Assembly (NCBI GenBank): GCA_964627305.1 | Contig: CAZVHP010000001.1 | Location: 269,792 to 333,791, forward strand | Direction: 5' to 3' | Length of the DNA stretch: 64,000 bases | From: an uncultured Ignavibacteriales bacterium | GTDB taxonomy: Bacteria; Zixibacteria; MSB-5A5; GN15; FEB-12 | Shown: positions 1-64,000 of the stretch, piece by piece | How the letters are laid out: each line of letters begins with the position of its first letter | Numbering within the stretch: position 1 is the stretch's first letter | Notes under the pieces: generated by a model | Database searches by the model: none | The model's input: only the letters and a program-made list of their open reading frames with translations | What the model was told of the DNA's origin: nothing | Translations under genes and position numbers: made by a program

Positions 1-677
1 CCCAGATGACCACAGTCGGGCCCGGCAAGGAGCTCTCCGATGTTGTCGGGCCACTCGGCATTCCCTCGCATGTCGAGAACTGGGGGACCGCCTGCGTTAT
101 TGGCGGCGGTATCGGGATTGCCCCCATCTACCCGATTGCCCAGGCCTACAAGCAGGCCGGTAACGAAGTCATTACCATCATCGGTGCTCGCAATAAGGAG
201 ACTATCTTCTATGAGCAAGAGCACCGGGCTGTTGCCAATGAACTCCATGTCTGTACCGACGACGGCTCTTATGGGCATCATGGTTTTGTCTCGGATGTCC
301 TGAAGAAGCTGGTCGAGCAGGACAAACGACAGGTTGACATGGTTATGGCCATCGGTCCAGTGCCCATGATGAAAGTCGTCTCCAATCTGACCAGGGGTTT
401 TGACCCGCCGATTCCCACCTGGGTGTCGCTTAACCCGCTGATGATTGACGGCACCGGGATGTGTGGCGGCTGCCGTGTCTCGCTGGGCGGCGAGACGAAA
501 TTCGCCTGCGTCGACGGGCCTGATTTTGACGGTCACAAGGTGGATTTCGATCTGCTCACAGCGCGTCTGGGTGCGTATAAGGAGCAGGAGCAGGAAGCCA
601 TGAAGCGCTTCCTGGCCAATCCGGGGTGCAAGCTGGCCGATGCGGTCAGGAATTTCTCCTATCCCAGCTCAAAATGA
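1..677 (+). CDS. nfnA: NfnA/SudB-like FAD/[2Fe-2S] electron-transfer subunit (ferredoxin-NADP+ reductase family); 5' end cut by window edge
   Basis: Frame is open to the window edge. Translation shows VVGPLGIPS, GGGIGIAPIYPIA and a C-terminal MCGGCRV...FACVDGP cluster motif. A GltD-like partner gene follows 43 nt downstream. Confidence 0.75.
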   Translation, partial: QMTTVGPGKELSDVVGPLGIPSHVENWGTACVIGGGIGIAPIYPIAQAYKQAGNEVITIIGARNKETIFYEQEHRAVANELHVCTDDGSYGHHGFVSDVLKKLVEQDKRQVDMVMAIGPVPMMKVVSNLTRGFDPPIPTWVSLNPLMIDGTGMCGGCRVSLGGETKFACVDGPDFDGHKVDFDLLTARLGAYKEQEQEAMKRFLANPGCKLADAVRNFSYPSSK

Positions 678-719
678 CAACGAGGAATGACCACCGCCGG
701 TTGACAGCGATGTCTATGT

Positions 720-2174
720 TTGAATGAGAGGAAGAGTACTGTGGCTGAGAAGTTGAAACCCAAAGAGCGCATGAAGATTCCGCGGGTCAGCATGCCGGAG
801 CAGAAACCAGAGGATCGTGTCAGGAACTTCCGGGAGGTCCCCTTCGGCCTGACCGAGGAACTCGCCAAACAGGAGGCGGCCCGTTGTCTGGATTGCCCCA
901 AGGCCCCCTGCATCAAGGGGTGCCCCGTTGAGGTTGATATTCCGGCCTTCATCAACCTTGTCTATGAAGGCAAATACGCTGAGGCCGCGCGCAAGATCAA
1001 GGAAACCAACTCTCTGCCGGCAGTGTGCGGACGCGTTTGCCCCCAGGAAGAGCAGTGCGAGATGGTCTGTATTACCGGCAAGAAGTTCAAGCCTGTGGCC
1101 ATTGGCCACCTGGAGCGGTTTGTTGCCGACTATGAGCGCGACAACGGCCTGGTGGAAATCCCTGCCGTCGCACCTCCGACCGGTCGCAAAGTGGCCATTG
1201 TCGGCTCCGGCCCGGCCGGGCTCACCGTGGCCGGCGACCTGGTGAAACTGGGCCATGACGTAACCATCTTCGAGGCACTTCATAAGCCCGGCGGCGTGCT
1301 GGTGTACGGCATCCCGGAGTTTCGCCTGCCGAAAGACATCGTGCAGGCCGAGTGCGATTTCCTGCGCGATATGGGGGTGAAGTTCCAGAACTCCACAGTG
1401 GTCGGCAAAATGGATACAATCGACGAGCTGTTCGAAATGGGTTACGATGCCGTCTTCATCGGTACCGGTGCCGGTCTGCCCAATTTCATGGGTGTCGAGG
1501 GAGAGAATCTTATCGGTATTTACTCCGCCAACGAGTATCTGACACGATCCAATCTGATGCGCGCCTATGACTTCCCGAACAACGATACTCCCATTATCCA
1601 GGGCCGCAATGTCGCCGTTCTCGGCGGCGGCAATACCGCTATGGATGCGGTTCGCACTGCCCTGCGTCTGGGTGCCGAGAATGGTTACATCGTCTATCGT
1701 CGCTCCGAGGCCGAAATGCCGGCCCGTGCCGAGGAGATCCACCACGCGATGGAAGAAGGAGTGCAATTCCACCTGCTGACTAACCCGGTCAGGTTCATCG
1801 GCGATGACAATGGCAAGGTAAAGGCGATGGAGTGCATCAGCATGCAGTTAGGTGAGCCGGATGCCTCCGGTCGCCGCCGCCCTATACCGATCGAGGGCTC
1901 CAATTTCATCATGGAGGTCGATCTGGTCGTCGTGGCTATCGGCAACTCCTCCAACCCGCTCATTCCGCAGACAACCCCCGGTCTGCAGACAAACAAATGG
2001 GGTAATATCACTGTAGATGAGGAGACGATGCAGACCTCACGCGAGGGCGTGTACGCCGGCGGCGATATTGTCACCGGCGGTGCCACCGTCATCCTCGCGG
2101 CTGGAGCCGGCAAGAAAGCGGCCCGCGCCATGCATGCTTTCCTGATGGAGAAGGTACAGAAACAGCCCGTCTGA
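720..2174 (+). CDS. nfnB: NfnB/GltD-like NAD(P)H oxidoreductase (glutamate synthase small-chain family) with N-terminal Fe-S region
   Basis: 484-aa ORF with CLDCPKAPC and CGRVCPQEEQCE Cys motifs, VAIVGSGPAGL and VLGGGNTAMD dinucleotide folds, and GEPDASGRRRP. The TTG start at 720 is uncertain; ATG 771 is an alternative. Confidence 0.85.
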   Translation: MNERKSTVAEKLKPKERMKIPRVSMPEQKPEDRVRNFREVPFGLTEELAKQEAARCLDCPKAPCIKGCPVEVDIPAFINLVYEGKYAEAARKIKETNSLPAVCGRVCPQEEQCEMVCITGKKFKPVAIGHLERFVADYERDNGLVEIPAVAPPTGRKVAIVGSGPAGLTVAGDLVKLGHDVTIFEALHKPGGVLVYGIPEFRLPKDIVQAECDFLRDMGVKFQNSTVVGKMDTIDELFEMGYDAVFIGTGAGLPNFMGVEGENLIGIYSANEYLTRSNLMRAYDFPNNDTPIIQGRNVAVLGGGNTAMDAVRTALRLGAENGYIVYRRSEAEMPARAEEIHHAMEEGVQFHLLTNPVRFIGDDNGKVKAMECISMQLGEPDASGRRRPIPIEGSNFIMEVDLVVVAIGNSSNPLIPQTTPGLQTNKWGNITVDEETMQTSREGVYAGGDIVTGGATVILAAGAGKKAARAMHAFLMEKVQKQPV

Positions 2175-2200
2175 TTCCACTGTACCGGTCGAGTAACACA

Positions 2201-2235
2201 GGCGGGTGCTGTTGGTGCCCGCCTTTCTTGTTGTG
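2201..2235 (+). terminator. Rho-independent terminator after nfnB
   Basis: GGCGGGTGC-TGTTG-GTGCCCGCC stem (two G-U pairs) followed by TTTCTTGTTGT. It overlaps the ORF-track start of the next gene, arguing for a later queG start. Confidence 0.65.
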
Positions 2236-2269
2236 TATTCCTGCCACGCGTGGCAGATTCGAAGTAATT

Positions 2270-3235
2270 GTGTTGAATTCCTCAATCGTCAAGGACCTCG
2301 CCCGCTCCTGCGGGTTCGACCTGTGCGGTGTCACGTCCCCCGACGTGATTCCAGACGCGGTCAGGCGCTTCGACCGCTGGCTGGCTGCCGGCAATCACGC
2401 CACCATGGACTGGCTGGCGACCAGTCGCGATCGGCGGTCCGACCCGCGGAAACTCCTCTCGTGCGCCCGGTCGGTCATCATGCTCGGTGTGAACTACTAC
2501 CAGCCTGATTCAAAGGCAGTACCCGAAGGCTCCGGCCGGGTTTCCCGTTACGCGCGCGGGAGAGACTACCACAAGGTGCTTGGCCGTATGATCAAACACC
2601 TGATTCACAAGCTTCGAAAGGCGCCGGGTGCGAACACCGAGCATGACTTCTATTGGTGGGTGGACTACGGCGCTTTCTTCGAGCGCGAGTATGCCCGCGC
2701 CGCCGGGCTGGGGTATATCGGGAAGAATACGATGCTCATAAATCGGGATTTCGGCTCATGGCTCTTCCTCGCTGAAATCCTGACCTCGGTTGAGCTGGAT
2801 GTTGACGATCCTGATGCGGTCGACCATGGTGCCTGCGGTGAGTGTACGCTCTGTATCGATGCCTGTCCGACCGAGGCTATCAGCGAGGATACGGGGGTCG
2901 ACAGCCGACGGTGCATATCGTATCTCACGATCGAACGCCCGCCGCAAATCCCGCCGGAGCTAGCCCAGCATATGGACAGCATGATCTTCGGTTGTGACGT
3001 CTGTCAGGAGGTCTGTCCGCACTCGCAACGCAGCCAATTGACCAGCATCCGGGAGTTCCTGCCCGAGGCGGGGGTCGGGGAACTCCTCGACTGCCGGGCT
3101 GTCCTGAATATGACCGCAGCCGAGCAGTTTCTCACTCTGACAGCCGGTACACCACTGACCAGACCGCGACTGGACAATCTGCAGCGTAATGCCCGTATTG
3201 TTCTGAGCAATCAGCGGCGTGGTAAGGATATCTGA
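2270..3235 (+). CDS. queG: Epoxyqueuosine reductase QueG
   Basis: Motifs GRVSRYARGRDYHKVL, CGECTLCIDACPTEAI, RCISYLTIE and GCDVCQEVCPHS. Start moved to GTG 2270 because the track start 2228 lies inside the nfnB terminator; the exact start is uncertain. Confidence 0.85.
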   Translation: MLNSSIVKDLARSCGFDLCGVTSPDVIPDAVRRFDRWLAAGNHATMDWLATSRDRRSDPRKLLSCARSVIMLGVNYYQPDSKAVPEGSGRVSRYARGRDYHKVLGRMIKHLIHKLRKAPGANTEHDFYWWVDYGAFFEREYARAAGLGYIGKNTMLINRDFGSWLFLAEILTSVELDVDDPDAVDHGACGECTLCIDACPTEAISEDTGVDSRRCISYLTIERPPQIPPELAQHMDSMIFGCDVCQEVCPHSQRSQLTSIREFLPEAGVGELLDCRAVLNMTAAEQFLTLTAGTPLTRPRLDNLQRNARIVLSNQRRGKDI

Positions 3236-3354
3236 GGAATGTGGTTGCGCTTAGGCATTGTACACCATAGCTTGATTAACGCCATGCACGTTGTCAATCA
3301 GGTCGCATATTCCGCAAACAGCCGGGTTAAGGCAACCGGGGAGGGCACACAAGC

Positions 3355-4011
3355 ATGGCAATGATCGCACCCTCGGTGCTCGGCGCCGACTTCGCCCGCC
3401 TCGGTGAGGAGGTTGCCTCGGCTGATGCCGCCGGCGTCGACTGGCTCCACCTGGACATTATGGATGGGCACTTCGTACCGAATATCTCTTTCGGTCCCGG
3501 TATCGTCGGGACGATTGACCGGCTTTCGGACACCTTCCTTGACGCGCACCTGATGCTCGCCGAGCCGGAGAAGTACTTCGAGGCCTTCATCAAAGCCGGT
3601 GCCGATTGCATAACATTCCATGTGGAGGTGCACCCCGATCCGGCGCCCCTTGCCGACCAGCTCCATGCTATGGGCGTACAGGCCGGAATCTCAGTCAATC
3701 CCGATCGGGGGGCAGACAGTGTCATCCCGCACCTGCAGCATGTCGATCTGCTGCTGGTGATGTCGGTCTTTCCGGGTTTCGGGGGGCAGTCGTTTGTTGA
3801 ATCGAGCCTCGACACCGTGCGTGAGGCCCGTCGGCACATTGACCGCAGCGGACTTGAGACGTTGATCGCGGTCGATGGAGGAGTTGATGCCTCCAACGCT
3901 GCCAAAGTCGTACGCGCCGGCGCCGACGTGTTGGTGATGGGAACGGCCTTCTTCCGGTCTGAGGATCGTGCCGGTCTGGCCCGGATGGTGCAGCAACTGA
4001 GGCGGGAGTAG
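3355..4011 (+). CDS. rpe: Ribulose-phosphate 3-epimerase
   Basis: APSVLGADFARLGEEV, HLDIMDGHFVPNISFGP and MSVFPGFGGQSF are typical Rpe motifs. Confidence 0.93.
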   Translation: MAMIAPSVLGADFARLGEEVASADAAGVDWLHLDIMDGHFVPNISFGPGIVGTIDRLSDTFLDAHLMLAEPEKYFEAFIKAGADCITFHVEVHPDPAPLADQLHAMGVQAGISVNPDRGADSVIPHLQHVDLLLVMSVFPGFGGQSFVESSLDTVREARRHIDRSGLETLIAVDGGVDASNAAKVVRAGADVLVMGTAFFRSEDRAGLARMVQQLRRE

Positions 4012-4014
4012 TCG

Positions 4015-4983
4015 ATGCTGGCAGGTTACATCACAGCCACAACCGTCCAATTGGCGCGGGTTACGCTTCGCAGCGGCAAGGTGCAATTTGCGGATCGTCA
4101 GACGTTCCAGAACCACGATTTCGACCAGTTCGCCGAGCTTCTGCATCGCTATCTTGACAGGACGGAATCAACGCCTGCGGTGGCCTGCTTCGGCGTCGCG
4201 GGAACTGTAATCAACAACGAGGTGCTTCAGGGGACATTCCCATGGACACTGAGTGCCCGGCAGATCGAACGCGAGTTTGCGCTCAAGAGCGTTAGGCTCC
4301 TGAATGACCTGGTGGCAACTGCCAAGGGCATGTTCGAGCTATCGGACGACAAATTCTACACGATCAAGCCCGGGCACACCGACAGAACCGGCAATATCGG
4401 TCTTCTCGCAGCGGGGTCGGGGCTGGGTCAGGCACTCATTGTCTTTGATGAGCAGCGCTATGTGGTCACGCCAAGCGAGGGGGGGCACTCCCTGTTCGCT
4501 CCGGCGGCGCCTATGGAAACCGAATTGCTGGAGTACCTTTCGGCAGAGCAACCGTATGTTGAGGTCGAGGATGTCGTCAGCACCCGCGGTCTGGAGTCGA
4601 TCTATAAGTTTCTGACCTTCCGACGTGGCGAACAGCCTGCTGTGTGGTTTGACCGCTCACCTCAGCCGTACACTGCTGTCATTGAGCACGCTCTGGCCGG
4701 CAGTGATGAAGTCGCTGTTGCGGCGCTTGATATGTTCATTGACTGCTTTGCCTCCGAGGCGGCCAACCTCGCGCTCAAGGGCATCACCCTGGGCGGGTTG
4801 CATCTGGGCGGTTTGATCGCCCCGCAGATTGCCACTGCCCTGGACCAGGGACGCTTCGTGAGTCGGTTCGTGCGCCCCGGCCGTATGCGTTCGATTCTCA
4901 AGGAGATGCCGGTGGTGGTCATCATGGACCCCGGCACGGCCCTGCTCGGTGCTGCCTGTGAAGTCCTGGGACTGCGCAAATGA
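4015..4983 (+). CDS. glk: Glucokinase-family (Glk/ASKHA) protein with degenerate N-terminal phosphate-binding motif
   Basis: Glk-like stretches ACFGVAGTVINNEV, PWTLSARQIEREF and LLNDLVATAKGM. The N terminus reads LAGYITATTVQLA where Glk has GDxGGTNxRLA. Confidence 0.65.
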   Translation: MLAGYITATTVQLARVTLRSGKVQFADRQTFQNHDFDQFAELLHRYLDRTESTPAVACFGVAGTVINNEVLQGTFPWTLSARQIEREFALKSVRLLNDLVATAKGMFELSDDKFYTIKPGHTDRTGNIGLLAAGSGLGQALIVFDEQRYVVTPSEGGHSLFAPAAPMETELLEYLSAEQPYVEVEDVVSTRGLESIYKFLTFRRGEQPAVWFDRSPQPYTAVIEHALAGSDEVAVAALDMFIDCFASEAANLALKGITLGGLHLGGLIAPQIATALDQGRFVSRFVRPGRMRSILKEMPVVVIMDPGTALLGAACEVLGLRK

Positions 4984-5633
4984 CAGCCGCAGTGCTATAC
5001 CTGCACGGTCGATATCCTGCCCGCTACCACAGCTTCTACCGCTCCTTAGCCAGGGGACGTTCGGTGATCGCCGTCGATGGCGGTTACAGCTTCGTGCGCA
5101 AGGCCGGCCTTGGTCCGGCGGTAATAATCGGAGACTTCGATTCCTTGAGACATCCGCCCCGGAACCTGCCGGCATCCGTCAAGGTCATCACTCATCCGGT
5201 GCACAAAGACCAGACCGACGCCGAGCTGGCCGTGCGCCTGTGCCTGGAGTCGGGTGTCAACGATCTCGTCATGGTATGTCCATCAAGCACCGAGATAGAC
5301 CACTTTCTCGGGGCCGTCGGACTGCTGGAGATCATTGCACGCAGCCGGCGACCGATGCGCGCTCGCCTGATCAACCATGGCTACCTCTTCGAGGTGATGC
5401 GCGACCAGAGTGTGAGCATACTTCACCGCAAGGGGGAAGTCCTGTCGGTCTTCCCGGTGTCCCGCCGGATCACACTATCTACTTCCGGCACGCGGTACCG
5501 AGCCGACAGCGTGACCGTCAACCGCGGAGAATCACTTGCCCTGCGCAACCTGATCACCGCCAACCGGGCCAGGGTGGCCGTCAGGGGGACGGCCCTGCTG
5601 TATTACACGCACCCCGCGGAAAATCTTCACTGA
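4980..5633 (+). CDS. thiN: Thiamine pyrophosphokinase
   Basis: 217-aa ORF overlapping the glk stop (ATGA). It has the VIIGDFDS motif and KDQTDAELA typical of TPK. Confidence 0.75.
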   Translation: MTAAVLYLHGRYPARYHSFYRSLARGRSVIAVDGGYSFVRKAGLGPAVIIGDFDSLRHPPRNLPASVKVITHPVHKDQTDAELAVRLCLESGVNDLVMVCPSSTEIDHFLGAVGLLEIIARSRRPMRARLINHGYLFEVMRDQSVSILHRKGEVLSVFPVSRRITLSTSGTRYRADSVTVNRGESLALRNLITANRARVAVRGTALLYYTHPAENLH

Positions 5634-5648
5634 GGCCAAAGCCGGCCC

Positions 5649-5676
5649 TTGACATGAAGACTGGAATATATATACT
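5649..5676 (+). promoter_or_regulatory. Sigma70-like promoter upstream of tRNA-Gln
   Basis: TTGACA (5649-5654), 16-nt spacer, TATACT (5671-5676), about 65 nt upstream of the tRNA. Confidence 0.5.
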
Positions 5677-5740
5677 TGTTGCACTCAGGACTACGGTGGT
5701 TGAAGCTTCACGCCAAACCTGCCGATAGTCACATGTACAC

Positions 5741-5811
5741 TGGGAGATCGTCCAATGGTAGGACATGCGGCTCTGGACCGTAGAATCGGGGTTCGAATCC
5801 CTGTCTCCCAG
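5741..5811 (+). tRNA. tRNA-Gln (anticodon CUG)
   Basis: Manual cloverleaf: acceptor TGGGAGA/TCTCCCA, D arm GTCC-AATGGTA-GGAC, anticodon arm TGCGG-CTCTGGA-CCGTA (U33, anticodon CTG, purine 37), variable GAAT, T arm CGGGG-TTCGAAT-CCCTG, discriminator G. CCA is not encoded. Confidence 0.9.
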
Positions 5812-5988
5812 CTTCTCATTTGCGGGAACGGCTGGTAGCGTTCCGCTCACTCCCCTGAGTCGTTTCTCTTTGGGGCTAAGAGACTTAACCGGACTTGGTT
5901 AATCCTGTATGGCCGGGAACAAGATTCCACGCCGACCGTTTGTGTAGTAACGAAACATCCCGCAAGGGACAGCGAAAGGTATACCGTA

Positions 5989-6879
5989 ATGACCATAGCC
6001 ATCACCACGCCGACTGGCAATATCGGTCGCAAACTCGTTACCCTGTTGCTCGATGATGGGTCGCACGAGCTGGTTCTTCTTGCCCGCCACCCTGAAAAGC
6101 TTGCCGAAGAGCAAGGTCGCGGAGCCAGGGTGGTCGCGTGTGATCTTGCTGATCCAGCGCAGGTGGTCCGGGCTACAGAGGGTGTCGACTCCCTGTTTTG
6201 GGTCAACCCGCCCGATATGCGCGCCGAAGACTACACGGCCTACTACACCGGGCTTGCCCGTAATGCCACCGAAGCCGTTAGAGCTAATGGCATTCACAAT
6301 GTGGTGCTCATATCTTCAGTTGGTGCCCATCTGGGGCAGGGGGTCGGTCCGGTCAATGCGCTCAGACAGGTTGAGGAGATCCTCAGTGAGGCAGCTGACA
6401 ATCTGACCATCCTCCGTCCGACGTTCTTCATGGAGAACTTCCTTGTATCGGCTGCGGCAATCGCTGAACACAACCATGTGTTTCTGCCGGTGAAGGCGGA
6501 GACACGGCTCTCGATGGTGGCCACAGAGGATATCGCGCGGGCTGCCGCCAGTGCCCTGACACAACCGGCCGAGGGAATCCGCATCCGACCGATACACGGA
6601 CCAAAGGACTATAGTTTCGGTGAGGCCGCCGAGATTATTGGAGAAGTTCTTGGCCAAGACGTCAAGCTCGTCACCATTACTCCCGACCAGGCCATCGAGG
6701 CGCTGACGACAATGGGAGCCACGCGACACGTTGCCGAGACGATGGTGGAGTTGTACCGTGCTCTCGACAGCGGCCATCTTAAGGACGATCATCCCCGCAC
6801 AGAGCAAACCACGACCCCGACAACGTTCGAGGATTTCTGTGAGCGGATGCTGGTCCCAACCCTGAGATCGCGGCAGTAA
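5989..6879 (+). CDS. NmrA-family NAD(P)-binding protein
   Basis: N-terminal Rossmann stretch IAITTPTGNIGRKLVTLLL and overall NmrA-like length and layout. Confidence 0.7.
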   Translation: MTIAITTPTGNIGRKLVTLLLDDGSHELVLLARHPEKLAEEQGRGARVVACDLADPAQVVRATEGVDSLFWVNPPDMRAEDYTAYYTGLARNATEAVRANGIHNVVLISSVGAHLGQGVGPVNALRQVEEILSEAADNLTILRPTFFMENFLVSAAAIAEHNHVFLPVKAETRLSMVATEDIARAAASALTQPAEGIRIRPIHGPKDYSFGEAAEIIGEVLGQDVKLVTITPDQAIEALTTMGATRHVAETMVELYRALDSGHLKDDHPRTEQTTTPTTFEDFCERMLVPTLRSRQ

Positions 6880-7056
6880 CGGACTGCATGTGACACTGCC
6901 GGATGTTGCGGTCGGCAATGGTTCGATGCGGCGCCGTTACCTGGGAAACCATGCCATCGAGTCGATATGGTTATCAGGGAAAGCACGCAGACCGACACCG
7001 CGACAGCAGGCTGCGGGACCCACAAACGAATGACCAGGCGCAAGGAAAGGGCATCT

Positions 7057-9744
7057 ATGGCCGAGAAGCATGACACAGACCATGCCCGCGAGATTGAATT
7101 TGAGAACAGAGAATGGCTTGAATCTCTCGATTACGTCTACAAGAGTCAGGGGCCAGAGCGAGTCAGGGAGCTGCTGCGTCGTCTTCAGATACGCGCCCAG
7201 CAGCAGGGCATCGCCACCTCCTTCACCGCCAACACCCCGTACATCAACACCATTCCCGTTGAGCGGCAACCAGCTTTCCCCGGCAGTCGGGAGATAGAAC
7301 GACGTATCAAGAGCATCGTCAGGTGGAACGCGATGGTGATGGTGGTGCGGGCCAACCAGGTGTCCGATGGCATCGGCGGCCACATCTCCACCTATGCTTC
7401 GGCCGCGACGCTGTATGAGGTTGGATTCAACCATTTCTTCCGTGCACGCAGCCAGAAACATCCCGGCGACCTTGTATACTTCCAGGGGCATGCTTCGCCG
7501 GGCATCTATGCCCGCGCCTACCTGGAGGGACGCCTCTCAGAGCAGCAACTGGTTAACTTCCGGCGTGAACTGCACCCGAAGGGGGGGCTGTCCTCTTATC
7601 CGCACCCGCGCCTGATGCCTGAATTCTGGGAATTCCCCACCGTCTCGATGGGTCTTTCACCGATCATGGCTATCTACCAGGCGCGGTTCAATCGCTACCT
7701 GCATGATCGCGGTATCAGGGACACGTCAGACCAGAAGGTGTGGGCCTTCCTTGGCGACGGAGAGACTGACGAGCCGGAAACACTCGGTGCCATCACCCTC
7801 GGCTCTCGCGAGAGGCTCGACAACCTCATCTTCGTCGTAAACTGCAATCTGCAGCGGCTCGATGGCCCGGTTCGTGGTAATGGCAAGATTATTCAGGAAC
7901 TGGAGGCCGCGTTCCGGGGGGCCGGGTGGAACGTCATCAAGGTCATCTGGGGATCCGACTGGGACCCGTTGCTGGCCGCCGACAACGAATCAGTGCTGGT
8001 GCGTCGCATGGAGGAGGTTCCCGATGGCCAGTACCAGAAGTACACTGTCTCCGGCGGCGACTTCATCCGCAAGGACTTTTTCGGCGCTGATCCGCGCCTG
8101 CAGGAGCTGGTTAAGTCGTATTCCGATGAGCAACTCGCCAGGTTGCGGCGCGGCGGGCACGACCCGCACAAGGTCTATGCTGCCTACAAGGCGGCTGTCA
8201 ACCACAAGGGTGCTCCTACCGTTATTCTGGCCAAGACGATCAAGGGTTACGGTCTTGGTGAGGCCGGCGAAGGACGCAACGTCACCCACCAGCAGAAGAA
8301 ACTCAACGAAGAGGAACTCCGCGCCTTCCGCAGCCGTTTCGGCATCCCGCTGTCCGACAAAGAAGTAGAGAAGACACCATTCTACCGACCGGCCAAAGAC
8401 AGCGAGGAGATGAAATACCTTAAGGAACGACGCCAGGAGCTTGGTGGCTATCTACCCCGACGTATGGTCACAGTGCCACCGCTCAATCCCCCCAGAGAAG
8501 GCCTGTTCACCGAATTCGATGAGGGCAGTGGTGACCGTCAGGTAGCTACTACCATGTCCTTTGTCTATTTGCTTTCGAAGTTGCTGTCCGATGACGATCT
8601 GGGAAAACTGATCGTGCCGATTGTCCCCGATGAAGCTCGCACGTTCGGTATGGAATCGCTCTTCAGAAAGGTCGGAATCTACTCCCACGTGGGCCAAATC
8701 TACGAACCCGTCGACAAGAAGAGCCTGCTGTACTATCGCGAAGCACGTGATGGTCAGATTCTCGAAGAAGGAATCACCGAGGCCGGCTCCATGTCGTCAT
8801 TCATCGCGGCCGGGAGTGCCTATGCCACCCACGCGCGCAACATTATCCCGTTTTTCATCTTCTATTCGATGTTTGGCTTCCAGCGCATCGGTGATCTGAT
8901 CTGGGCCGCCGGTGATATGCAGGTGCGCGGCTTCCTCGTCGGCGGAACGGCCGGCAGAACCACCCTTGCCGGCGAAGGGCTGCAGCATCAGGATGGTCAC
9001 AGTCACCAGTTCGCGTATGCCCTGCCAACCCTGCGCGCCTATGATCCCGCCTTTGCCTACGAGATCGCCGCAATCGTCAAGGACGGAATAAGACGGATGT
9101 ATCACGACCAGGAAAACATCCTGTACTACATGACCGTCGAGAACGAGTTCTACCATCAACCACCGAGGCCCAAAGGTGCCGGAATCGAGGAGGGGATCAT
9201 CAATGGTCTGTACAAGTTCTCCGCCTCCGGTGCAAAGAAGACAGACAAGAACAAGATAAACCTGCTCGGTAGTGGCGCTATTCTGAATGAGGCACTCAAG
9301 GCACAGAAGATACTACAGGACGATTACGCCATTCCGGCCGACGTCTTCAGCGCAACCAGCTACAAACAGCTCTATCACGATGCCATCGATGTCGATCGAT
9401 ACAACCGCCTCAACCCGGACAAGAAGCCGCGCGTGCCCTGGGTGTCGAAGGTCCTCGACGGTGAGGGGGACATCTTCGTTGCCGCTTCCGATTACCTGAA
9501 AAACCTTCCCAGCTCTGTCTGCCAGTGGATGCCCAGCAGGGCGGTTTGCCTGGGTACCGACGGATTCGGGCGCTCCGAATCCCGTGAGGCGCTTCGTGAT
9601 TTCTTTGAGGTCGACGCTCGTTACATCGCCTGGGCGGCGCTGGTCGAGCTGTACCGGAAGGACCGCCTCAAACTGCAGACGCTGAAGTCCGCAGGCAAGA
9701 AGCTGGATATCAATCCCGCGAAAGCTAATCCGCTACACGATTAG
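7057..9744 (+). CDS. aceE: Pyruvate dehydrogenase E1 component, homodimeric type
   Basis: About 895-aa ORF with ThDP motif FLGDGETDEPE...NCNLQRLDGPVRGN and an AceE-like N terminus EWLESLDYV. Start set at ATG 7057; the track extension from 6967 looks non-coding. Confidence 0.92.
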   Translation: MAEKHDTDHAREIEFENREWLESLDYVYKSQGPERVRELLRRLQIRAQQQGIATSFTANTPYINTIPVERQPAFPGSREIERRIKSIVRWNAMVMVVRANQVSDGIGGHISTYASAATLYEVGFNHFFRARSQKHPGDLVYFQGHASPGIYARAYLEGRLSEQQLVNFRRELHPKGGLSSYPHPRLMPEFWEFPTVSMGLSPIMAIYQARFNRYLHDRGIRDTSDQKVWAFLGDGETDEPETLGAITLGSRERLDNLIFVVNCNLQRLDGPVRGNGKIIQELEAAFRGAGWNVIKVIWGSDWDPLLAADNESVLVRRMEEVPDGQYQKYTVSGGDFIRKDFFGADPRLQELVKSYSDEQLARLRRGGHDPHKVYAAYKAAVNHKGAPTVILAKTIKGYGLGEAGEGRNVTHQQKKLNEEELRAFRSRFGIPLSDKEVEKTPFYRPAKDSEEMKYLKERRQELGGYLPRRMVTVPPLNPPREGLFTEFDEGSGDRQVATTMSFVYLLSKLLSDDDLGKLIVPIVPDEARTFGMESLFRKVGIYSHVGQIYEPVDKKSLLYYREARDGQILEEGITEAGSMSSFIAAGSAYATHARNIIPFFIFYSMFGFQRIGDLIWAAGDMQVRGFLVGGTAGRTTLAGEGLQHQDGHSHQFAYALPTLRAYDPAFAYEIAAIVKDGIRRMYHDQENILYYMTVENEFYHQPPRPKGAGIEEGIINGLYKFSASGAKKTDKNKINLLGSGAILNEALKAQKILQDDYAIPADVFSATSYKQLYHDAIDVDRYNRLNPDKKPRVPWVSKVLDGEGDIFVAASDYLKNLPSSVCQWMPSRAVCLGTDGFGRSESREALRDFFEVDARYIAWAALVELYRKDRLKLQTLKSAGKKLDINPAKANPLHD

Positions 9745-9759
9745 GATGGATGAGAGTAT

Positions 9760-11139
9760 ATGTCGAAACAGGATATCACGGTTCCGGAAATCGGCGAGAA
9801 GATCACATCGGGAACAGTTGTGGGGGTAATGGTTAAACAGGGAGACCGGGTACGCGCTGAGGACCCGGTCATCGAGTTCGAGACCGACAAGGCGGTTGTC
9901 GAGATTCCCGCTCCTGCCGATGGCGTCATCACTGAGGTGCTGGTCAAAGAGGGTCAGGACATTGATGTCGGCGCCGTCATCGCCCGCATGGATACCCAGA
10001 CCGATGCCCAGGCCGAACCGGAATCCGAAGCAGAATCCGACGCCGACGACGGAGACGAACCCGAACAGGATGCGGATGCTCAGAAGTCATCGGACGAGCA
10101 GACCGAACAGGAAGCTTCTGCGAAAACCGAGACGCCGGAACCAAGACCAGAGGAGAAGACCTCTGATAGTCAGGAAGCATCGAGGCGCATGCCCGAAAGG
10201 GAGTCTGTCCCCGGCACACAGGAGGGGGTCGCCACCGCTTCGTCGCTGGCGCCGGCCTCACCTACCGTGCGGCGTCTCGCTCGAGAACTGGGCGCCGACA
10301 TCAACCAGATCGACGGTTCCGGGCCGGGGGGGCGCATCACTCCTGATGACGTCAAGTCGTTCGTCAAGCAGGTAGTATCCGGCAGGAGCCGCCCAACATC
10401 CGGCGCTGCGGTGCCCGAGTTGCCGGATTTCAGCCGGTGGGGCGACATCGAACGGGAGGATATGACCACTGTCCGCAGGATCACAGCCGAAGGCATGGCC
10501 AATGCCTGGACCACCGTCGCCCACGTGACCCAGTTCGACAAGGCCGACATCACTGCCCTTGAGCAGTTCCGCCGCCAATACAATCCTCTGGTCGAGAAGG
10601 AGGGTGGCAAACTGACCGTGACAGCCATTCTGCTCAAGGTCATTGCCTCCGCCCTACAGAGATTCCCCCGCTTCAATGCCACTGTCGATATGAACGCCGG
10701 GCAGATAGTCTACAAGTCGTATTGCCACGTGGGCATTGCAGTCGATACCGATCGCGGTCTTCTGGTGCCGGTAATACGCGATGTCGACAAGAAGGGGATC
10801 AAGCAGTTGTCGATTGAGCTGAAGGACGTCTCAGACAGGGCGCGGTCAAAAAAGGTCTCGCCCGAAGACCTGGAGGGTGGCACCTTCACCATCTCCAATC
10901 AGGGCGGGATCGGCGGGACTGACTTCACACCCATTGTTTACTGGCCCCAGGTCGCCATTCTCGGTGTCAGCCGTGCCGGCGTCGAACCGCGGTTTATCGA
11001 CGGCGAATTCCAGCCGCGCACTATGCTCCCTCTGTCACTGTCGTATGATCACCGGGCCAACGATGGGGCTGACGCCGCCCGGTTCCTGCGGTGGGTGACT
11101 GAGGCATTGGAGAACCCATTCCTGCTGCACTTCGATTGA
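9760..11139 (+). CDS. aceF: Dihydrolipoamide acetyltransferase E2 (single lipoyl domain)
   Basis: Lipoyl motif EFETDKAVVEIPAP, acidic Glu/Asp/Gln-rich linker, subunit-binding domain SPTVRRLARELGADI and catalytic DHRANDGADAARF. Confidence 0.92.
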   Translation: MSKQDITVPEIGEKITSGTVVGVMVKQGDRVRAEDPVIEFETDKAVVEIPAPADGVITEVLVKEGQDIDVGAVIARMDTQTDAQAEPESEAESDADDGDEPEQDADAQKSSDEQTEQEASAKTETPEPRPEEKTSDSQEASRRMPERESVPGTQEGVATASSLAPASPTVRRLARELGADINQIDGSGPGGRITPDDVKSFVKQVVSGRSRPTSGAAVPELPDFSRWGDIEREDMTTVRRITAEGMANAWTTVAHVTQFDKADITALEQFRRQYNPLVEKEGGKLTVTAILLKVIASALQRFPRFNATVDMNAGQIVYKSYCHVGIAVDTDRGLLVPVIRDVDKKGIKQLSIELKDVSDRARSKKVSPEDLEGGTFTISNQGGIGGTDFTPIVYWPQVAILGVSRAGVEPRFIDGEFQPRTMLPLSLSYDHRANDGADAARFLRWVTEALENPFLLHFD

Positions 11140-11192
11140 CACAAGGCTGCAGGCGAGATCAAGAAGGATCAGAACAGCAAGGACGAAGATAC

Positions 11193-12620
11193 ATGGCGGA
11201 ACACAAGAGCAAGACCCAGGTTGCAGTCATCGGCGGTGGCCCCGGCGGCTATGCTGCAGCCTTTATGGCGGCCGATCTCGGGCTGGACGTGACGCTTATC
11301 AACCCCGAAGCAAACCCGGGCGGTGTGTGCCTCTATCGCGGCTGTATACCCTCCAAGGCCCTGCTTCATGTGGCCAGGCTGCTGGGTGAGGCGCAGGAAG
11401 CCGAACACTGGGGAATCACCTTTGGCCAGCCGAAGATCGATCTCGACAGGCTGCGTGCGTGGAAGGAAGAGGTGGTAGAACAACTCACCTCCGGTCTTGG
11501 ACAGCTCGCCAGACAGCGCAAGATCACCTATCTGAAAGCAACCGCTTCGTTCAAGGACAACGAGACCCTTCAGATCGACCATGTGGACGGTGGCAGAGAT
11601 TCACTCACCTTTGAGAGTGCCATTGTTGCCACCGGCTCGCGTCCGAGCAGTATCCCCGCGCTTGATATCGGCTCCGAGCGCGTCATGGATTCGACTGCTG
11701 CGCTCAAGCTGAAGGAAGTCCCCAAATCACTGCTGGTGATCGGCGGCGGCTACATCGGTCTGGAGATGGCCACCGTCTACGCTCGGCTTGGCGCCAAAGT
11801 GACCATTGTGGAGATGACACCCGATCTGCTGCCCGGAGTGGATTCCGATCTGGTCTCCGTACTCGCGAAACAGCTGGAGCGCCAGACAGATCAGATCCTC
11901 CTTAATACCATTGTCAGAGAAATGAAGGAGCAGAAGAACGGTGTGAAGGTGACAATGGAGACCAAAGCTGGGGAGGATGCCACGCGCGTGTTCGATCGTG
12001 TGCTGGTCGCCGTCGGCCGTCGTCCCAACTCAAACGATATCGGGCTGGAAAACACCCGGATCGAGACCGATGATCGCGGCTTTGTCAGGGTTGACCGTCA
12101 GCGACGCACCGCAGAGGCTAATATCTATGCCATAGGCGATGTTGCCGGAGAACCGATGCTGGCTCACAAGGCCTCTCACGAGGGGCGTCTCGCCGCCGAG
12201 GTAATCGCAGGGAAGAAAGTGGTGTGGGAGCCTCAGGCTATCCCCGCTGTGGTCTTCACCGATCCGGAGATCGCTTGGTGCGGACTGACTGGCAACGATG
12301 CCAAGAACCGGGGAATCGATGTTGAAACCGCCCGCTTCCCCTGGATGGCTTCAGGACGAGCCAAGACACTCGGGCGAACCGACGGCGTCACCAAGCTGCT
12401 GGTCGATCCCCGGACCAAACGCATTCTCGGTATGGGCGTCGCCGGACCCGGCGCCGGAGAGCTCATCGCCGAGGGCGTTCTGGCTGTCGAGATGGGAGCT
12501 GTGGCCTCTGACCTGGGGTTGTCAATCCATCCTCATCCCACTCTCTCAGAGACGGTGATGGAGGCGGCCGATTTGATCTACGGCCACGCCACCCACTATC
12601 ATCGACCGAAACGAAGATGA
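11193..12620 (+). CDS. lpdA: Dihydrolipoyl dehydrogenase E3
   Basis: VAVIGGGPGGYAAA, redox disulfide GGVCLYRGCIPSK and C-terminal HPHPTLSE. Start set at ATG 11193. Confidence 0.92.
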   Translation: MAEHKSKTQVAVIGGGPGGYAAAFMAADLGLDVTLINPEANPGGVCLYRGCIPSKALLHVARLLGEAQEAEHWGITFGQPKIDLDRLRAWKEEVVEQLTSGLGQLARQRKITYLKATASFKDNETLQIDHVDGGRDSLTFESAIVATGSRPSSIPALDIGSERVMDSTAALKLKEVPKSLLVIGGGYIGLEMATVYARLGAKVTIVEMTPDLLPGVDSDLVSVLAKQLERQTDQILLNTIVREMKEQKNGVKVTMETKAGEDATRVFDRVLVAVGRRPNSNDIGLENTRIETDDRGFVRVDRQRRTAEANIYAIGDVAGEPMLAHKASHEGRLAAEVIAGKKVVWEPQAIPAVVFTDPEIAWCGLTGNDAKNRGIDVETARFPWMASGRAKTLGRTDGVTKLLVDPRTKRILGMGVAGPGAGELIAEGVLAVEMGAVASDLGLSIHPHPTLSETVMEAADLIYGHATHYHRPKRR

Positions 12621-12663
12621 GCGCCGGTCAGGCCGTGATCCGGTTGTGGCTCGCCGGACCTGA

Positions 12664-14355
12664 TCACCCCTTCTTCTGTATCTTGCCCCACGTGTCCCGA
12701 AGGCCGACTGAGCGGTTGAACACCAGTCGCGTCGCACGAGAGTCCTTTTCATCGAGGCTGAAATACCCGTGCCGGAGAAACTGCAGCAGATCCTCATGAG
12801 TGGCCTGTGCCAGACTTGGCTCCACCTTGCAACCGGTCAGGACTGTCAGAGAATCAGGGTTGATATTGGCAGCGAAATCCTCTCCCTCCGGAGCATCAGC
12901 GGGGTCGGCCTTCGTGAACAGATGATCGTACAGTCGCACCTCCGCCTCAACCGCATGTGACGCCGACACCCAGTGCAGGGTGCCCTTGACACGGCGATTG
13001 TCCGGGGTGGTCCCTCCGCGACTTTCAGGATCATACGTGCAGATCAACTCGGTGATGTTGCCCGCTTCGTCTTTTACAACCTCTTTGCAAGTGATGAAGT
13101 AGGCGTGCTTGAGCCGCACTTCGCGTCCCGGCGCCAGGCGGAAGAACTTGCCGGGAGGGTTTTCCATGAAGTCATCGCGCTCGATGTACACCTCGCGAGA
13201 AAACGGAACCAGCCGCGTGCCGTCGGTGTCATTCTCCGGGTTGTTGATTGCCTCGAAGTGCTCCACCTTGTCCTGCGGGTAGTTCTCGATCGTCACCTTG
13301 AGCGGATCGAGCACGGCCATCACACGACGGGCACGAAGGTTCAGATCCTCACGCAGGCAGTGCTCCAGCAGGGCGATATCGACCACGCTGTCGCGGCGTT
13401 TGGCGACACCGATGCGGTCGGCGAAGTCCCTAATGGCCTTGGGGGTGTAGCCGCGCCGACGCAAGCCTGATATCGTGGGCATCCGGGGGTCATCCCAGCC
13501 GGAGACCAGGTGCTCGCGAACCAGCTTGAGCAGCTTGCGCTTGCTCATAATGGTGTGCGACAACTCCAGGCGGGCAAACTCGATCTGCTGCGGATGGTGC
13601 ACCCCCAACTGCTCCAGAAACCAGTCATACAATGGGCGGTGATCTTCGAACTCAAGCGTACAGACCGAGTGCGTGATCCCCTCAATCGAATCGCTCTGCC
13701 CATGAGCCCAGTCGTACGTCGGGTAGATGCACCACTTGTCGCCGATCCGATTGTGCCGCGCGGGTAATATGCGGTACATCACCGGATCGCGCATATTGAT
13801 GTTCGGCGCCGCCATGTCTATCCTGGCTCGCAATACCCGGGCTCCATCCGGAAACTCACCCTGGCGCATCCGTTCGAACAGGTCCAGATTCTCCACCACC
13901 GACCGCTCACGATACGGGCTGTTCTTGCCCGGCTCGGTCAAAGTGCCGCGGAACTCGCGTATCTCATCCGCAGTAAGATCGTCGACATACGCCTTGCCGT
14001 CTTTGATCAGCCGAACAGCCCACTCATACAACTGGTCGAAATAATCCGAGGCGTAGTACTCCCGATCTTCCCAGTCAAAACCAAGCCAGCGGATATCGCG
14101 CTTGATCGATTCGACGTACTCCTCCTCCTCCCTGGTCGGATTGGTGTCATCGAAACGAAGATTGCACTTGCCGCCATAGTCTCTGGCCAGCCCGAAATTG
14201 AGACAGATCGACTTGGCATGACCAATGTGCAGATAGCCATTCGGTTCCGGCGGGAAGCGGGTGTGCACACGGCTGTCATTCTTGCCGGTTTCGAGGTCAC
14301 GATCAATGATGTCGCGGATGAAATTCGATGGAGACTTCACTTCAGAGTCGGTCAT
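12664..14355 (-). CDS. glnS: Glutaminyl-tRNA synthetase
   Basis: Class I signatures [13 protein letters not shown] and IMSKRKL, plus a GlnRS-like C-terminal anticodon-binding region. Start set at ATG 14355 (GAGGA upstream). Confidence 0.93.
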
Positions 14356-14607
14356 GATTGAGTAGTCCTCACACAAGGTCAGTGGCAAAGTATCGGGTAC
14401 GCCCGGTTTCTGCGACTAAACTCTGTATCGGTTGCTCGTTGCGCCGGGCTGAAGGTCGTAATGTACACAAAGCCCCCTCCGGATCAACTAATTATCTTGG
14501 CCGCCCAACTCCATCCGTACATTTGACAGAGGGCCGACAAATCGGTACCTTCGTGTTTTCGGCCTCGGCCAAGCACCGGGCAGAATGGTCCATCAACAGG
14601 AAAGACT

Positions 14608-16023
14608 ATGAACCGCAAGGACTTCTTTGAAACACTCCTTGGCCTGATCGACCGCTTTGTGTCCGAGAGCGAGCGTGGTTCCACAAGGGTTTCAGACTAC
14701 CGTGATCCCGGGACACTCACAGAACTGCTGCGACTTGATCTGCCCACCGTCGGCCGGGGCGAGAGCGAAGTCCTGGCGGCCGCAGATACCTACCTTAATC
14801 ACTGCGTGCGGACGGCGCATCCGCAGTTTCTCAATCCGCTGTGGGGCGGCTTCTCACTGCCGGGAGTCGCGGGTGAGCTTCTCAGTGCTGCCAGCAACAC
14901 GTCCATGTATACCTATGAGGTCGCACCGGTCGCAACCCTGATGGAGCAGAAGGTTGTGAGCACCCTGCTGAACATGGCCGGTTTCGGCGACGGTGATGGC
15001 ATCTTCCTGACCGGTGGCAGTAACGCCAACCTCGTCGCCATGCTGGTCGCTCGCCATCATGCATTCCCCGCTGTTCGTACACACGGCTGGAGTCAGTCAG
15101 CCGGCCAGTCTCCAGTTGCCCTCGTGTCGGATCAGGCGCATTATTCGCTTGGTAAGGCAGCCAACGTGCTCGGATTGGGGACCGCCAACGTTATCGAGGT
15201 GGCCAGCGATGAGTGCGGCTGTATGCGCCCGGACTCGCTTGATCAGGCCATCCGACAGGCAAAACTCGAAGGCCAGACACCGTTCATAGTCACGGCTACC
15301 TCCGGCACTACGGTCCTGGGCGCATTTGACCCCATTGAGCCGATTGCGGAAATCTGCAGAAAACACGGCATCTGGCTGCACGTCGATGCCGCTATGGGCG
15401 GCCCGCTCCTGTTCAGTGCCCGCCACCGCCACCTGTTGAGAGGACTGAACCGGGCCGACTCTGTCGCATGGGATTTCCACAAACTGCTGGGCCTGCCGCT
15501 GACCTGCTCTGTTATCCTGCTCAACCAACCTCATCGTCTGCAGCCCGCAGTAGGCTCAAGCGACACCGAGTACCTCTTTCATGGCGGTCGGGACAGTCGG
15601 TTCGACCTCGGCGAAAAGTCGCTCCAGTGCGGCCGACGGGTCGATATCCTCAAGCTCTGGCTGGCCTGGCAGTATCACGGGACCGATGGCTGGCAGCGCC
15701 ACATTGATCATCTCATCGACCTTGCTGCCTATGCTGAATCTCGGGTCAACGAATCAGACCTCCTCGCTTTGGCAGCCCCCCGGCAATCGGTGTCCGTCTG
15801 CTTTCAGGTCAAACCTCCCACGGGAACGAGTGTCAACGATTTCACTGTGGCCGTCCGTGAAAGACTCCATCGGACCGGTCGTGTTCTCGTGAACTATGCT
15901 CGTCTCAAAGATAGTCGTACCGTTATTCGGCTGGTCGTGGCCAACGGTGCTGCCACGACCGCAGATATCGACAGATTTTTCGACCAGCTCAGCACGACGG
16001 TGGCCGAATTGTCAACACACTGA
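14608..16023 (+). CDS. Group II PLP-dependent decarboxylase (glutamate / cysteine-sulfinate / diaminobutyrate decarboxylase family)
   Basis: 471-aa ORF with SGTTVLGAFDPI and the PLP-lysine context DFHKLLGLPLTCSV. Substrate cannot be assigned. Confidence 0.8.
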   Translation: MNRKDFFETLLGLIDRFVSESERGSTRVSDYRDPGTLTELLRLDLPTVGRGESEVLAAADTYLNHCVRTAHPQFLNPLWGGFSLPGVAGELLSAASNTSMYTYEVAPVATLMEQKVVSTLLNMAGFGDGDGIFLTGGSNANLVAMLVARHHAFPAVRTHGWSQSAGQSPVALVSDQAHYSLGKAANVLGLGTANVIEVASDECGCMRPDSLDQAIRQAKLEGQTPFIVTATSGTTVLGAFDPIEPIAEICRKHGIWLHVDAAMGGPLLFSARHRHLLRGLNRADSVAWDFHKLLGLPLTCSVILLNQPHRLQPAVGSSDTEYLFHGGRDSRFDLGEKSLQCGRRVDILKLWLAWQYHGTDGWQRHIDHLIDLAAYAESRVNESDLLALAAPRQSVSVCFQVKPPTGTSVNDFTVAVRERLHRTGRVLVNYARLKDSRTVIRLVVANGAATTADIDRFFDQLSTTVAELSTH

Positions 16024-16130
16024 GCACTCTGCCGTACTCACAAGAGATTCCGGCGCCATCAGAAACTTGATGGCCGGTGCCGATGTTACGGGAGGTTAGT
16101 TGCGAATGAAACAATTGCAAGTGTAACTAT

Positions 16131-16646
16131 TTGGACAACAGAAGAACCAAAGAGACTGAGCCTCAACTCGACCCGCGAGACTTCCTTCCTCGGTTGATTG
16201 GCATGACTGCGGTCGCCTGGCAGCGCCGCCTCAACGATGTTTTTGCCGAGGCAGGTGTCAACATAGTGCTGGAGCAATGGATCATCCTCGTGAACCTCTT
16301 CTACCACAATGACGTCGTTCAGGGCAGTCTGGCGAATATGCTCATGCGGGACAAGAGCTTCATGACGCGGATCGTCGATGACCTCGAGGGCAGAGAACTC
16401 GTGCAAAGACGACGTGACCCTGCGGACCGTCGTCGCTGGCGAATTCACCTGACCGACAGAGGCCGTCGGTTTGTCAAGCCGGTATTGGACATCGTGATCC
16501 GGACGAGCCACTTGGCCCAGTCCGGGCTTGCCAATGAGAAGCTGGATTGCACGCGGGAGGTGCTGCGGCATATGTTCAGGAACCTCACCGGCTATTCTGT
16601 GGAAAGCTGCTGGGGGAAGGTTGAGGAAGATCAGAATCCCGATTGA
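16131..16646 (+). CDS. MarR-family transcriptional regulator
   Basis: Winged-helix pattern (LEGRELVQRRRDPADRRRWRIHLTDRGRRF). It precedes the efflux operon. The TTG start is uncertain. Confidence 0.8.
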   Translation: MDNRRTKETEPQLDPRDFLPRLIGMTAVAWQRRLNDVFAEAGVNIVLEQWIILVNLFYHNDVVQGSLANMLMRDKSFMTRIVDDLEGRELVQRRRDPADRRRWRIHLTDRGRRFVKPVLDIVIRTSHLAQSGLANEKLDCTREVLRHMFRNLTGYSVESCWGKVEEDQNPD

Positions 16647-16891
16647 AGAACCAGCCGGCGGAACATATCCGGGCCAATGGATATTGATGGATATTGTAGA
16701 TTTGACTAATCGACTATTGCTGAGTGATGGCCTCCCTGGAATGGGGCTGCCTGAGCTGGTACAATACGCAAGCAATGACTGCGAGGTAATACATGGCAGA
16801 CGGTCCGACAACATCGACATCCCCGACCCCACAACCGAGCTCCGCGTCGTCTCCGCCAGGGGGTGGCGACCCCGGAGCGGGGGAGAGTGGT

Positions 16892-18037
16892 ATGCGTAAG
16901 TACCTGAAATTCATCATCCCTGTTGCAATTTTGGTTATCGGCTTCGTGGTGATGAATCTTCTGCTGGGTATGCGCGAGCAGCCCCAGCGTCGTACGCCGC
17001 AGCCGCGCCCGCGTATTGTTGCAACCGAGGTCGTGCGGTTAGTTCCTGTGCCGTCGCAGATCATCGCCTACGGCCGCGTACAAAGCGCCGAACCGGTGGA
17101 TCTGTACAGCGAGGTGGCCGGAACGCTGATGCCCGGAGATGTCCCCTTCAAACCGGCCCAGACCTTCTCGAGAGGTGATCTGCTGGTTCGGATAGACGAT
17201 CGACAGGCACGACTCGATCTCAACTCATCGAAAGCCAGCCTGCTGACTGCCTTGGCGCAGGTACTTCCTGAAATTCGGGTCGATTTTCCCGATGAGTATC
17301 AACTCTGGCAGGACTACTTCGACAGCATCGAGTTTGACCAACCCCTGCCGCCGCTGCCGGAGACGGAGAACCAGCGGATCAAGCTGTTCCTTTCACGCTT
17401 CAATGTGTACCAGCTCTACTTCCGCATTCGCGATCAGGAGATCAGGCTGGAAAAACACGCCTTCAGGGCGCCCTTCGACGGCTCCATTGTCTCAGCTGAC
17501 CTGCGAATCGGTTCGATCGCACGCAGCGGCACGAAACTCGGCGAGCTTATCAGCCTTGAGGACCTTGAGGTCGAAGTCCCGGTTCCCGCTCGCGATATCC
17601 AGTGGATAGATTTCACCAAACCGGTGCGTCTGGTATCCGATGAAATCTCCGGAGAATGGAGTGGCGGGATCGCCAGAGTCGGTTCCGACATTGACACCCG
17701 CACCCAGGCGGTCAGCATATTCATCGAGATCGATCCCGGCACGCAGGGTGCGCCGCTCAATGGCGTCTTCATGCAGGCGCAGATACCGGGTATTATCATC
17801 GACCGGGCGCTGTCCATACCGCGACGGGCTCTGTACGATCAGCAGTATGTCTACCTCATAAGAAACGGGCAACTCGAAAGGCAACAGGTAAGCATTGCCC
17901 GTCTGGAGACAGAGGACGCCATCATCAACGGTGGGCTGAATGACGGCGATACTCTCGTGACCGACGTTCTGCAGGGAGTTGCCCCGGGCATGCCTGCCCA
18001 ATCTCGCGGGACCGTAACCGGTGTGGAGACCAACTGA
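16892..18037 (+). CDS. RND efflux periplasmic adaptor (MFP/HlyD family)
   Basis: N-terminal TM anchor KFIIPVAILVIGFVVMNLLL followed by barrel-sandwich/hairpin-like regions. Start set at ATG 16892 (GGGGAGAG upstream); the track start 16793 adds a low-complexity extension. Confidence 0.8.
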   Translation: MRKYLKFIIPVAILVIGFVVMNLLLGMREQPQRRTPQPRPRIVATEVVRLVPVPSQIIAYGRVQSAEPVDLYSEVAGTLMPGDVPFKPAQTFSRGDLLVRIDDRQARLDLNSSKASLLTALAQVLPEIRVDFPDEYQLWQDYFDSIEFDQPLPPLPETENQRIKLFLSRFNVYQLYFRIRDQEIRLEKHAFRAPFDGSIVSADLRIGSIARSGTKLGELISLEDLEVEVPVPARDIQWIDFTKPVRLVSDEISGEWSGGIARVGSDIDTRTQAVSIFIEIDPGTQGAPLNGVFMQAQIPGIIIDRALSIPRRALYDQQYVYLIRNGQLERQQVSIARLETEDAIINGGLNDGDTLVTDVLQGVAPGMPAQSRGTVTGVETN

Positions 18038-21000
18038 TGCGTAGGGTCACAGCATTCATGATCCGTTACCCCGTCTGGGTAACAGTGCTTCTGTTCGGGA
18101 TCGTCGCCTTTGGCCTGATCAGCCTGTCACAGCTCAGATACTCCTTCTTTCCTGAGATCGAGCCTGACATCATTCAGGTGCAGGTTGTCTACCCCGGTGC
18201 TTCTCCCGAGGAGGTCGCCGAGGGTGTGGTGCTCAAGATCGAGGAGAATATCGATGGGCTGGAGGGAGTTGAGCGCATCACGTCGGTCTCTCGCGAGAAC
18301 ATGGGCACTGTCACGGTCGAAGTACTCAAGGGGGCCGATATTGAGTTGGTGCTCGCCGATGTCAAGAACGCCGTCGACCGTATCAATTCATTCCCCGTCG
18401 ATGCCGAGAAGCCCGTGATTTTCAAGCAGCTGTTTCGCACGCGGTCGCTGTCTATTGTCCTGTTCGGCAAGGCTGACTTGTACAACCTGAAACACATCGC
18501 CGAGGCCTTCCGCGACGACCTTCTGGCCGATCCCGGAATCTCACAGGTGAGCATCGAGGGCCTGCCGGCGCTGGAGATCTCAATCGAGGTCTCCGAGGAA
18601 CGCCTCCGCCGCTACCAACTGACTTTTGCCGAGGTTGCCCGCGCCGTAGCTGCAGCCAATGTCAATATCTCCGGCGGTAAGTTTGAAACCGTCGATGAAG
18701 AAATCCTCATCCGCTCCTGGGGACGCGACTATAACGCCCAGGGATTTCTTGATATCCCCGTCAGGGGAAACGCTGACGGTACCGTCGTTCTGCTGAAGGA
18801 TGTTGCCGACATTCACGAGAAGTGGGAAGACAATCCGAGTAAGAGGTATTACAACGGTCAGCCCGCTGTCATACTCAATGTCGACCAAACCGGCAACGAG
18901 GACATCCTGGCCATCGCCGAGAAAGCCAAGGCTGTCCTTGCTGAGTTCAACGATTCCCACCAGTCGGTACAGGGAGTGGTGCTTGATGACCGAACGGTCC
19001 CGCTGACACAAAGGCTTGAGCTGCTGATCAAGAACGGACTGATCGGCCTGCTGCTGATCATCATTGCACTTGGGCTCTTCCTCAATCTGCGATTGTCATT
19101 CTGGGTGGCGATCAGCATTCCCTTCTCATTCGCGGGTATGTTCATCATCGCCAATTTCGCCGGAATCACAGTCAACGTCATTTCGCTGTTCGGTATGATC
19201 ATCGTGGTCGGTATTCTCGTCGATGACGCCATTGTTGTGGCCGAGAACATCTACGCCCAATATGAGAAGGGCAAACCCGCCTTCAGGGCGGCCATCGACG
19301 GCACCATGGAGGTTATCGCGCCCGTAACAACCTCTGTCTTGACGACAGCTATAGCCTTCATGCCGTTCTTTTTCCTTGATGCCATGCTCGGGAAGTTCAT
19401 CTGGCACATGGCGCTGGTGGTGATCGCCTCGCTGATCTTCTCGCTGATAGAGGCCTTCTTCATCCTGCCGTCTCATCTGGCACATTCGCGCGGGTTACGT
19501 TCGCATACCGATGACTCCGGGATCCGAAGGCGGCTTGATGGCCTGTTCCGATATCTTGCGGACAACATATACGGCCCCTCCCTGAGATTTGCCCTGCGCC
19601 ACAAGTGGATTACGGTAGTCACTCCGGTGGCCCTCGTGATGCTCACTGTCGGTTTGATCGGCGGTGGGCTGATTGGCGTGACTTTCTTCCCCTTCATTGA
19701 CGGGGATACTGTTCCCATCAACGTCTCACTGACTTCCGGTCGTCAGGAAGCCGACACTGATTCGTTGCTCGCCCGCATAGAAACGGCCGTCTGGGAGGTG
19801 GGCGAGCAACTTAAGACTGAACGGCCGGATGGCCGTGATGTTGTCCTCGGTGTGCAACGCGACATCGGAAGCAATGACTTTGGTGAATCCGGCAGCCACA
19901 CCGGTCGATTGACTGTCCAACTGCTCGATGGCGAGATCAGGGATATGGAGTCCGTCGTCATTGCCAACCGTATCCGCGAGGCCGTGGGGCCGCTTCCCGA
20001 GGCCAACAATATCACCTTCGGCGAAGTCTCCCGCTTTGGCAAACCGGTGTCAATCAGCCTTCTTTCGAATAATCGTGAGCAACTGGAACAAGCCCGGGAT
20101 ATGCTTCTGACGGAGCTTGAGAATTTCAGCAGTCTCAAAGACGTTACGACCACTGATCAGGAGGGGCGACGCGAGTTGGACATCAGGCTCAAACCGCGTG
20201 CCCACGCCCTCGGATTGACCCTTCAGGATGTGGTCGGTCAGGTACGCCAGGGGTTCTTCGGTCAGGAGATCCAGCGCATTCAGCGCGGTCGCGACGAGAT
20301 CAGGGTGTGGGTGCGCTACCCGGATTCTGATCGCGCCGCCCTCGGGTTTCTCGACCGTATGCGAGTTCGCACCCCCTCAGGTGGCGAGTATCCTTTCAGC
20401 GAGTTGGCTACCTATACTATTGACCGCGGCGTGACCAAGATAAGTCATCTCGATCGTCAGCGCGAAGTCAAGGTCGAAGCCGCCCAGGCCAATATCACTG
20501 ATGATCTTCCCCCCATTCTCAACGAGATCGAGTTTGCGGTCCTGCCTCCCATTCTGGCCCAGAATCCTTCGGTGCGCTACTCGTTCGAGGGACAATCCCG
20601 GTCTCAGGCGAAGATCGCTGCTTCTATGCGTAAGGCCTTTCCGATCGCGCTGATTGGTATGTTCATCCTCGTGGTTCTCGTCTTCCGCTCCTATGCTCAG
20701 GCGTTCATGATTTTCGGCCTGATTCCGATAGGAGTCCTCGGCGCCATCTGGGGACACGGAATACAGGGATTGCAATTGAACATGCTCTCGCTCTTTGGAA
20801 TCATTGCATTGTCAGGGATCATAATCAACAGCAGCATTGTCTTCATCCATCAGATCAACCACAACCTGCGCGACCGCATGCCCGTCGCCGAGGCCGTCTA
20901 CGCTGCCGGTTTAGCGCGTCTGCGACCGATAATGCTGACGACGTTGACAACCGCCCTCGGCCTCGCGCCGCTCATCCTGGAGACCAGCCGTCAGGCCCAG

Positions 21001-21198
21001 TTCCTGATCCCAATGGCGGTCTCAGTGGCCTATGGCCTCATATTCGGCACATTCATTCTTCTGGTCATTCTGCCGGCGAGCTTCCTGGTCTTCAATGCCA
21101 TCCGAGTCAGGGTCAGCGAGCTGTTTACCGGCAAGCGGGTTTCATCAGAGGAGGTCGAACCCGCCGTACAGGAGCTTCAAACCATGGCGACGGATTAA
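18037..21198 (+). CDS. RND efflux permease (AcrB/CzcA superfamily)
   Basis: 1053-aa ORF with the two-fold repeated TM/periplasmic-loop layout of RND pumps. Its ATG overlaps the adaptor stop (CTGATG). Confidence 0.9.
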   Translation: MRRVTAFMIRYPVWVTVLLFGIVAFGLISLSQLRYSFFPEIEPDIIQVQVVYPGASPEEVAEGVVLKIEENIDGLEGVERITSVSRENMGTVTVEVLKGADIELVLADVKNAVDRINSFPVDAEKPVIFKQLFRTRSLSIVLFGKADLYNLKHIAEAFRDDLLADPGISQVSIEGLPALEISIEVSEERLRRYQLTFAEVARAVAAANVNISGGKFETVDEEILIRSWGRDYNAQGFLDIPVRGNADGTVVLLKDVADIHEKWEDNPSKRYYNGQPAVILNVDQTGNEDILAIAEKAKAVLAEFNDSHQSVQGVVLDDRTVPLTQRLELLIKNGLIGLLLIIIALGLFLNLRLSFWVAISIPFSFAGMFIIANFAGITVNVISLFGMIIVVGILVDDAIVVAENIYAQYEKGKPAFRAAIDGTMEVIAPVTTSVLTTAIAFMPFFFLDAMLGKFIWHMALVVIASLIFSLIEAFFILPSHLAHSRGLRSHTDDSGIRRRLDGLFRYLADNIYGPSLRFALRHKWITVVTPVALVMLTVGLIGGGLIGVTFFPFIDGDTVPINVSLTSGRQEADTDSLLARIETAVWEVGEQLKTERPDGRDVVLGVQRDIGSNDFGESGSHTGRLTVQLLDGEIRDMESVVIANRIREAVGPLPEANNITFGEVSRFGKPVSISLLSNNREQLEQARDMLLTELENFSSLKDVTTTDQEGRRELDIRLKPRAHALGLTLQDVVGQVRQGFFGQEIQRIQRGRDEIRVWVRYPDSDRAALGFLDRMRVRTPSGGEYPFSELATYTIDRGVTKISHLDRQREVKVEAAQANITDDLPPILNEIEFAVLPPILAQNPSVRYSFEGQSRSQAKIAASMRKAFPIALIGMFILVVLVFRSYAQAFMIFGLIPIGVLGAIWGHGIQGLQLNMLSLFGIIALSGIIINSSIVFIHQINHNLRDRMPVAEAVYAAGLARLRPIMLTTLTTALGLAPLILETSRQAQFLIPMAVSVAYGLIFGTFILLVILPASFLVFNAIRVRVSELFTGKRVSSEEVEPAVQELQTMATD

Positions 21199-21211
21199 GG
21201 AGGTGACCAAA

Positions 21212-22534
21212 GTGATTCGACATGCAGTGTTTCTGGTCATGATTCTCGTCGTTGGCAGCTACGCCGACGCGACGTCCGCGCAGCTCCTGACCGTCGAGGA
21301 GGCTATCCGCGTCGGTTTGAAGAACAACTATGCCATACAGATTGCCCGGAACGCTGCTGAGAGCGCCGGCAAGCAGCGGGCACTCGGAAGGGCCGAGTTC
21401 ATGCCGACAGTGGATGCCAACGCCGGCTACAATCTGAGCAGCGAGGACGTGGAAACGAACAGCCCGTTCTCTTTCGGCAACTCTGACGCCGAGAACTGGT
21501 CAGCCTCGGCGGCGCTCAACTGGACTGTCTTCGATGGCTTCCGCATGTTCGCCGAAAGGAGCCGCTTCGAAAACCTGGCTCGGCTTGGCGAGACTCAGGC
21601 GCGGCAAACCATTGAGAACGCCGTTGTCGCCATCATGCGCGCTTACTTCAATGTCGTGCAGCAGGAGCAGTTGCTGCATGTATTCAGGCAGTCGCGCGAC
21701 ATTTCGAAGACGCGTCTGGAAAAGGAAGAGCTTCGCAGCGAACTTGGCGGGGCATCATCCACCGATCTGCTCAACGCCCGCGTGGCCTTCAATGCGGATC
21801 AGGCCGCGTTCCTGACGCAGCAACTCCAGGTAACCATTGCCCGCGAGAATCTCAATACACTGCTGGGACGGGAGCCCGGTGTCGATTTCGAAGTTACGCC
21901 AGAGTTCGAGGTGCCGGCACTCGAACGCGATGTAGATCAGATTCTCCGACAGGCCGAGTATCGCAACACTGCCCTCGCAGCAGCCGCCCATCAGAAAGCC
22001 ATCGCCGAGAAACAGGTAACGACCGCAAGCTCCCGGTTTCTGCCGAAGGTGTCACTGAATGCCTCGGCCAGCTATACGGATCGTACCGTCGCGTCCGACC
22101 GGGAAGACTTCACGAATGATATCACTACTCAGACCACGACCTACGGAGTGGGGCTGCAGTTGTCCTTGAATGTTTTCAACGGCTTCCGCGATGGTGTTGC
22201 CGTTCAGCAGGCACGGATCGAAGCTAACAATCGCACCCTGGCCCTGCGCGATGCCCACAACCAGCTCGCCGGACAGGTGAGCCAGGCGATCAAGACCTTC
22301 CGACAGCGGTTGGAGCTGGTCGAACTCGAGACACAGAACGTCGAAGCCGCTCAACGCAACCTTGAACTCATGCAGGATCGGTACCGCCTCGGATCTGCTA
22401 CCTCGCTTGAGTTTCGTGATGCTCAGGTTAGCCTGAACCGTGCCCTCAACGCGCTGATTGTCGCCCGCTATCAGGCGCGGATCAGCCGCCTTGAGCTGGA
22501 CCGACTGACCGGCGATATTCGGATCGAACACTGA
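21212..22534 (+). CDS. TolC-family outer-membrane efflux protein
   Basis: Signal peptide VIRHAVFLVMILVVGSYADA and two OEP-type repeats. AAGGAGG lies 8 nt upstream of GTG 21212; the track start 21032 overlaps the pump gene. Confidence 0.85.
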   Translation: MIRHAVFLVMILVVGSYADATSAQLLTVEEAIRVGLKNNYAIQIARNAAESAGKQRALGRAEFMPTVDANAGYNLSSEDVETNSPFSFGNSDAENWSASAALNWTVFDGFRMFAERSRFENLARLGETQARQTIENAVVAIMRAYFNVVQQEQLLHVFRQSRDISKTRLEKEELRSELGGASSTDLLNARVAFNADQAAFLTQQLQVTIARENLNTLLGREPGVDFEVTPEFEVPALERDVDQILRQAEYRNTALAAAAHQKAIAEKQVTTASSRFLPKVSLNASASYTDRTVASDREDFTNDITTQTTTYGVGLQLSLNVFNGFRDGVAVQQARIEANNRTLALRDAHNQLAGQVSQAIKTFRQRLELVELETQNVEAAQRNLELMQDRYRLGSATSLEFRDAQVSLNRALNALIVARYQARISRLELDRLTGDIRIEH

Positions 22535-22651
22535 TGCCATCCGCATGAATCCGTCTTGGCGTCACCGCAGGTGTGTCCGCAGGACTGAGTTCACACGGAT
22601 GTGGGCTGCATACAATAGGGAGAGGTGGGCACCGGCGAGACGAGAGGCTGC

Positions 22652-24415
22652 TTACATCTTGAGCTGTTTACGGGCGAGTTCGCCATACAACGCAGATCGC
22701 TCCAGCAATTGCTCATGCGTGCCCTGATCGACAATCGTCCCCCTGTCCATTACGATGATCCTGTCAGCGTCGCGAACCGTAGCCAGCCGGTGGGCAATGA
22801 TGATCGATGTCTTTCCCTTAAGTGCCTTGTCGAGCGCCTGCTGAATCAATTCTTCGCTGCGCGTGTCCAGCGATGATGTGGCCTCGTCCAGCAGCATGAT
22901 GGGCGGATCCTTCAGTATGGCCCGCGCCAGGCACACTCGCTGACGTTCCCCACCAGAGAGAGTCACCCCGCGCTCGCCAACTTCGGTCTGGTATCCATCG
23001 GGCAAAGATGCAATGAAATCATGGATGTTCGCGATTCTGGCAGCTCGAATGATCCGGTCCAGGTCGGCATCAGGATCGCCATAGGCGATGTTCTCCCGCA
23101 GCGATGCCTTGAACAGCAGCGGCTCCTGATCGACCAGCCCAATCTTAGATCGCAGATCTTTCACCAGCACTCGTCTGACATCAACGCCGTCTATAAGAAT
23201 GCAACCCCGGTGAGGATCAAAGAAACGCAGGATCAGGTTGATGACCGTTGTCTTGCCGGCCCCGGATGGTCCGACAATGGCAACCCGTTCGCCCGGCGCG
23301 ATTGACAGCGACACATCCCTAAGCCTGAAGCCGTTGTCGTCATACGCAAACGACACTCCTTCAAACACGATATGGCCGCGCACATGTTTGAGGTGCATCG
23401 GGTTCTCATCCTCGGCCACCGCCGGCCCAATGTCAAGATACTCAAAAATGCGATGTACCGAGGCCATCGCAATTTCTACGTCGACATTGATCTGCGCCAG
23501 ATCCTGGATCGGCGAATAGAGATAGCCGACGAGAATGTAGAACGCCAGCAGAGTCCCCAGCAGCACGGTATCGCCGGCCACCAGATAGGCGCCCCAGGCC
23601 AGTACTGCAATCGGTGCCAGCATCGTCACGAACTGCACCAGGTTGATTGCCAGCGACGTGAAGACACTGTTTCTAATGTACAGTCCGGTCAGGGATTTCA
23701 GGACACCGTCGGTAGTCTCTTTCTCGCGACGCTCCTGTGCAAACGCCCGGATCGTCCGAATGGCCGAGAACGACTGCTGGTAGCGCCCGGACAACCGTGC
23801 GATCGTCTCCTGCAGCGCCCGGCTTATCCGATGCAGCGACAGCCCGAAGCGATTGGAGAGGAAGATCGTAATCGGCACCGGGATGAGTACTATCAACGTC
23901 CACTTCCAATTCCACACGAGAAGAACCGTAAGGACACCCGCAACCAGCAGGACGTTCATGACAAACATCAACAGCGTCGATGACAGCAGTTGCTGAACGC
24001 GCTGCACGTCCGAGAGCAGCCGTGACATTATTTCCCCGACCTGATTCCTTTGAAAGAAGCGCAGCGGCACATTGGTAAGATGATCGAACAACTCGCTGCG
24101 CATATCCGCGATGATACTCGCCCCTACCCGACCGGCCAGGTAGTCGCGCACCACGGAGAGCCCCAGATTAGCGAGATAGATTCCGGCCAGAAAAGCGCCG
24201 TAGTAAACCACCGGCGTGGCATTCGGGTTGCCCCCTGATTCTCGCTGCTCGGCCAGATCGGGAATGAGATCATCGATCAGGTACTTCAGGGCCAGCGGCA
24301 TGGCAATCGTGACGACCGTCAAAGCGATCATCGTGGCGAACAGCAACAATTCCAGTTTCCAGTAGGGCCTGAGATAGTACCAGAGCCGCCTACGCGTTTT
24401 GGCGTCGGGTATCAT
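22652..24415 (-). CDS. ABC exporter, fused permease/ATPase (MsbA-like half transporter); no N-terminal peptidase domain
   Basis: Six-TM domain followed by Walker A GPSGAGKTT, signature LSGGERQR and Walker B IMLLDEATS. Start set at ATG 24415 (GGGAG upstream), overlapping the preceding gene by 26 nt. Confidence 0.9.
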   Translation of the reverse strand: MIPDAKTRRRLWYYLRPYWKLELLLFATMIALTVVTIAMPLALKYLIDDLIPDLAEQRESGGNPNATPVVYYGAFLAGIYLANLGLSVVRDYLAGRVGASIIADMRSELFDHLTNVPLRFFQRNQVGEIMSRLLSDVQRVQQLLSSTLLMFVMNVLLVAGVLTVLLVWNWKWTLIVLIPVPITIFLSNRFGLSLHRISRALQETIARLSGRYQQSFSAIRTIRAFAQERREKETTDGVLKSLTGLYIRNSVFTSLAINLVQFVTMLAPIAVLAWGAYLVAGDTVLLGTLLAFYILVGYLYSPIQDLAQINVDVEIAMASVHRIFEYLDIGPAVAEDENPMHLKHVRGHIVFEGVSFAYDDNGFRLRDVSLSIAPGERVAIVGPSGAGKTTVINLILRFFDPHRGCILIDGVDVRRVLVKDLRSKIGLVDQEPLLFKASLRENIAYGDPDADLDRIIRAARIANIHDFIASLPDGYQTEVGERGVTLSGGERQRVCLARAILKDPPIMLLDEATSSLDTRSEELIQQALDKALKGKTSIIIAHRLATVRDADRIIVMDRGTIVDQGTHEQLLERSALYGELARKQLKM

Positions 24416-25823
24416 CCAGCCACTCCCGGAAGTAGTTGCGGGCCGCAAATGCTCTTGCCTCCGGCGCCAGGGCCGTCCGCATTCGTTCCAGCCGCTCGTT
24501 CATCATGCTTTCCCACAGACGAACACCATCCCCGCTGAGGTCCCGCGAGGGGACCACCTGCATGCTTGCTTCGTACTGGTCGGCTGCATCTTTCCACCAG
24601 TCACCAGAGTTGAACTCCGCACCGAACTGTGACTGATACCACTCTCGCTGGTCGTCCACGGCGCATCCCGGAAAGTGCATGTAGCCATGAGGCGCCCATA
24701 TCAGATACGAGGGCGACTCCTCCAGCTCTCGATCCATGAACGCAAAGGTCTCATCCAGCGTCTGCCGCGTTTCACCCGGATGATTGAATATCACATTGGC
24801 TCGATGCATTATGCGATGCCTGGTTAGAAGACGGCTGACATGCCGAAACTGCTGCAGATAGCGCTCCGGGTGACGAGTCTTGTTCATGAGTCGGAGCATA
24901 TCCAGAGAGCCGCTCTCCAGCCCAAACTGAACCTCCACCTTCAGGTCCGCAAGCATGGCGATATCTCTCTCATCAAGATACTCCGGGCGCGTTTCGAAGA
25001 CAATCCAATAGTCATCTCCGCGCTCGCATAGCTTGCGAAGGAACTCCCTGCGCCACGACGGTCTCATGCCAAAGCAGGCATCGGCGATTGCGATTGAGTG
25101 AGGCGTCAAGAAGTCGTACAGGCGTTCCATTTCATCGAGGGCGGCAGCGACCGTGTACGACCGCCAGCGTCGGTCCTTGGTCGGCTCCATGCAGAACGAG
25201 CAGGCAAACGGGCATCCCCGCGAGAGATACAGGCACGGCCCCTTGATGCCCTCCGGTACATGTTCCCGAACGAAATCGGCCAACAGGTCCCACCGATAGG
25301 GAACGAAATGCTCTTCGCCGACTGCCGCTCCCCGGATCACCCGCGTTGCATTCGGTCGCCCCTCCCGGGCGTGTCGCTCGGCCACGTGTTCCAGCGCCAG
25401 CTCACCCTCGCCGCAGACCACAAAATCAAACAGCCCGCTGCCGTTGTCAAATTCGTTTGGCCGGGCTGTGACGTGGTATCCGCCGACGACTATGAGTTTC
25501 TCAGGGAACAGATCCCGACAAATCCGAGCCACAGACAGCGTCGCACGATACGACAGCGATGTCCAGCAGGAAATCGCCAGAATATCAAACTCGTGCGATA
25601 GAAGAAAGCGCCGAACGTGTCGCTCATAGCGGCGGATTTGCGTGGGGCTGTTGGGGCGTCCGATCTGCTGCTCGAAATCGGCATATGACACCCCGAAGCG
25701 CCGGCTCAGGTACGATGCCAGCCAGACCAGCGACGTCTTGAGTTCCGCCCGCTCCATCCACGGTGGGTAGAAAAAGCAGGACGGATGAAGTAAGAGAATG
25801 TGCGGCGTCTTACCGCTGGTCAT
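24390..25823 (-). CDS. B12-binding-domain radical SAM enzyme
   Basis: N-terminal Rossmann-like B12-type domain (ILLLHP...ILAISCWTS...LIVVGGYHVT) followed by YLSRGCPFACSFC (CxxxCxxC). ATG 25823 overlaps the upstream gene stop by 14 nt. Confidence 0.8.
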   Translation of the reverse strand: MTSGKTPHILLLHPSCFFYPPWMERAELKTSLVWLASYLSRRFGVSYADFEQQIGRPNSPTQIRRYERHVRRFLLSHEFDILAISCWTSLSYRATLSVARICRDLFPEKLIVVGGYHVTARPNEFDNGSGLFDFVVCGEGELALEHVAERHAREGRPNATRVIRGAAVGEEHFVPYRWDLLADFVREHVPEGIKGPCLYLSRGCPFACSFCMEPTKDRRWRSYTVAAALDEMERLYDFLTPHSIAIADACFGMRPSWRREFLRKLCERGDDYWIVFETRPEYLDERDIAMLADLKVEVQFGLESGSLDMLRLMNKTRHPERYLQQFRHVSRLLTRHRIMHRANVIFNHPGETRQTLDETFAFMDRELEESPSYLIWAPHGYMHFPGCAVDDQREWYQSQFGAEFNSGDWWKDAADQYEASMQVVPSRDLSGDGVRLWESMMNERLERMRTALAPEARAFAARNYFREWLDDTRRQNA

Positions 25824-26925
25824 CAGGTACGACCACCCGTTCGTGCTCGGCCCTGAACGGTGCCAGAAGTTCGGCCATCTGTTCAGTGATGGTCGGCTCG
25901 ATCCCGCGCTTCCGTTCAATCTGGTAAATGCAGTACGGGTTGTTAGCCCGTTCGCCCGAAGCTGACACCGAGGTCGTCATACAGCCACCCCTGCACAGCG
26001 GCAGGAACTGACAATCGCGGCACTCACCAGAGGCTGTGTCGCGCGTGAACTTACGATTGTACAGGAACCTGGTCGGGTCGTTCCATATCCTGGTGAACGA
26101 TGATTCCCGAATATTGCCCTCGACGAACTCCGGTTGCTGCGACAGACAACCCTTCACATCCCCGTTTGAGCAGATCCCGGCCACGCGCGTGCCGGCATAG
26201 CATCCCAAGTACGGCACATCATCCAGCAGCTTGCTGCCCTTGCAGCCGTAATAGCCGATATTCTCGCCGACATCGATCGGGACCCGTCCGTCTCTCTTGA
26301 GTTCCATGATCTTGTCGATCATCCGTTCGAACAACTCAAGATCCATCACCATGTCCTTCTGCATCCGCCCGGTGACAGTCGTCATCTGGATCCGCCATTC
26401 GCTGGCGCCGACATCAACAAGGTCCTTGTAGATGTGATCGAGGTCGTCAATGTTGACCCGTGAAACCTGCGTGACAGCCTCGAACCGCTGCCCGGCTGCG
26501 CGCAAGTGCCGCATCGCATTGAGTGCTCGCTCGTAGCTTGACTTGTGCTGACGGATATAGTTGTGCACATCGCGGCTGCCGTCGAAACTGACCCCGATAT
26601 TGCCGAAGCCAATGTCCACGAACTGCCGGGCGATGTCCTCAGTCACCATGTAGCCGTTCGTGATCAGAAAAGTGCCTATCCCGCGCTCTTTGCTGCGACG
26701 CGCCAGCACCGGCCAGTCCTTCCGCATCAGCGGTTCCCCGCCGGACAGTGTTAACCCCCGGCAGCCAAGATCCGCCAACTCATCGATCAGTGCCAGCGAC
26801 TCCTCTGTCGTCAGTTCATCACTGCGCGGAACACCGGCAGAAGTCCCGCAATGGATACAACGCATATTGCAGGCATAGGTGATCTCCCATACGACTTGTT
26901 CTGGGAAGAACTTGAACTCACTCAT
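25810..26925 (-). CDS. Radical SAM/SPASM-domain enzyme (no N-terminal extension)
   Basis: CxxxCxxC at residues 19-26 (YACNMRCIHC). C-terminal SPASM-type Cys pattern GCYAGTRVAGICSNGDVKGC ... CRDCQFLPLCRGGC. Its SD GGAAAGGAG lies inside the last codons of the upstream gene. Confidence 0.85.
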   Translation of the reverse strand: MSEFKFFPEQVVWEITYACNMRCIHCGTSAGVPRSDELTTEESLALIDELADLGCRGLTLSGGEPLMRKDWPVLARRSKERGIGTFLITNGYMVTEDIARQFVDIGFGNIGVSFDGSRDVHNYIRQHKSSYERALNAMRHLRAAGQRFEAVTQVSRVNIDDLDHIYKDLVDVGASEWRIQMTTVTGRMQKDMVMDLELFERMIDKIMELKRDGRVPIDVGENIGYYGCKGSKLLDDVPYLGCYAGTRVAGICSNGDVKGCLSQQPEFVEGNIRESSFTRIWNDPTRFLYNRKFTRDTASGECRDCQFLPLCRGGCMTTSVSASGERANNPYCIYQIERKRGIEPTITEQMAELLAPFRAEHERVVVPDDQR

Positions 26926-26928
26926 CTG

Positions 26929-28308
26929 TTACTCCTTTCCGGCGGTTCGCACTTCGGAGGCCTGTTGCGCCTGTTGACGACGCTGCATCTCCTGCTGTCG
27001 CGAAACCGCGATAATTTCCAGCATCGGCTGCAGGTTGTGCTTCCAACCCTCGCACATCTGCTCATCGGACAGCCCTCGGTCCACCCGACGGGCCGGACAG
27101 CCCCCCATGCAGACAGGAAGGACACTGCACTCAAGGCATCGACTGTCTTCAAAGGGGGTATATTCAAAAAGCCGCGTGAAATTCGGATGCAGCAAGTTGA
27201 TTTCATCCATAATCGTTCCCGAGGCTTTGCTCTGATCACCGACATCATTCCAGCAGCGGTAAAGCCACCCCTCGGGATCGACAAGAAACGCGTTGACCGT
27301 CTGCGTCATGCAGAACGTCGAAATCGGCGAGGGGAGTTTCTGGATCACGAAACCCCGCTGGAGCAGTTCATGGTAGTACTGCACCTCAATCTGGGAGAAA
27401 TCCGCCACCTCATAGCAGGCCTCAGCGATATTCGAGCAGACCTGTGACGCCGCCTCTACCATGCCGAAATACACCCCCACTTTGTCCCGCAGCCCCGCTT
27501 CCACAAGCTCGTCGAGCAACTCGCTGATGTCATCGACGGTAAACGACTTGTCGACATTTACACGAACCCCGATCTGCATCTTCCGTTCAACGGCCGCCTG
27601 TACGTTGACGATAATGCGATCAAAGCTGTCACCGCCGTTTCGCAACGGACGCTTCGTATTGTGAAGCCGCGCCGGGCCGTCCAGAGTCACCTGCGCGCTG
27701 AAGACTCGAAGCCCCATCAGTCTGTCCACTGTCTCCGGGGTCAGCAGGTAACCGTTGGTGACAATCGATGAGCTGTAGTCAAATTTGTACTCCTGTCCAA
27801 GATCGAGAAAAGACTCCGTGAGATCCTCGATCACGTCCAGAGCCAGCAGCGGCTCCCCGCCGTACCAGCCAACATCGAGCGCTCCGATTTGTCTTGCCTG
27901 CTTTTCAACAAACTCTATGACGGCCTCGATGACTTTCGGAGACATCTTCGTGGCAGTGTGTTTCTCAAAACAATAGGTACAGGCCATGTTGCAGGCCATT
28001 GTCGGTGCTATGACCAGGCCCAGCCCCGTGCGATTGAATCGGCTGAGGTTATGAGCCAGTTTGAGCCTGGTGATCTCGTCCACATCACCAGTGTGCACGA
28101 AACACCCATACTCGAGCTGCTTCAGTAATTCGCTTTCCGATTCGGTCAGCTCAGGTGAAGGATTCCGCTCGAGCTTGGCTGCCAACTGCTGATACACCTC
28201 CAGGTTCTCCTGTGTCATCAGCGCCACCGCGCCGGATAGGGCATTGTAGGCGAGGACATAACCATCCTGCCACGGGTGGAAATGGTTGTATCGAGATATC
28301 TTAGGCAT
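26929..28308 (-). CDS. Radical SAM/SPASM peptide maturase with about 100-residue N-terminal (RRE-position) extension
   Basis: CxxxCxxC at Cys106/110/113 (MACNMACTYC). N-terminal YNALSGAVALMT segment as in AslB/sactisynthase-type enzymes. C-terminal CLECSVLPVCMGGCPARR SPASM motif. Confidence 0.85.
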   Translation of the reverse strand: MPKISRYNHFHPWQDGYVLAYNALSGAVALMTQENLEVYQQLAAKLERNPSPELTESESELLKQLEYGCFVHTGDVDEITRLKLAHNLSRFNRTGLGLVIAPTMACNMACTYCFEKHTATKMSPKVIEAVIEFVEKQARQIGALDVGWYGGEPLLALDVIEDLTESFLDLGQEYKFDYSSSIVTNGYLLTPETVDRLMGLRVFSAQVTLDGPARLHNTKRPLRNGGDSFDRIIVNVQAAVERKMQIGVRVNVDKSFTVDDISELLDELVEAGLRDKVGVYFGMVEAASQVCSNIAEACYEVADFSQIEVQYYHELLQRGFVIQKLPSPISTFCMTQTVNAFLVDPEGWLYRCWNDVGDQSKASGTIMDEINLLHPNFTRLFEYTPFEDSRCLECSVLPVCMGGCPARRVDRGLSDEQMCEGWKHNLQPMLEIIAVSRQQEMQRRQQAQQASEVRTAGKE

Positions 28309-28456
28309 GATAAGTATCCATGGTGCGAACTTCGAGACGAGGGTTACCAGTGTCTTTGCGCCGGCTCTCCGTCTGTTACGTGGTCCTTGCTATCTCCTGC
28401 CGGCCGATCAGCATCTCTCAGGGAAGTCGTTGTGACACGACAACCGAAGAACTGGC

Positions 28457-28483
28457 TCGCGCCGTGCGAGGGCCACGGCGCGA
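28457..28483 (-). terminator. Perfect 10-bp GC-rich hairpin between precursor gene and first maturase (partial terminator / mRNA-stabilising element)
   Basis: TCGCGCCGTG-CGAGGGC-CACGGCGCGA, starting 20 nt after the precursor stop. On the mRNA it is followed by GCCAGUUCUUCGGUUGUCGUGU, which is U-enriched but not a clean U-tract. Confidence 0.55.
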
Positions 28484-28503
28484 ACCATAGTCTCTGCAAT
28501 CGC

Positions 28504-28626
28504 TTAGATCTCGACCGGATCAATACCGTACAACGGCTTAATCCCGCAGTAGGTCGAGCACTTCAGTCTGCAGTCGCCGGTAACCGACTGACGCAGCGTG
28601 TTCTGCGGATCGATCAAATAGATCAT
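28504..28626 (-). CDS. 40-aa Cys-x3-Cys-x3-Cys peptide, candidate RiPP precursor (not in the ORF track)
   Basis: ATG 28626 preceded by GGGAGGTG plus a 6-nt spacer. Translation is MIYLIDPQNTLRQSVTGDCRLKCSTYCGIKPLYGIDPVEI with stop TAA at 28504-28506. 31 of 40 codons end in G/C, like the neighbouring genes. It is the first gene of the rSAM operon. Confidence 0.8.
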   Translation of the reverse strand: MIYLIDPQNTLRQSVTGDCRLKCSTYCGIKPLYGIDPVEI

Positions 28627-28845
28627 TCAATTCACCTCCCTTCGATCATTCCGCGGTTCACTCCTGTGCCTTACCCGTCCGTATTTCCATTCTGGCGGCA
28701 AGGCTCACCTCGTGGCACGTAGCACCACATAGCTATGAGTACGGGACGGCCCGCAGGGGACCTCCCGGCTATTAAGATTCGACCGGTTCATACTTCCAGA
28801 TGATAGCAGTTTCAAAGATGTTATTCTAACTCTCGATTATCTGGT

Positions 28846-28875
28846 ATTATAATCACATGACCCGCACGCGGTCAA
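28846..28875 (-). promoter_or_regulatory. Sigma70-like promoter of the precursor/rSAM operon
   Basis: On the minus strand: TTGACC (28875-28870), 18-nt spacer, TATAAT (28851-28846). It sits in the only AT-rich patch of the region and implies a 5' UTR of about 210 nt. Confidence 0.55.
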
Positions 28876-29272
28876 GAGATTCCACGTCGCTCGCCACGAG
28901 TCTCTTACGATCTGAATGCGAGGGCTGTTCGACAGCATCAAAAGGAAACCGCTTGTACAGCACCCGGTGCCCCCTGCTTGCACCAATCAACTGCGATGTT
29001 TCACATCGTCCTGGATGACGTCGAGTTTGGCACCGACAACTCCGGGCAGCGGAACCTGAAGTTTGAGGTTGTTAATCATCACTCCACGGGGTACAATGAT
29101 GTGGACCACTTAGTGAACACGGCACCGGTCGCTCGCTGGCAATGGCCCGATAGCGATACATGAAGCCAGAGGCCTGATCAGCCGAGCGGATTCACGCGCA
29201 CGCTGCAGTCGTGAGTGCCCCTCCGCTCTGCTCCGGCGCGTGCAAACCGCAAGAGAAGGAGGCACAATTGCG

Positions 29273-30253
29273 ATGCTGAGCCGGAAGGATGCTCGAGTTG
29301 TCGAGCGACCAACCCGCGAAAGGCTGGCTCTTCGCACGTTCACGGCCGTGCTCTGTCTGCTCGTGACGGGGGATATCTTGGCTCAAGACACATTCGAGCC
29401 ACCCGCCTCTGGCTTTGAGACCGGCTGGGAGCGGTCCGAGCAACTGCTTACCTTCATCGGGCATGATCTCTACGCGCATATCAACGGCGGCGCCGAGTTG
29501 TATCACGAGTTCGGATTCGACCGGCTCCATGTTCAGTATTACCGGAAGGCTGACCAGGAACTGACCCTTGAGGTGTACCTGATGACCGACCCCAACGCTG
29601 CCCTCGGACTCTACCTGCTGAAGGCGGCCCAGGAGAGTCCCGTTGACGGCATCCGCGAACGTAACAGCGGCGATGCTTCGCAGATTGTCGTCGTCAAGGG
29701 AAGTGCTTTTGTCAGAATCAACAACTACACTTTCACCGACTCCCTGTTGCCGACGATGGTCAATCTGGCCAACACGGTGACCGTGAATCTTCCCGATGAG
29801 CCGGCTCCAGCCTTGCTCAGCCGTTTGCCCCTCACAGGTCTCCAGCACGGGACTGAGCGCATCATTCGCGGTCCCTACGCACTGGCCCAGGAAGCGAATC
29901 TCGGTCAGGGCGACATCCTGCAACTGGCTGGCCGCATTTGGGGGGTGCTCGGACGATACACTGATCAGCATGACTCGACCTTCACGCTTATCGAAGTCCG
30001 CTATCCCGATCCGGAGCGCGCAGGCGCCGCATTCAATCATCTGATGCACAACCTTAATGAACTGCAGACCATCATAGAGAAAGAGCGCCTCTCATTCACT
30101 TTCCGGGACCATCGCGGCCGATTCGGTGAGGTGACGGTCCGGGACACGATAATGGTATTGAACCTGGATATGTACAGCCGTGACAGCCATCCGGCTGCCG
30201 GCGATGCTGATACCACGACCGCCTCTGGTCCTTCTGATGCTCCGAAACCCTGA
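29273..30253 (+). CDS. Secreted hypothetical protein
   Basis: AAGGAGG 10 nt upstream of ATG 29273. Signal-peptide-like N terminus (LALRTFTAVLCLLVTGDILAQD) and high GC3. No motif recognised. Confidence 0.6.
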   Translation: MLSRKDARVVERPTRERLALRTFTAVLCLLVTGDILAQDTFEPPASGFETGWERSEQLLTFIGHDLYAHINGGAELYHEFGFDRLHVQYYRKADQELTLEVYLMTDPNAALGLYLLKAAQESPVDGIRERNSGDASQIVVVKGSAFVRINNYTFTDSLLPTMVNLANTVTVNLPDEPAPALLSRLPLTGLQHGTERIIRGPYALAQEANLGQGDILQLAGRIWGVLGRYTDQHDSTFTLIEVRYPDPERAGAAFNHLMHNLNELQTIIEKERLSFTFRDHRGRFGEVTVRDTIMVLNLDMYSRDSHPAAGDADTTTASGPSDAPKP

Positions 30254-30382
30254 AGGCCCCAATACCCTGCAAACTCGCGATCTAACGCGGGTCTCCTTCT
30301 CATCGCAGCGGCGGCTTGGTAGGAACGCCGCTTGACGTGCCTCTGTAAGGGAACCCGTGATGCCTCTGCCGTAACCGACTTC

Positions 30383-32398
30383 TCAGAACTCCCGCTTGTC
30401 GGCTGTGGCCAGTTGCGTGACCATCGAAACCTCCTCACCACTGCCCAGCATATAGATGACGTCTCCCGTCCTCAGCGTAAACTCCCCCTCCGGATTCGGG
30501 TGCATTCGCTTGCCGCGATATACTCCCACCACCGTCACACCGTGTCTCTTCCGAAGGTCCAGTTCGGCCAGGGACCTGTCTGCCAGCGATGACTGTTCGT
30601 GCAGCGTGACCGGGACTATTTCAAGATCGGGAGTATGACGCCTCAGATCCGAAAGCCGCGCGGAGGGGGCTGACATCGATCTGAACATGCCATAGCCGTC
30701 CGCCCGCACGGTGTCAACAAAGCGCTCGATTTGGTCGATCGGCACCAGATAGCGCGCCAGTACCCGGGTGAATATTTCAATCGAGGTCTCGAATTCCTCG
30801 GGAATGACTTCTTCCGCGCCACCCTCAAGCAAATCCGGCATCTCCTTGACAAACCGTGTGCGCACGATCAGATATACCGATGGATTCAATGCCTTGACCT
30901 GGCGGACGATATTCCGTGTGGCCGCCGGATCCGAGATCGCAATTACCACCACCCGCGCCTCCTTGATGCCGGCGTGCAGGAGCACCTCCTTACTGGTAGC
31001 ATCACCATACCGAATCGGTCGCCCCAACTTGCGTTCTCGGCGCACCGTCTCAGGATTCATCTCGATGATCAGATGGGGGATATCAACCTCACGTGCTGCC
31101 CGTGCCAGGTTGTTCCCGTTAAGACCATAGCCGATGATAATCAGGTGGTCACGCAACTCCCCCTGTCCGCTGGTGTCGTTATCAGAGATGTCGCTGTCTG
31201 CTGCCGCGACAACCTTGCTCCCCACTAGTCTGTTGGCCAGGGCCGGTGCCCCCGCGATTATGAACGGCGTTGCCGCCATCGTAAGGATACTTACCGCAAT
31301 GAATGCCTGGTACGTATCCTGATCCAGCAGCCCCGTCGATACGCCAACCCGCGAGAGGATGAAGGAAAACTCCCCAATCTGGCTGAGAGCCAGGCCCGAG
31401 ATGATCGCAATTCGTGTCGGCAAACCTAAGATGACAACCACCCCTCCTGCCAGAACACTCTTGAGCACCAGCACGACAACAACCATGATCAGTACCATCA
31501 GAAGGTTCTCGGTAAGGAAGCTCAGGTTGAAGAGCATTCCGACTGAGACAAAGAAGAAACTACTGAATACCTCCTTGAACGGAAGGATGCCATCAAGCGC
31601 CTGGTAGGAGTACTCCGAATCGGAGATGATAAGCCCGGCGAGAAACGCCCCCAGCCCCAACGAAAGACCCAGCTGCGATGTCCCCCACGCGACCACTATA
31701 CAGATGAGTACGATCGACATCAGAAAGAGCTCGCGGCTGCGAGTGCGCGTGATATGGTAGAGCATCCAGGGGACGACGTAACGCGCACCAAGTACGACGG
31801 CCACAATAATTGCCATTACCTTGATCAGAAGAATGAGCAGCTCTTGCGGGACATCGGTTTGCCCCCCGGCGAGCAGTGGCGTCAGTATCATCATGGGAAC
31901 AATCACAATGTCCTGCAGAATCAAAACGGACAGCACTACCCGCCCGTGCGGAGTCTCCATCTCAGCTCGGTCCTGCATGGTTTTGAGTACGATTGCGGTC
32001 GAACTGAGCGCAACCAGGCAGCCGGCAAATACAGCCTGATTCCAGGGCCAGTGAACAAGCCACGTCAGCAAAGCGACCGTCGCAAGCGTCAGCCCTACCT
32101 GCATTCCACCGCCAACAATGACCAGCTTGCGGGAGGCGAGTAAGTCCTTCAAAGAGAACTCAATGCCAATTGTGAACAGCAGAAGGATCACCCCCAACTC
32201 GGCCAGCAGCTCCACGGCATGGATCGAACTGACAATTCCAAGAGCGTGCGGTCCAATCAGCACGCCGGCGGCAAGAAAGCCAACAACCGAAGGCATCCGA
32301 AAACGACTGAACAACCACACGATCGCGGCCGAAAACCCAAAAATGACAACAATATCCCGCAGCAAAGGGAAATCTACAACGCCGGCACTGATGATCAT
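30383..32398 (-). CDS. CPA2-family cation:proton antiporter (Kef-type) with C-terminal RCK/TrkA-N and TrkA-C domains
   Basis: About 13 TM segments, then the Rossmann stretch HLIIIGYGLNGNNLA and a C-terminal TrkA-C-like region. The start lies 3 nt after the upstream antiporter stop. Confidence 0.88.
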   Translation of the reverse strand: MIISAGVVDFPLLRDIVVIFGFSAAIVWLFSRFRMPSVVGFLAAGVLIGPHALGIVSSIHAVELLAELGVILLLFTIGIEFSLKDLLASRKLVIVGGGMQVGLTLATVALLTWLVHWPWNQAVFAGCLVALSSTAIVLKTMQDRAEMETPHGRVVLSVLILQDIVIVPMMILTPLLAGGQTDVPQELLILLIKVMAIIVAVVLGARYVVPWMLYHITRTRSRELFLMSIVLICIVVAWGTSQLGLSLGLGAFLAGLIISDSEYSYQALDGILPFKEVFSSFFFVSVGMLFNLSFLTENLLMVLIMVVVVLVLKSVLAGGVVVILGLPTRIAIISGLALSQIGEFSFILSRVGVSTGLLDQDTYQAFIAVSILTMAATPFIIAGAPALANRLVGSKVVAAADSDISDNDTSGQGELRDHLIIIGYGLNGNNLARAAREVDIPHLIIEMNPETVRRERKLGRPIRYGDATSKEVLLHAGIKEARVVVIAISDPAATRNIVRQVKALNPSVYLIVRTRFVKEMPDLLEGGAEEVIPEEFETSIEIFTRVLARYLVPIDQIERFVDTVRADGYGMFRSMSAPSARLSDLRRHTPDLEIVPVTLHEQSSLADRSLAELDLRKRHGVTVVGVYRGKRMHPNPEGEFTLRTGDVIYMLGSGEEVSMVTQLATADKREF

Positions 32399-32401
32399 AA
32401 A

Positions 32402-33583
32402 CTATCGCCTCACCAACAAATCGAACAGCCACTGACCGAGCCCGAACAGCACCAGAATGCCTCCCTCAAGTCGACTCAGCCTGCGCCCAGTGTACATGAA
32501 GATGAGTATGACCACCAGGATCAGGCACATAACTGCCATGCTCAAGGCCGCCTGGTGGCTGACAATGACTGAGGCCGCGATCGGCGGCTGCAGAAGCACC
32601 CCTGCAATGCCCAGCACTCCAAATATGTTGAAGACCGAACTGCCCAGAAGATTGCCGACCGACATATCGGCTGATCCATGCCGCGCCGCCGCCAGCGAGA
32701 CCACCAGTTCCGGCGCTGAAGTGCCGGCAGCGACTATCGTGATACCGATAACATACTCCGGAATACTGAAGTAGTAGGCGAACCACAGGGCGCCGAAACC
32801 CTCCAGACCTCGCGATGCCGGCTCGGCATACCCGATCAGGTACTGACACCCGCCAACAACCATCACCAACCCCACTATCAGGTAGACCGCCTCACCAATC
32901 CAGTGACCGTCCGACGGCTGTTGAGTCGCTGGTCTTCCGCCTGTGTCCCGACGGGCAATGTAAAGCAGCCAGATGTAAACTGCCAGGCCCAGCAGCAGAG
33001 CCAGGCCCTCGATGAAATCCAGCCGCATGTTAAGCAGCGTTCCCAGGACCGGCTCGGTGCTGCCGTCGGCCAGTCTCGTTGCTCCCGGAAGATGTCCCAA
33101 TGCCACAAGCGCCAGCACCGTCCCCAACAGCAGTATCGGGCCGTCGCGCTTCACCAGGGGACGAGCGATATGCACACCTCCGGCCGTAAACAGCGCCACC
33201 GCCCCGAGGATGAAATACATGTTGAAGATATTCGACCCGATGACGTTCGCCACCGTGATGTCCCCGCTCCCGCGCAGCCCGGCCACAACCGAGGCCGCCA
33301 TCTCCGGAGCACTCGTACCGAAAGCCACCACCGACAAACCTATCACCAGTTCCGATATGCCCAGCCGACGGGCAAGCCCAGCGGCACCGTCAACCACCCA
33401 GTCAGCACCGCGACTGACCAGCCAGATCAGGATCGCGAAGGAAGCCACTCTGAGCACGATTGCCAGAGCGCCCTCGGTCTCGATCGTACCGATGCCCGCA
33501 TGCACAACCGCGAGGAGTACCCCCAGGGCGGCCGGAACTGCAAACTGCCTGTGCCACGGATTACGCATACGTTGACGTAACAA
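32402..33583 (-). CDS. CaCA-family sodium/calcium (cation) antiporter, YrbG-like
   Basis: Two alpha-repeat signatures, AFGTSAPEMAASV and AAGTSAPELVVSL, in a polytopic membrane protein. Start is uncertain (TTG 33583 or ATG 33568). Confidence 0.85.
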   Translation of the reverse strand: MLRQRMRNPWHRQFAVPAALGVLLAVVHAGIGTIETEGALAIVLRVASFAILIWLVSRGADWVVDGAAGLARRLGISELVIGLSVVAFGTSAPEMAASVVAGLRGSGDITVANVIGSNIFNMYFILGAVALFTAGGVHIARPLVKRDGPILLLGTVLALVALGHLPGATRLADGSTEPVLGTLLNMRLDFIEGLALLLGLAVYIWLLYIARRDTGGRPATQQPSDGHWIGEAVYLIVGLVMVVGGCQYLIGYAEPASRGLEGFGALWFAYYFSIPEYVIGITIVAAGTSAPELVVSLAAARHGSADMSVGNLLGSSVFNIFGVLGIAGVLLQPPIAASVIVSHQAALSMAVMCLILVVILIFMYTGRRLSRLEGGILVLFGLGQWLFDLLVRR

Positions 33584-33605
33584 TCACGCCGATCACGGGT
33601 TCAGG

Positions 33606-33656
33606 CAAACAAAAAACGGCGGTAGTTGACACCAGTTGTGTGTCACTTGCCGCCGT
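33606..33656 (-). terminator. Rho-independent terminator immediately upstream of the antiporter genes
   Basis: On the minus strand: ACGGCGGCAAGTGACAC-ACAACTG-GTGTCAACTACCGCCGT (15-bp stem with one mismatch and two wobbles) followed by TTTTTTGTTT. It ends about 25-40 nt before the antiporter start. Confidence 0.7.
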
Positions 33657-33789
33657 CATCAGATGCCGGCGCCTACTTATCGGATGATGCACTCTTGTCA
33701 TGTTATGTTGCCACTATGGATCACTTGCTCTTGTTCGATGGATGACCTACTCAGAAGTCCAAAGAGAGGGAAGCTGCTGTGCGGATTTC

Positions 33790-34068
33790 TTAGCTCAGCA
33801 GCTTGCCCACTCCTCGATACAGCCTGCCCGAGACCGGCGCACTGACCAGCAGGACTGCCGCGGCAAGGTAGCAGACCAGCGCCACCAGTGCCACCGATTC
33901 AGCCAGCGAGCCGAAATAGCTCTCCAGCACCTCGCCCGCGTAATCCCACACGCGGCCGCGATAGGCATAAACCACCAGCCCGGTCTCCAGATGGACCAGA
34001 CCGACCGCCGCCAGCAGCACTTTCAGCACGTGCTCCAGCAGCTTGTTTGACTTGAAGTAATGGTACAT
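33790..34068 (-). CDS. Small (92-aa) integral membrane protein, unknown function
   Basis: Very high GC3. Two to three hydrophobic helices (LLAAVGLVHL..., VALVALVCYLAAAVLLV). Purine-rich GAGAGGGAAG upstream of the ATG. Confidence 0.6.
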   Translation of the reverse strand: MYHYFKSNKLLEHVLKVLLAAVGLVHLETGLVVYAYRGRVWDYAGEVLESYFGSLAESVALVALVCYLAAAVLLVSAPVSGRLYRGVGKLLS

Positions 34069-34294
34069 TGCTTCCCTCTCTTCGGAATCACTGATTCCTT
34101 CTCCGTCCGATTACCCGGGTATTTGCCCGGATCAGCATAACTCGGCCGTTTCGGACCCGCTACGTCTGCGGTTCCGCGATTACTGTCGAATGTGTGACTG
34201 GGAACGAACTGGGGGTGAGAGAGAAGCCGGACTGACCTGGAGTCGGTCAGAAACCTCGGTTGATTTGGCATATGCTGCCCGAGGCCTCCGATCC

Positions 34295-34423
34295 CTACAT
34301 TCGGCTGTCTGTCACCTCGCTCGATTCGTTCACCCACGCGATCTTGCGATAGCTGTTCATCCCCGAGGGGACAATGAGCTGCCGGCAAAATCGCCTCTTG
34401 GCTTGTCCTGGCTGTGACACCAT
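34295..34423 (-). CDS. 42-codon ORF with strong SD (not in the ORF track), unknown function
   Basis: AAGGAGG plus a 5-nt spacer before ATG 34423. Translation is MVSQPGQAKRRFCRQLIVPSGMNSYRKIAWVNESSEVTDSRM with stop TAG at 34295-34297. 31 of 42 codons end in G/C. Confidence 0.45.
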   Translation of the reverse strand: MVSQPGQAKRRFCRQLIVPSGMNSYRKIAWVNESSEVTDSRM

Positions 34424-34473
34424 GGTGTCCTCCTTTTGCGAACCGTTTGAGGTTATCGTTGACTCGTGAACAC

Positions 34474-34654
34474 AAAAAAACCCGAGACCTGGGTCCCGGG
34501 GAAAAACTGCGGATAAGCATCCGGTGGGATAGTCCAGATCTATAACATGCGCCTGCCCTTCAGAAGCTGGCCGTTGTACGTCTTACAAAGTTCAAAAATC
34601 ATATCAGTCTCTATCGGTTCCTACACTGAAGGCTTTAGTCGTCTGTTCTGGTTG
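34474..34654 (-). ncRNA. About 180-nt structured RNA bounded by a promoter and an intrinsic terminator: either an independent sRNA (rod-like, 6S-reminiscent) or a terminator-type cis-regulatory leader
   Basis: The promoter is listed separately. Long-range complementarity between the two halves: GGUGG/CCACC, CCAGA/UCUGG, GCCUUCAG/CUGAAGGGC. CGGAU-GCUU-AUCCG hairpin. Terminator CCCGGGAC-CCAG-GUCUCGGG followed by U7. Confidence 0.45.
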
Positions 34655-34660
34655 GCCACC

Positions 34661-34689
34661 AGAATATGCTGCCCTCTACGTTCTGTCAA
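34661..34689 (-). promoter_or_regulatory. Sigma70-like promoter driving the structured RNA
   Basis: On the minus strand: TTGACA (34689-34684), 17-nt spacer, TATTCT (34666-34661). Confidence 0.55.
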
Positions 34690-34896
34690 GCACTAAGTTG
34701 CCTGCTCTTCATTTTTAATGTGTTACGAGTTATCCACTTTTGCAGGTGGTGGCTGATATCTTTGAGCGGTTGGCCGAAGTGCTGTCCTCTTTGGGCCCCC
34801 CCAGCAATGAACAACTTCTCGTTGAACTCGGCCCAGCGATCTGCTACATTGCTGCCAGTGTTCACAAAGCATCCTCGATCTCAGGAGAACCGTCCC

Positions 34897-37800
34897 ATGT
34901 CTCGTTCTTTCCCGGCTGCCGCTTTCTTTTTCGCACTGCTGTTACCATTGCTGGTGTCATCGTCGCCGAGTCCGGCCGACCAACCCGGGCCGCAGGGCTA
35001 TTATCGGTATCCTGCCATTGGCGGAGGTTTCATAGTGTTTACCGCCGAGGGCGACCTCTGGCGGGTGCCAATCGAAGGCGGTCTGGCCCGGCGCCTGACC
35101 ACCCATCATGGATGGGAGTATCGCCCCGTTGTCTCACCCGACGGAACACAAGTGGCCTTTACTGCCCAATACGAGGGTACCAGCGATGTCTATGTCATGC
35201 CGCTTGCCGGCGGTTTACCACGGCGCCTGACTTGGGAGAACGAGCAAAGCTATGTCGCCTCATGGATCGACAACAAGATCCTGCTGTATGCCACCTCGCA
35301 CTTCTCTACCCTGCCGAGCTATCAACTGGTCAGGCTCAACCTGACCACCGGTGAGCGGGTACCCGTCCCCCTGGCGCAGGCCGCCGATGGTGTCCATGGT
35401 GACGCCGAAGAGCTGTTCTTCGTCCGTCTCCCGCACCAGGGGAGCCACGCCCGAAACTACCCCGGTGGTACGGTACAGAACCTCTGGAAGTTCACTCCCG
35501 ATATGGCCGACGCCGTAAGACTGCATCCCGACTTCGAAGGTACCAGCCGCAGCCCCATGTGGTGGCAGGGAAGAGTGTACTTCGCCACTGACCGTGACCG
35601 GACCATAAACCTCTGGTCGATGCTCCCGGATGGCACCGACCTCAGGCAGCACACGTTCCATGAAGGATGGGACGTGAAATCTCCCGCTTTGTCTGATGGT
35701 ATGATTGTCTATCAGCTCGGGGCCGACCTGTACCTGTACGAGATCGCCACCGATCAGACGGCCATGGTCGAGATTACTCTCGCCTCCGATTTCGACCAGA
35801 TGCGCGAGAAGTGGATCGACAAGCCGATGGATTATCTGACCTCTGCCCATTTGTCCGGTGACGGCAGCCACGTTGTGCTTACTGCCCGCGGGCAGGTGTT
35901 CGTGCGACCGGTGAAGGCCGGCCGAATGCGGGAAGTCACCCGCAATGACGGCGTGCGCTACCGCAGCGCCCGGTTTCTGCATGGCAACGACACCCTGATT
36001 GCCCTCTCGGACGAAAGCGGCGAGGTGGAGTTCTGGCAACTGCTCGCCGACGGCACCGGAGTCCCTCTGCAGCTTACCGACAATGCCGAGGTACTGCGCT
36101 TCGATGGCCTTCCGTCGCCCGATGGGAATCTCATCGCCTACACCGACAAGAACAACAGGCTATGGGTCTATGAACGTGACCGTGATCGGCACCGGCTGGT
36201 TGACAGCGGTCGCTACGGCGCCGCCCATGACCCCACCTGGGCACCGGACAGCCGCCATCTGGCCTGGGTCGGCGAGGCCGAAAACGACTTCTCCCGGATA
36301 TGGATCTACGCGGTTGTTGATGATGAGCGCTTTGCCGTCACCAGCGATCACTATGAATCCTATGACCCCGCTTTCAGCCCCGATGGCAAGTGGCTGTACT
36401 TCATATCACAGCGCAATCTGGATGCGATCGCCGGCAATGTCTGGGGGCCGCGTGCAGAGCAGCCGTTCCTATACGCTCCGGCCAAACTATATCAGCTGGC
36501 CCTGTCCAAAGACGCCCGGTCGCCATTCGAGTTGAAGGATGAGCTTACCCTCAAGACTGAAGCGACAGCGAAGACCGACAAAGATGACAAGAAGGATCAG
36601 AAGCCGGCTGTCGTGGTCAGCATCGATCGCGATTCACTACCGTGGCGCCTGTATGAACTCCCGGTCGACGGCGGCAACTACACTGACCTGAATGTAACCG
36701 ATAAGGCTGTCTACTACCGCTCCTGGCCCGCTGTCGGCAGCCGCAAATACACGCTCAATGTCCTCGAAATCAGCGATGATTCTCCCAAACCGGCCGAATT
36801 CGCGAGCAACATTTCGGAATACGAGCTGTCAGGCGATCTGTCGAAGATACTCCTGAGGTCCGGCGATAACCTCTATGTCGTCGACGCCTCCGTCAGCCCT
36901 CCTGCCAGTCTCGATAAAGGCAGGCTGGACCTGACCTCGTGGACGTTCCCGCTCAACCCGCGCGAGGAGTGGCGTCAGATGTTCCTTGAGGCGTGGCGTC
37001 TCGAACGGGATTACTTCTACGATACTGGTATGCACGGTGTGGACTGGACAGCCATCCGCGACAAGTATCTTCCTCTGGTCGACCGCGTCACCGATCGCTG
37101 GGAGCTTAGCGACCTGCTGGCCCACATGATCAGCGAGTTGTCGGCCCTGCATATGACAGTCGGCGGCGGTGATCACCGCACTGCCGAGGAGAAAGTCACC
37201 ATCGCCTCGCTTGGCGCACTGCTGATACGCGATGTTCGCGGCGGTGGCTACCGCGTTGACCACATCTACCGCGGTGATCCCGAACGTCCGGAGACACTCA
37301 GCCCGCTGGCCAAACCCGGAGTCGGAATCACCGAGGGGGATATGCTGGTCGGTATCAATGGGCAGGACGTCCTGAAGGCATCGCATATCAACGAGCTCAT
37401 TCGCAACAGGGTCGGTCAACAGGTGCTCGTGGAATACAAACCGCATAATCGGTCCGGCACCGAAAAGGCCATTGTCGTTCCCGTCTCAGGAGCAGCCGAG
37501 CGCAATCTTCGCTACCTCGACTGGGAGATCACGCGCCGCCGGATGGTCGACAGCCTCAGCGACGGCCAGATCGGCTATGTCCACATTCGCGCTATGGGGC
37601 GCGGCAACTACGCTGAGTGGGCACGCGACTTCTTCCCCGTCTGGAATCGCCCCGGGCTCATTATCGATGTCCGCCACAACCAGGGCGGCAATATCGACAG
37701 TTGGATTATCGGATCGCTGCTGCGTAAGCCGTTCCTGTGGTGGCAGCCCCGCATAGGGCAGGCCGACCCCAACTTCCAGTACGGTTTCGCCGGCCACATG

Positions 37801-38181
37801 GTCACGCTTTGCAATGAATGGACTTCCTCCGACGGGGAAATGTTCGTGGAAGGTTTTCGCCGCCTGCAACTGGGCAAAGTGATCGGCACCCGGACCTGGG
37901 GAGGCGGCATCTGGCTGAGCTACGCCAATCGCCTCGTCGATAACGGCATCGCAAGTGCGGCCGAATTCGGTGTGTTCGGACCCGAAGGAAGCTGGCCGAT
38001 CGAATGGTACGGCGTCGAGCCGGACAGCACGGTGGACAATCTGCCCCACGAGACGTTCAACGGCCGCGACCGCCAGCTCGAAACAGCCATAGAGCACCTG
38101 ATGGACAAGATACGCACCGATCCGATCGAGCGCCCGATCGGCCCCGAATACCCGGACCGGACACGACCGGACCAGCAGTGA
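34897..38181 (+). CDS. Tricorn-protease homolog (S41B peptidase with beta-propeller, PDZ and C-terminal catalytic domains), exported
   Basis: AGGAGA 8 nt upstream of ATG 34897. Signal peptide MSRSFPAAAFFFALLLPLLVSS. Tricorn N-terminal signature YRYPAIGGGFIVFTAEGDLWRVPIEGG.ARRLT. WD40/TolB-like repeats (SPDG...) and an S41-type C-terminal domain. Confidence 0.85.
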   Translation: MSRSFPAAAFFFALLLPLLVSSSPSPADQPGPQGYYRYPAIGGGFIVFTAEGDLWRVPIEGGLARRLTTHHGWEYRPVVSPDGTQVAFTAQYEGTSDVYVMPLAGGLPRRLTWENEQSYVASWIDNKILLYATSHFSTLPSYQLVRLNLTTGERVPVPLAQAADGVHGDAEELFFVRLPHQGSHARNYPGGTVQNLWKFTPDMADAVRLHPDFEGTSRSPMWWQGRVYFATDRDRTINLWSMLPDGTDLRQHTFHEGWDVKSPALSDGMIVYQLGADLYLYEIATDQTAMVEITLASDFDQMREKWIDKPMDYLTSAHLSGDGSHVVLTARGQVFVRPVKAGRMREVTRNDGVRYRSARFLHGNDTLIALSDESGEVEFWQLLADGTGVPLQLTDNAEVLRFDGLPSPDGNLIAYTDKNNRLWVYERDRDRHRLVDSGRYGAAHDPTWAPDSRHLAWVGEAENDFSRIWIYAVVDDERFAVTSDHYESYDPAFSPDGKWLYFISQRNLDAIAGNVWGPRAEQPFLYAPAKLYQLALSKDARSPFELKDELTLKTEATAKTDKDDKKDQKPAVVVSIDRDSLPWRLYELPVDGGNYTDLNVTDKAVYYRSWPAVGSRKYTLNVLEISDDSPKPAEFASNISEYELSGDLSKILLRSGDNLYVVDASVSPPASLDKGRLDLTSWTFPLNPREEWRQMFLEAWRLERDYFYDTGMHGVDWTAIRDKYLPLVDRVTDRWELSDLLAHMISELSALHMTVGGGDHRTAEEKVTIASLGALLIRDVRGGGYRVDHIYRGDPERPETLSPLAKPGVGITEGDMLVGINGQDVLKASHINELIRNRVGQQVLVEYKPHNRSGTEKAIVVPVSGAAERNLRYLDWEITRRRMVDSLSDGQIGYVHIRAMGRGNYAEWARDFFPVWNRPGLIIDVRHNQGGNIDSWIIGSLLRKPFLWWQPRIGQADPNFQYGFAGHMVTLCNEWTSSDGEMFVEGFRRLQLGKVIGTRTWGGGIWLSYANRLVDNGIASAAEFGVFGPEGSWPIEWYGVEPDSTVDNLPHETFNGRDRQLETAIEHLMDKIRTDPIERPIGPEYPDRTRPDQQ

Positions 38182-38355
38182 CGGCGGCTTTCAGCTCGCC
38201 AGGGAGGACAGCAGACCAAAGCGCAGAATCATGGACAGCCGTGAAAACTTTAGTTGCCGCCGGTGTGTATCATTGCTATATGGCGACCGACAAACATCAA
38301 AGGGTGATAGACGCATTCTAACACCAATAAACTATTCAGATTAGGGAATGATCAC

Positions 38356-38952
38356 ATGAAGCAGCTCATCGTTCTGGTTCTCATAGGAGCACTGCTGACT
38401 GCCTGTGGCGGCGGCAAGCAGGTGACCCGGCTGGAGGCCGACACCGTCACCGATCTGTCCGGTCGCTGGAATGACACCGATGCCCGGCTGGTGGCCGAGG
38501 AGATGATCGGCGATGCCCTGACTCATCGCTGGCTCACGGACTACATCGAACAGCAGGGTTCCCGCCCGGTGGTCACGGTTGGCATCATTCGCAACATGAC
38601 CAGCGAGCACATTAATATGGAGGTGTTCACGACCGAGTTTGAACGCCAGCTCATCAATTCCGGCAAGGTCCGGTTCGTGGCCAGCAAGGATGTCCGCGCC
38701 GAACTGCGCGCCGAACGCCAGGAACAGCAGGAATTCGCAACCGCCGAGACCGCCAAGAGAATGCGCGCTGAAACCGGAGCCGATTTCATGCTCCAGGGGC
38801 ACGTCAAGACCATAACCGATACCGAGGGTGGGAAGTCAGTCGTCTATTACAAGACCGATTTTGAGCTGGTCAACATCGAGTCCATGGAAAAGGTCTGGAT
38901 CGGTACCAAGGAGATCAAAAAGGGTATCTCGCAGGGCAGGACGAAGTGGTAG
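38356..38952 (+). CDS. LpoB-like (COG3417) lipoprotein
   Basis: Lipobox LLTAC. DLSGRWNDTDARLVAEEMI and later segments resemble the penicillin-binding-protein activator LpoB family. Confidence 0.6.
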   Translation: MKQLIVLVLIGALLTACGGGKQVTRLEADTVTDLSGRWNDTDARLVAEEMIGDALTHRWLTDYIEQQGSRPVVTVGIIRNMTSEHINMEVFTTEFERQLINSGKVRFVASKDVRAELRAERQEQQEFATAETAKRMRAETGADFMLQGHVKTITDTEGGKSVVYYKTDFELVNIESMEKVWIGTKEIKKGISQGRTKW

Positions 38953-38972
38953 CAGCCTGAGGGGGTGACCTG

Positions 38973-40379
38973 ATGTTTCCTGCCGGTAGCTGGCGCCGTG
39001 GGTTGTGTCTCGCGGTGCTCGCCCTTGTGGTGAGCGCGTGCGGTTCGATGTCCACTCGTCGCGGCTTCTACGAGCCGATCACGCAGCGGGTTGTGCAGCA
39101 CGAGTTCGATTCCGCCCTCATGCTGCTGGAAAGCGCCCGCGAGTCGGGGAAGTATGGACAGAAAGATCGCCTGCTTTACTTCCTCGATGCCGGCTTCCTC
39201 AACCATTATGCTCAGGACTACGAGGCCTCCAACGAGAGACTCGAACTGGCCGAGGCCGCTGCCGAGGAGCTGTTCACCAAAAGCGTCTCACGCGCAATTG
39301 CGTCTTTGGCCCTCAACGACAACGTACTGGAGTACGCCGGCGAGGATTACGAAGTTCTCTACGCCAATCTTATCAAGGCTGTCAACTACATCTGTCTGAA
39401 CCAGTTCGATGGCGCCTTTGTCGAGGTCCGGCGGGCGAACCTCAAACTCGATCAGCTCGAAGACAAATACGGCGATGCCTTCGCGCGCATGCAGCGCTCC
39501 GCCCGCGAGAGGGAAGAGGGAAGCATCTCGCTCCAGATGGAACCGGAGAAGATACACTACCACAACAATGCCTTCGCTCGCTGGCTCAGCATGCATATGT
39601 ACGCCGCTGATGGGCTGTACGACGACGCGCGGATCGATCACGAGGCTTTGCTTGATGCCTTCACCACCCAGTCCCACATCTACACCTTTCCGCCGCCCGA
39701 TGTGAAGTATCGCTCTGAAGCCGGCGGCATTCTCAGTGTCGTCGGTCTGGCCGGTCTTGGTCCGACTCGCGAAGCCACGACCGTGCGCCTGAAAACCGAT
39801 TCCGAGCTTGACCTCGTCTGGGTTCTCGGAACCGATACTCATGGCAATGAGGTCGCGCTCTTCGGACCCTTTTCTGCGAAGATATCCGATGACTTCTTCT
39901 TCAAGTTCTCTTTACCGCGCATGGAGCCACGCCGTTCCGCAATCACCCGTATTGAGGTGGACGTCAACGGCCGGTTGCTGGGACGCCTCGAGCTTATCGA
40001 GAACGTCAACGACGTCGCCCAGGAAGTCTTCAAGGCGAAGCGCTCCATGATCATCTTCGAATCCGTTGCGCGGGCGCTGGCCAAGGGGATCGTGGCACAC
40101 AAACAGAAGGACAAGGTGGATGACGGCGGTCTGGTGGGCTGGCTGAAGAAGACCGCCATCGATGCCGCTGTCGAACTGACCGAGAGCGCTGACCTGCGCT
40201 CCGCTCAGTACCTGCCGGGGCGGGTTTTCGTCGGTGATTTCGAGCTGGAGCCGGGAACATACGACATCACGATTCGCTACCTGACGGCCGGCGGAGGCGT
40301 GGCCGCCGTGGAGCACTTCCACAACTATGAAGTCCGGCCGGGTGCGTTCAACCTCGTCCACGCCTTCTCCCCACAGTAG
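38973..40379 (+). CDS. Hypothetical lipoprotein
   Basis: GAGGGGGTG upstream of the ATG. Lipobox LVVSAC. 468 aa. It directly follows the LpoB-like gene, and no motif was recognised. Confidence 0.55.
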   Translation: MFPAGSWRRGLCLAVLALVVSACGSMSTRRGFYEPITQRVVQHEFDSALMLLESARESGKYGQKDRLLYFLDAGFLNHYAQDYEASNERLELAEAAAEELFTKSVSRAIASLALNDNVLEYAGEDYEVLYANLIKAVNYICLNQFDGAFVEVRRANLKLDQLEDKYGDAFARMQRSAREREEGSISLQMEPEKIHYHNNAFARWLSMHMYAADGLYDDARIDHEALLDAFTTQSHIYTFPPPDVKYRSEAGGILSVVGLAGLGPTREATTVRLKTDSELDLVWVLGTDTHGNEVALFGPFSAKISDDFFFKFSLPRMEPRRSAITRIEVDVNGRLLGRLELIENVNDVAQEVFKAKRSMIIFESVARALAKGIVAHKQKDKVDDGGLVGWLKKTAIDAAVELTESADLRSAQYLPGRVFVGDFELEPGTYDITIRYLTAGGGVAAVEHFHNYEVRPGAFNLVHAFSPQ

Positions 40380-40415
40380 AGACTTCCGGAGGTCTTTGTT
40401 GCCAGTCACAATGAA

Positions 40416-40450
40416 GGCGGGCTCCTGCGTTCACAGGACCCGCCTTTCGT
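40416..40450 (+). terminator. Rho-independent terminator in the convergent gap
   Basis: GGCGGGCTCCTG-CGTTCA-CAGGACCCGCC (one bulge) followed by TTTCGT. Confidence 0.6.
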
Positions 40451-40485
40451 CATGTTATCGCGAAACTCGGCCGGCCTCCACTCGC

Positions 40486-41838
40486 TCAGAAGTCAGTCTT
40501 GCCGGAGAACCTGAACGACTTCAGATGAACCGCCGGCGCAATAGCGCAGCCAATACTGCTCCACCAGGAATCGACCAGCTCCCGCTCTTTTGATATGGCT
40601 ACAGCAGTTCCGAAAGCCCGCGGCATGGCATCGGTGAATCGAAGATTCTTGATGCCGCACACGATTTCTCCGTTGCGAATGAGGAAGGTGCCATCGCGCG
40701 TCATGCCGGTCAACACCCCCCGGGGCTGATCGATGAAGCCGTTGATATAGTGAAAGCGCGTCACCAGGATGCCCTTCTTGACGCTTCTGATCATCTCCTC
40801 GCGTTTTGCCGTGCCCGCCCTCATGCACAGATTCAGCCCGATACCGCCCTCGCCCATTTGATCGGCTGTGTACGCATGGCCGGTCGGTTTGCGACCTTCT
40901 TTCGCCGCCGACAGCCGGTCCCACACCGTGTCGGTGGCCACTCCCTTGTCGATGTACATCACCTTCCGGCGGGGTACACCTTCGAAGTCGAACGGCAGAC
41001 CGATTCCTCCAGGCTCGAACGCGTTGTCATACCAGCTCACCAGCTCCGAGGTGATCTTCTTGCCGAACTTGCCGGACAGCAGCGACATCTTCTGCAGAAC
41101 CGGTTTGTTGCGAAGGCCCACGTAGTTGAGCCACTCCAGCAGTGAGGCTACCGCCACCGGTTCCAGAATGACCTCGTACTCGCCGGGGTCAATACTCTGC
41201 GGGTGCACCGACCTGCGGCACTTCTCAGCGGCCACTGCGGCGAGGCCCTTCGTATCCAGACTGCCGAGGGCAGGCGACAACCCGGCACCGTACCCCGAGG
41301 AATCATCCGACATGGCGATGAAATTCACCGATGCCGATGTGCCGGCATGGTATGCCTCGACGCCATTGCTGTTGACCACTGCCGTCTCGGTCACTGTCGT
41401 CGATAGCGCACCGGCCGCTCCCTGCTTCAGCCGGTCAGTGATCTTGATCATACTCTTCACTGCTCGCGCCCGCTGCATGGGCGATGCCTTGGCCGTCGCC
41501 TCATCAAAGTTATCCAGCATCTTGTACTTTGCCGGCTTCGGTAACCCCGGCCAGTCAGGGTTCTCCGGCCGCATTTTGGCAATGCTGCAGGCATTGCGCA
41601 CTGTCTGCACAAGCTCCGCCTTGTTCAGCGAGTTGGTGACTGCGACCCCGATCCTGTTGCCAATCACACAGCGCACGATCACCCGCTGGTTCGTTTCGGC
41701 GACATTCTGGTGGATGGCCGAATTGGCAAACCGCGTCAGTCCGGAATCCTGGGCGAAGCAGGTCACTTCGGTCTGCTCTGCCTCCGATGCATCCAGTACG
41801 CTTCGCAGGCTGTTCAGTAGCTTCTCACGCCCAATCAT
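40486..41838 (-). CDS. pmbA: PmbA/TldE-family metallopeptidase subunit
   Basis: 450-aa TldD/PmbA-fold protein lacking the HExxxH motif. Its start overlaps the stop of the upstream tldD gene by 4 nt. Confidence 0.85.
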   Translation of the reverse strand: MIGREKLLNSLRSVLDASEAEQTEVTCFAQDSGLTRFANSAIHQNVAETNQRVIVRCVIGNRIGVAVTNSLNKAELVQTVRNACSIAKMRPENPDWPGLPKPAKYKMLDNFDEATAKASPMQRARAVKSMIKITDRLKQGAAGALSTTVTETAVVNSNGVEAYHAGTSASVNFIAMSDDSSGYGAGLSPALGSLDTKGLAAVAAEKCRRSVHPQSIDPGEYEVILEPVAVASLLEWLNYVGLRNKPVLQKMSLLSGKFGKKITSELVSWYDNAFEPGGIGLPFDFEGVPRRKVMYIDKGVATDTVWDRLSAAKEGRKPTGHAYTADQMGEGGIGLNLCMRAGTAKREEMIRSVKKGILVTRFHYINGFIDQPRGVLTGMTRDGTFLIRNGEIVCGIKNLRFTDAMPRAFGTAVAISKERELVDSWWSSIGCAIAPAVHLKSFRFSGKTDF

Positions 41839-43277
41839 TTGCTCACCCCCACCCTGATGTTGCGAAATCTACTGGGAGCGGCGCCGTGAGCCACGTGGGC
41901 TACCTGCATCGGTTCCCCCTTCCCGCAGTTCGGAATTGCCCACACCCGCCAGTGGTCCTGGTCGCAGATCGCATCGCACGTATTCCAGAACTCCGGTGTG
42001 ATGCCGGTGTAGACCGGGTTCTTGTACATCTGGCCCAATTTGCCTCCCCTGATCTGCCACGCACACTCGCAGCCAAACTGGAAATTCAGCCGCTTGTCGT
42101 CGATTGACCAGCTCTTGTTCAGATCGAACAGGATCCCGTCCTCGGTATCTGCAATGAGATCGTCAAGTCTCCAGCTCCCCGGCTCCAGGTTGACATTGGT
42201 CATGCGGATCAGAGGTATCCGATTCCACCCGTCAGCCCGCATAGTGCCGTTGGAACGCTGCCTGATCACCGGCGCCGTTTCGCGACTTGTCAGGTAACCT
42301 ACGAAAAGGCCGTCCTTGACTATCGGCGCCCGCTGTGCCTTGACACCCTCATCATCGTAGCCAAACGTTCCCAGGCCTCCTTCCACGGTCGCGTCGGCAT
42401 TGATACTCACCAACTCCGAACCGTACCGCAGCTTGTTCATCTTGTCGAGCGTCAGGAACGATCCGCCCGCCAGCGATATCTCGGTGCCGAGCACTCGGTC
42501 CAGCTCAATGGGATGACCACACGACTCATGAATCTGAAGCGCCATCATGGGTCCGCACAGAATGATGGTGGTATCCGTATCGGGGCACGGCTTGGCCTTC
42601 AGCAATTCGATCGCCTCTTCGCGTACCCGCTCTGCGTTCTCCACCAGGCCAAGCTCCCGGATGAACTCCCAGCCGCGTGTGGCGTAATCGCCGCCGTGCG
42701 AGTTGGGAAATGAACGCTTCTGCGCCTGACCATCGCCAACGGCAATAGCGTGATAGCCGCCGCCGGACTCCACTATGTCCTGCTCGATCTGGGCGCCCTC
42801 GCTGGACACAAACAGCTTGTTGGTCTTGAAGAAATTGAGCGACACCTCGGCCGTCTTGATCTTCTTCGATCGGGTCAGGCGCTCAGTGACGGTTTGCATC
42901 AGGCTGAGTTTCTCATCGAAAGACACCTCGAACGGGTCGGCTGCGCACGGCGACACATAGTGATCAGTGAAGGCCTCCTGCTCGGCCAGTTGCACCGGTT
43001 CTCGCCGCGTCAGCGCCGAGGCCTTCGCGATCTGCAACGCCCGGCTGGCCGCCTTGTTCATCTCCGCTTTGGAGGTTCCTGCCGTTCCGGCAAACCCCCA
43101 GCAACCCTGATGGAGTACCCTGACTCCAATCCCCACATCGATATCCCGACCAAGCTGGTCAACCTTGCCGTTGCTCATCCTGATGGACTCGCGCTGACGG
43201 CTGACGTATCGGGCATCGGCGTAATCGACTCCCTTGACCTTCAGGGCATCGATACAATCCCGCAATCGCTGTTTCAT
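41835..43277 (-). CDS. tldD: TldD-family metallopeptidase
   Basis: 480-aa ORF with the zinc motif HESCGHPIELD and GSFLT typical of TldD. Confidence 0.88.
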   Translation of the reverse strand: MKQRLRDCIDALKVKGVDYADARYVSRQRESIRMSNGKVDQLGRDIDVGIGVRVLHQGCWGFAGTAGTSKAEMNKAASRALQIAKASALTRREPVQLAEQEAFTDHYVSPCAADPFEVSFDEKLSLMQTVTERLTRSKKIKTAEVSLNFFKTNKLFVSSEGAQIEQDIVESGGGYHAIAVGDGQAQKRSFPNSHGGDYATRGWEFIRELGLVENAERVREEAIELLKAKPCPDTDTTIILCGPMMALQIHESCGHPIELDRVLGTEISLAGGSFLTLDKMNKLRYGSELVSINADATVEGGLGTFGYDDEGVKAQRAPIVKDGLFVGYLTSRETAPVIRQRSNGTMRADGWNRIPLIRMTNVNLEPGSWRLDDLIADTEDGILFDLNKSWSIDDKRLNFQFGCECAWQIRGGKLGQMYKNPVYTGITPEFWNTCDAICDQDHWRVWAIPNCGKGEPMQVAHVAHGAAPSRFRNIRVGVSK

Positions 43278-43490
43278 ACGACCTCTCTTCAGATAACAAT
43301 GACAGGTCCCACACCATCAGCTCACAATGTAGACCGCTCCAGGCCCGCTGACAAGTGCAATACGCTAAATCCTTTGCTAATGAACTTTGCAGTGCTATAT
43401 TGCCCTCAGAAACATACGCCGGTGTCCGGTGTCCGGTCTGTGGTCACCGAATCGGCCCCAAAACCCCCGTACTTGCGCAAGCCGAGGAAT

Positions 43491-45647
43491 ATGATGCACA
43501 CATCACGATTGTCCCGTCGACTCTCTCTGGTCACTATAGTACTACTGATCAGCGTTGGAACATCAGTCGCTGAAATCCCAACCGACCGCGAAACGGACCT
43601 CGTCTGCCTCAACTGGCTGCAGACGGTCGTTGCCACTGAGGGAGACTGGGACGGCACTGTCAATCCTGCCATCGCTGCGCGCGATATCCTTACACACCAG
43701 GGACAGGATGTTGCAGTCGTCTACTCGATCGACCCCCGTGGACATGTTCTGGTACCTCTGCTTAAGGAACTTGCGCCGGTCAAGTCATACAGCACGACCA
43801 GCGGCCTCGACCTGACTCCCAACAGCGCCCTGGGCTATACGGCCATGCTGCGTGATGTTCTTGGCAACCGCTTTCAGGAGTTCGTTAAGTACTACGGCAG
43901 CCTGAACTCGAGGCAGCCCGACACCGGTACGGTGCTCTTCGGCCGCAGTCAGCGGAGTCTGTGGGACGAGTACGCTGTCGATCCCGGGTTGTTCGCCCAG
44001 CGGCTTCCCCAGCGCGGAATCAAGAGCGCTCAGGCCGGACCCCTTATGAGTACGTCCTGGGATCAGGGCGCCCCCTACAACGACCTGTGTCCAACCGGTG
44101 ATTCCAACGTACGCTGTGTCGTCGGCTGTGTGGCGACGGCATTCGCTCAGGTAATGAACTACTGGCAGTGGCCGGCTTCCGGTGTAGGCAGCCACACCTA
44201 CTGGTGGAATGGGGACCACTCCTGCGGCGGGTCTACACCCGGCAGGTACTTGACCGCGTATTTCGACAAGCAGTACGACTGGGACAACATGCCCCTGGAA
44301 TGCATCCTCGGCTGCTCCCCGGAACAGGGCGCTGCGGCCGCAGAGCTTTGCTACGATGTCGGCGTCGCCTTTGATATGGGCTACGGCGCCTGCGGCTCAG
44401 GCGCCTGGCCGGCACGAGCGGAGACCATGTATCCCCGACACTTCTGGTATGATTCATCGATTACGCGCGAGTACCGGTTCGACTATACCTACGACGGCTG
44501 GTTCAACGTGCTCAAGGGCCAGATCGATCTCGGTCGTCCAATTCCCTATACGATCTACAGCCACGAGATTGTCTGCGATGGCTGGAAAGAAATCGATGAC
44601 CTCAAGCAGATTCATATGAACTATGGTTGGGCGTCCGGTCACGACAAGTGGTACACTGTCGATGAGCTGCACTGCCCCTGGGACGGCTGCGAGTGGTTCG
44701 AGGACTATGCCATGATCAATATGTTCCCGGATGAGGCGGTAACCTTCGCACCCGACCAGCGGATCGGATTCGAGCCGTTCGAGATCACCTTTACCGGGAA
44801 TTCCAACCTCAGCGCCCCGGCGTGGTCGTGGGCGTTCGGTGATGGGGGTACTGCCGATGTACCCAACCCCGTCCACGTCTACACGCAACCGGGCTACTAT
44901 AATGTCTCCGCGACCGTCACGGACCCCGACACCACCCGCTCACGGACGTGGCAGGATTGTTTAATCGTCCTGGCCGATTCCCTTATCGGCAGCGAAGCTT
45001 CCGGCGCCGCAGGAGAGGATGTCGAGATCGTTATCATGGCCCGGAACACAATTCCGGTCAGCTCCATCAGAATCCCAATCGTGATCTCCGGCAGCCTGAT
45101 CGGTATTACTCTCGACTCGTTCTCAGTTGACGGATGCCGCACCAGTGATTTCGCCTCGGTCGGCTACTCCCACTGGCTCAGCAGTACCCAGTACACGATG
45201 CGCGTATCCAACCCTCTGGTACATCCTGACACAGACCTGCCGCCCGGCGTCGGCCCGGTGCTCAAGCTCTACTACTCGATACCCGGCTCTGCCAGGGGTG
45301 GCCAGCAAGCCGTTCTCTCATTCGACGGTTACCCGGGCAACCAGCCGGAGATGTCCGGCCGCGTAGCCACCTACAATGCCCGTAGCAAATCGGCCACGAT
45401 CACAGCCCAGTCCGGCGGAACGTGCTGCGTTGGCGTGACCGGCAACATCGACGGTGACCCCGACGAGTTGGTTAACGTCTCGGACTTGACGCGGTTTGTT
45501 GACTACTTGTTCGTCAGTGGTGAGGACCTTCCGTGTCCGGCCGAGGCTGACGTCGATGGTGACGGCAACATCAATCTGTCGGACCTCACCCGTCTGATCG
45601 CCTATTTGTTTGAAGGCGATGCCGACGCCTTGAGTCCCTGCCCGTAA
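43491..45647 (+). CDS. Exported C10-family (streptopain-like) cysteine peptidase with PKD domain and C-terminal dockerin-like module
   Basis: Signal peptide LSLVTIVLLISVGTSVA. C10 signatures SWDQGAPYNDLCP, CVVGCVATAFAQVMNYWQWP (catalytic Cys) and IYSHEIVCDGW (His). PKD WAFGDGGTADVPNPVHVYTQPGYYNV. C-terminal GNIDGDPDELVNVSDLTRFVDYLF ... DVDGDGNINLSDLTRLIAYLF. The track start 42750 is an antisense extension over tldD. Confidence 0.82.
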   Translation: MMHTSRLSRRLSLVTIVLLISVGTSVAEIPTDRETDLVCLNWLQTVVATEGDWDGTVNPAIAARDILTHQGQDVAVVYSIDPRGHVLVPLLKELAPVKSYSTTSGLDLTPNSALGYTAMLRDVLGNRFQEFVKYYGSLNSRQPDTGTVLFGRSQRSLWDEYAVDPGLFAQRLPQRGIKSAQAGPLMSTSWDQGAPYNDLCPTGDSNVRCVVGCVATAFAQVMNYWQWPASGVGSHTYWWNGDHSCGGSTPGRYLTAYFDKQYDWDNMPLECILGCSPEQGAAAAELCYDVGVAFDMGYGACGSGAWPARAETMYPRHFWYDSSITREYRFDYTYDGWFNVLKGQIDLGRPIPYTIYSHEIVCDGWKEIDDLKQIHMNYGWASGHDKWYTVDELHCPWDGCEWFEDYAMINMFPDEAVTFAPDQRIGFEPFEITFTGNSNLSAPAWSWAFGDGGTADVPNPVHVYTQPGYYNVSATVTDPDTTRSRTWQDCLIVLADSLIGSEASGAAGEDVEIVIMARNTIPVSSIRIPIVISGSLIGITLDSFSVDGCRTSDFASVGYSHWLSSTQYTMRVSNPLVHPDTDLPPGVGPVLKLYYSIPGSARGGQQAVLSFDGYPGNQPEMSGRVATYNARSKSATITAQSGGTCCVGVTGNIDGDPDELVNVSDLTRFVDYLFVSGEDLPCPAEADVDGDGNINLSDLTRLIAYLFEGDADALSPCP

Positions 45648-45964
45648 AGAGGTGGTACTCAGCGACAAGTGCGGTCCACGAACCTGAACCGATCCTGCGA
45701 ACTAAAGTACTGGTGTTTTGTGGTTCGTTCCGTATATTGTACAAGATATACAGCAAACAGATTACTGATTACTATGTGTTGGCCTTGCTTGAACCGCACC
45801 CAACACCGCCGCTCGCACACCCCTCACGTTCGTGTTGCTCTTGCTTCGGCAGGATCTGATGAATGCGTAGCGAGCGGATCACCGGTAAACAAACGGACAG
45901 CCGAGCCGACATCATTGAAACACCGATGCCCTTCGCCACGGCTGGTTACCAAAGGAGATGAGAC

Positions 45965-48142
45965 ATGATTGCCCGGGCACACCAGGGAAGTAGATTGCAC
46001 ACACCGTTACGAAAAGGGGAAGCCAAAGGGCTGCGTGCCGTTATCTGGGCCGCCCTGTTAGTATTCGTTCTCGTCGGAACGGTCTCCGCCGAGCTGGCCG
46101 ACAAACAACAGATGGACAATGTTGCCGTTAACTGGGTTTTGTCCCATACCGCCTCGTTCGGCCAGTGGGCCGAGGCGACCGATCCCCAGATAACCGGAAT
46201 GGACCCGCTGTACCACAACGACACCCTGGTCGGTCACTGTTACCATATTGCACCGGCCGGATACGTTGTCGTCCCGGTACTGATGGAACTGCCGCCGGTG
46301 AAGCTCTATTCCGATGTCAGCAATCTCGACGTCAATGCTGCCGATGGCATGGCGCTGATGGTCCGCGAAGTGCTGCTGCATAGGATGCAGTACTACATTG
46401 ATCGCTTCGGCTCGCTCGATGCGGTCCAGACCGACAAGAGCGATATTGCTTACGACCCGGCTAATCGGGCCGAATGGGACAGATTCGCTGTCGACCCGGA
46501 AGACTTCGCCCAGCAGCTTCAGTCCGGTCAGAAGGCCGACATTCAGCAGGTCGGACCGCTGCTCACGCAATCCTGGCACCAGGGGTACCCGTACAATCTA
46601 CTGGCGCCGTATGGCGATGGCGGCCGCTGTGTGGTTGGCTGCGTTGCGACCGCCGCGGCTCAGATCATGGCGTATCACAAGTGGCCGATCCAGGGTAACG
46701 GTACCGTATCGTACTACTGGAGCGGCGATTACTCCTGCGGCGGCAGCACCCCCGGTCAGCAGTTGTCCGCCGATCTGACCAATCCCTACGATTGGGATAA
46801 TATGCCCGATGACTGCCACGACGGTTGCACCAGCGCCGAACGCGACGCTGTCGCCGAGCTGTGCTACGAAGTTGGTGTTGCGTTCCAGATGAACTACGGC
46901 CGTTGCGGGTCGGGCGCCTATACCTCGTATGCCCAGACTGTCTTCCCGGAGTACTTCGGCTACAGCGATTCTCTGATCGACCGCACGAACCGCTCGAATA
47001 CCTCCGCCGCCGCTTACTTCCAACTCATCCAGGACGAGATCAACAACCTCAGGCCGATGCAATACCGCATATACTCTCACTCCATAGTCTGCGATGGCTG
47101 GCGACTGCAGGGTGAAACCAAGCAGATGCACCTTAACTACGGTTGGGATAGCGGTCACAACGCCTGGTACACAATGGACAATCTGCACTGCCCCTGGGAT
47201 GGTTGCTCCCCCTGGGAGGAGTATATCATCCATGGAATCATGCCGTTCAATGCCGCCAGCTTCAGTTGCGACAAGGCTGTCGGCCAGGTCCCTCTTGAGG
47301 TCGCCTTTCAAGGCGGCTCCGACCTGATGGTCGACCAGTGGATATGGGATTTTGGCGACGGAGACTCCGCCTGGACCCAGTCTCCTGTGCACACCTACAG
47401 CGAACCCGGTGTCTATACCGTCGTCCTTGAAGTCCACGCCGGATCCGATGTCTACGCCAGTACCCGCCAGGACTACATTGCCGCTCTCGCCGACACGATG
47501 GTGGCCATGGAAATCGAGGGTGGCCCCGGCGACACCGTCGAAGTCGTGGTCTACGGCCGCAATGTGTGCCCGTTGGATGATATCCGTATACCTGTCCAGG
47601 TCTCCGGTGATCTCGTATTGACCATGCTCGGATACACAACTCAGGACTGCCGCACCAGCTACTTCGACTTGCAGGACTACGTCCACTGGGATGCCTTCTT
47701 CAACCGCTACACGGCGCGCCTGCAGGTTGACGCCCAACCCGATCTCGGTGCCGGTGACGGCCCCCTGGCGCGGCTTCTGTTCGCCATCTCCACTGCCGCC
47801 GAACCCGGACAATCCGCACAGGTGAGTATTGGCGGCTACGGTGACTATCAGCCCCGGTTCAGCGGACCGGTAGCGTCATACAATCCGTACGTCATCTCCG
47901 GTACCGTCAATATGGCCGGATGCTGTATCGGTATCCGCGGCAACGTTGACAATGATCCCAACAACCTGGTAAATGTCAGCGATGTCACCGCCTTGATCGC
48001 CTTCCTGTTCGATGACGGCCCCATGCCCGAATGTCCCGAAGAAGCCGATGTCAGCGCGGATGGCAACATAAACGTCCAGGACCTGACCTTCCTGATCTCC
48101 TATCTGTTCGACGACGGCCCGCCGCCGCCATCCTGCTACTGA
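45965..48142 (+). CDS. Paralogous exported C10-family cysteine peptidase with PKD domain and dockerin-like module
   Basis: AAGGAG upstream of the ATG. SWHQGYPYNLLAP, CVVGCVATAAAQIMAYHKWP, IYSHSIVCDGW, PKD WDFGDGDSAWTQSPVHTYSEPGVYTV, C-terminal GNVDNDPNNLVNVSDVTALIAFLF ... DVSADGNINVQDLTFLISYLF. Confidence 0.82.
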   Translation: MIARAHQGSRLHTPLRKGEAKGLRAVIWAALLVFVLVGTVSAELADKQQMDNVAVNWVLSHTASFGQWAEATDPQITGMDPLYHNDTLVGHCYHIAPAGYVVVPVLMELPPVKLYSDVSNLDVNAADGMALMVREVLLHRMQYYIDRFGSLDAVQTDKSDIAYDPANRAEWDRFAVDPEDFAQQLQSGQKADIQQVGPLLTQSWHQGYPYNLLAPYGDGGRCVVGCVATAAAQIMAYHKWPIQGNGTVSYYWSGDYSCGGSTPGQQLSADLTNPYDWDNMPDDCHDGCTSAERDAVAELCYEVGVAFQMNYGRCGSGAYTSYAQTVFPEYFGYSDSLIDRTNRSNTSAAAYFQLIQDEINNLRPMQYRIYSHSIVCDGWRLQGETKQMHLNYGWDSGHNAWYTMDNLHCPWDGCSPWEEYIIHGIMPFNAASFSCDKAVGQVPLEVAFQGGSDLMVDQWIWDFGDGDSAWTQSPVHTYSEPGVYTVVLEVHAGSDVYASTRQDYIAALADTMVAMEIEGGPGDTVEVVVYGRNVCPLDDIRIPVQVSGDLVLTMLGYTTQDCRTSYFDLQDYVHWDAFFNRYTARLQVDAQPDLGAGDGPLARLLFAISTAAEPGQSAQVSIGGYGDYQPRFSGPVASYNPYVISGTVNMAGCCIGIRGNVDNDPNNLVNVSDVTALIAFLFDDGPMPECPEEADVSADGNINVQDLTFLISYLFDDGPPPPSCY

Positions 48143-48195
48143 TACGCGGCAGGTACGATCACATAAGATATTGACTACCAGTAGTCATGCGCTCA

Positions 48196-48227
48196 GCGGC
48201 CGATGGTTCATCAGAATCATCGGCCGC
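48196..48227 (+). terminator. Strong hairpin after the second C10 gene (possible terminator)
   Basis: GCGGCCGATG-(12 nt, partly paired)-CATCGGCCGC perfect 10-bp stem. The downstream CCGCCTTTACAG is only weakly T-rich. Confidence 0.4.
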
Positions 48228-48361
48228 CCGCCTTTACAGACAACCTGCCCCGAATCTGCTCTACGGGCTTGCCTGCCGCCGATTTGCGGTGTACTATGAC
48301 CACTTCACATGTTGCCGCAATGGCGATGCCCTGTTAAGCAAGAAACAAGGGAGAGCAATCC

Positions 48362-51300
48362 GTGACTGTCCGCACCGCGATTTCCTCAGCCATCTTCATC
48401 TGTATCCTGATCCTCGCCTCGGCTGCCTTCACCGCCGCCGATGAAATCCTGTACGCCCGATACCCGGTCCTGTCTCCGGATAACCAGACCATCGCCTTTA
48501 CCTGGCAGGGCGACATATGGGCTGTTCCCGCAGGTGGGGGAGAGGCAACCCGCCTGACGGTCCATGAGGCCGAGGACATCAGACCGTACTACTCACCCGA
48601 CGGACGCTGGCTCATGTTCTCCTCGCGGCGCTACAACAACTACGATGTCTTCATCATACCCGCCACAGGCGGCTCGGCCAAACGCCTGACTGTTCATTCC
48701 TCCGACGACTTCGGCTCCGGCTGGACCCCCGGCAGCGACAGCGTCATCTTTACCTCGCATCGCAACTCCCGTCGCGATATCTACGCCGTCTCCATCGAGG
48801 GCGGAACTCCGGTCGGACTGGCCACCACCCCGTGGGAACACCTGTACGGCGGTCGCATCTCCGGCGATGGCACCAGGCTGCTGTTCGCCAGCGGCTCCGG
48901 CCTGTCTCGTTGGTGGCGACGCGATTTGCGTACGGCTATGGTCGCCGATCTTTACGTTCAGGATCGCACCGTCACGCCGTTCACCTCCACGCGACTAACC
49001 AATCACGGCGGTCACGACCTGTGGCCGGTCCTCAACTGGGAGACCGATGATGTCTACTTCGTCTCCTGCCGCGGCGACTGGGCGCAGGTGTTCCGAACGG
49101 ATTTGTCCGGCCTTGAGGCGACTCCCATCACCAGCTTTGACGGCGATGGCGTCCAGTGGCTGAACAGCAATCCCCAGGGAACCCAGCTCGTGTTTGAACA
49201 GGGTTTCAAGATCTGGCATCTGGACCCGTCGCTTCCCGCTCTCAGGTCCGTGCCCATTCGCATCGCCACCGATGAGCGAACGAACCTCATCGAACACAAG
49301 CGCCTCACCGAAGATGTCGAGTGGTTCCAGTTGTCTCCTGATGGTCGGAAGATCGTCGCCGTCGTTCACGGTGAACTCTATCTCCTGCCTGCCGAGGACC
49401 CCCGGCTCGCCCGCCGTCTGACAGAGACATCTGCACGAGAACGCTTCCCTGTCTGGGGGCCGGACTCGCGCACCATCTACTATGCCTCCGACCGCAATGG
49501 CAACTACGACATCTTCGCTCTTGATGCCACTACCGGCGAGGAACGCCAGCTCACCCGTGACAGTGTCGACGAAACCAAGCCGTTGGTGTCTCCCGATGGT
49601 CGCTGGCTGGTCTTCTATCGCGGCCTCAGGCAGATCAGTCGCTACGATCTGGCCAAGGACAGGGAGTCCGTATGGATCGAAGGACCCTTCCTTGACGGCG
49701 GTGTAGCAATGACTATGGAATACGCCTGGTCACCAGATTCCAAATGGCTCACGTACACAATGGGGGGCCCCACCTTCGAGTCCAATACCTATGCCGCTGA
49801 CTTCGAGAACAACCGGTACAACCTGAGTCTGTTTGTCGACTGGAACTACCGTCCGCTCTTCTCGCCCCGGGGCGATTATGTGTATTTCACCTCCAACAAT
49901 CGTTGGGATCGCGGCATCTACCGCGTGCACCTCCAGCCCCGCCCAATCGAGTTCGACGAAGCCGCCATTGACAGCCTGTTCGTGGAGACCGAGAAGCATA
50001 AGGCGAAGGGCAACGACCGCGGCCCGGACAGGGACAGCCTCCAGGCTGCACCTTTCGAAGTCACCATGGACACCAGTCGCATTGACCTGCGCCGCGAGAA
50101 GATGGTTCGCCTCGATGCCCCCGGCGAGTCTCCTGTCGTCACCCCCGACGGCAAACAGCTTCTGTTCGTCGCTCCGGTCCTTGGCAAACCCGAGATATGG
50201 TCGGTCAGGATCGACGAGGACGATCCGAACCTCACCCAGATCACGCGTTCGGGCAAAGCCAAGACACAGTTGCAGGTGTCGCCGGACGGCAAGCGAGTCT
50301 TCTACCTCCAGAGCGGCAACATCCTGAGCTGCGAGATCGAATCTGCCAAATGTGAAAGCCTGCCGCTTTGCGCCGAGCTTGAGGTCAACACCATCGAGAA
50401 CAACCGGCAGAAGTTCCGCGAAGGCTGGCAGATGCTCAACAGCTATTTCTATGACACGACTTTCCACGGCACCAACTGGGACGGCGTCCGGGCCAGGTAT
50501 CAACCGGTCGTGGACCACATCCGCTCCGAGGAGGAGTTCCGCAATCTCTTCATGGAACTGATGGGCGAACTGCGCGCCTCTCACCTGCACATCTACTCCC
50601 GTGAACCCGGCCCTGCACCGGCCGTGCGCACCGGCTGTCTCGGGGTCGACTGGGATTACGGCGCCCTGCGAGACGAGGGCATGCTTCGAATCGGAACTGT
50701 CCTGCCGTCTTCCGCCGCCGCTCGTGCCGGCCTCAAACCGGGCCAGGTTCTGCTCGCAGTGAACGAGACACCGTTGGCCACAACGACCAACGTTCATGAA
50801 CTGCTCGCCGGCACAACCGGACGCCGGGTGACTGTCACCGTGTCGGACAAACCCGGAGGCAAGACCATGCAGGTCGAACTCAAACCGGAGTCTGAAGGTG
50901 CAGAGAACAACCATCGCTACGAGGCGTGGATAGTGCGCAACCGTGCCATCGTCGACTCGCTTTCCGGCGGTCGCCTGGCCTATCTTCACATTCGCAGCAT
51001 GAACCAGCCCGCTTTGGAGCGCTTCGAGCAGGAACTGGTCAACTTGGCCGAAGACAAGCTTGGTGCCATCATCGATGTCCGCTTTAACGGCGGCGGCTGG
51101 ACAGCCGTGCATATTCTGGGCACCCTTATCAAATCACCATATATTATGCGTTCCTTCCGCGGCGAACCGCCAACATCAGAGAACAAGATGCGTTCCAAGG
51201 CATGGGAACGCCCCCTCGCGCTGCTGATCAACAGCGCCTCCGGATCCAACGCCGAGATCTTTGCCGAAGGGTTTCGCAAACTCGCACTCGGCCCGGTCAT

Positions 51301-51535
51301 CGGCACACATACCAGCGGTGCCGTCATCGGCACCAGCTCGTATGAGCTGATCGACGGCACGACTATCCGACGGCCATCATGGGGAGCCTTCACTACCGAC
51401 ATGGTAGACACAGACTTAACCCCTCGCCAACCGGATGTCGTGGTAGAGATGCTGCCCGATGATTACATTAACGAACGCGACCCGCAACTGACCCGCGCCG
51501 TCCGAGAGCTGATCGACGAACTGGACCGCCGATGA
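48362..51535 (+). CDS. Second tricorn-protease homolog (S41B), exported
   Basis: AAGGGAGAG upstream of GTG 48362. Signal-like AISSAIFICILILASAAFTA. RYPVLSPDNQTIAFTWQGDIWAVPAGGGEATRLT, TolB-like repeats and an S41 C-terminal domain parallel to the first copy. Confidence 0.85.
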   Translation: MTVRTAISSAIFICILILASAAFTAADEILYARYPVLSPDNQTIAFTWQGDIWAVPAGGGEATRLTVHEAEDIRPYYSPDGRWLMFSSRRYNNYDVFIIPATGGSAKRLTVHSSDDFGSGWTPGSDSVIFTSHRNSRRDIYAVSIEGGTPVGLATTPWEHLYGGRISGDGTRLLFASGSGLSRWWRRDLRTAMVADLYVQDRTVTPFTSTRLTNHGGHDLWPVLNWETDDVYFVSCRGDWAQVFRTDLSGLEATPITSFDGDGVQWLNSNPQGTQLVFEQGFKIWHLDPSLPALRSVPIRIATDERTNLIEHKRLTEDVEWFQLSPDGRKIVAVVHGELYLLPAEDPRLARRLTETSARERFPVWGPDSRTIYYASDRNGNYDIFALDATTGEERQLTRDSVDETKPLVSPDGRWLVFYRGLRQISRYDLAKDRESVWIEGPFLDGGVAMTMEYAWSPDSKWLTYTMGGPTFESNTYAADFENNRYNLSLFVDWNYRPLFSPRGDYVYFTSNNRWDRGIYRVHLQPRPIEFDEAAIDSLFVETEKHKAKGNDRGPDRDSLQAAPFEVTMDTSRIDLRREKMVRLDAPGESPVVTPDGKQLLFVAPVLGKPEIWSVRIDEDDPNLTQITRSGKAKTQLQVSPDGKRVFYLQSGNILSCEIESAKCESLPLCAELEVNTIENNRQKFREGWQMLNSYFYDTTFHGTNWDGVRARYQPVVDHIRSEEEFRNLFMELMGELRASHLHIYSREPGPAPAVRTGCLGVDWDYGALRDEGMLRIGTVLPSSAAARAGLKPGQVLLAVNETPLATTTNVHELLAGTTGRRVTVTVSDKPGGKTMQVELKPESEGAENNHRYEAWIVRNRAIVDSLSGGRLAYLHIRSMNQPALERFEQELVNLAEDKLGAIIDVRFNGGGWTAVHILGTLIKSPYIMRSFRGEPPTSENKMRSKAWERPLALLINSASGSNAEIFAEGFRKLALGPVIGTHTSGAVIGTSSYELIDGTTIRRPSWGAFTTDMVDTDLTPRQPDVVVEMLPDDYINERDPQLTRAVRELIDELDRR

Positions 51536-51602
51536 ATGCAGAAGTCCGATGCCCGGATAAAAGGATGCGCGCCTGACCGATTTTTGGCCCCATTCTCGGT
51601 GT

Positions 51603-51637
51603 AAGCACTTGACAAAGTGCTTGCAAGACTGTTAATT
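51603..51637 (+). promoter_or_regulatory. Candidate qmoA promoter with a perfect 8+4+8 palindrome over the -35 element
   Basis: AAGCACTT-GACA-AAGTGCTT (51603-51622) embeds TTGACA (51609-51614). A 17-nt spacer leads to TTAATT (51632-51637). Confidence 0.4.
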
Positions 51638-51648
51638 GGCCGGAAAGT

Positions 51649-51666
51649 TTGTTACGAACTTCACAA
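51649..51666 (+). promoter_or_regulatory. Rex/CRP-FNR-type inverted repeat upstream of qmoA (imperfect)
   Basis: TTGTTAC-GAAC-TTCACAA. The right half is perfect and the left half has 2 mismatches against TTGTGAA. It ends 72 nt before the qmoA ATG. Confidence 0.5.
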
Positions 51667-51737
51667 GCGACTTATGACTTGAGCATACTAACACAATCGC
51701 CCACAATTAGTTGGGCGTTGGCGATAAGGAGATAGAT

Positions 51738-53018
51738 ATGGCCAAGTACGAACCGGGCGACGATGTCATCCGCGCGGAGACACTCGTAGTCGGGGGCGGC
51801 ATCGCCGGTATGACAACGGCCATCGAGACCGCTGAGGTCGGGCGCGACGTTATCCTCTTGGAACGTCAGCCCACTTTGGACGGCCGCGTTGCCTCGTCGT
51901 ATCAGTATTTCCCCAAACTGTGCCCCCCTACCTGCGGTATCGAGATCAATCTCAAGAGAATCCGCATCAACCCGCATATCCGGGTACTCACTCTGGCCGA
52001 GATCGAGTCAGTCAGCGGCTCTCCGGGCGATCTGGAGGTCAGAATCACTCTGAAGCCTCGATATGTGAATGAGCGTTGCACCTGCTGTGGCGAGTGCGCC
52101 AAGGTCTGCGAGATAGAGCGCGACAACGACTTCAACTATGGTCTGGATAAGACCAAAGCCATATACCTGCCGCACATGATGGCTTACCCGCAACGCTATG
52201 TCGTCGACCCGAGATTCGTCAACGACCCGGCCATGAAGAAATGTGTCGAGGCCTGCGAATACGGTGCCATCGAACTGGACATGCAGCCGCGCACAATCAC
52301 CGCCAAAGTCGGCGCCATCGTCTGGGCAACCGGTTGGAAGCCATACGACGCCACCAAACTGGACAATCTCGGATTCGGCAAGATCAAGAACGTCATTACC
52401 AACGTTATGATGGAGCGCCTGGCTGCGCCCAACGGTCCCACCGAGGGCAAGATCCTCCGCCCGTCCGATCAGAAGGAAGTCAAGTCCGTCGGTTTCGTGC
52501 AGTGTGCCGGCTCTCGCGATGAGAACCACCTGCCGTATTGCTCCGCCATCTGTTGTCTTGCCTCGATGAAAGAGGCAACTTACGTACGAGAGCAGTATCC
52601 CGACGCCAAAGTCCATATCTTCTACATCGATGTGCGCTCCCCGGGGCGCATGGAGGACTTCTACGTCAAACGTCAGGAAGATGACAAGATCCACTTCCAC
52701 CGTGGCAAAGTAGCCCGCATAACTGAAAACACCGCCAACGGAAACCCCATTCTGGAAGCCGAGAATACCCTGACCGGTGAGATCACCAAGACCGAAGTGG
52801 AGATGGCTGTTCTCGCGACAGGAATGGTCCCAAACAACATCGACGTCAAGCCGCCGCTCGATACACCGCTGGACGACTTCGGGTTTATTGTCCAGGGTTT
52901 CGAGCAAAACGGCGTCATCGGTGCCGGTGTTGCTGTCAGGCCATTCGATGTCTCGCAATCGGTACAGGACGGCACCGGGGCTGCCCTGAAGGCTATGAAC
53001 GTCGGGGCAAGGAGGTAA
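51738..53018 (+). CDS. qmoA: QmoA (HdrA-like flavoprotein of the quinone-interacting membrane-bound oxidoreductase complex)
   Basis: AAGGAG upstream of ATG 51738. VVGGGIAGMTTAIE, YFPKLCPPTCGIEINLKRI and PRYVNERCTCCGECAKVC closely match the QmoA pattern known from Desulfovibrio. Confidence 0.85.
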   Translation: MAKYEPGDDVIRAETLVVGGGIAGMTTAIETAEVGRDVILLERQPTLDGRVASSYQYFPKLCPPTCGIEINLKRIRINPHIRVLTLAEIESVSGSPGDLEVRITLKPRYVNERCTCCGECAKVCEIERDNDFNYGLDKTKAIYLPHMMAYPQRYVVDPRFVNDPAMKKCVEACEYGAIELDMQPRTITAKVGAIVWATGWKPYDATKLDNLGFGKIKNVITNVMMERLAAPNGPTEGKILRPSDQKEVKSVGFVQCAGSRDENHLPYCSAICCLASMKEATYVREQYPDAKVHIFYIDVRSPGRMEDFYVKRQEDDKIHFHRGKVARITENTANGNPILEAENTLTGEITKTEVEMAVLATGMVPNNIDVKPPLDTPLDDFGFIVQGFEQNGVIGAGVAVRPFDVSQSVQDGTGAALKAMNVGARR

Positions 53019-53021
53019 GCG

Positions 53022-55301
53022 ATGGATCCCAAAGTAGGAATCTACATATGCAAGGGTTGTGACATCGCTAAGGCCGTCGATGTCGACAAGCTTGTCGAGG
53101 AGGCCGGCAAGGGCAAGAACGTCGCCGTGTGCAAGGCACAGGATGTGATGTGCGCCCGTGAAGCGGTGGAACAGATTAACAAGGATATCGAGTCCGAAGG
53201 TCTCAACAGAGTTGTCATCGGCGCCTGCTCGCCGCGCGTATTCCCTGAAGTCTTCGATTTCGGACCGAAGGTGCTTACCGAGCGTGTCTCGCTGCGCGAG
53301 CACGTTGCCTGGTCTCACGAAACCGACGATGAAGAAGACATGGAAATGCTGGCCCAGGACTATATGATGATGGGTCTGGCCAAAGTCAATCACACTGAAC
53401 CGCCCGAGCCGTTCATCGCCGAGACCTCCAAAGATGTCCTCGTCGTCGGCGGTGGTGTCGCCGGCATGACGGCCGCTCGTGCCATTGCCGACGCCGGCTA
53501 CAAGGTGCACCTGGTCGAGAAGGAAGACCATCTCGGCGGCTGGGCTGCCAGGTATGCGAAGGTCTTCCCGAAACAGCCTCCGTATGATTCGCTTGAGGAC
53601 TTCGATGTCGACTCGCTCATCAAGACCGTTGAATCCCACGACAAGATCACGGTCCACAAATCCTCTGCCGTCAAGAAGAGCAAAGGACAACCGGGCGAGT
53701 TCATGGTTGAACTGAGCAATGGCTCCGCCCCCGAACCGTTTACAGTCGGAGCCATCATTCTCGCGTCCGGCTGGAAACCTTACGATCCGGCCAAACTGGG
53801 CAAGTGGGGATACGGCATTTCGCCGGACGTCATCACCAACGTCCAGATGGAAGACATGATGAAAAGCGGCGCCATCAAGCGCCCGTCAGATGGCAAAGCC
53901 CCCGAAAGCGTCGCGTTCATCCAGTGTGCCGGTTCGCGCGACAAGGACCACCTCCCGTATTGTTCGGCCGTGTGCTGCCGGGTGTCGCTCAAACAGGCGA
54001 AATACGTGCGTGAAGCATACCCCGATGCCAAGGTCTACATCATCTACAAGGACCTCCGTTCGCCACAGCAGTATGAGTTGTTCTATCAGAACGCACAGGC
54101 CGATGAAGGCATTTTTTTCACCAAAGGCGAAATCGGTGAGGTAACCTCCAACGGCGATGGTCGGGTGACTATCAATGTCTCCGAAACGCTGCTTGGTGAG
54201 GATATCCAGGTCAAGGCCGATATGGTCGTGCTGGCGGCTGGTATGGTGCCAACCACCAGGGTCGAGGGCGTCAAGGGTGATCTCGACGTCATGGCCGAGG
54301 TGGCCGAGATGCTCGATGCCGGTGAGATTCCCAAGGAGGAAGAGAAGGAAGAGGCACTCGAGGACGGCAAAAAAGCCGCTGCCGGAGCCGAAAAGGGCGC
54401 CAAAATCCTGAACCTGTCCTATCGCCAGGGAACGGACCTGCCCACTCTCAAGTACGGTTTCCCGGACTCCCACTTCATTTGTTTCCCCTATGAAACCCGC
54501 CGCACTGCCGTTTACGCGGTCGGAGGTGTTCGTGCCCCTATCGACATTGCCGGCACCATCAACGATGCCTATGGAGCCGGGCTGAAAGCCATTCAGGCCG
54601 TGGAATCCATCGCCAGGGGAGCCGCCGTGCATCCTCGCGCGGGCGATCTGTCGTATCCGGAGTTCTTCCTGCAGCGTTGCACCCAATGCAAGCGATGTAC
54701 CGAAGAATGTCCGTTTGGAGCTCTCGATGAAGATGACAAGGGTACGCCCAAGCCGAACCCCTTCCGGTGCCGTCGTTGCGGCGTCTGCATGGGGGCCTGC
54801 CCGGAGCGTATTGTCACCTTCAAAGACTACAACATCAGCATGGTCTCCAATATGATCCGGTCGATCTCCATGCCCGATGAATTCGACGAGAAACCGCGAA
54901 TACTCGCTTTCGTGTGCGAGAACGATGCCATGCCCGCACTGGAGATGGCTTCCTCATTGCGCATGAAGTACAACGAGATGATTCGCATCATCCCGTTGCG
55001 CTGCCTGGGCTCCATGAACACCATCTGGATCAGCGATGCCCTTTCCAACGGTTTCGATGGTGTCATCCTGCTGGGCTGCCGCAAGGGAGAGGACTACCAA
55101 TGCCACTTCGTCCGCGGCTCGGAACTCGCCCAGTACCGGATGGAGAATGTCAGGGAGAAACTCAAACAACTCGTGCTTGAGGAAGAACGGGTCGAGGTCC
55201 ACGAAGTCGCCATCTCCGAGTTTTACAAAATCCCGAAGATCTTCAATGACTTCCTGGAAACCATCGAGTCGGTCGGCCTGAATCCCTATAAAGGCATGTA
55301 G
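53022..55301 (+). CDS. qmoB: QmoB (HdrA-like flavoprotein with ferredoxin and C-terminal MvhD-like domains)
   Basis: 759 aa. N-terminal VGIYICKGCDIA, VVGGGVAGMTAA, CTQCKRCTEECPFGAL / CRRCGVCMGACP, and C-terminal ILAFVCENDA...LRCLGS...GVILLGCRKGEDYQCHF (MvhD-like). Confidence 0.85.
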   Translation: MDPKVGIYICKGCDIAKAVDVDKLVEEAGKGKNVAVCKAQDVMCAREAVEQINKDIESEGLNRVVIGACSPRVFPEVFDFGPKVLTERVSLREHVAWSHETDDEEDMEMLAQDYMMMGLAKVNHTEPPEPFIAETSKDVLVVGGGVAGMTAARAIADAGYKVHLVEKEDHLGGWAARYAKVFPKQPPYDSLEDFDVDSLIKTVESHDKITVHKSSAVKKSKGQPGEFMVELSNGSAPEPFTVGAIILASGWKPYDPAKLGKWGYGISPDVITNVQMEDMMKSGAIKRPSDGKAPESVAFIQCAGSRDKDHLPYCSAVCCRVSLKQAKYVREAYPDAKVYIIYKDLRSPQQYELFYQNAQADEGIFFTKGEIGEVTSNGDGRVTINVSETLLGEDIQVKADMVVLAAGMVPTTRVEGVKGDLDVMAEVAEMLDAGEIPKEEEKEEALEDGKKAAAGAEKGAKILNLSYRQGTDLPTLKYGFPDSHFICFPYETRRTAVYAVGGVRAPIDIAGTINDAYGAGLKAIQAVESIARGAAVHPRAGDLSYPEFFLQRCTQCKRCTEECPFGALDEDDKGTPKPNPFRCRRCGVCMGACPERIVTFKDYNISMVSNMIRSISMPDEFDEKPRILAFVCENDAMPALEMASSLRMKYNEMIRIIPLRCLGSMNTIWISDALSNGFDGVILLGCRKGEDYQCHFVRGSELAQYRMENVREKLKQLVLEEERVEVHEVAISEFYKIPKIFNDFLETIESVGLNPYKGM

Positions 55302-55331
55302 GCAAGACAATAACAACTGCATCTGCGAATC

Positions 55332-55363
55332 AGAACCCCCAAACTTGGGGGTTCTTTTCATTT
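55332..55363 (+). terminator. Rho-independent terminator after qmoB
   Basis: AGAACCCCC-AAACTT-GGGGGTTCT followed by TTTCATTT. Confidence 0.8.
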
Positions 55364-55596
55364 GGCCCTGTGCGCCCATATCCAGTCACTCAAGGTCTCA
55401 GATTCTGGGGGAATGTAGGGTTTATATGTAAAATCAACCTGGACACAAACACGCACCAGAGCCTTGAAATCACATTCACTTACAATGTTAAACTCTTTAA
55501 TGACAATGCTTTTAATCGTGAAGCTCGCCAACTTGACACTACCCCGTGAGTAACTGCCTTGTGACTGGAGTTAAGGAAATTTTTCACATTTTGCTC

Positions 55597-55625
55597 TTGA
55601 CTCCGAAGGCCAAAAGCATTATCAA
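55597..55625 (+). promoter_or_regulatory. Candidate distal dsrA promoter
   Basis: TTGACT (55597-55602), 17-nt spacer, TATCAA (55620-55625), inside a roughly 430-nt AT-rich spacer. Confidence 0.35.
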
Positions 55626-55701
55626 AACAAATGATCAAATAGTGAAAAAAATAACGAGTGCGCCGGACAAAACTTACTAATCTTGTAAGGAATACCGAAC
55701 T

Positions 55702-55719
55702 TTGTGACGATAATCACAA
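55702..55719 (+). promoter_or_regulatory. Rex/CRP-FNR-type inverted repeat upstream of dsrA
   Basis: TTGTGA-CGATAA-TCACAA, with perfect 6-bp arms. It ends 71 nt before the dsrA ATG. Confidence 0.6.
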
Positions 55720-55789
55720 GCAATTCGTTGGAGTGAAACAGGCAATTAGAAGATTTTCAACGATTTACTATCCGAACTGAGGAGTTGCA

Positions 55790-56986
55790 ATGGCTGACAA
55801 TCTACCCAAAACCCCCAAGCTCGACGAGCTTGAAAAGGGCGGTTGGCCGAGCTTCGTGAAAGAGATCAAGATGGCCGCCAAGGGAAGCCCTATGGCGGCA
55901 GATCTGCTTGGCCAATTGGAGCAGTCCTTCGAGGAAAGAATTGGCCACTGGAAGCACGGCGGTATCGTCGGTGTTATGGGCTATGGCGGCGGTGTAATCG
56001 GACGTTACTCTGACCTGCCGGACAAGTGGCCCAATATCTCACATTTCCACACCATGCGTATCAACCAGCCCGCAGGGTGGTACTATACCTCTGATGCCCT
56101 GCGCAAGATCTGTGACATCTGGGAGGAGCACGGCTCCGGTCTGACCAACATGCACGGCTCCACCGGCGACATCATCCTGCTCGGTACCCGTACCGAACAA
56201 CTTGAACCGGTCTTCGAGAAGCTTGGTAAGATCGATTTCGATATCGGTGGCTCCGGCTCCGATCTTCGCACCCCTTCCTGTTGCTGTGGCAAATCCCGCT
56301 GTGAGTGGGCCTGCTATGACACCATGCAGTCCTGCTACGATTTGACTATGCACTACCAGGACGAGTTGCACCGTCCGGCCTTCCCGTACAAGTTCAAGTT
56401 CAAGTTCTCCGGCTGTCCCAACGACTGCGTAGCCTCCATCGCGCGTGCCGATATGTCGTTCATCGGGACCTGGCGTGACGCTATCCGCATCGATCAGGAT
56501 GCGGTGCGCGAGTACGTTGACCGTGGACTGAACATTCAGGAGGACGTCATCAGCCGCTGCCCCGGCAACTGCATGGAGTTCGACGGCAAGGAACTGCATA
56601 TCGAAAACAGCTACTGCAAGCGCTGTATGCACTGCATTAACGTGATGCCGAAGGCGCTCCGTCCCGGTACCGACACCGGCGCCACCATTCTCATTGGTTC
56701 CAAGGCCCCCATCATCGAGGGCGCCCTGCTGTCCTCCGTCCTCATCCCGTTCTACAAGATGGAACCTCCGTACGAGGACCTCAAGGAACTGATCGAGGAG
56801 ATCTGGGACGTCTGGTGTGAAGAGGGCAAGAACCGCGAGCGCATCGGAGAATTCATCCAGCGCGTCGGCATGGGGAACTTCCTCGATGCCATCGGGATGG
56901 AACCCGTTCCTGAGATGGTCGCCCATCCGCGCGAGAATCCCTATGTCTTCTTCGAGGAAGACGAGGACGATGAGGACGAGGGCTGA
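55790..56986 (+). CDS. dsrA: Dissimilatory sulfite reductase alpha subunit
   Basis: GAGGAG 5 nt upstream of the [23 protein letters not shown], siroheme/[4Fe-4S] Cys motifs ([26 protein letters not shown]) and ferredoxin insert CPGNCMEF...[12 protein letters not shown]. Confidence 0.92.
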
Positions 56987-57048
56987 TTTGGCCTCCCCAG
57001 CGTCAAAGATGAGAAACGACAATAACGTTACACTAATAGAGGTTTGAC

Positions 57049-58128
57049 ATGGCAGATGTTCAGGAAAGAAGAACTGACTTTGGCCCGCCTCACTTCCAGC
57101 AGTTTCTGCCGCCGGTGATCAAGGAAAACTACGGCAAGTGGAAATACCATGAGATTCTCAAGCCGGGTGTCATGGTCCATGTGTCGGAAACCGGCGCCAA
57201 ACTGTGGACCGTGCGCGCGGCCTCGGGTCGTCTGATCAGTATCAACAAGATTCGAACCTTCTGTGACCTGGCTGACAAGTACTGCAAGGGCTTCTTCCGT
57301 TTCACCAGCCGTCACAATGTCGAGTTCCTGCTCGACTCGGACGAGAAGCTCGATGACCTTATCGCCGATCTCAAGGCCATCGGCCATCCCATCGGCGGCA
57401 TCGGCAATTCCATCACCGCTATCGTACATACTCAGGGCTGGGTCCACTGCCATTCAGCGGCGACCGACGCCTCCGGTATCGTCAAGGCTGTCATGGATGA
57501 CCTGATGGAGTACTTCGAAAACATGAAGCTGCCGGGCAAGCTGCGTATTGCTCTGGCCTGCTGTCTGAATATGTGCGGTGCCGTGCACTGCTCCGATATC
57601 GCGATTCTTGGTATTCACCGCAAGCCGCCCCGGATCGACCACAGCCGCCTGAACAAGCTGTGCGAAATCCCCAACGTCAGCGCTTCCTGCCCGACCGCAG
57701 CCATCCGACCGGCTACTGTCGACGGCAATCCCTCTGTGGAAGTGATCGACGAGCGCTGCATGTATTGCGCCAACTGCTTCACTGTCTGTCCGGCTATGCC
57801 CTTGAACGATCCGGACAACGACGGTGTCTCCATCTGGGTTGGTGGCAAGGTGTCGAATGCCCGCTGCGAGCCTATGTTCTCCAAGCTGGCCATCCCCTAC
57901 CTGCCCAACAATCCGCCGCGTTGGCCCGAGGTAACATCTGCCATCCGTAATCTCGTGGAGTTGTGGGCCAAGAACGCCCGCAAGTACGAGCGGATGGGAG
58001 AATGGATTAACCGTATCGGTTGGCCGAGATTCTTCAAAATGGCCGGTATTGAATTCACCAAGATGCACATCGATGACTTCAAACATGCCGGTCTGACCTT
58101 CAAGCGGTCAACCCATCTAACCTTCTAA
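57049..58128 (+). CDS. dsrB: Dissimilatory sulfite reductase beta subunit
   Basis: [36 protein letters not shown], and ferredoxin insert CPTAAIRP...[13 protein letters not shown]. Confidence 0.92.
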
Positions 58129-58138
58129 GGGGTTTGTA

Positions 58139-58384
58139 ATGAAGCCTGTTGAAGAAGTAGCAGAGGCTATGTTCGAGATGGTCAAGGATGCCCAGGCCGT
58201 CAAGAAGAAACTGAAACCCATGGATCTGACCAAGGCCATGATTGCGACCTATGGCGATGAAGTGGACAAGAAGCTCTGCAAGGAGGCTATCAAGCAATTG
58301 ATTAACTCCGGACGATGCGTGTACACGTATTTCGGCGGAAGCTTTATCGAGATTCCGCACCGGGAGGGTGCAGCCAACGACTAA
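58139..58384 (+). CDS. dsrD: DsrD
   Basis: 81-aa winged-helix-like protein directly after dsrB. The C-terminal half (KEAIKQLINSGRCVYTYFGGSFIEI) resembles the DsrD pattern. Confidence 0.75.
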   Translation: MKPVEEVAEAMFEMVKDAQAVKKKLKPMDLTKAMIATYGDEVDKKLCKEAIKQLINSGRCVYTYFGGSFIEIPHREGAAND

Positions 58385-58408
58385 GGTCCTCAAGCGGAGG
58401 TTGCGGCA

Positions 58409-59869
58409 ATGGTGGTGAAAGCACCGCGAGTGGTTGTTGCCGGGCTGTCGGGAGACAGCGGCAAGACCATTGTCAGTCTGAGTCTGATTACCGGACTGCG
58501 CGAACGCGGCTTGGCAGTCGCCCCATTCAAGAAAGGCCCGGACTACATTGACCCCGCCTGGCTTGCCTGGGCTGCCAAGGCTACCTGCCGTAACCTGGAC
58601 ACCTTCCTGGTCGATGAGTCGGTGGTGGCGCACACGTTCTCCCGCCACGCTGCTGCTTCTGAGATAGCGGTCATCGAAGGAAACAGAGGCCTGTTCGACG
58701 GTCGCGACGTTTCCGGATCGCATAGTACTGCGGGGCTTGCAAGGCTCTTGCAAGCCCCGGTTGTATTGGTGGTCAATGCCACCAAGACAACCCGTACTGC
58801 CGCCGCCCTTGTCCATGGTTGTATGACCTTCGAAGACAACGTGAAGATTGCCGGTGTTGTCCTCAACCGGATCGCCGGCACTCGACACGAAAGCGTCACC
58901 CGCCAGGCCATCGAGTCTGCCTGCCGGATTCCCGTCCTGGGTGTCATTCCCAAACTCAGGGAATCACGTTCCCTGATTCCCGGACGTCACCTCGGGCTTG
59001 TACCGCCAACCGAATTGGATGAACAAGCGGCTGTGAGACAACGTATGACTGAGATCGCCAACAGCTACCTCGACCTCGACCGGATCCAGGCCATTGCCGC
59101 CCAAGCCCCGCCCCTGGGAGCTGCTGATCCGGTGAGTCAATCCGTCACCGCCGATCCGGTAAGAGTTGGTGTCTTTCGCGATTCTGTCTTCACCTTCTAC
59201 TACCCGGAGAACCTTGAAGGCCTTCAGCGCGAGGGAGCAACGATTGTTCCAGTCTCATCACTTGAGGATAGTTGTCTGCCGCCGATCGATGCCCTCTACA
59301 TTGGTGGAGGCTTCCCTGAGACGCACGCCGAGCGACTGATTGCCAATCGATCCCTGATGGCCTCCGTCCGTGAGGCAGCCGAGCGCGGACTGCCCATCTA
59401 TGCCGAATGCGGTGGCCTGATCTATCTGGCGCGGTCGGTGACATGGAATCAACAGCGCTACGATATGGCCGGGGTCTTTCCCATTGATCTGATTATGACC
59501 TCCAGGCCTGCCGGTCACGGTTACGTGGAGGCCGAGGTGGACAGCCCCAACCCCTTCTTCCCGATCGGCACCCGCATCAGAGGTCACGAGTTTCACTACT
59601 CCACTCCCGCCGACAAGCCTCATGCGGCTACGTGCCTTGCAATGAAGTCAGGAGTCGGCTTTGCGGACAAGCGCGATGGGTTGATCGCCGGCAGCGTCCT
59701 CGCTGCCTACAGCCACATCCACGCCGAAAGCGTCCCCTCATGGGCCGAAGCCGTGGTCTGTCGAGCGCGCGAGTACCGTAAGGCGGCAGCAAGGTCTGCG
59801 TCCGGTCAGACAAACGGTGAAAGCGATACAGAAGAGAGTGATTTGGACTCCAATAGGGTTTGTGTGTAA
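58409..59869 (+). CDS. dsrN: DsrN (cobyrinate a,c-diamide synthase homolog, siroheme amidase)
   Basis: CbiA/CobB-type N-terminal ATPase (VVVAGLSGDSGKT) and a C-terminal glutamine amidotransferase domain (YAECGGLIYL), in the position typical of dsrN. Confidence 0.8.
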   Translation: MVVKAPRVVVAGLSGDSGKTIVSLSLITGLRERGLAVAPFKKGPDYIDPAWLAWAAKATCRNLDTFLVDESVVAHTFSRHAAASEIAVIEGNRGLFDGRDVSGSHSTAGLARLLQAPVVLVVNATKTTRTAAALVHGCMTFEDNVKIAGVVLNRIAGTRHESVTRQAIESACRIPVLGVIPKLRESRSLIPGRHLGLVPPTELDEQAAVRQRMTEIANSYLDLDRIQAIAAQAPPLGAADPVSQSVTADPVRVGVFRDSVFTFYYPENLEGLQREGATIVPVSSLEDSCLPPIDALYIGGGFPETHAERLIANRSLMASVREAAERGLPIYAECGGLIYLARSVTWNQQRYDMAGVFPIDLIMTSRPAGHGYVEAEVDSPNPFFPIGTRIRGHEFHYSTPADKPHAATCLAMKSGVGFADKRDGLIAGSVLAAYSHIHAESVPSWAEAVVCRAREYRKAAARSASGQTNGESDTEESDLDSNRVCV

Positions 59870-59997
59870 TAATTAGAGGATATAGTAGAGAGGCTGGTTG
59901 ACTTTTCGGCCCCGACGCCAACATTCTCGGTGATCAGGAGGATGGCCGAACACGCAGCCGAGCCGTATGACGCGATACTCAACGAAAGAGAATCATC

Positions 59998-61683
59998 ATG
60001 GGTCTGTTGAACAAGAAAAAGAAAAAAGGCGGCCTGAGCAGGGTATCCGGCGCCTCCGGCAGCTCGGGCGTGGAGTCCTCGCCGCTTCGGCCGCAATTTG
60101 TGGAGAAGAAAGCTCCCTGCGGCGTTGGCTGTCCGAATCACAATCACATCCGCAAGATGCTCATGACCATTCACAAGGCCGAGGATCTCAAGAAGAGCTA
60201 CGATCAGGCCTTCGAAGAAGCCTTTCATATCTTCCTCGAAACCACTCCGTTCCCCAGCGTTTGCGGACGCGTCTGCCCGCACCCGTGTGAGTCCGAGTGC
60301 AACCGCGGCGGTAAGGAAGGTGCTGTCGGAATCAACAGTGTCGAGCGCTTCATAGGTGACTATGGACTCGAGAAAGGTCTGAAGCCTAAGATGCTCGCCG
60401 ACCAGAAGCGCGACAACAAAGTCGCCATCGTCGGTTCCGGCCCCGGCGGTATGTCGGCTGCCTACCACCTCGCCCGCAGAGGTTACCAGGTAACCGTCTA
60501 TGAGGCCTTCCCGAAATCCGGCGGCATGCTCCGCTATGGCATCCCCAACTACCGCTTGCCGCAGGATATCCTTGACAAGGAGAACCAGCGCATTCTCGAT
60601 ATGGGCGTCAAACTGAAACTGAACACCAGTGTCGGCAAAGATGTCTCATACGAGCAACTGCAGAAGGACAATGATGCCGTCTTCGTCGCCATTGGCGCCC
60701 ACAAGGGTCGCTTCCTGCGCGTCGAAGGGGAGGAGGCCGAGAATGTCTTCACCGGCACTGACTTCCTGCACCGGGTCAACCGTGGCGAGGCGGTCGATGT
60801 CGGCGATCATGTGGTCGTAATCGGTGGCGGTGACACTGCTATTGACGCCGCCCGCATTGCCCGCCGTCTTGGCGCTAAGGCAACTATCCTGTATCGCCGC
60901 ACACGCAACGAGATGCCGGCTATCGATGAAGAAATCGTCGGAGCAGAGGAAGAAGGCGTCAGAATTGACCTGCTGGCCGCTCCGCTGGAGGTCTACCAGA
61001 CCAACGGTCGGGCCACCGGCATGAAGTGTCAGCGCATGCAGCTTGGTGAACCCGATTCATCCGGCCGTCGTCGGCCGGTACCCATTGAGGGGGACACCTT
61101 CGACATGGAGTTCTCCACCCTTGTGGCTGCCATCAGCCAGGAACCGGACTTCACCGGCTGCGAGAATCTCATTGAAGGCAGAGACTGGATCAAGGTCAAC
61201 GACAAGTACATGACCAAAGTCGAACGCGTCTTCTCCGGTGGCGATGATGTCAACCTCGGGCTGGTGATCGATGCTATCTTTCACGGCCGCATGGCCGCAG
61301 CCCATATCCACGAGATGATCTCCGGAGAAACGCTGCCCACACCGCCCGATCGCAAAATCGTGCGGCTGGAAAACATGTATCATGCCTACTATGAGGAGAA
61401 GCAGCCGATTCGTGCTACCACGATCCCGGTGGAAGAGCGCTTCGCTGACATCGATCGCGAGATCATGCCAACCATGACTCAGGATCAGGCTGTCGGCGAG
61501 GCCAAACGGTGTATGAGCTGCGGCATGTGCTTTGATTGCGGAAGCTGCTGGAGCCTGTGCCAGGATCAGGCCGTCATCAAGCCCCAGCAGAAGATGGGCG
61601 AGTACAAGTTCAAACTCGAGTTCTGCAACGGGTGCAAGAAATGCGCCGAGAACTGCCCCTGCGGATATATTGAGATGCACTAA
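59998..61683 (+). CDS. dsrL: DsrL-like NAD(P)H oxidoreductase (GltD-family core plus C-terminal 2x[4Fe-4S] ferredoxin domain)
   Basis: CGRVCPHPCESEC, VAIVGSGPGGMSAA, VIGGGDTAIDAA, GEPDSSGRRRP. C-terminal CMSCGMCFDCGSCWSLC and CNGCKKCAENCPC. Located between dsrN and dsrC. Confidence 0.7.
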   Translation: MGLLNKKKKKGGLSRVSGASGSSGVESSPLRPQFVEKKAPCGVGCPNHNHIRKMLMTIHKAEDLKKSYDQAFEEAFHIFLETTPFPSVCGRVCPHPCESECNRGGKEGAVGINSVERFIGDYGLEKGLKPKMLADQKRDNKVAIVGSGPGGMSAAYHLARRGYQVTVYEAFPKSGGMLRYGIPNYRLPQDILDKENQRILDMGVKLKLNTSVGKDVSYEQLQKDNDAVFVAIGAHKGRFLRVEGEEAENVFTGTDFLHRVNRGEAVDVGDHVVVIGGGDTAIDAARIARRLGAKATILYRRTRNEMPAIDEEIVGAEEEGVRIDLLAAPLEVYQTNGRATGMKCQRMQLGEPDSSGRRRPVPIEGDTFDMEFSTLVAAISQEPDFTGCENLIEGRDWIKVNDKYMTKVERVFSGGDDVNLGLVIDAIFHGRMAAAHIHEMISGETLPTPPDRKIVRLENMYHAYYEEKQPIRATTIPVEERFADIDREIMPTMTQDQAVGEAKRCMSCGMCFDCGSCWSLCQDQAVIKPQQKMGEYKFKLEFCNGCKKCAENCPCGYIEMH

Positions 61684-61755
61684 CTGCCATGGAATGCGAA
61701 TACGATACAGTGAATAAATGTGACCTAACAACTACTTGCTTACGGAGGATCTATC

Positions 61756-62073
61756 ATGCCGACATTTACGCATGGTGATATCAGCATCGACGTTGATGAA
61801 GACGGATTCATGGAAGAGCCGGATCAGTGGAACGAAGAGGTTGCCAAAGCCCTCGCAACCACTGAAGGTGTCGACGAAATGACCGAAGAGCACTGGAAAC
61901 TGGTGAACTACCTGCGCGAGTACTACCTCAAATTCGGTATTGCTCCCATGATTCGCAAGCTCTGCAAAGAGACCGGCTTCCCGCTCAAGAAGGTCTATGA
62001 GCTGTTCCCGTCGGGACCGGCCAAGGGCGCCTGCAAAGTCGCCGGGCTGGCCAAGCCGACCGGTTGTGTGTGA
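61756..62073 (+). CDS. dsrC: DsrC (TusE/DsrC family) with both conserved C-terminal cysteines
   Basis: GGAGGA upstream of the ATG. 105 aa ending ...GPAKGACKVAGLAKPTGCV, with the penultimate Cys and a second Cys 11 residues upstream. Confidence 0.92.
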   Translation: MPTFTHGDISIDVDEDGFMEEPDQWNEEVAKALATTEGVDEMTEEHWKLVNYLREYYLKFGIAPMIRKLCKETGFPLKKVYELFPSGPAKGACKVAGLAKPTGCV

Positions 62074-62092
62074 TCGCATATTGCCGGACTCC

Positions 62093-62125
62093 AGGCCGAG
62101 AGACTTCAGCCTCTCGGCCTGCTTT
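62093..62125 (+). terminator. Perfect 10-bp hairpin after dsrC (likely terminator or processing site)
   Basis: AGGCCGAGAG-ACTTCAGC-CTCTCGGCCT followed by GCTTTC (weak T-tract). Confidence 0.5.
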
Positions 62126-62233
62126 CGGGCAACAAACAGGACGGTTTTTATCCCGTCAGTCGATCCTGAGTGCCAGACTAGCCCTGCAAATCAGGTATCA
62201 TGGACAAGCAGGTGAAAAATCGCCAAATATAGG

Positions 62234-62262
62234 TTGACCTCGGTCAGCCGGGATTTTACTAT
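62234..62262 (+). promoter_or_regulatory. Sigma70-like promoter for dsrT-dsrM-dsrK
   Basis: TTGACC (62234-62239), 17-nt spacer, TACTAT (62257-62262). Confidence 0.5.
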
Positions 62263-62299
62263 TGTAGCAGTTGCCGAGCCGCTTTTTTTTGACCACCAC

Positions 62300-62317
62300 T
62301 TGTGAAGGTATTCACAA
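62300..62317 (+). promoter_or_regulatory. Perfect Rex-type operator TTGTGAA-N4-TTCACAA upstream of dsrT
   Basis: TTGTGAAGGTATTCACAA, about 30-48 nt downstream of the predicted -10 and 41 nt before the dsrT ATG. Confidence 0.65.
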
Positions 62318-62357
62318 ACACTCGCAGTGTCCGGCTTGGCTGTCTTATGAGGGTAAC

Positions 62358-62912
62358 ATGTTGCTTAAGCAGCAGATACTTCAGCATCGCGAGGCCATTA
62401 TCGACAGCTGGCGACAGGCAGTTTTCGGTACATACCCCTCCGAGTCGGCCACATTTCTGACCTCACGACACAATCGGTTTGCCAACCCCGTCGGTCAGAC
62501 AATTCATGACAATGTCGAGCAGCTCTTTGACCAGGTTTCCGGGTCCTTCGAACCCGCTGCCGCGACCGTTGCCCTCGATGCTATCATCCGCATTCGGGCT
62601 GTGCAGGAGTTCTCCGCCGCCGAGGCAATTCAGTTCATATTCGAGATCAAGAACATCGTCCGGCAATTCGTCGGCCTGTCGCAGAACGGACACCCCGACC
62701 GGGCAGTCGTCGAGGACCTGCGCAGTTTCGACCAGCGCGTCGACAACCTGGCTCTGCTCGGATTCGACCTGTTCATGCGCTGCCGTGAGAAGCTGTACGA
62801 AATCCGTACGAACGAAACTCGCCGCCGCCACGAGAAGCTCGTCGAGCGATTGGTGGCCAGGGATCAGAATCAAAACGGCGATGCAGACACGTCGCCTGAT
62901 GAAGACAAGTAA
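62358..62912 (+). CDS. dsrT: DsrT (RsbRD N-terminal-domain protein)
   Basis: GAGGGT 4 nt upstream of ATG 62358. HREAIIDSWRQAVFGTYPSESATFLTSRHNRFANPVGQTI matches the RsbRD_N/DsrT pattern. It sits directly upstream of dsrM. Confidence 0.6.
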   Translation: MLLKQQILQHREAIIDSWRQAVFGTYPSESATFLTSRHNRFANPVGQTIHDNVEQLFDQVSGSFEPAAATVALDAIIRIRAVQEFSAAEAIQFIFEIKNIVRQFVGLSQNGHPDRAVVEDLRSFDQRVDNLALLGFDLFMRCREKLYEIRTNETRRRHEKLVERLVARDQNQNGDADTSPDEDK

Positions 62913-62950
62913 GCAGCAATGAGACATAGAAGCAAGAGAGGACATTGCGA

Positions 62951-63952
62951 ATGAAACTGGTGCTGTCTGTGTTAGCTATCATCGTGCTGGCACTGGTGCC
63001 GTGGGTGGGAGTCAGTACTATGGGCCTGCACACTGTATTCGGTGTGGTCCTGCCGTATCTGGCCATCGCCATCTTCCTGATCGGCTTCGTGTGGCGGATT
63101 ATCGACTGGGCGCGATCGCCGGTACCGTTCCGCATCCCCACCACCTGTGGTCAGCAGAAATCGCACGCCTGGATCAAGCAGGACAGACTGGAGAATCCCG
63201 ACGGCTTCTGGAGTACTGCCGGAAGGATGCTCCTTGAAGTCCTGTTCTTCCGGTCGTTGTTCCGCAACACCAAGGCCGACATCAAGGAAGGATCAAAGCT
63301 GGTCTACGGATCAAGCAAGTGGCTGTGGGCAATCGGCCTGGCGTTCCACTATGCCTTTCTCGTCATCTTCCTGCGACACTTCAAGTACTTCGCCGAACCG
63401 ACTCCCGACTGGGTGCTCGCGCTCCAGTGGGTCGACAGCTTCTGGCAGGTCGGTGTACCGTTGATCTACATGACTGATCTTATCCTTGTTGGTGCTGTGT
63501 CACTGCTGTTCATCCGACGCCTCTGGAATCCGCAGGTGCGCTACATCTCGCTCGCAGCCGACTACTTCCCGTTGCTGCTCATCCTCGGAATCGGCATCAG
63601 CGGCATATGGATGCGCTATTTCAGCAAGACCGATCTGCTTGCCGTCAAACAGCTCGGTACCGCACTGATCAGCTTCAGCCCGGCCGGGGCCGATGTGCTC
63701 AGCAGTATCGGCGTGGTGTTTTTCATACATCTGTTTCTGGTATGCTGTCTGTTCATCTACTTCCCGTTCAGCAAGCTGATGCACCTTGGTGGCGTCTTCC
63801 TCAGCCCGACCAGAAACCTGGCCAACAATAACCGGGTCAAACGGCACATCAACCCGTGGAACCCTGAGGTCAAGTTTCACACCTATGACGAGTACGAGGA
63901 TGAGTTCAGGGATGTGATGAAGGCTGCCGGACTTCCGGTAGAGAAGGAGTGA
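62951..63952 (+). CDS. dsrM: DsrM (NarI-like membrane cytochrome b)
   Basis: Polytopic membrane protein with WARSPVPFRIPTTCGQQKS after TM1, and NarI/HmeC-like length and helix pattern. It precedes dsrK. Confidence 0.8.
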   Translation: MKLVLSVLAIIVLALVPWVGVSTMGLHTVFGVVLPYLAIAIFLIGFVWRIIDWARSPVPFRIPTTCGQQKSHAWIKQDRLENPDGFWSTAGRMLLEVLFFRSLFRNTKADIKEGSKLVYGSSKWLWAIGLAFHYAFLVIFLRHFKYFAEPTPDWVLALQWVDSFWQVGVPLIYMTDLILVGAVSLLFIRRLWNPQVRYISLAADYFPLLLILGIGISGIWMRYFSKTDLLAVKQLGTALISFSPAGADVLSSIGVVFFIHLFLVCCLFIYFPFSKLMHLGGVFLSPTRNLANNNRVKRHINPWNPEVKFHTYDEYEDEFRDVMKAAGLPVEKE

Positions 63953-63955
63953 TCA

Positions 63956-64000
63956 TGACCAAAATACCCAAACCTGATGAGCTAATCAAGATTGATCTCA
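63956..64000 (+). CDS. dsrK: DsrK (HdrD-like), first 15 codons only; truncated by window end
   Basis: AAGGAG upstream of the ATG. MTKIPKPDELIKIDL... in the expected position after dsrM. The call rests mainly on synteny. Confidence 0.5.

Follow-up and report, generated by a model that had tools for sequence, protein, structure and literature searches.

A five-gene operon on the minus strand of the window (the whole 64,000-nucleotide stretch of DNA that was analysed) is a real and widely conserved cluster dedicated to making a small modified peptide, recurring far beyond chance. The cluster fits no curated family, in keeping with the first-pass annotation, which had found no match for this gene combination among characterised classes. 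The reading favoured here, with modest confidence, is that a single RiPP operon directs two modification modules, thioether formation and splicing, to one short precursor. The product would then be an exported, Cys-cross-linked, constrained ketoamide peptide, plausibly an inhibitor of serine or cysteine proteases, as are characterised spliceotides.

Table 1. Features of the operon and its upstream region (positions in the window)
Feature	Position	Strand	Remarks
ABC half-transporter, 587 aa from ATG	22652..24415	-	ABC_membrane 172.9 bits, ABC_tran 115.3 bits
B12-binding radical SAM enzyme, 477 aa from ATG	24390..25823	-	PF02310 + PF04055
B12 enzyme, rSAM domain, residues 199-362	24738-25229	-	CxxxCxxC at Cys204/208/211
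B12 enzyme, B12 domain, residues 33-147	25383-25727	-	PF02310
rSAM2, 371 aa, rSAM-SPASM, no N-terminal extension	25810..26925	-	Radical_SAM + PF13186
rSAM2 SPASM, residues 242-306	26008-26202	-
rSAM2 CxxxCxxC, Cys19/23/26	26848-26871	-
rSAM1, 459 aa, RRE-rSAM-SPASM	26929..28308	-	Radical_SAM + TIGR04085
rSAM1 SPASM, residues 333-411	27076-27312	-
rSAM1 CxxxCxxC, Cys106/110/113	27970-27993	-
rSAM1 RRE, about residues 1-95	28024-28308	-	AF2 model
GC-rich hairpin, 14-bp stem, then GTTCTTCGGTTGT	28453..28487	-	Directly after the precursor stop codon
Precursor gene, 40 aa, MIYLIDPQNTLRQSVTGDCRLKCSTYCGIKPLYGIDPVEI	28504..28626	-	Cys19/23/27; 46 distinct homologues upstream of rSAM1 orthologues
Precursor, predicted splice motif PLYG	28525-28536	-	P31-L32-Y33-G34
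Precursor, Cys core CRLKCSTYC	28546-28572	-
Precursor, leader motif MIYLIDP	28606-28626	-
Sigma-70-type promoter-like site, TTGACC-18 nt-TATAAT	28846..28875	-	11/12 consensus matches, ~220 nt upstream of the precursor ATG

ORF analysis places the genes for the peptide, rSAM1, rSAM2, the B12 radical SAM enzyme and the ABC exporter in this order, co-oriented and translationally coupled. The junction of rSAM1 and rSAM2 reads GGAAAGGAG-TAA-CAG-ATG, with a gap of 3 nt. Overlaps follow at the next two junctions, of 14 nt between the rSAM2 stop and the B12 enzyme ATG (25823) and of 26 nt between the B12 enzyme stop and the exporter ATG (24415). The coordinates and junctions of this coupled operon in the first-pass annotation were all confirmed on the sequence, as were the Cys positions of its two CxxxCxxC motifs. 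The domains proposed there were also found by profile search, with Radical_SAM present in all three enzymes, SPASM detected in rSAM2 through PF13186 and in rSAM1 through TIGR04085, and B12-binding in the fourth gene product. Both SPASM enzymes have a CxxCx5Cx3C pattern. No protease gene is encoded in the cluster. The promoter-like site, taken alone, is a consensus match only, and the regional hit count of the promoter scan was not above that of shuffles. The leader upstream of the precursor gene matched no Rfam family and folded no better than shuffles.

Genes in this order were found again in 29 species-level genomes and 3 further contigs (at least 32 other genomes), mostly of Zixibacteria. 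Wherever the upstream DNA could be read, a small Cys peptide does adjoin the gene set; its reading frame is preserved and preceded by a dedicated GGAGG ribosome-binding site, which supports the earlier view that this is a RiPP operon whose Cys-containing precursor is genuine. Independent gene callers likewise call the 40-aa ORF, and its SD, GGGAGGTG, sits 6 nt upstream of the ATG. In related loci the precursor genes are often repeated in tandem, two or three to a locus, and every copy has an SD to itself. This conservation argues against the enzymes maturing a cofactor or a protein whose gene lies elsewhere (as for PQQ, mycofactocin, heme d1 or an anSME-like system) beside an incidental small ORF, as does the conserved ABC exporter alongside them. 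Full-length matches of rSAM2 to AhbD (174 bits), NirJ2 (171 bits), MftC (157 bits) and PqqE (102 bits), and of rSAM1 to anSME (82 bits), could be read in favour of such a role, but every one falls far short of its curated cut-off. Neither the window nor the related loci contain partner genes of the pqq, mft, nir or ahb kinds. The firm grouping with cofactor families that had been considered was not seen, rSAM2 instead joining TIGR03913/TIGR04103 (bootstrap 98/100). Because rSAM2 lies so far below the cut-offs for PQQ, mycofactocin, AhbD and NirJ and is without such partner genes, cofactor maturation is effectively refuted, and the chance that it is correct is considered negligible.

The 46 distinct sequences of the precursor family are 33–48 aa long. 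Each has the N-terminal M-I-Y-L-I-D-P motif, starts at the M/V of that motif and is preceded by a GGAGG SD. There are 2–5 Cys per precursor, with one outlier having 7, and their spacing is mostly CxxxC; a conserved thioether acceptor residue is not evident in the core. A P-X-Y-G motif is found near the C-terminus in 44 of the 46, with the Pro at -2 invariant among these 44 and the Gly as conserved as the Tyr. In the first set of 39 P-X-Y-G peptides, X is Leu (28), Met (6) or Cys (5). The YG is followed by 3–10 residues, and the last Cys is often 6–8 residues ahead of the Tyr. Both precursors of locus L011 lack YG (PLYS and PTFG) despite the presence of rSAM2. Presence of P-X-Y-G otherwise tracks rSAM2, with 44 of 46 peptides having the motif in loci with this enzyme versus none of 84 in loci without it. 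The latter are a comparison set of 23 Clo7bot-type loci, in which relatives of rSAM1 (32–38% identity) occur without rSAM2.

The peptides of the comparison set have a leader, M-x-[YF]-[ILV]-x-x-P, and a Cys-rich core, as do the precursors here, which suggests that rSAM1 is matched to the leader and Cys-rich half of the peptide. rSAM1 scores best against the Clo7bot maturase family (359.5 bits, with a cut-off of 600), followed by TIGR04463 (303.7 bits, with a cut-off of 525), and its top families are all maturases of Cys-rich peptides. Similarity to the Clo7bot system (TIGR04334 'ctpM' with TIGR04333 peptides; relatives TIGR04463 and CefB) extends over the full length of rSAM1, including the N-terminal domain, and to peptides in which the leader motif starts at Met1, the core follows about 7 residues later and tandem duplicates are frequent. 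However, in addition to the score of rSAM1 below the cut-off, the precursors do not match TIGR04333 (Clostridial controls 36–60 bits, cut-off 31), and Clo7bot loci are without rSAM2, the B12 enzyme and the P-x-Y-G tail. No publication on the chemistry of the Clo7bot family itself turned up in a literature search.

Placement of a peptide-recognition region at the N-terminus of the first enzyme, as annotated previously, agrees with the AF2 model of rSAM1, in which strands (E8-12, E17-22, E27-32) and then helices (H33-47, H56-67, H78-89) form a beta3-alpha3 RRE-type fold. The top Foldseek match over the full length is CteB (5why/5wgg; E 1e-17, 458 aligned columns), which is also the nearest solved sequence. 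The RRE-rSAM-SPASM architecture and a Cys substrate with CxxxC-type spacing are common to rSAM1 and the ranthi-/sactipeptide synthases CteB and PapB. The scores of rSAM1 against these families are nevertheless low (125 bits vs 340 for PapB; 85 vs 425 for the SCIFF-maturase), and the precursor is not SCIFF-like and has no CxxxD repeat. Other chemistry is also carried out by relatives that share the architecture of rSAM1; TigE, for instance, makes cyclopropyl groups. By analogy with its families and fold, rSAM1 is predicted to form thioethers on the Cys core.

The best NCBIfam families for rSAM2 are TIGR03913 (236.7 bits, cut-off 592) and TIGR04103 (227.3 bits, cut-off 725), with only 33–37% identity to its nearest relatives there. 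By tblastn against plasmid records, annotated members of these two families scored 203–229 bits at 34–39% identity, and MftC, NirJ and PqqE 93–141 bits. In an NJ tree rSAM2 grouped with TIGR03913/TIGR04103 rather than MftC, PqqE or NirJ, while forming a clade of its own (100/100). rSAM2 shares 11 signature residues with these families, some of them in the blocks GYYG, KGC.S and NNPYC. Scott et al. reportedly described TIGR03913 enzymes as spliceases in 2022. Peptides adjoining TIGR03913 enzymes carry xYG/xYA motifs, and xYG is present beside the reference enzymes in a Nostoc Nif11 peptide (...ALYGLPPELF), in Azospirillum DUF1843 (IRMLYGG, SIKPYGV) and in an Agathobacter ORF (...PVMYGTG). PlpX belongs to IPR026482, a radical SAM subclass acting on Nif11/NHLP precursors (PMC11002830). 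Published splice sites are X-Y-G, with Met or Leu as the native X (PMC9811515), and the splice motif of RasA is LYG (PMC11626197). The engineered splice tag PIRPGYGLPI (PMC10533398 SI) closely resembles the I-K-P-L-Y-G-[VI]-P of the precursors.

The first-pass annotation had assigned both SPASM enzymes to cross-linking of the three Cys. It had overlooked the P-X-Y-G motif, which changes the interpretation of rSAM2, as do its nearest relatives. Most likely, rSAM2 is a tyramine-excising splicease acting on P-L-Y-G and not a second sulfur cross-linker, as predicted from enzyme and precursor sequences. Formation of sacti/ranthi thioethers by both enzymes on a possibly methylated peptide, with P-X-Y-G being structural or for recognition only, would be in keeping with the complete SPASM Cys sets of both, the 2–4 Cys per precursor and the weaker matches of rSAM2 to the sactipeptide maturases StsB (122 bits) and SkfB (75 bits), the latter its nearest solved chain. 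However, the Cys count varies while both enzymes are constant, and in Clo7bot-type systems one rSAM1-type enzyme, without rSAM2, serves cores still richer in Cys. rSAM2 groups with TIGR03913/TIGR04103 and not with enzymes that form thioethers, its identity to rSAM1 is only 21%, and P-X-Y-G appears exactly where rSAM2 does. This double cross-linking is therefore quite improbable.

As a predicted splicease, rSAM2 resembles the spliceotide enzymes (PlpX, RasX/RhaX, TIGR04103/IPR026482; TIGR03913 'GDL motif peptide-associated') in being a leaderless rSAM/SPASM protein with a near-invariant X-Y-G, here with X as Leu, Met or Cys, near the C-terminus of its peptide and followed by a short tail. Unlike those systems, the precursors have a 7-residue N-terminal motif rather than Nif11/NHLP leaders or DUF1843 proteins, and rSAM2 never occurs without a CteB-like RRE rSAM/SPASM enzyme, to which it is translationally coupled, and a Cys-rich core. 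The carriers are mostly Zixibacteria. Among known spliceases, the binary type depends on a leader alpha-helix for activation and type I on a Y protein (PMC11414181); the cluster has neither a leader helix nor a Y protein gene. As rSAM2 is in its own clade and below every curated cut-off, it could perform a different Tyr-directed reaction at P-X-Y-G, such as a C-C, C-O or C-S cross-link from Tyr, by chemistry of the cyclophane or MftC type, or a link between the Tyr and the last Cys. The next-nearest family, MftC, is Tyr-modifying, Cys occupies X in 5 precursors, and the Tyr is often close to the last Cys. Yet MftC requires a C-terminal Tyr, the Gly is conserved to the same degree as the Tyr, P-x-Y-G-[VI]-P mirrors splice sites such as ALYGLPP and the published tag, and variation in X (L, M, C) is expected for splicing and not for a fixed cross-link. 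Other Tyr chemistry is thus considered unlikely, and splicing is preferred.

Three radical SAM enzymes are present in the operon; however, their dedication to one substrate, as first annotated, was overstated because the B12 enzyme is found in only 18 of 30 informative loci and is absent from 10 that are otherwise complete. Its presence does not correlate with visible precursor features: near-identical precursors occur without it (L016) and with it (L009, L014 and L018). It has the B12 domain, then rSAM domain with CxxxCxxC, of the class B rSAM RiPP methyltransferases (TIGR03975, PoyB/C; nearest solved chain TokK, 45 bits), and its gene is likewise inside a RiPP operon. In contrast to these, it can be dispensed with in 40% of clusters, is much shorter than PoyC-type enzymes and is near no curated cut-off, the best being TIGR04013 (74 bits vs 251), with TIGR03975 at 62 vs 282. 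Its best plasmid relative (24% identity) is in a non-RiPP context. The B12 enzyme is therefore an optional, accessory tailoring enzyme, an orphan without a close characterised relative. Orthologues of the ABC transporter follow the rSAM2 or B12 gene in 25 of the 27 loci extending far enough. It resembles MsbA and bacteriocin-exporter families, below all cut-offs, and a domain search found no C39 peptidase domain in it. It is predicted to export the product.

The chemistry and order of steps that we infer would begin with binding of the first seven precursor residues, M-I-Y-L-I-D-P, by the winged-helix RRE of rSAM1, these residues serving as recognition element in place of a long leader. Two to four Cys of the CxxxC core (here Cys19, 23 and 27) would be converted by rSAM1 into thioether cross-links. 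rSAM2 would cut a tyramine equivalent from Tyr33 of P31-L32-Y33-G34, and the backbone would be rejoined after excision to give an alpha-keto-beta-leucine ketoamide. Where present, the B12 enzyme may add one further modification, with C-methylation as the default guess, before the transporter would send the product out of the cell.

The hairpin directly after the precursor gene is a candidate partial terminator or mRNA-stabilising element that may set the precursor-to-enzyme ratio, probably keeping precursor mRNA above enzyme mRNA. The precursor-rSAM1 intergenic region folds at -73.6 kcal/mol (z = -2.1), and the 80 nt past the precursor stop at -40.8 kcal/mol (z = -5.9 versus other windows of the same sequence). 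Among 42 precursor genes of related loci, 17 show post-stop folding with z < -1.5, and a canonical T-run terminator follows the precursor gene in locus L013.

The five-gene minus-strand operon of the first-pass annotation, with its junction spacings and cysteine positions, is borne out by the ORFs, the junction sequences and the Pfam/NCBIfam matches. The reading of this operon that is best supported by sequence is a hybrid pathway, in which a single small peptide would be both cross-linked and spliced. The first radical SAM gene (rSAM1) and the second (rSAM2) are separated by a 3-nt gap at the junction GGAAAGGAG-TAA-CAG-ATG, and the next two junctions are overlaps of 14 nt (rSAM2/B12 enzyme) and 26 nt (B12 enzyme/ABC). 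Radical SAM cysteines are found at 106/110/113 in rSAM1, 19/23/26 in rSAM2 and 204/208/211 in the B12 enzyme, and the SPASM pattern CxxCx5Cx3C is present in both rSAM1 and rSAM2.

Features of the cluster in window coordinates
Feature	Position	Strand	Basis or content
Five co-oriented genes	22652-28875	minus	ORF scan
Precursor ORF, 40 aa	28504-28626	minus	Peptide MIYLIDPQNTLRQSVTGDCRLKCSTYCGIKPLYGIDPVEI
rSAM1, 459 aa	26929-28308	minus	Radical_SAM + SPASM (Pfam/NCBIfam)
rSAM2, 371 aa	25810-26925	minus	Radical_SAM + SPASM (Pfam/NCBIfam)
B12 enzyme, 477 aa	24390-25823	minus	B12-binding + Radical_SAM (Pfam/NCBIfam)
ABC protein, 587 aa	22652-24415	minus	ABC_membrane + ABC_tran, no peptidase domain
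Promoter-like site TTGACC-18-TATAAT	28875-28846	minus	Good consensus match
14-bp GC hairpin after precursor stop	28487-28453	minus	RNA folding

The promoter-like sequence is only a plausible promoter, because the scan overall was not enriched against shuffled sequences. A riboswitch is unsupported, since the 5' leader and intergenic spacer matched no Rfam family and the leader folds no better than its shuffles. Three alternative small ORFs, a 30-aa TTG frame over the precursor start, a 59-aa frame (28344-28523) and a 36-aa frame (28705-28815), were rejected because they are without family matches and the related loci show only the 40-aa frame. Strong GC-rich hairpins (10-14 bp) also follow the precursor stops in the related loci L009, L013, L014, L016-L019, L022, L026 and L032, with a canonical hairpin and T-run terminator after the precursor gene of L013. 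The hairpin in this position may act as a partial terminator or attenuator, or as a selective stabiliser of the precursor mRNA, giving an excess of precursor over the enzymes.

Querying the database with the 40-aa peptide, which is too short for the word index, gave only two proteins, and the precursor family was therefore mined from the fetched loci by scanning for the N-terminal motif. This identified 42 precursor ORFs (41 unique) upstream of rSAM1 and five in extra loci. In all of these the ATG or GTG start encodes the first residue of M-[IVLT]-[YF]-[LI]-[IV]-[DE]-P and is preceded, at 5-9 nt, by a ribosome-binding site of GGAGG type. Many loci contain two or three tandem copies. The precursors are 33-48 aa long and have 2-4 Cys each, spaced mainly i, i+4, with the first at position 15 in 27 of 41; the window precursor has only about 14 residues ahead of its core. 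No Pfam or NCBIfam model covers the family. The earlier identification of a RiPP operon with a small Cys-containing precursor stands. Precursors are present at every locus with readable upstream DNA, that of L010 being masked by N.

That interpretation had overlooked the key motif, P-X-Y-G, which lies near the C-terminus of the precursors (P31-L32-Y33-G34 in the window) and is the predicted splice site. It is found in 39 of the 41 precursors and all five of those from extra loci (44/46 overall). Among the 39, X is Leu in 28, Met in 6 and Cys in 5, and all have Pro at -2. After the motif comes V or I, usually with P or D behind it, and a tail of 3-10 residues. Both exceptions, PLYS and PTFG, are in L011, where rSAM2 is nonetheless present. 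These 46 natural variants constitute a ready-made substrate library. A second YG-type site is seen in L012:1725-1871 (PTYGQPQPLYGV) and L024:7647-7772 (KPLYGVPLYGVEV), and the precursor at L006:7531-7647 has PLYDMPKPLYG; these three would be candidates for double splicing. At L008 (6712-6933 and 7388-7609) a direct duplication of at least ~220 nt, containing an identical precursor gene and upstream region, looks like a recent tandem amplification of the precursor.

The first enzyme had been predicted to carry a RiPP recognition element (RRE), and its AlphaFold2 model (14-sequence alignment, mean pLDDT 74) agrees with this. As modelled, residues 8-89 form three strands and then three helices, which is the beta3-alpha3 topology of an RRE. 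The pLDDT of this N-terminal domain is about 76-87; downstream are the TIM-barrel core and a SPASM region modelled with lower confidence. The Pfam PqqD model did not match rSAM1. In Foldseek the thioether synthase CteB was the best match to rSAM1 (458 columns, E 1e-17), followed by anSME, TigE and SuiB, and CteB is also its nearest solved sequence. All NCBIfam families with high scores mature Cys-rich peptides, among them Clo7bot, TIGR04463, CefB, the geopeptide maturase and PapB. None of the NCBIfam cut-offs is reached, the best match being a full-length alignment to the Clo7bot maturase family TIGR04334 at 359.5 bits (cut-off 600), with 125 bits for PapB (cut-off 340) and 85.3 bits for the SCIFF maturase (cut-off 425). 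Because CteB is matched by both fold and sequence and the top families are Cys-rich-peptide maturases, the most likely function of rSAM1, by analogy, is the formation of thioethers on the CxxxC core. Nothing relevant came from a literature search on Clo7bot, OhkG, FlmE, CefB, TIGR04334 and TIGR04463.

Clostridium botulinum, Paraclostridium and many Clostridia have more distant relatives of rSAM1 (32-38% identity), in Clo7bot-type clusters. Peptides of both cluster types open at Met1 with M-x-[YF]-[ILV]-x-x-P and have a Cys-rich core after it; Clo7bot-type examples begin MKFIKKP, MKYIVKP and MIFIVEP. The Clo7bot-type peptides are above the cut-off of the Cys-rich peptide model TIGR04333 and the window-type peptides are not: four Clostridial controls scored 36-60 bits (cut-off 31), whereas four window-type precursors had no match. 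Clo7bot-type loci are without rSAM2 and the B12 enzyme, while window-type clusters have rSAM2. P-x-Y-G is present in 0/84 peptides of loci without rSAM2, versus 44/46 where rSAM2 is present, so that the N-terminal motif and Cys core go with rSAM1 and P-X-Y-G goes with rSAM2. This co-occurrence is the strongest evidence that the two enzymes would act on different targets within one peptide. M-x-[YF]-[ILV]-x-x-P looks like a minimal leader common to very distant taxa, from Clostridia to Zixibacteria, and this leader is probably read by the RRE of the maturase. The arrangement illustrates modular evolution of RiPP pathways, in which a leader-plus-Cys module of Clo7bot type has been combined with a predicted splice module. 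Clo7bot-type clusters have 5-9 tandem Cys-rich peptides each (L034:6267-7852, L035-L037, L040, L043, L057 and L082), all starting at Met1 with M-[KR]-[FY]-[IV]-x-x-P.

In rSAM2, PF04055 scores 98.6 bits and PF13186 35.2 bits, with the SPASM cysteines at C302-x2-C305-x5-C311-x3-C315. The two best NCBIfam matches, both aligned full length, are TIGR03913 ('GDL motif peptide-associated' maturase; 236.7 bits, cut-off 591.75 not reached) and TIGR04103 ('nif11-class peptide radical SAM maturase 3'; 227.3 bits, cut-off 725 not reached). The latter is presumably the same family as IPR026482, as the names match. IPR026482, an rSAM/SPASM subclass that accompanies Nif11/NHLP precursors, includes PlpX, the founding splicease (PMC11002830). 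Annotated TIGR04103/TIGR03913 members from plasmid records served as reference enzymes, in place of PlpX, RasX and RhaX. Against these members and unnamed relatives rSAM2 scores 203-229 bits (34-39% identity), compared with 93-141 bits against the MftC, NirJ, pseudo-SAM and PqqE proteins of the plasmid records. In a neighbour-joining tree, a distance method with only six reference sequences, the rSAM2 orthologues fall in a single clade (100/100), and in 98/100 bootstraps this clade joins the splicease-type references, as opposed to rSAM1, MftC, PqqE, NirJ and a pseudo-SAM protein. The blocks GYYG, KGC.S and NNPYC contain eleven signature residues that only rSAM2 and the splicease-type references have in common. 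A classification of splicease types was reportedly made by Scott et al. 2022 (Chem 8:2659), and may already include clusters of this type.

The peptides beside the reference enzymes also carry the motif. These include a Nostoc Nif11 precursor ending GGRGSIALYGLPPELF, Azospirillum DUF1843 peptides, of which one begins MSTPPIRMLYGG and another contains RSIKPYGV, and an unannotated Agathobacter ORF ending FGPVMYGTGVRM. The native X of X-Y-G is Met or Leu, and spliceotides act as inhibitors of serine and cysteine proteases (PMC9811515, PMC11414181, PMC11626197). The engineered splice tag PIRPGYGLPI (PMC10533398 SI) is very close to the I-K-P-L-Y-G-[VI]-P of window-type precursors. Neither the activating Y protein of type I splicease systems nor the alpha-helical leader segment of the binary types was found, and the operon has no extra small gene; the RRE of rSAM1 could substitute for them. 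The cluster family is also a natural test of how an RRE-less enzyme is recruited to its peptide. If rSAM2 is not a splicease, it would represent a new Tyr-directed radical chemistry.

Among the reference loci, a small unannotated ORF, MFNLEELSLEFVKISELKTSKNLFGPVMYGTGVRM (L085:3800-3990, plus strand), is located upstream of an Agathobacter rectalis radical SAM gene (3983-5137). In this record, from a human-gut Lachnospiraceae, it sits directly before the splicease-like enzyme and an MFS transporter, and it looks like an unannotated spliceotide precursor. DUF1843 ('GDL motif') peptides beside TIGR03913 maturases contain xYG, xYA or xYM near the start, inside the first 5-12 residues (L083:3055-3755, L086:3168-3881 and L087:560-751). 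They are in triplicate in Azospirillum and Aureibacter, and in Burkholderia they come with DUF1842 proteins.

A role in cofactor maturation, with the substrate encoded elsewhere, had been named as an outcome that would refute the first reading, and the scores of rSAM2 speak against it, being 157 bits against a cut-off of 265 for MftC, 102 against 381 for PqqE, 174 against 500 for AhbD and 137 against 515 for NirJ. The partner genes of such pathways (pqqA-D, mftAB, nir/ahb) were not found nearby. The suspicion that the gene combination corresponds to no curated class was also correct; because it fails every membership cut-off considered, the cluster is a variant built from known kinds and a member of none.

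The B12 enzyme matches PF02310 (41.8 bits, residues 33-147) and PF04055 (63.1 bits, residues 199-362). It has the domain order of the class B cobalamin-dependent methyltransferases but not membership of the family, its best NCBIfam match being 74 bits, with no family near its cut-off. Against TokK it scores 45 bits, and its best plasmid relative, 24% identical, sits among helicase and methyltransferase genes. The proposed set of three dedicated enzymes holds in part: rSAM1 and rSAM2 are together in all 29 genomes, but the B12 enzyme is found at 18 of 30 informative loci. It is considered accessory because 10 loci lack it and have rSAM2 directly before the ABC gene; two further loci have neither B12 nor ABC gene. 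No precursor feature correlating with its presence was found, and near-identical precursors occur in L016, without the enzyme, and in L009, L014 and L018, with it. C-methylation of the peptide is the default guess for its function. The ABC protein resembles MsbA and bacteriocin exporters. It starts directly with ABC_membrane (residues 24-302), with no C39 peptidase or other peptidase family match, and the cluster contains no leader protease gene.

Metagenome contigs as long as about 0.5 Mb contain an identical locus, in which the 40-aa ORF was called by independent gene callers too. In a scan of one genome per species, rSAM1 was found at 50-62% identity in 29 genomes, below which identity falls abruptly to 38% or less. 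Most of these are annotated as Zixibacteria or 'Ignavibacteriales/Ignavibacteria' MAGs, with one each labelled Calditrichaeota, FCB group and Thermodesulfobacteriota. Directly downstream of rSAM1, 29/29 have an rSAM2 orthologue (52-64% identity), usually followed by the ABC gene, and three more contexts reached from rSAM2 homologues have the same gene order. The family is large, as the best-scoring 120 relatives of each SPASM enzyme (90%-identity clusters) are all at least 54% identical to the window protein. Among the matches listed in the rSAM2 homologue search there were only close orthologues (57% identity or more) and no intermediates. The related loci share no conserved neighbour gene beyond the core set. 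No literature linking Zixibacteria to spliceotides or ranthipeptides was found.

In the proposed pathway, a Clo7bot/CteB-like module would cross-link the cysteines and rSAM2, as a new splicease clade, would act on P-X-Y-G, excising a tyramine equivalent. The B12 enzyme would add optional tailoring and the ABC protein would export the product, predicted to be a constrained ketoamide peptide. If true, splicing combined with macrocyclisation would yield a rigid product bearing a ketoamide, the pharmacophore of potent protease inhibitors. We put forward tentatively, as slightly more doubtful than probable, that this is an undescribed RiPP class, widespread in Zixibacteria, with a 33-48-aa precursor and a 7-residue recognition motif. 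It would combine CteB-like thioethers with ketoamide splicing by a new splicease clade, one rSAM1 RRE serving the coupled second and third radical SAM enzymes, to give exported, conformationally locked protease inhibitors with optional B12-dependent modification. In known splice pathways the substrates are whole proteins or carry long Nif11/NHLP leaders, and native spliceotide end products had not been isolated as of a 2022 review (PMC9811515). The cluster family would be a compact, leader-minimal system, and suggests that the Zixibacteria, an uncultured phylum, have specialised chemistry.

The window cluster is flanked by housekeeping genes (RND efflux, GlnRS, the PDH complex and ion exchangers), and its neighbours also include transporters and DUF6599. 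An RND efflux set (HlyD-type adaptor, AcrB-type pump and outer-membrane factor; 16793-22534, plus strand) converges on the 3' end of the ABC gene. This adjacency is probably coincidental, as it is not kept in related loci. A tRNA gene at 5741-5811 (plus strand) is the only Rfam match above the gathering score in the whole window. A Tricorn/S41 protease gene (34666-38181, plus strand) is ~6 kb upstream of the cluster, and a 47%-identical homologue adjoins the cluster in the Zixibacteria locus L094:1-2556; in L095:2004-3869 there is instead an Asp-protease/PDZ gene. Among the related loci the Tricorn neighbour is restricted to the window and L094. Such protease gene neighbours, though not general across loci, are suggestive of a fit with a protease-inhibitor product.

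The most divergent locus, L011:4035-4884 from an FCB-group MAG, keeps rSAM2 at 53% identity, and neither a B12 nor an ABC gene lies within 7 kb. The cluster there may be decaying, or may be a variant of different specificity. In at least six genomes, but not in the window, the cluster adjoins the gene of a very large hybrid histidine kinase with PAS/GAF and receiver domains (L004:1584-6719, plus strand, with homologues in L005, L010, L013, L027 and L032; L096:9396-13034). This kinase may be a regulator.

Follow-up and report, generated by a model that had tools for sequence, protein, structure and literature searches.

Hairpins that stand between a precursor gene and the genes for its modifying enzymes occur in lantibiotic and sactipeptide operons, with nisA-nisB and sbo-alb as examples. 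A literature search for precursor hairpins in these two classes returned little, and we found no mention of Clo7bot in it. In the streptolysin S cluster, a rho-independent terminator lies directly behind sagA, and one promoter serves the whole cluster (PMC4786598). B. subtilis epeXEPAB likewise has a terminator between the precursor gene epeX and the radical SAM epimerase gene epeE, and the region is under post-transcriptional control (PMC12871923). Among other gene classes, ABC importer operons of Ruminiclostridium cellulolyticum contain internal terminators with longer G+C-rich stems and low-U tails that set stoichiometry, and the folding energy of these terminators affects the stability of the upstream transcript (PMC9045158). 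Hairpin-dependent segmental mRNA stability has been described for puf of Rhodobacter capsulatus and for papB-papA (Belasco 1985; Klug & Cohen 1990, as cited in PMC7509114); in these operons the 5' segment of the mRNA persists for long and the distal one decays quickly, with no need for a U-tract. A sequence-only reading that preceded the present analysis had called the arrangement at our locus a known one in lantibiotic and sactipeptide operons. Published work documents such an arrangement in sagA (PMC4786598) and in epeX-epeE (PMC12871923).

The element that we analyzed lies in a 64-kb stretch of DNA, and "the window" refers to that whole stretch. The 27-mer TCGCGCCGTG-CGAGGGC-CACGGCGCGA occupies positions 28457-28483 of the plus strand and occurs once in the window. 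As shown in the list below, it has a small precursor ORF on one side and the gene of the first modifying enzyme on the other, all three on one strand, in a cluster whose features are all on the minus strand:

28846..28875, minus strand: sigma-70-like promoter TTGACC-18-TATAAT, 11/12 matches, ~213 nt upstream of the precursor ATG
28633..28640, minus strand: Shine-Dalgarno (SD) sequence of the precursor, GGGAGGUG, with a duplex energy of -15.6 kcal/mol with the anti-SD
28504..28626, minus strand: 40-aa RiPP precursor ORF, MIYLIDPQNTLRQSVTGDCRLKCSTYCGIKPLYGIDPVEI, with homologous small ORFs in ~75 related loci
28453..28487, minus strand: stem-loop of 14 bp, including the 10-bp perfect core at 28457-28483, with the 7-nt loop GCCCUCG
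28309..28452, minus strand: spacer of 144 nt behind the 14-bp stem, starting GUUCUUCGGUUGUCGUGU, without a promoter-like site and without a good SD
26929..28308, minus strand: radical SAM/SPASM peptide maturase 1, 459 aa, with a weak SD and NCBIfam matches below cutoff
25810..26925, minus strand: radical SAM/SPASM protein 2, 371 aa, with its SD, AAGGAG, inside the end of gene 1
24390..25823, minus strand: B12-binding radical SAM protein, start uncertain (the ORF opens at 25919 and its first ATG is at 25823)
22652..24448, minus strand: ABC exporter (permease/ATPase fusion), the last gene of the cluster

Upstream of the cluster, the gene calls of an identical contig (L161) place a divergent gene at 29273-30253 on the plus strand, matching PF20244 (DUF6599); the intergenic region between this gene and the precursor is 646 nt long.

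Read along the transcript (minus strand), the element is UCGCGCCGUG-GCCCUCG-CACGGCGCGA, and its arms are the same on both strands. The sequence-only reading had the arms and the position right and quoted the loop from the plus strand. The perfect, GC-rich 10-bp hairpin that it described was found at 28457-28483, where 8 of the 10 core pairs are G-C, and both of its distances match the sequence: the core starts 20 nt past the TAA stop of the precursor (28506..28504), and 148 nt separate the end of the core from the maturase ATG (28308). Pairing extends beyond the core to 14 pairs (28487..28453), one of which is U-G, and this longer stem starts 16 nt past the stop. The folding free energy, a check suggested at the outset, was -28.2 kcal/mol for the 14-bp stem folded alone (z = -4.96; equaled by 0/200 shuffles) and -19.7 kcal/mol for the 27-nt core alone, and the opposite strand of the same 14-bp segment reached -24.1 kcal/mol, compared to -28.2 kcal/mol for the sense strand.

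The host genome has 57% G+C and folds readily. A sliding local fold on both strands of the window gave 318 structures of -20 kcal/mol or lower, and the whole 64 kb contains four perfect stems of 10 bp or more, as might be expected if the element were a chance G+C-rich inverted repeat with no function. Set against this background, however, the hairpin is the second-strongest locus among the 318 structures, and, of 5000 dinucleotide shuffles made from the 195-nt spacer, 10 contained a perfect stem as long as this (10 bp or more, with a loop of 3-10 nt). We gave low weight to the element being a REP-like or other dispersed repeat: it has 1 match in the window with up to 3 mismatches allowed, and no match in other loci. 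A search of Rfam 15 returned nothing at the gathering score, and an E-value threshold returned a chance match to SNORD17 (E = 0.21).

Other folds in the window were also recorded. The strongest local fold, at 62081-62132 (-35.3 and -32.0 kcal/mol on the two strands), is intergenic and adjoins a 115-aa minus-strand ORF; it has an 11-bp perfect stem, CAGGCCGAGAG...CTCTCGGCCTG, followed on the plus strand by CTTTCGGG. A perfect 13-bp inverted repeat at 58731-58759, CGGGGCTTGCAAG-GCT-CTTGCAAGCCCCG, apparently lies within or just upstream of a long plus-strand ORF (58409..59869 in the mechanical listing).

We then compared the locus with its relatives. Scans of reference genomes and metagenomes yielded about 80 maturase relatives at 48-66% identity, and those from the genome scan were labeled mostly as Zixibacteria MAGs or uncultured Ignavibacteria-group MAGs. 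Nearly all relatives have 1-4 tandem precursor genes upstream of the maturase; ~75 related loci show this layout. The precursors of the family follow the pattern M-[IVL]-[YF]-L-I-D-P, a Cys-rich core and P-L-Y-G-[IV], which the 40-aa ORF of the window fits. Because the small ORF belongs to this family set upstream of maturases, it is, judged by homology, a real and conserved precursor gene, in agreement with the earlier claim that it is functional. The hairpin lends independent support to the view that the 40-aa ORF is a genuine gene with strong expression, at the head of a four-enzyme/exporter operon.

The 40-aa precursor has no match among Pfam or NCBIfam models, and eight diverse family precursors scanned against NCBIfam gave no real match. 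The best NCBIfam scores of maturase 1 were 359 bits for TIGR04334 (cutoff 600) and 304 bits for TIGR04463 (cutoff 525); by these profile scores it is related to the Cys-rich-peptide maturases of the two models and a member of neither. More broadly, no curated model covers the RiPP family made up of window positions 22652-28875 (minus strand) and loci L001-L049 and L081-L113. Its ~75 loci carry precursors, two radical SAM/SPASM enzymes, a B12-radical SAM enzyme and an ABC exporter, and the family maturases fall below every NCBIfam cutoff (best, TIGR04334 at 359/600 bits).

A protein database search with the 40-aa precursor matched only the precursor itself, and the sole contig returned for the exact precursor (L161) is identical to the window over 5.1 kb. 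Being identical, this contig offers no close variants in which compensatory changes in the window stem could show. The closest relatives in the metagenome scan have 65-66% maturase identity, with none closer, and the closest relative (L081, 65%) has strong hairpins past both of its precursors.

To compare hairpins across the family, we searched each stretch between a precursor stop and the following gene for its best single stem-loop. The search gave 100 distinct best hairpins, of which 82 had -18 kcal/mol or lower; they usually start 8-53 nt past the precursor stop (median, 17.5 nt) and are found past internal precursor copies as well as past the last one. The median best fold in these post-precursor regions was -24 kcal/mol, compared to -15 kcal/mol in shuffles. 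All 50 dinucleotide shuffles were beaten by 52% of the regions behind a last precursor and by 50% of those between precursors; by the local-fold measure, about half of the regions were no better than shuffles. Local folds at or below -22 kcal/mol were 6.1x denser in the post-precursor regions than on the same strand in the rest of the loci (p = 3e-35; ~73 loci). We looked in particular for absence of the hairpin at orthologous loci, which had been named beforehand as the observation that would speak against it, and found that most of the ~75 loci carry a strong stem-loop. The exceptions are L001-L003, which are among the closest relatives (61-62% maturase identity) and have a weak hairpin past the second precursor and none past the third. 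These three loci, which lack a strong hairpin past the last precursor, are what a functionless repeat might look like, but the 6.1x enrichment at this position and the half of all regions that beat every shuffle make such a neutral origin very unlikely, and we disfavor it.

The hairpin sequences themselves are unrelated in most loci, and the arm sequence of the window is present in no other fetched locus. When the best hairpin was searched independently on each strand, the sense hairpin was the more stable one in 67 regions and the antisense hairpin in 27 (p = 4e-6). Unrelated sequences together with better folding of the sense strand are what selection on RNA structure predicts, and what is conserved is a stable hairpin in position, not its sequence. 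This bears on a further alternative, in which the perfect 10-bp inverted arms, with their 7-bp spacer and their place upstream of the enzyme genes, would form a palindrome that acts as DNA, either as the operator of a dimeric regulator or as a cruciform. Orthologous loci, however, keep the pairing and not the sequence, and hairpins also follow internal precursor copies. The stability bias toward the sense strand, which arises through G-U pairs (67:27 in the family; -28.2 versus -24.1 kcal/mol here), counts against a DNA palindrome as well, because a double-stranded DNA site would show none. We therefore regard an action at the DNA level as extremely unlikely.

We note some regularities in the composition of the arms. 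Purines dominate the 5' arms of the post-precursor hairpins in the related loci, at 66% of paired 5' positions. Among these arms, many read GGGAGGG or GGAGGGAGC, paired with CCCTCCC (e.g., L010, L011, L014, L016, L032, L038, L040 and L111). In hairpins of the GGGAGGG type, an SD-like arm is sequestered by an anti-SD-like arm; the window hairpin has no such arms.

Past the stem, the tail GUUCUUCG has 4 U in 8 nt (in its longer form, GUUCUUCGGUUG, 4 U in the first 8), which agrees with the earlier description of a U-enriched stretch rather than a clean U-tract. Like a canonical intrinsic terminator, the element has a G+C-rich 14-bp stem-loop shortly 3' of a stop codon; its 4/8 U falls short of the U-run of such a terminator (about 5/8 or more). 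The weighted T score was 1.63 at the tail of the hairpin, versus 2.85-3.68 at two other terminator-like sites in the window, and the other hairpins near gene ends in the window have tails with 3-6 U/8, a local range that includes the 4/8 found here. Since a consensus terminator scan did not call the site, the label "canonical terminator" was not adopted, and because of the U-tract shortfall we term the element an intercistronic attenuator/stabilizer stem-loop instead. The family gave a similar picture, as 5 or more U among the 8 nt that follow the stem were found for 3/82 strong hairpins, and the T fraction in the 10 nt past the hairpins was 0.24, versus 0.22 across the regions overall. A tolerant window puts the fraction with a U-tract at 12%, a marginal enrichment. 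As a class, the family hairpins are not canonical intrinsic terminators.

Elsewhere in the window, a textbook intrinsic terminator is present at 55332-55355 on the plus strand, AGAACCCCCAA-ACTT-TTGGGGGTTCT followed by TTTCATTT (tail also given as UUUCAUUU), past a 759-aa gene that ends at 55301. The organism therefore uses canonical U-tract terminators at some gene ends.

We next asked where transcription of the enzyme genes might start. A scan for sigma-70-type sites found none between the hairpin and the maturase. Across the family, sites with at least 10/12 matches occur at 1.07/kb upstream of the first precursor, versus 0.09/kb in the spacer and 0.09/kb in coding sequence, i.e., they are ~12x denser upstream of the first precursor than in either, and they usually lie 190-315 nt from the first precursor ATG. 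Because promoter-like density is high upstream of the precursor and at background in the spacers, these data support, for the sigma-70 type only, a single promoter ahead of the precursor. Since neither the spacer here nor those of the family hold a sigma-70-like promoter, expression of the enzymes probably requires read-through.

The same observations weigh on the possibility that the hairpin fully terminates a monocistronic precursor transcript and that the maturases are expressed from a promoter of their own within the 148-nt spacer. The hairpin is at least as strong as those at convergent gene ends in the window and has a similar tail; the spacer would be long enough for a promoter, and some orthologous spacers reach 300-550 nt. 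Many loci, however, have a spacer of 59-90 nt that is mostly filled by the hairpin, and this fact, together with the missing sigma-70-like site here and a site density in family spacers equal to the coding background, makes complete termination quite unlikely.

The translation signals of the cluster differ strongly between precursor and enzymes. SD energies had a median of -13.5 kcal/mol for 99 precursors versus -4.8 kcal/mol for 59 maturases (p = 2e-24); the precursor SDs are near-perfect (AGGAGGUGA), with 96% at or below -8 kcal/mol, compared to 10% of the first maturase genes. The corresponding values in the window are -15.6 kcal/mol for the precursor, -3.1 kcal/mol for maturase 1, whose SD had already been described as weak, and -8.2 kcal/mol for the second radical SAM gene. 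As a separate observation, the leader (28627-28845, minus strand) is long, and its length is seemingly conserved across related loci. An alignment of 300 nt of leader from 62 loci, made to find a shared leader RNA, aligned nothing but the SD.

One sub-clade, with leader peptides of the form MLFLVDPxKPT, departs from the rest of the family in that its post-precursor hairpin is conserved in sequence, as GGCATGGAAAGGG-loop-CCCTTTCCATGCC. Copies are present in L031 (3943-3974), L091 (2438-2469), L098 (~2433-2462), L113 (1399-1430, and also ~155-185) and L090 (~375-407), with variants in L005, L034, L036, L049 and L082/L108. The maturases next to this hairpin share only 49-62% identity. Within the 1.02 Mb of fetched loci the motif has no further occurrence, and a compensatory change from CATGG/CCATG to CACGG/CCGTG is present in one copy. 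Conservation of this kind suggests sequence-specific recognition in the sub-clade. The RiPP family and the sequence-conserved hairpin of this one clade are more unusual than the window hairpin.

These features of the sub-clade would fit a sequence-specific regulatory RNA element, such as one bound by an antiterminator, an RNase or some other RNA-binding protein, by which the enzymes are switched rather than passively damped, and there is a parallel in B. subtilis, where the sRNA FsrA targets the terminator region of epeX-epeE (PMC12871923). Neither the sub-clade motif nor any other locus, however, shares sequence with the window hairpin, and in most loci the hairpins are unrelated in sequence. 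We identified no regulator gene among those of the cluster, nor any Rfam match. For the window we consider such a switch unlikely. A broader proposal would make the post-precursor stem-loops a dedicated, largely U-tract-independent RNA control point rather than passive terminators. A factor would read the GGCAUGGAAAGGG hairpin in at least one clade and so gate enzyme versus precursor expression, and the window hairpin would be a diverged member; we hold this, too, to be a doubtful idea with a small chance of being right.

Taken together, the data lead us to favor, with a probability of roughly 70%, an intercistronic RNA stem-loop that would act as a leaky terminator, as a barrier to decay from the 3' end, or as both, and would thereby raise precursor expression over enzyme expression; both the effect on mRNA and its route are inferred. 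The sequence-only reading had likewise proposed a leaky terminator or stabilizing hairpin, and the recurrence of the hairpin, its sense-strand bias and the lack of a downstream sigma-70-like site support that proposal. In the mechanism that we envisage, a single transcription unit would run from the promoter at ~28875 through a ~210-nt leader, the precursor, the hairpin, the two radical SAM/SPASM genes and the B12-radical SAM gene to the exporter. The 14-bp G+C-rich hairpin could halt some of the polymerases, by leaky termination at the weakly U-rich tail. Alternatively, or in addition, it could block 3'-to-5' exonucleases, such that a precursor-only segment would outlive the distal enzyme segment. 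Either route would leave more precursor mRNA than enzyme mRNA, and the contrast between a very strong precursor SD and an almost absent maturase 1 SD would push protein output in the same direction.

Weak termination and 3'-decay protection are not mutually exclusive. For the family they are indistinguishable because its hairpins are mostly without a U-tract. As in a puf-type decay barrier, the element is a stable intercistronic stem-loop of the sense RNA (67:27 sense bias in the family), and the tails are not U-rich. Since U-tracts are rare, our preference for the family taken as a class is protection from decay or an attenuation that needs no U-tract. Weak intrinsic termination is just as possible for the window copy, given that its 4/8 U tail matches those of other terminator-like hairpins in the window.

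The ~75 loci share a recurrent signature, in which a small ORF with a strong SD is followed by a stable stem-loop and a maturase gene with a weak SD. This signature could help genome miners to find precursor genes that gene callers overlook. The loci also offer a ready-made collection of intercistronic hairpins poor in U-tracts, from a phylum that has been little studied, usable for probing stoichiometry without canonical terminators.

Finally, we compared the window hairpin with the systems described at the outset. The difference from puf and pap is that theirs is an arrangement of defined RNase E cleavage sites and several hairpins; the likeness is a stable hairpin past small, abundant structural genes with no need for a U-tract. 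The R. cellulolyticum terminators belong to another gene class and another phylum, and termination efficiencies were measured there; they resemble the window element in being a stem-loop past a highly expressed first gene, with a long G+C-rich stem and a low-U tail. In sagA-sagB and epeX-epeE, the elements are rho-independent terminators in Firmicutes, where U-tracts are the rule, whereas the tails of the window and its family are weakly or not U-rich and the host is Zixibacteria-like. What these two systems have in common with the window is a strongly translated small precursor in first place, a stem-loop before the first enzyme and a single upstream promoter, which in the window is a predicted one. 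The window hairpin is, in sum, an ordinary design feature of RiPP operons, of a known kind.

Follow-up and report, generated by a model that had tools for sequence, protein, structure and literature searches.

To our knowledge, spliceotides are the only ribosomal route to α-keto-β-amino acids. Such a residue is a proven protease-inhibitor warhead and also a bio-orthogonal handle. Spliceotide ketoamides inhibit Ser and Cys proteases while the unspliced peptides are inactive (PMC11626197), and reviews state that the native products remain elusive (PMC9811515). PlpXY naturally splices both LYG and MYG and acts, without a leader, on a core tag of 10 to 11 residues (PMC10533398; PMC9811515). The core of PlpA1 ends in FPIRPLYGLPI, from which the engineered tag differs slightly (GPIRPLYGLPI) (PMC10533398). 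Type I spliceases depend on a Y protein, and in the known binary spliceases a helix within a long leader serves as activator (PMC11414181). The Clo7bot system of Clostridium botulinum and relatives (TIGR04333/TIGR04334) is another one that resembles the locus described here; a literature search on Clo7bot peptide chemistry, TIGR04334, TIGR04463 and FlmE/OhkG found nothing. Within the window (the whole stretch of 64,000 nucleotides that was analyzed), a short gene precedes two radical SAM/SPASM genes, rSAM1 and rSAM2 (Table 1). Our best reading is that its product would belong to an unnamed family of RiPP precursors uniting both of these known maturation logics.

Table 1. Features of the precursor locus, in window coordinates
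Feature	Position	Strand	Remarks
Promoter-like TTGACC-18 nt-TATAAT	28846..28875	minus	11/12 consensus match only; ca. 215 nt 5' of ATG
Shine-Dalgarno GGGAGGTG	28633..28640	minus	6-nt spacer to ATG
Precursor peptide gene	28504..28626	minus	40 aa plus stop; translation MIYLIDPQNTLRQSVTGDCRLKCSTYCGIKPLYGIDPVEI, then stop
Leader motif M1-I-Y-L-I-D-P7	28606..28626	minus	putative binding site of the rSAM1 RRE
Cys-repeat core C19-RLK-C23-STY-C27	28546..28572	minus	putative rSAM1 substrate
Putative splice tag G28-I-K-P-L-Y-G-I-D-P37	28516..28545	minus	predicted tyramine excision at L32-Y33-G34
14-bp GC-rich hairpin	28453..28487	minus	begins 17 nt past the precursor stop codon
rSAM1, RRE + radical SAM + SPASM maturase	26929..28308	minus	459 aa
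rSAM2, radical SAM/SPASM enzyme without RRE	25810..26925	minus	371 aa; putative tyramine splicease
B12-binding radical SAM enzyme (B12-rSAM)	24390..25823	minus	477 aa (public call); putative C-methyltransferase; accessory
ABC exporter	22652..24415	minus	587 aa; permease + ATPase, no peptidase domain

A short gene conserved as a protein

The first-pass annotation had described an uncalled gene of 40 codons, and these features, read directly from the letters, were reproduced: the open reading frame with its stop, the Shine-Dalgarno sequence and its spacer, the cysteines at positions 19, 23 and 27, and the 31 of 40 codons ending in G or C (GC3 is 0.68-0.73 in the four downstream genes). The description as uncalled holds for the ORF track used there and not for the public databases, since the gene is called by NCBI, JGI, ENA and Logan, where the identical 40-aa protein is labelled "hypothetical protein." The antisense ORF of 148 aa (28276..28722, plus strand), regarded there as a shadow, does appear in the mechanical ORF list and is called in none of the public assemblies of the locus, in which the 40-aa gene is called instead.

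By itself, a 40-codon ORF is not beyond chance, and the significance comes from conservation. A profile search with the relatives over 5.8 billion proteins retrieved 209 clusters, and an exhaustive search of 1.84 billion representatives retrieved 211. These ca. 210 clusters, defined at 50% identity, are made up almost entirely of peptides of 29-50 aa, and a Shine-Dalgarno sequence (GGAG, GAGG or AGGA, 4-16 nt upstream) precedes all 43 distinct gene copies of the family (43/43). Along the conserved motifs, nucleotide entropy amounts to 1.39 bits at the third codon position vs 0.10-0.52 at the first and second, a free variation which indicates that selection acts on the protein sequence. The gene is under purifying selection as a protein, and we consider it very highly probable that the ORF is a real gene coding for a RiPP precursor.

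Neither Pfam nor NCBIfam had a family matching the window peptide. Literature searches on the motifs YLIDP/PLYGI and on Zixibacteria together with SPASM found nothing, and the main text of a compendium of 15,000 rSAM enzymes (PMC10288494) does not mention these groups. The ca. 210 peptide clusters have no model in either database and go under the label "hypothetical," which is an annotation gap. At the RNA level, Rfam gave only a sub-threshold snoRNA match over 27800-29400; the 5' UTR of 214 nt had no Rfam match, and its folding is unremarkable (z = +1.06).

Judged by the aligned sequences, the family is defined by its two ends, M-I-Y-L-I-D-P at the N terminus and an invariant P-[L/M/C]-Y-G-[I/V] near the C terminus, and not by CX3CX3C, the pattern first noted in the window peptide. 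In the leader, which is 7-14 residues long across the family, Pro7 and Tyr/Phe3 are present in 120/120 peptides, Asp/Glu6 in 119/120 and Leu4 in 117/120. At the other end, P, Y and G are invariant (120/120), P-x-Y-G occurs in all 231 peptides collected, and the X of X-Y-G is Leu (73%), Met (16%) or Cys (11%). The Cys core lying between them is hypervariable. It contains from 2 to 6 cysteines, with CX3CX3C in 79/120 peptides. In the conservation check at related loci that was suggested along with the original description, the ORF is conserved and the cysteine number varies. Most Cys-Cys gaps are nevertheless CX3C (227/275), and Thr is enriched at position +2 within the repeats (39-47% vs a background of 6%). 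The commonest count is three, and odd counts are found in 129/226 peptides. The tail that follows the last Cys has about 10-16 residues, with one to three Pro, whether the peptide has two or six cysteines, and the distance from the last Cys to the Tyr has a preferred value of six residues (76/120). The first Cys of the window peptide is at position 19, and not near 15 as in the family layout, because of a four-residue insertion. More generally, a Cys-rich precursor may reveal the chemistry of a second enzyme through the residues it conserves best, and here the Cys pattern is the less informative part.

The cassette and its hairpin

The order of the cassette is conserved: peptide gene(s), rSAM1, rSAM2, an optional B12-rSAM and an ABC exporter. 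Each locus has one to four precursor paralogues in tandem, which are conserved at both ends and hypervariable in the Cys core. The proposal that the precursor gene leads a radical-SAM operon is borne out by this family conservation and by the close orthologous maturase loci: of the 11 for which upstream sequence is available, 10 have a homologous small gene, or two, immediately before the maturase. At the sole close locus without a peptide (L007), the ABC gene is broken. Starting from the peptides, the maturases (rSAM1, then rSAM2) adjoin the peptide gene(s) in all eight metagenome loci with enough downstream sequence, and two precursors are orphans, with no maturase within 5-10 kb. A short gene beside a maturase, a conserved recognition sequence, a hypervariable core and tandem copies are all features by which RiPP precursors are known. 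Cassettes of this kind occur in uncultured Zixibacteria, Ignavibacteria and Calditrichota-type bacteria.

The B12-rSAM has B12-binding and Radical_SAM domains, and its nearest solved structure is TokK. Its start lies 14 nt inside the 3' end of rSAM2. The gene is present in nine of the assessable related cassettes and absent from eight; no peptide feature tracking its presence was seen by eye. The methylation (+14 Da) anticipated in the first-pass annotation is plausible at the window locus, but about half of the cassettes do not have this gene. The exporter gene, conserved at the end of the cassette, begins 26 nt before the B12-rSAM gene ends. Among the genes of the cassette there is none for a leader protease. 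A divergent upstream gene (DUF6599) was ruled out as a member, as it is not conserved at other loci.

The 91-nt region of the hairpin between the precursor and rSAM1 folds with a dG of -42.9 kcal/mol (z = -4.3; none of 200 shuffles was equally stable). At other loci, a similar hairpin stands behind almost all precursor genes of the family, including tandem copies other than the last. A terminator scan called no terminator here because the hairpin lacks a T-run, and we infer that it is an attenuator or an mRNA stabilizer between the precursor and the enzyme genes. This element bears on the idea that the peptide stays unmodified, either as a regulatory leader peptide of the operon or as a Cys-rich metal-binding or disulfide peptide that merely happens to lie beside rSAM genes. 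The hairpin could indeed be part of an attenuator, and the orphan copies have no enzymes next to them; however, the hairpin is not confined to the last tandem copy, it is the protein sequence that is under selection, and paralogues arranged in tandem, hypervariable but with invariant ends, are what RiPP precursors typically look like. Odd Cys counts are also frequent, and the synteny with an RRE-bearing maturase is strict across phyla. We regard an unmodified peptide as extremely improbable, and its disulfide-only version was rejected outright on the odd Cys counts.

Two maturases and a putative splice tag

The best family for rSAM1 is that of the Clo7bot maturases (TIGR04334), with 359.5 bits vs a cutoff of 600 and an alignment that covers its full length (3-435); by this match, the enzyme is a sister of the Clo7bot maturases. 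It has an invariant CX3CX2C and nine Cys in the SPASM region. Its AF2 model (pLDDT 83) has a β3-α3 RRE at residues 8-91, made up of three strands (8-12, 18-22, 27-31) and three helices (33-48, 56-67, 78-91). The top structural match, CteB, aligns full length (458 columns). Since its structural neighbors make products as different as thioethers, cyclopropanes, C-C links or formylglycine, the chemistry of rSAM1 is not readable from the fold. By analogy with its SPASM relatives, it may make thioethers, a proposal for which we see the balance as even.

The two top NCBIfam matches of rSAM2 are TIGR03913 and TIGR04103 in 8/8 orthologues, with scores far below the cutoffs (237 vs 592 and 227 vs 725, respectively). 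The characterized PlpX gave 677 bits with TIGR04103, 322 with TIGR03913 and 124 with the next family; its sequence was machine-read from a supplement, with errors that probably explain why it stays below the cutoff of 725. By BLASTP, rSAM2 and PlpX share 31% identity over 349 aa (E = 1e-41), PlpX as a query finds every rSAM2 orthologue, and both proteins begin straight at the CX3CX2C core without an RRE. The lead of the splicease families is only 40-55 bits over TIGR04133, NirJ2, AhbD and MftC. On these scores, rSAM2 is a separate lineage, and its activity might be another one, directed at Tyr or not. The gene is present in 21/21 close cassettes, and a comparable gene in 0/66 distant loci with rSAM1 homologues, where the peptides found lack P-x-Y-G, a co-variation confounded by phylogeny because it sets one clade against the rest.

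The tag itself points in the same direction. The window GIKPLYGIDP and a relative's AIKPLYGVPI resemble PIRPLYGLPI, the PlpXY splice tag used experimentally, and the activity of PlpXY on leaderless core tags fits an RRE-less enzyme that reads a conserved core motif. A small Y-like gene was searched for in the cassette and none was found, and the family does not have the long-leader helix of the binary systems either. On balance, rSAM2 probably splices at LYG. The first-pass annotation had passed over the resemblance of the second rSAM gene to spliceases; a co-expression limited to the peptide and the product of 26929..28308 would therefore fail to show the probable signature modification.

The same data can be read as a pure thioether RiPP (sactipeptide or ranthipeptide), with the cysteines as donors, both SPASM enzymes making thioethers and P-x-Y-G as an unspliced acceptor or recognition motif. 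The nearest solved structure to rSAM2 by sequence is the thioether synthase SkfB (E = 5e-17), and StsB is matched at 122 bits. The two rSAM/SPASM genes are adjacent, the CX3C periodicity is reminiscent of the i, i+4, i+8 spacing of donors in thuricin-type peptides, and Thr is enriched inside the repeats. Both enzymes might possibly form a heterocomplex similar to TrnC/TrnD, with the canonical RRE only in rSAM1; for thuricin CD, TrnC and TrnD work on the precursors as a single complex (PMC12093266). Against it, the splicease clade tops the family matches in all the rSAM2 orthologues compared, Y and G are invariant and more conserved than any Cys, X is L, M or C in a context that matches a proven splice tag, and the Clo7bot-type relatives have rSAM1 alone and no P-x-Y-G. 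The tail, formerly interpreted as a sactipeptide-like acceptor region, does not behave as one: its constant length and its prolines are ill-suited to a nested hairpin in which every donor has its own acceptor, and its P-x-Y-G matches the XYG tag of spliceotides. We see a pure thioether product as unlikely. A thuricin-like nested hairpin, in particular, is excluded by tail length, as its spacing would require residues past the C terminus of the family peptides.

It is more doubtful still that rSAM2 performs another Tyr-directed radical reaction, such as an oxidative decarboxylation or cross-link like that of MftC or a C-C bond like that of PqqE, giving a new cross-link (possibly Cys-Tyr or Pro-Tyr) and no ketoamide. 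MftC and PqqE both act on a conserved Tyr of a small peptide. They are among the matches of rSAM2 (157 and 102 bits), PqqE is also among its PDB matches, the enzyme is under the cutoff of every curated family, and the preferred spacing between the last Cys and the Tyr would suit such a link. However, the splicease families outscore MftC by 70-90 bits and PqqE by 125-150 bits, the invariant Gly after the Tyr is a specific hallmark of XYG splicing, and the motif is internal, whereas that of MftA is C-terminal. A cofactor precursor like those of PQQ or mycofactocin was rejected, given the hypervariable cores, the multi-copy genes and the exporter.

We favor, with somewhat better than even confidence, a hybrid RiPP that combines a Cys-cross-linked core with an α-keto-β-leucine made by splicing. 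In this hybrid, MIYLIDP, a minimal leader of seven residues, would dock as a β-strand on the RRE of rSAM1, which would modify the variable Cys repeats, most likely by intramolecular thioether cross-links as in its SPASM relatives. The PlpX-related rSAM2 would recognize the tag [I/V]-[K/Y]-P-[L/M/C]-Y-G-[I/V] and excise a tyramine equivalent (C8H9NO, -135.07 Da) from L32-Y33-G34, leaving in the backbone an α-keto-β-leucine preceded by Pro. In the cassettes that have it, B12-rSAM would add one or more C-methyl groups. The ABC transporter would then export the cross-linked ketoamide peptide, most plausibly a protease inhibitor, and the hairpin after the precursor gene may keep its mRNA in excess over that of the enzymes.

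A bolder version, which we hold only tentatively and think rather unlikely as a whole, is a new RiPP class in which the seven-residue leader recruits an RRE-bearing Cys-cross-linking rSAM that is also the missing activator ("Y protein") of the RRE-less splicease. A single two-enzyme complex would then make thioether-caged Pro-(α-keto-β-Leu/Met) protease inhibitors, widespread in uncultured Zixibacteria, Ignavibacteria and Calditrichota. On this reading, no natural spliceotide scaffold would be smaller, and splicing would for the first time be combined with Clo7bot-type chemistry. A precursor of 33-45 aa with a seven-residue leader, a core that is hypervariable by nature and an unchanging splice tag would make a compact evolvable scaffold for the discovery and engineering of inhibitors. 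The cassette also provides a tractable relative for the unstudied superfamily of Clo7bot-type maturases.

Comparison with known systems

Thuricin CD (TrnA/B, TrnC/D) shares with the locus the cysteines at i, i+4 and i+8, two rSAM/SPASM genes and an RRE-dependent maturase. In contrast, the tail here is too short and too constant in length to give each Cys an acceptor of its own in a nested hairpin, the number of cysteines varies from 2 to 6, and rSAM2 lacks any RRE and has spliceases as its nearest relatives. The SCIFF and ranthipeptide maturases (CteB, PapB) are similar to rSAM1 in structure, CteB being the best full-length match with the RRE included, and the PapB and SCIFF families are in its match list. 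Identity is only 18-19%, though, scores fall far short of the cutoffs (125 vs 340 and 85 vs 425), and neither a SCIFF nor a CX3D motif occurs in the precursor. The CXXX-repeat-target family, which the first-pass annotation had drawn as a parallel, can be set aside, as rSAM1 reaches 61 bits with TIGR04115 (cutoff 350) and the peptide is unmatched by TIGR04118.

Clo7bot resembles the locus in several respects. The maturase architecture is the same, and the peptides of Clo7bot and other distant clades begin with M-x-[YFW]-[ILV]-[IV]-x-P, have their first Cys near position 15 and carry short-period Cys repeats. As here, several tandem hypervariable copies lie upstream of the maturase and an ABC transporter downstream. 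Nevertheless, TIGR04333 (cutoff 31) does not match the window peptide and gives 18.2 bits with one family member, while the C. botulinum controls score 40-60 bits, and rSAM1 stays under the TIGR04334 cutoff, as given above. Both rSAM2 and B12-rSAM are missing from the Clo7bot loci, as is P-x-Y-G from the peptides encoded there.

The spliceotides (PlpA/PlpX/PlpY of Pleurocapsa and the binary systems Rha/Ras/Rcs of Rheinheimera) provide the other half of the resemblance. Shared with them is the invariant X-Y-G, with X = Leu or Met, and the tag of PlpA1, I-R-P-L-Y-G-L-P-I, is close to the I-K-P-L-Y-G-I found here. The adjacent rSAM/SPASM enzyme is likewise RRE-less and has the same two best families as PlpX, and Cys residues lie beside the site, as they do in the Rheinheimera cores. 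Known precursors, however, have leaders of the Nif11 or NHLP type or another long helical one, whereas those described here have 29-50 aa and a seven-residue leader. The Y protein of type I systems is missing, and rSAM2 is far under the curated cutoffs, a separate lineage with splicing as its predicted reaction. Unlike the known spliceotides, the cassette adds a Clo7bot-like maturase with an RRE, in many cases also a B12-rSAM, and is found in uncultured Zixibacteria, Ignavibacteria and Calditrichota-type bacteria.

A small gene at the head of a maturase cassette

The first-pass annotation had proposed an uncalled 40-codon gene encoding a candidate RiPP precursor (the window peptide, with Cys at 19, 23 and 27). 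Its translation and stop codon were exactly as claimed, and so were the Shine-Dalgarno sequence GGGAGGTG, six bases ahead of the ATG, and the 31 of 40 codons ending in G or C (GC3 is 0.68-0.73 in the four downstream genes). "Uncalled" holds for the ORF track used there but not publicly, since the identical protein is found in NCBI, JGI, ENA and Logan as a "hypothetical protein". The antisense 148-aa ORF at 28276-28722 is present in the mechanical ORF list only; the public gene calls list the 40-aa gene and none on the opposite strand at this locus.

A 40-codon ORF alone is not significant; its significance comes from conservation. An initial search for relatives gave a single one, P0002 (54% identity). 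Orthologues of rSAM1, the radical SAM/SPASM maturase with an RRE encoded next to the peptide, are 51-61% identical and come from Ignavibacteria, Zixibacteria and Calditrichota MAGs. Upstream of them, homologous small ORFs were found at 10 of 11 loci, one or two at each. A profile of 18 peptides found 209 clusters among 5.8 billion proteins, and searching 1.84 billion representatives exhaustively with HMMER gave 211 (E ≤ 0.001), nearly all of 29-50 aa; among the retrieved clusters there was no Pfam domain or name beyond "hypothetical protein". In the conserved motifs of 43 distinct gene copies, nucleotide entropy is 1.39 bits at codon position 3 versus 0.10-0.52 at positions 1 and 2, and all 43 have a Shine-Dalgarno sequence, which indicates selection on the translated product. 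The family ORF is a real gene.

The order peptide(s), rSAM1, rSAM2 (an RRE-less radical SAM/SPASM enzyme) and ABC exporter was present in all 21 close loci (same cassette) with enough sequence. A B12-binding radical SAM gene is accessory: of 17 assessable loci, 9 (window included) have it between the rSAM2 and exporter genes and 8 lack it; no peptide feature tracking its presence was apparent by eye. In the window, the rSAM2 start follows the rSAM1 stop after a gap of 3 nt, and at the two junctions after that the genes overlap, by 14 and 26 nt. As many as three peptide genes stand in tandem ahead of the maturases (four on three short contigs). Only one close cassette, on the Zixibacteria chromosome CP070766.1 (L007, 6001-10700), lacks a peptide gene within 6 kb; its exporter gene is split into fragments of 204 and 181 aa, a break that suggests a decaying cluster. 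Orphan precursors that keep both the leader and the LYG tag intact, P0002 (L001 483-593, L002 925-1035, L096 2135-2245) and L097 5285-5401, have no maturase or radical SAM gene within 5-10 kb.

A perfect 10-14-bp GC-rich hairpin lies within ~25 nt past nearly every family precursor gene, each tandem copy included (L006-L018, L085-L097). Its position is conserved, its sequence is not, and it usually lacks a T-run; it may be an attenuator or stabiliser that holds precursor transcripts in excess. The 5' UTR had no Rfam match and its folding is not unusual (z = +1.06). The DUF6599 gene is probably unrelated to the cassette, because it is not kept beside it in other organisms.

Features of the operon and its surroundings (window positions)
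Feature	Position	Strand	Remarks
tRNA-Gln (CTG)	5741-5812	+	window's only tRNA; single gene
B12-binding radical SAM gene	24390-25823	-
rSAM2	25810-26925	-
rSAM1	26929-28308	-
Hairpin after precursor gene	28453-28487	-	z = -4.3
Precursor peptide ORF	28504-28626	-	MIYLIDPQNTLRQSVTGDCRLKCSTYCGIKPLYGIDPVEI, stop TAA
Leader-to-first-Cys linker	28573-28605	-	residues 8-18
5' UTR, ~214 nt, promoter-like site to Shine-Dalgarno	28627-28840	-	5' end AT-rich
Promoter-like site	28846-28875	-	11/12 match
DUF6599 gene	29240-30253	+	upstream of operon, divergent

Conserved ends and a variable cysteine core

Peptides of the family begin M-[I]-[Y/F]-L-[I/V]-[D/E]-P, and all 120 of 120 have Pro7. In 83 of 120 the first Cys occupies position 15; a four-residue insertion places it at 19 in the window peptide. 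The linker ahead of it is almost fixed in length in the family and in Clo7bot peptides, and this near-constancy suggests a molecular ruler between RRE and active site, stretched by the window peptide. At the other end, the motif P-[L/M/C]-Y-G-[I/V] has invariant P, Y and G (the variable residue is L in 73%, M in 16% and C in 11%) and is followed by a terminal tail of 2-9 residues rich in Pro, Asp and Ile.

Ahead of this motif there are two to six Cys, mostly in CX3C spacing (227 of 275 gaps); the total per peptide is often odd, three being the commonest count. The CX3CX3C pattern (i, i+4, i+8), originally taken as the key feature, occurs in only 79 of 120 peptides and the ends are invariant, so it is common but not defining: both ends define the family. 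Thr occupies +2 of 39% of CX3C units (47% of last units) versus a 6% background, and could be a cross-link acceptor; +3 prefers Lys or a hydrophobic residue, and the window peptide has the unit C23-S-T-Y-C27. A sactipeptide-like acceptor tail had also been proposed. In thuricin-type peptides, a nested hairpin pairs every Cys of the N-terminal part with its own acceptor in the C-terminal part (PMC12093266). Here the tail is Pro-rich and stays equally short for two to six Cys, and on that geometry the sactipeptide reading fails.

rSAM1 and a Clo7bot-like superfamily

rSAM1 has a CX3CX2C motif and nine more invariant Cys in the SPASM region, and in its AF2 model (pLDDT 83) residues 8-91 form an N-terminal β3-α3 domain, as modelled of RRE topology. 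Structure comparison placed CteB first, over the full length, followed by TigE, anSME, SuiB and ChlB, neighbours that catalyse differing chemistries. Membership of the CXXX-repeat maturase family, to whose precursors the peptide layout had been likened, is not supported (61 versus a cutoff of 350). The top NCBIfam match is the Clo7bot maturase TIGR04334 (359.5 bits versus a cutoff of 600), then TIGR04463, CefB and FlmE/OhkG. Clo7bot systems, found in C. botulinum and relatives, have seven or eight tandem peptides (MKYIIKPSSNKNWYCYCSDC…) and share with the present family the layout M-x-[Y/F]-I-x-x-P with a first Cys near 15. The curated Clo7bot peptide model gave 40-60 bits for controls, 18 bits for one present-family member and nothing for the window peptide. 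With a shared leader layout and sub-cutoff scores, rSAM1 and the leader belong to a Clo7bot-like superfamily, outside the Clo7bot family proper. By analogy, thioether formation is the likeliest chemistry for rSAM1, at about even odds.

The minimal leader is shared across the superfamily as a whole. Cys-rich peptides starting M-x-[YFW]-[ILV]-[IV]-x-P accompany distant rSAM1 homologues in Collinsella, Clostridia and Selenomonadaceae (loci include L046 7350-7577, L074 3410-3571, L079 4315-4428 and L044 9115-9240), and their genes often come after that of the maturase. The Ignavibacteriales MAG of L006 has a second locus of this kind, with a distant rSAM1 homologue and the same leader start on a Cys-rich peptide.

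rSAM2, the P-x-Y-G motif and spliceases

Spliceases such as PlpX of Pleurocapsa are rSAM/SPASM enzymes that cut a tyramine equivalent (C8H9NO) from X-Y-G, leaving an α-keto-β-amino acid, and binary pathways without a Y protein number in the hundreds (PMC11414181, PMC11626197, PMC11002830, PMC9811515, PMC10533398). Natural splice sites are MYG and LYG, and PlpX with its partner PlpY needs no leader, a core tag of 10-11 residues being enough (PMC9811515, PMC10533398). rSAM2 begins at its CX3CX2C core, without an RRE, and has the full SPASM Cys set. Its best NCBIfam matches, TIGR03913 (237 bits) and TIGR04103 (227 bits), both fall far below curated cutoffs; seven orthologues have the same top two, with a 40-55-bit margin over TIGR04133, NirJ2 and AhbD. 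PlpX, machine-read from the supplement of PMC9484694, scores 677 bits with TIGR04103, 322 with TIGR03913 and only 124 with the next model, and this drop from 322 to 124 identifies the two models as markers of the splicease clade. Over 349 residues, rSAM2 and this PlpX sequence share 31% identity (E = 1e-41), and a PlpX query matches the rSAM2 orthologues of all close loci; the nearest solved structure by sequence is SkfB.

The PlpA1 precursor core ends in FPIRPLYGLPI, and engineered tags are GPIRPLYGLPI and AVAAMYGVVFP (PMC9484694, PMC10533398); the window peptide has GIKPLYGIDP and its relatives AIKPLYGVPI or YPMYGVPI. At 66 distant rSAM1-homologue loci there was no rSAM2- or PlpX-like gene, save one trivial 41-bit match, and the peptides found there lacked P-x-Y-G, a co-variation that has a single clade as its basis. 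Four tandem Clo7bot-like peptides of a Halanaerobiales MAG (L043 4964-5699) all end in D-Y-G-C, and one from C. botulinum (L019 4426-4551) in S-Y-G-V; neither locus shows a splicease-like gene, the L043 sequence stopping only 1.3 kb past the maturase. No activating helix or Y protein was found in the family's system.

From these comparisons, rSAM2 probably splices the window peptide at L32-Y33-G34. Alternatively, rSAM1 and rSAM2 might act as a single complex, as two rSAM enzymes can (PMC12093266). Splicing by rSAM2 would leave an α-keto-β-leucine directly after Pro31 and change the calculated monoisotopic mass from 4515.267 (unmodified) to 4380.199, with calculated shifts of -2.016 per thioether and +14.016 per methylation. 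The spliced product may inhibit serine or cysteine proteases, as spliceotides tested against proteases do (PMC11626197). One P0002 copy sits downstream of genes for secreted proteins with Peptidase_S74 and Peptidase_M6/dockerin domains (35-kb JGI contig), which would be intriguing if the product were such an inhibitor.

The combination, minimal leader, family signature and host range are undescribed in the papers and model libraries searched. Scott et al. (2022) reportedly surveyed YG-rich precursors in 189 genera, and the family may be partly catalogued there already. Among known systems, spliceotides come nearest in the tail and rSAM2, and Clo7bot-type Cys-rich peptides in the leader, core and rSAM1.

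Follow-up and report, generated by a model that had tools for sequence, protein, structure and literature searches.

A candidate small RNA gene confined to a narrow clade, and the cassette that it heads, in an uncultured Ignavibacteriales bacterium

How should we read a stretch of bacterial DNA that carries a promoter and, some 180 nt further on, an intrinsic terminator, with no evident protein-coding gene between the two? Such an arrangement is found on the minus strand of a 64,000-nt stretch of DNA from an uncultured Ignavibacteriales bacterium (the window, by which we mean this whole stretch). On one side lies the gene for a tricorn-type protease, which starts at 34897 on the plus strand and is divergent from the presumed RNA; on the other lies a series of minus-strand genes, which beyond an open reading frame of 92 codons (ORF92) includes those for a CaCA-type Na+/Ca2+ exchanger (33583-32402) and a Kef-type antiporter with TrkA domains (32398-30383). 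A sequence-only reading of the locus had offered two interpretations, a stand-alone rod-shaped RNA recalling 6S RNA, and a cis-acting leader whose terminator would govern the reading frames behind it and, beyond them, the cation antiporters. The question then is whether this locus holds a small RNA gene in its own right or the regulatory front of an operon, and how far the unit under selection extends.

Promoter, terminator and the conserved stretch between them

The promoter, TTGACA-17-TATTCT on the minus strand (34661-34689), is present as the sequence-only reading had described it, with the -35 hexamer at 34689-34684 and, across a 17-nt spacer, the -10 hexamer at 34666-34661. It scores 10/12, is the sole sigma70-like site within 33500-35500 and is the only such site kept across 700 nt in all six sequence variants of the locus, in which it is invariant or nearly so (28-29 of 29 positions, or 97-100%, identical to the window, compared with 57-71% in the flanks). 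Likewise, the intrinsic terminator, CCCGGGAC-CCAG-GUCUCGGG followed by T7, is found at 34500-34474 as proposed; it comprises an 8-bp, G+C-rich stem, a 4-nt loop and a U7 tail, has a hairpin energy of -13.8 kcal/mol and is identical at 26 of 26 positions (100%) in all six variants. Since the counts of such motifs are by themselves near chance, with one promoter-like site against 0.8 expected and five terminator-like sites against 2.0 +/- 1.7, the case for a transcription unit depends on the comparison with relatives.

These relatives are few, the six distinct variants, including that of the window, all coming from one narrow clade. A genome scan with the tricorn protease returned one close locus (L001), in a MAG labelled Ignavibacteriales, whose tricorn protein shows 78% amino acid identity; the remaining tricorn relatives in that scan, at 55% or less, are without the element, and a search with the tricorn N-terminus gave only relatives at 59% identity or less. 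Loci L043-L044 and L047-L052 were added by exact-protein look-ups. Among 5.8 billion proteins ORF92 forms just two clusters at 90% identity, as does a 42-codon ORF situated between the terminator and ORF92. When metagenomes were scanned for an invariant 19-mer, two chance matches resulted and no others; two scans of viral contigs yielded no match, and nhmmer detected a single copy of the RNA per locus, with no second one either in the window or in the other loci that were fetched. A narrow phylogenetic distribution of this kind is typical of bacterial small RNAs.

Within this clade no other feature of the region is conserved as well as the RNA, which exceeds both the 42-codon ORF (71-90%) and ORF92. 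Measured against the window, the DNA upstream of the -35 hexamer retains 65-71% identity in the distant variants, the patch following the 42-codon ORF 49-73%, and the third codon positions of ORF92 81-87%. Since the body of the RNA (130 nt; 34520-34648, minus strand) is 95-98% identical among the variants while neighbouring unconstrained segments overall are 49-73% identical, the unit is evidently under strong selection, and on this comparison it is conservation, rather than motif counts, that marks the unit as real.

The distribution of the conservation is informative in itself. It begins about 45 nt upstream of the -10 hexamer, is interrupted over 12-13 nt where transcription is predicted to start, and then resumes. 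The interruption corresponds to a variable discriminator and start region (34649-34660, minus strand), in which the 12-13 nt past the -10 hexamer are only 57-64% identical in the distant variants and the changes are uncompensated. Loss of conservation from the -10 hexamer to about +8, followed by renewed conservation, is the pattern expected of a promoter and its transcript. From the standard spacing between -10 and +1, transcription would start near 34654, and the GGUGG motif of this region (34660-34656), which adjoins the -10 hexamer, would thus be upstream of the start and probably untranscribed. The predicted small RNA, bounded by promoter and terminator, would then extend over about 180 nt (34474-34654, minus strand). 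With a non-coding stretch flanked by its own promoter and intrinsic terminator, and conserved well above the neutral level in related genomes, the locus very probably holds a genuine small RNA gene of this length, confined to one narrow clade. In this respect the unannotated non-coding transcription unit of the sequence-only reading is supported.

The non-coding nature of the stretch is not self-evident, because the gene caller places a 165-aa ORF across it. This ORF is open in the window copy only; in the five other variants, indels of 1-4 nt in a hairpin loop and linker shift its frame and leave just 1-75 codons. It has no family match in Pfam or PADLOC. It was rightly dismissed at the outset and can be regarded as spurious. 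Six-frame counts of synonymous and non-synonymous changes reveal no coding frame across the RNA. A doubtful 20-codon ORF, MIFELCKTYNGQLLKGRRML (34540-34602, minus strand), is nevertheless present within the RNA in all six variants, and the RNA might accordingly be a small mRNA or a dual-function RNA encoding a 20-aa product, possibly a leader peptide. Four of its six variable codons differ synonymously at the third position and two non-synonymously, but this bias is not significant (~p = 0.1, binomial estimate). Moreover, the ORF lacks a Shine-Dalgarno (SD) sequence, of which the neighbouring genes have strong ones, its codon 20 is a stop in two lineages, and its non-coding flanks are conserved at least as well as the ORF itself. 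Nor does it look like the leader peptide of a ribosome-mediated attenuator, since, besides the missing SD, it contains no run of regulatory codons or repeated codon class and is accompanied by no 2:3 antiterminator. We therefore find a coding role for the RNA very doubtful.

Folding of the RNA and its 3' module

In the sequence-only reading the 5' and 3' halves of the RNA were joined over long range by three helices, GGUGG/CCACC, CCAGA/UCUGG and GCCUUCAG/CUGAAGGGC. In the window copy this self-complementarity can indeed be drawn, and the minimum free energy (MFE) fold of 34660-34472 contains all three helices, with the halves paired and the middle AU-rich. As a meaningful feature it does not survive comparison. 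The energy of this fold is that of dinucleotide shuffles (z -0.04), that of the body at 34654-34520 is no better (z +0.66), and the MFE folds of single sequences differ from variant to variant. In GGUGG/CCACC three of the five pairs are broken in three of the six variants, in CCAGA/UCUGG the A-U pair is found in the window copy only, and in GCCUUCAG/CUGAAGGGC one pair is broken, again in three of the six. Every substitution in the first two of these helices breaks a pair, and the test of covariation gives zero compensatory changes in all three, in an alignment of six close variants that, at 95-98% identity, has almost no power to reveal them. RNAalifold proposes another set of local hairpins for the six variants, likewise with zero covariation. 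Since so close an alignment leaves almost no covariation power, a fold of the body is unsupported, not excluded. The self-complementary rod as such, however, is not supported, given its shuffle-level energy, the probable position of GGUGG upstream of the start and the helices broken in relatives; a rod drawn from one sequence thus failed comparison with just five relatives, which is a caution of more general use.

This outcome bears directly on the proposed likeness to 6S RNA, according to which the transcript would form a rod with a central bubble binding the RNA polymerase holoenzyme. A length of about 180 nt, together with the paired halves and AU-rich middle of the window-only MFE fold, is in keeping with such a function, but the closing helices are unconserved, one of them being upstream of the likely start, the variants fold differently and with no excess of folding energy, and the 3' end is occupied by the terminator hairpin, which is unpaired with the 5' end. 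In addition, no 6S model (RF00013, 6S-Flavo) matches the window at gathering score or 34300-34800 even at E<=10. The 6S-like reading is thus largely refuted, and has almost no claim left on our belief.

Within the RNA, only the two hairpins at the 3' end are supported as structure. The smaller of these, CGGAU-GCUU-AUCCG (CGGAUGCUUAUCCG; 34510-34523, minus strand), is present as described earlier, directly upstream of the terminator; its stem is invariant, and its loop ranges from 4 to 8 nt across the variants through indels of 1-4 nt. The larger is the terminator itself, which the earlier analysis had considered as a possible component of a terminator/antiterminator switch. In the upstream segments of all six variants we see no conserved antiterminator competing with it; the best rival pairing for its 5' arm attains about -8 to -9 kcal/mol against -13.8 kcal/mol, and the partner differs between variants. 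The terminator is strong and apparently constitutive. At gathering thresholds Rfam 15 finds in the whole window only a tRNA elsewhere, and in 34300-34800 and 33550-34480, with cut-offs relaxed to E<=10 and E<=5, it finds no family match, the sub-threshold matches in 34300-34800 being terminator-driven chance matches to unrelated sRNA families (E 0.2-9). The riboswitch classes for Mn2+, Mg2+, Na+, Li+, c-di-AMP, guanidine and fluoride, which had been suggested as candidates, are thus all without a match.

What remains is a body with little predicted structure, in which the pyrimidine motifs GCCUUC and AUCCCACC are invariant. The combination of near-complete positional conservation with a lack of conserved long-range helices makes sequence-specific recognition the most likely mode of action.

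The region downstream of the terminator

The terminator is followed by a conserved spacer (34424-34473, minus strand), of which the 49 nt between terminator and SD are 86-100% identical and contain no promoter-like site. At 34423, 51 nt beyond the U-run, there is, as had been noted, an SD-led ATG, preceded by AAAGGAGG and embedded in a palindrome, GACACC-AU-GGUGUC, around the start codon. The 42-codon ORF that begins here (34295-34423, minus strand) is of equivocal coding status. Its length and stop are kept, and ATG and strong SD are present in five variants, with ATG changed to ATA in L044; its substitutions are spread evenly over the codon positions (13, 11, 13), and it has no family match in Pfam, PHROG or PADLOC. 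It may be translated for the sake of regulation rather than for its product, as a possible regulatory upstream ORF.

On the pattern of its substitutions, the first gene downstream of the RNA with a clear coding signature is ORF92 (33790-34068, minus strand), in which changes per codon position number [6,1,14], [8,2,12] and [8,4,18]. It encodes a 92-aa ORFan with two hydrophobic segments, as judged from hydropathy, and has no family match in Pfam, PHROG or PADLOC. The 5' UTR of its mRNA (34062-34236, minus strand) is structured and folds better than shuffles (z -2.19), and an 11-bp helix within it, GCUUCUCUCUC (34227-34217) with GAGAGGGAAGC (34080-34070), buries the ORF92 SD; the consensus fold of -56 kcal/mol includes one compensatory change of a G-C to an A-U pair and several wobble-compatible changes. 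At the other end of the gene, a hairpin over the stop codon and an anti-SD element in the 3' UTR (together 33758-33807, minus strand) close the cassette. This element, GCUUCCCUCUCUUUGGA (33774-33758), is situated just past the hairpin and is complementary at 16 of 17 nt (94%) to the region of the SD (34086-34070); all variants retain its 12-nt core, and synteny breaks immediately beyond it. Translation of ORF92 thus appears to be separately locked by an upstream anti-SD and one in the 3' UTR.

The break in synteny also answers the question of the antiporters. The window, L048 and L049 share one sequence downstream of the cassette, which leads to the antiporter gene in the window and, as far as the contig's end, in L048. 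L047, L050, L051, L052, L001 and L044 share another, which, where genes were called (L047, L050-L052), contains an ORF of 314 aa in L047 that is cut by the contig end in the others. In four of the six variants (L001, L044, L047, L050) the gene behind ORF92 is another ORFan, and control of the cation antiporters, as once envisaged, is not supported. The conserved block closes, by hairpin and anti-SD element, before the antiporters, and since the two arrangements diverge right after the 3' anti-SD, the unit extends from the RNA through the 3' anti-SD with the antiporters excluded. On sequence grounds we describe it as a clade-specific cassette of about 0.95 kb, comprising the RNA, the terminator, the doubtful 42-codon ORF, the structured 5' UTR and ORF92, the RNA being accompanied by the 42-codon ORF and ORF92 in every case. 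An origin of the cassette as a tandem duplication of about 390 nt was considered and not adopted: direct repeats are consistently spaced, yet the alignment at the DNA level is marginal (z 1.4-3.7, short matches) and no protein similarity was found. The cassette is the more unusual part of the locus, and it provides a compact, testable model of how RNA may govern a small membrane protein at several levels, with a terminator, a possible upstream ORF and double masking of the SD.

How is ORF92 transcribed? In the 590 nt upstream of it we find no other conserved sigma70-like promoter on either strand, and so read-through of the terminator may be the source of its mRNA. This possibly being the only route, a cis-regulatory reading stays alive, in which the body of the RNA would sense a metabolite, an ion, a protein or a ribosome and decide on read-through into the 42-codon ORF and ORF92. 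It is strengthened by the conservation of the spacer between terminator and SD, by the constant company of the two ORFs, by a leader whose conservation exceeds that of the genes downstream, as is often the case for riboswitch aptamers, and by the fact that the remaining leader is demonstrably regulatory RNA with its SD-masking helix. It is weakened by the lack of a conserved antiterminator, the best candidate reaching about -8 kcal/mol with a partner that varies; by an unstructured body with no conserved helices among the six close variants; and by the absence of any Rfam riboswitch or leader family at E<=10. Furthermore, riboswitches would be expected to precede genes of one coherent function, whereas here the regulated gene is, like its neighbour, a clade-specific ORFan and not a conserved transporter or enzyme, and the link to the antiporters is not syntenic. 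A conditional attenuator of this kind is a serious rival to the reading that we prefer, albeit one we hold to be unlikely.

The preferred reading, to which we give a little less than even credence, is that of a clade-specific small RNA whose sequence, rather than its fold, carries the function, while read-through supplies mRNA for a small membrane protein gene under a translational lock. The sigma70-type promoter would fire near 34654, and most transcripts would end at the strong and apparently constitutive terminator, giving a product of about 180 nt with a largely unstructured 130-nt body and a 3' module of small hairpin, terminator hairpin and U-tail. The body would work by sequence-specific recognition, through RNA pairing or protein binding rather than through a ligand fold or a polymerase-mimicking rod, and its pyrimidine motifs could pair with ribosome-binding sites. 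Polymerases that pass the terminator would be, it appears, the only source of ORF92 mRNA. Against this reading, conservation spans the whole body and is broader than the short seed typical of a pairing sRNA, the promoterless downstream gene fits a cis-acting leader equally well, and a structured RNA may have escaped notice among six such close variants.

Scans within the 64 kb of the window gave no conserved target. The best local duplex of the RNA with the downstream mRNA (-26.1, against a shuffled mean of -27.7) is not above chance, and between the RNA and 33700-34474 no inverted repeat was found. On the far side of the RNA, two segments ahead of the tricorn gene were considered as targets and rejected, since they beat shuffles in the window clade only; these sites lie upstream of the divergent tricorn promoter (TTGAAC-17-TACATT, 34822-34850, plus strand, score 8/12; TTGAAC-17-TAAATT at this position in L001), and in L001, L050 and L044 they are either missing or not significant. 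A target scan over the 64 kb of the window was uninformative because duplexfold permits huge loops. To our knowledge no regulatory RNA has been described from the Ignavibacteriales-labelled lineage to which the closest genome record belongs, and the locus would add a well-delimited, strongly selected small RNA gene to this poorly known uncultured lineage.

Comparison with known regulatory RNAs

Among known systems, 6S RNA (RF00013 and relatives) is comparable in length, and for the window copy, though only for that one, the halves can be drawn as paired; in contrast to 6S RNA, there is no model match, no conserved closing stem and no excess stability, and a terminator hairpin forms the 3' end. 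Another comparison is provided by small RNAs that derive from riboswitch or attenuator leaders by premature termination, such as SreA and rnTrpL. Like these, the RNA predicted here is a short terminated 5' transcript upstream of coding genes in one transcription unit, with a small ORF inside and possible functions both in cis and in trans. Unlike them, it has no recognisable aptamer, antiterminator or regulatory codons.

The organisation of the cassette also invites comparison with toxin-antitoxin (TA) loci. On such a reading an abundant RNA would counteract a harmful small membrane protein or its mRNA, and the terminator would limit transcription of the latter. In type III loci (toxIN, cptIN, tenpIN) a promoter is followed by a non-coding RNA, a ratio-setting intrinsic terminator and a promoterless gene (PMC3401426), and here too a terminator separates the RNA from a gene for which no promoter of its own is seen, which is one of the features of such loci. 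In the mRNAs of type I toxins (hok, aapA) the SD is masked by an anti-SD or by a long-distance interaction between 5' and 3' ends (PMC6733600), a hallmark with which the upstream anti-SD helix and the 3' UTR anti-SD of the ORF92 mRNA, though not the small RNA, agree. A compact, ORFan, clade-specific cassette whose border is exactly where synteny ends is in keeping with this. The differences are nevertheless substantial. With respect to type III, the RNA has no tandem repeats (Tandem Repeats Finder, minimum score 30, 34000-34750) and a direct-repeat search found no repeat within it; the protein, a 92-aa membrane ORFan with two helices, is no ToxN-type endoribonuclease, and neither ORF92 nor the 42-codon and 165-aa ORFs have a PADLOC or Pfam match to the ToxN, CptN and TenpN families or to any other defence or toxin family; and about 400 nt, including the 42-codon ORF, separate terminator and gene. 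With respect to type I, neither an antisense RNA nor a promoter for one is present, and complementarity of the upstream RNA to the ORF92 mRNA stays at chance level. At 92 aa, ORF92 is also longer than is usual for type I toxins. We consider a TA-like function improbable; that the cassette (34725-33758) should be a new RNA-controlled, toxin-like module combining a type III layout with type I locking by two anti-SD elements is a degree less probable still, although, were it so, a 130-nt RNA would neutralise a protein or its expression with neither antisense pairing nor repeats.

There remain the trans-acting small RNAs, for which the enterobacterial Hfq-type sRNAs and those with C-rich motifs, such as RsaE/RoxS, serve as general points of reference. 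Two differences stand out, in that here the whole 130-nt body is conserved and not a short seed, and that a gene of the same orientation without a visible promoter of its own is directly downstream; we also know of no sRNA chaperone in this lineage. The likenesses are several: an own promoter, a length of about 100-200 nt and a place in the intergenic space of two divergent genes; a 3' module in which a variable U-rich linker joins an internal hairpin to a terminator whose U-tail is long; a genus-level distribution; and invariant pyrimidine motifs (GCCUUC, UCCC) able to pair with ribosome-binding sites. By analogy with these systems, the anatomy of the RNA best fits that of an ordinary, lineage-specific small RNA gene.

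Divergent promoters and clustered changes in the RNA

The tricorn protease gene has a candidate promoter, TTGAAC-17-TACATT (34822-34850, plus strand), that is conserved in position, reading TTGAAC-17-TAAATT in L001, a relative's locus with the same cassette. It is divergent from the promoter of the predicted small RNA, from which it is separated by about 130 bp. Between the two promoters the window clade alone carries a 43-nt insertion (34742-34784), of which about 25 nt, read on the plus strand, are complementary to RNA positions 34580-34556 with a pairing energy of -27.9 kcal/mol, a value equalled by 0-1 of 30-40 shuffles; the insertion itself lies outside every predicted transcript.

A match between the RNA and the tricorn promoter is seen in the relatives' loci L047 and L048, a lineage which elsewhere is 97-100% identical to the window over most of the region. 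Here the RNA (L047:1914-2097, L048:1354-1537) differs by a cluster of four changes private to this lineage, C>A, U>A, A>G and C>A, at the equivalent of window positions 34549-34532. Three of the four create a match to the opposite-strand tricorn promoter in its -10 region, and with these changes the energy of the duplex between the RNA and this region shifts from -23.9 to -31.3 kcal/mol. The cluster could reflect either short-tract gene conversion or coincidence.

As regards the wider surroundings, the tricorn gene is flanked by a TldD/PmbA-like metalloprotease pair (40486-43277, minus strand) and an LpoB-like lipoprotein gene (38356-38952, plus strand). Several neighbours (29192-30049, 38973-40379 and 42750-45647) are without a family match. 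Two radical SAM/SPASM peptide maturases, a B12-binding radical SAM enzyme and an MsbA-like ABC exporter are clustered at 22652-28308 on the minus strand, in what looks like a RiPP biosynthesis locus.

Repeated motifs and the 42-codon ORF

The 64 kb contain exactly two copies of the minus-strand 11-mer GGGCAGCATAT: one, at 34664-34674, lies in the spacer and -10 box of the RNA promoter, and the other, at 34270-34280, in the variable patch following the 42-codon ORF. The latter copy is not kept in the other clade. GGGCAG has four minus-strand occurrences in this 1.2-kb region, as against 40 in the whole window.

The 42-codon ORF itself (34295-34423, minus strand) has a strong Shine-Dalgarno (SD) sequence and is conserved in length and stop codon. 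Its substitutions are spread evenly across codon positions, its start codon sits inside the palindrome GACACC-AU-GGUGUC, and in L044, another relative's locus, the start ATG is replaced by ATA. Its role may be that of an upstream ORF with a regulatory function, not of a gene for a protein.

The downstream boundary and the ends of the ORF92 mRNA

Synteny is lost at about position 33757, exactly past the anti-SD stretch in the 3' UTR of ORF92, the 92-aa membrane ORFan. One type of downstream sequence is common to the window, L048 and L049, and in the window and L048 runs to the CaCA (Na+/Ca2+ exchanger) gene; the other, common to L047, L050, L051, L052, L001 and L044, carries an ORFan (L047:2857-3801, 314 aa in L047), for which the L047 protein gave no match in Pfam, PHROG or PADLOC. 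L047 and L048 share the same RNA variant, yet differ in downstream sequence past the 3' anti-SD. A terminator-like site between ORF92 and the CaCA gene (GGCGG...CCGCC plus T-run, 33617-33634, minus strand) is further evidence that the antiporters form their own transcription unit.

The 5' UTR of ORF92 (34062-34236, minus strand) is predicted to adopt a multi-branch fold (z = -2.19), whose closing helix of 11 bp, between 34227-34217 and 34080-34070, hides the SD sequence; comparison of four variants yielded one compensatory pair. At the other end, a hairpin across the stop codon is followed by the anti-SD stretch (33758-33807, minus strand, for both), complementary at 16 of 17 positions to the SD region 34086-34070, with a 12-nt core kept in all variants. 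Anti-SD and SD region could form a 5'-3' long-distance lock like that in the hok and aapA toxin mRNAs.
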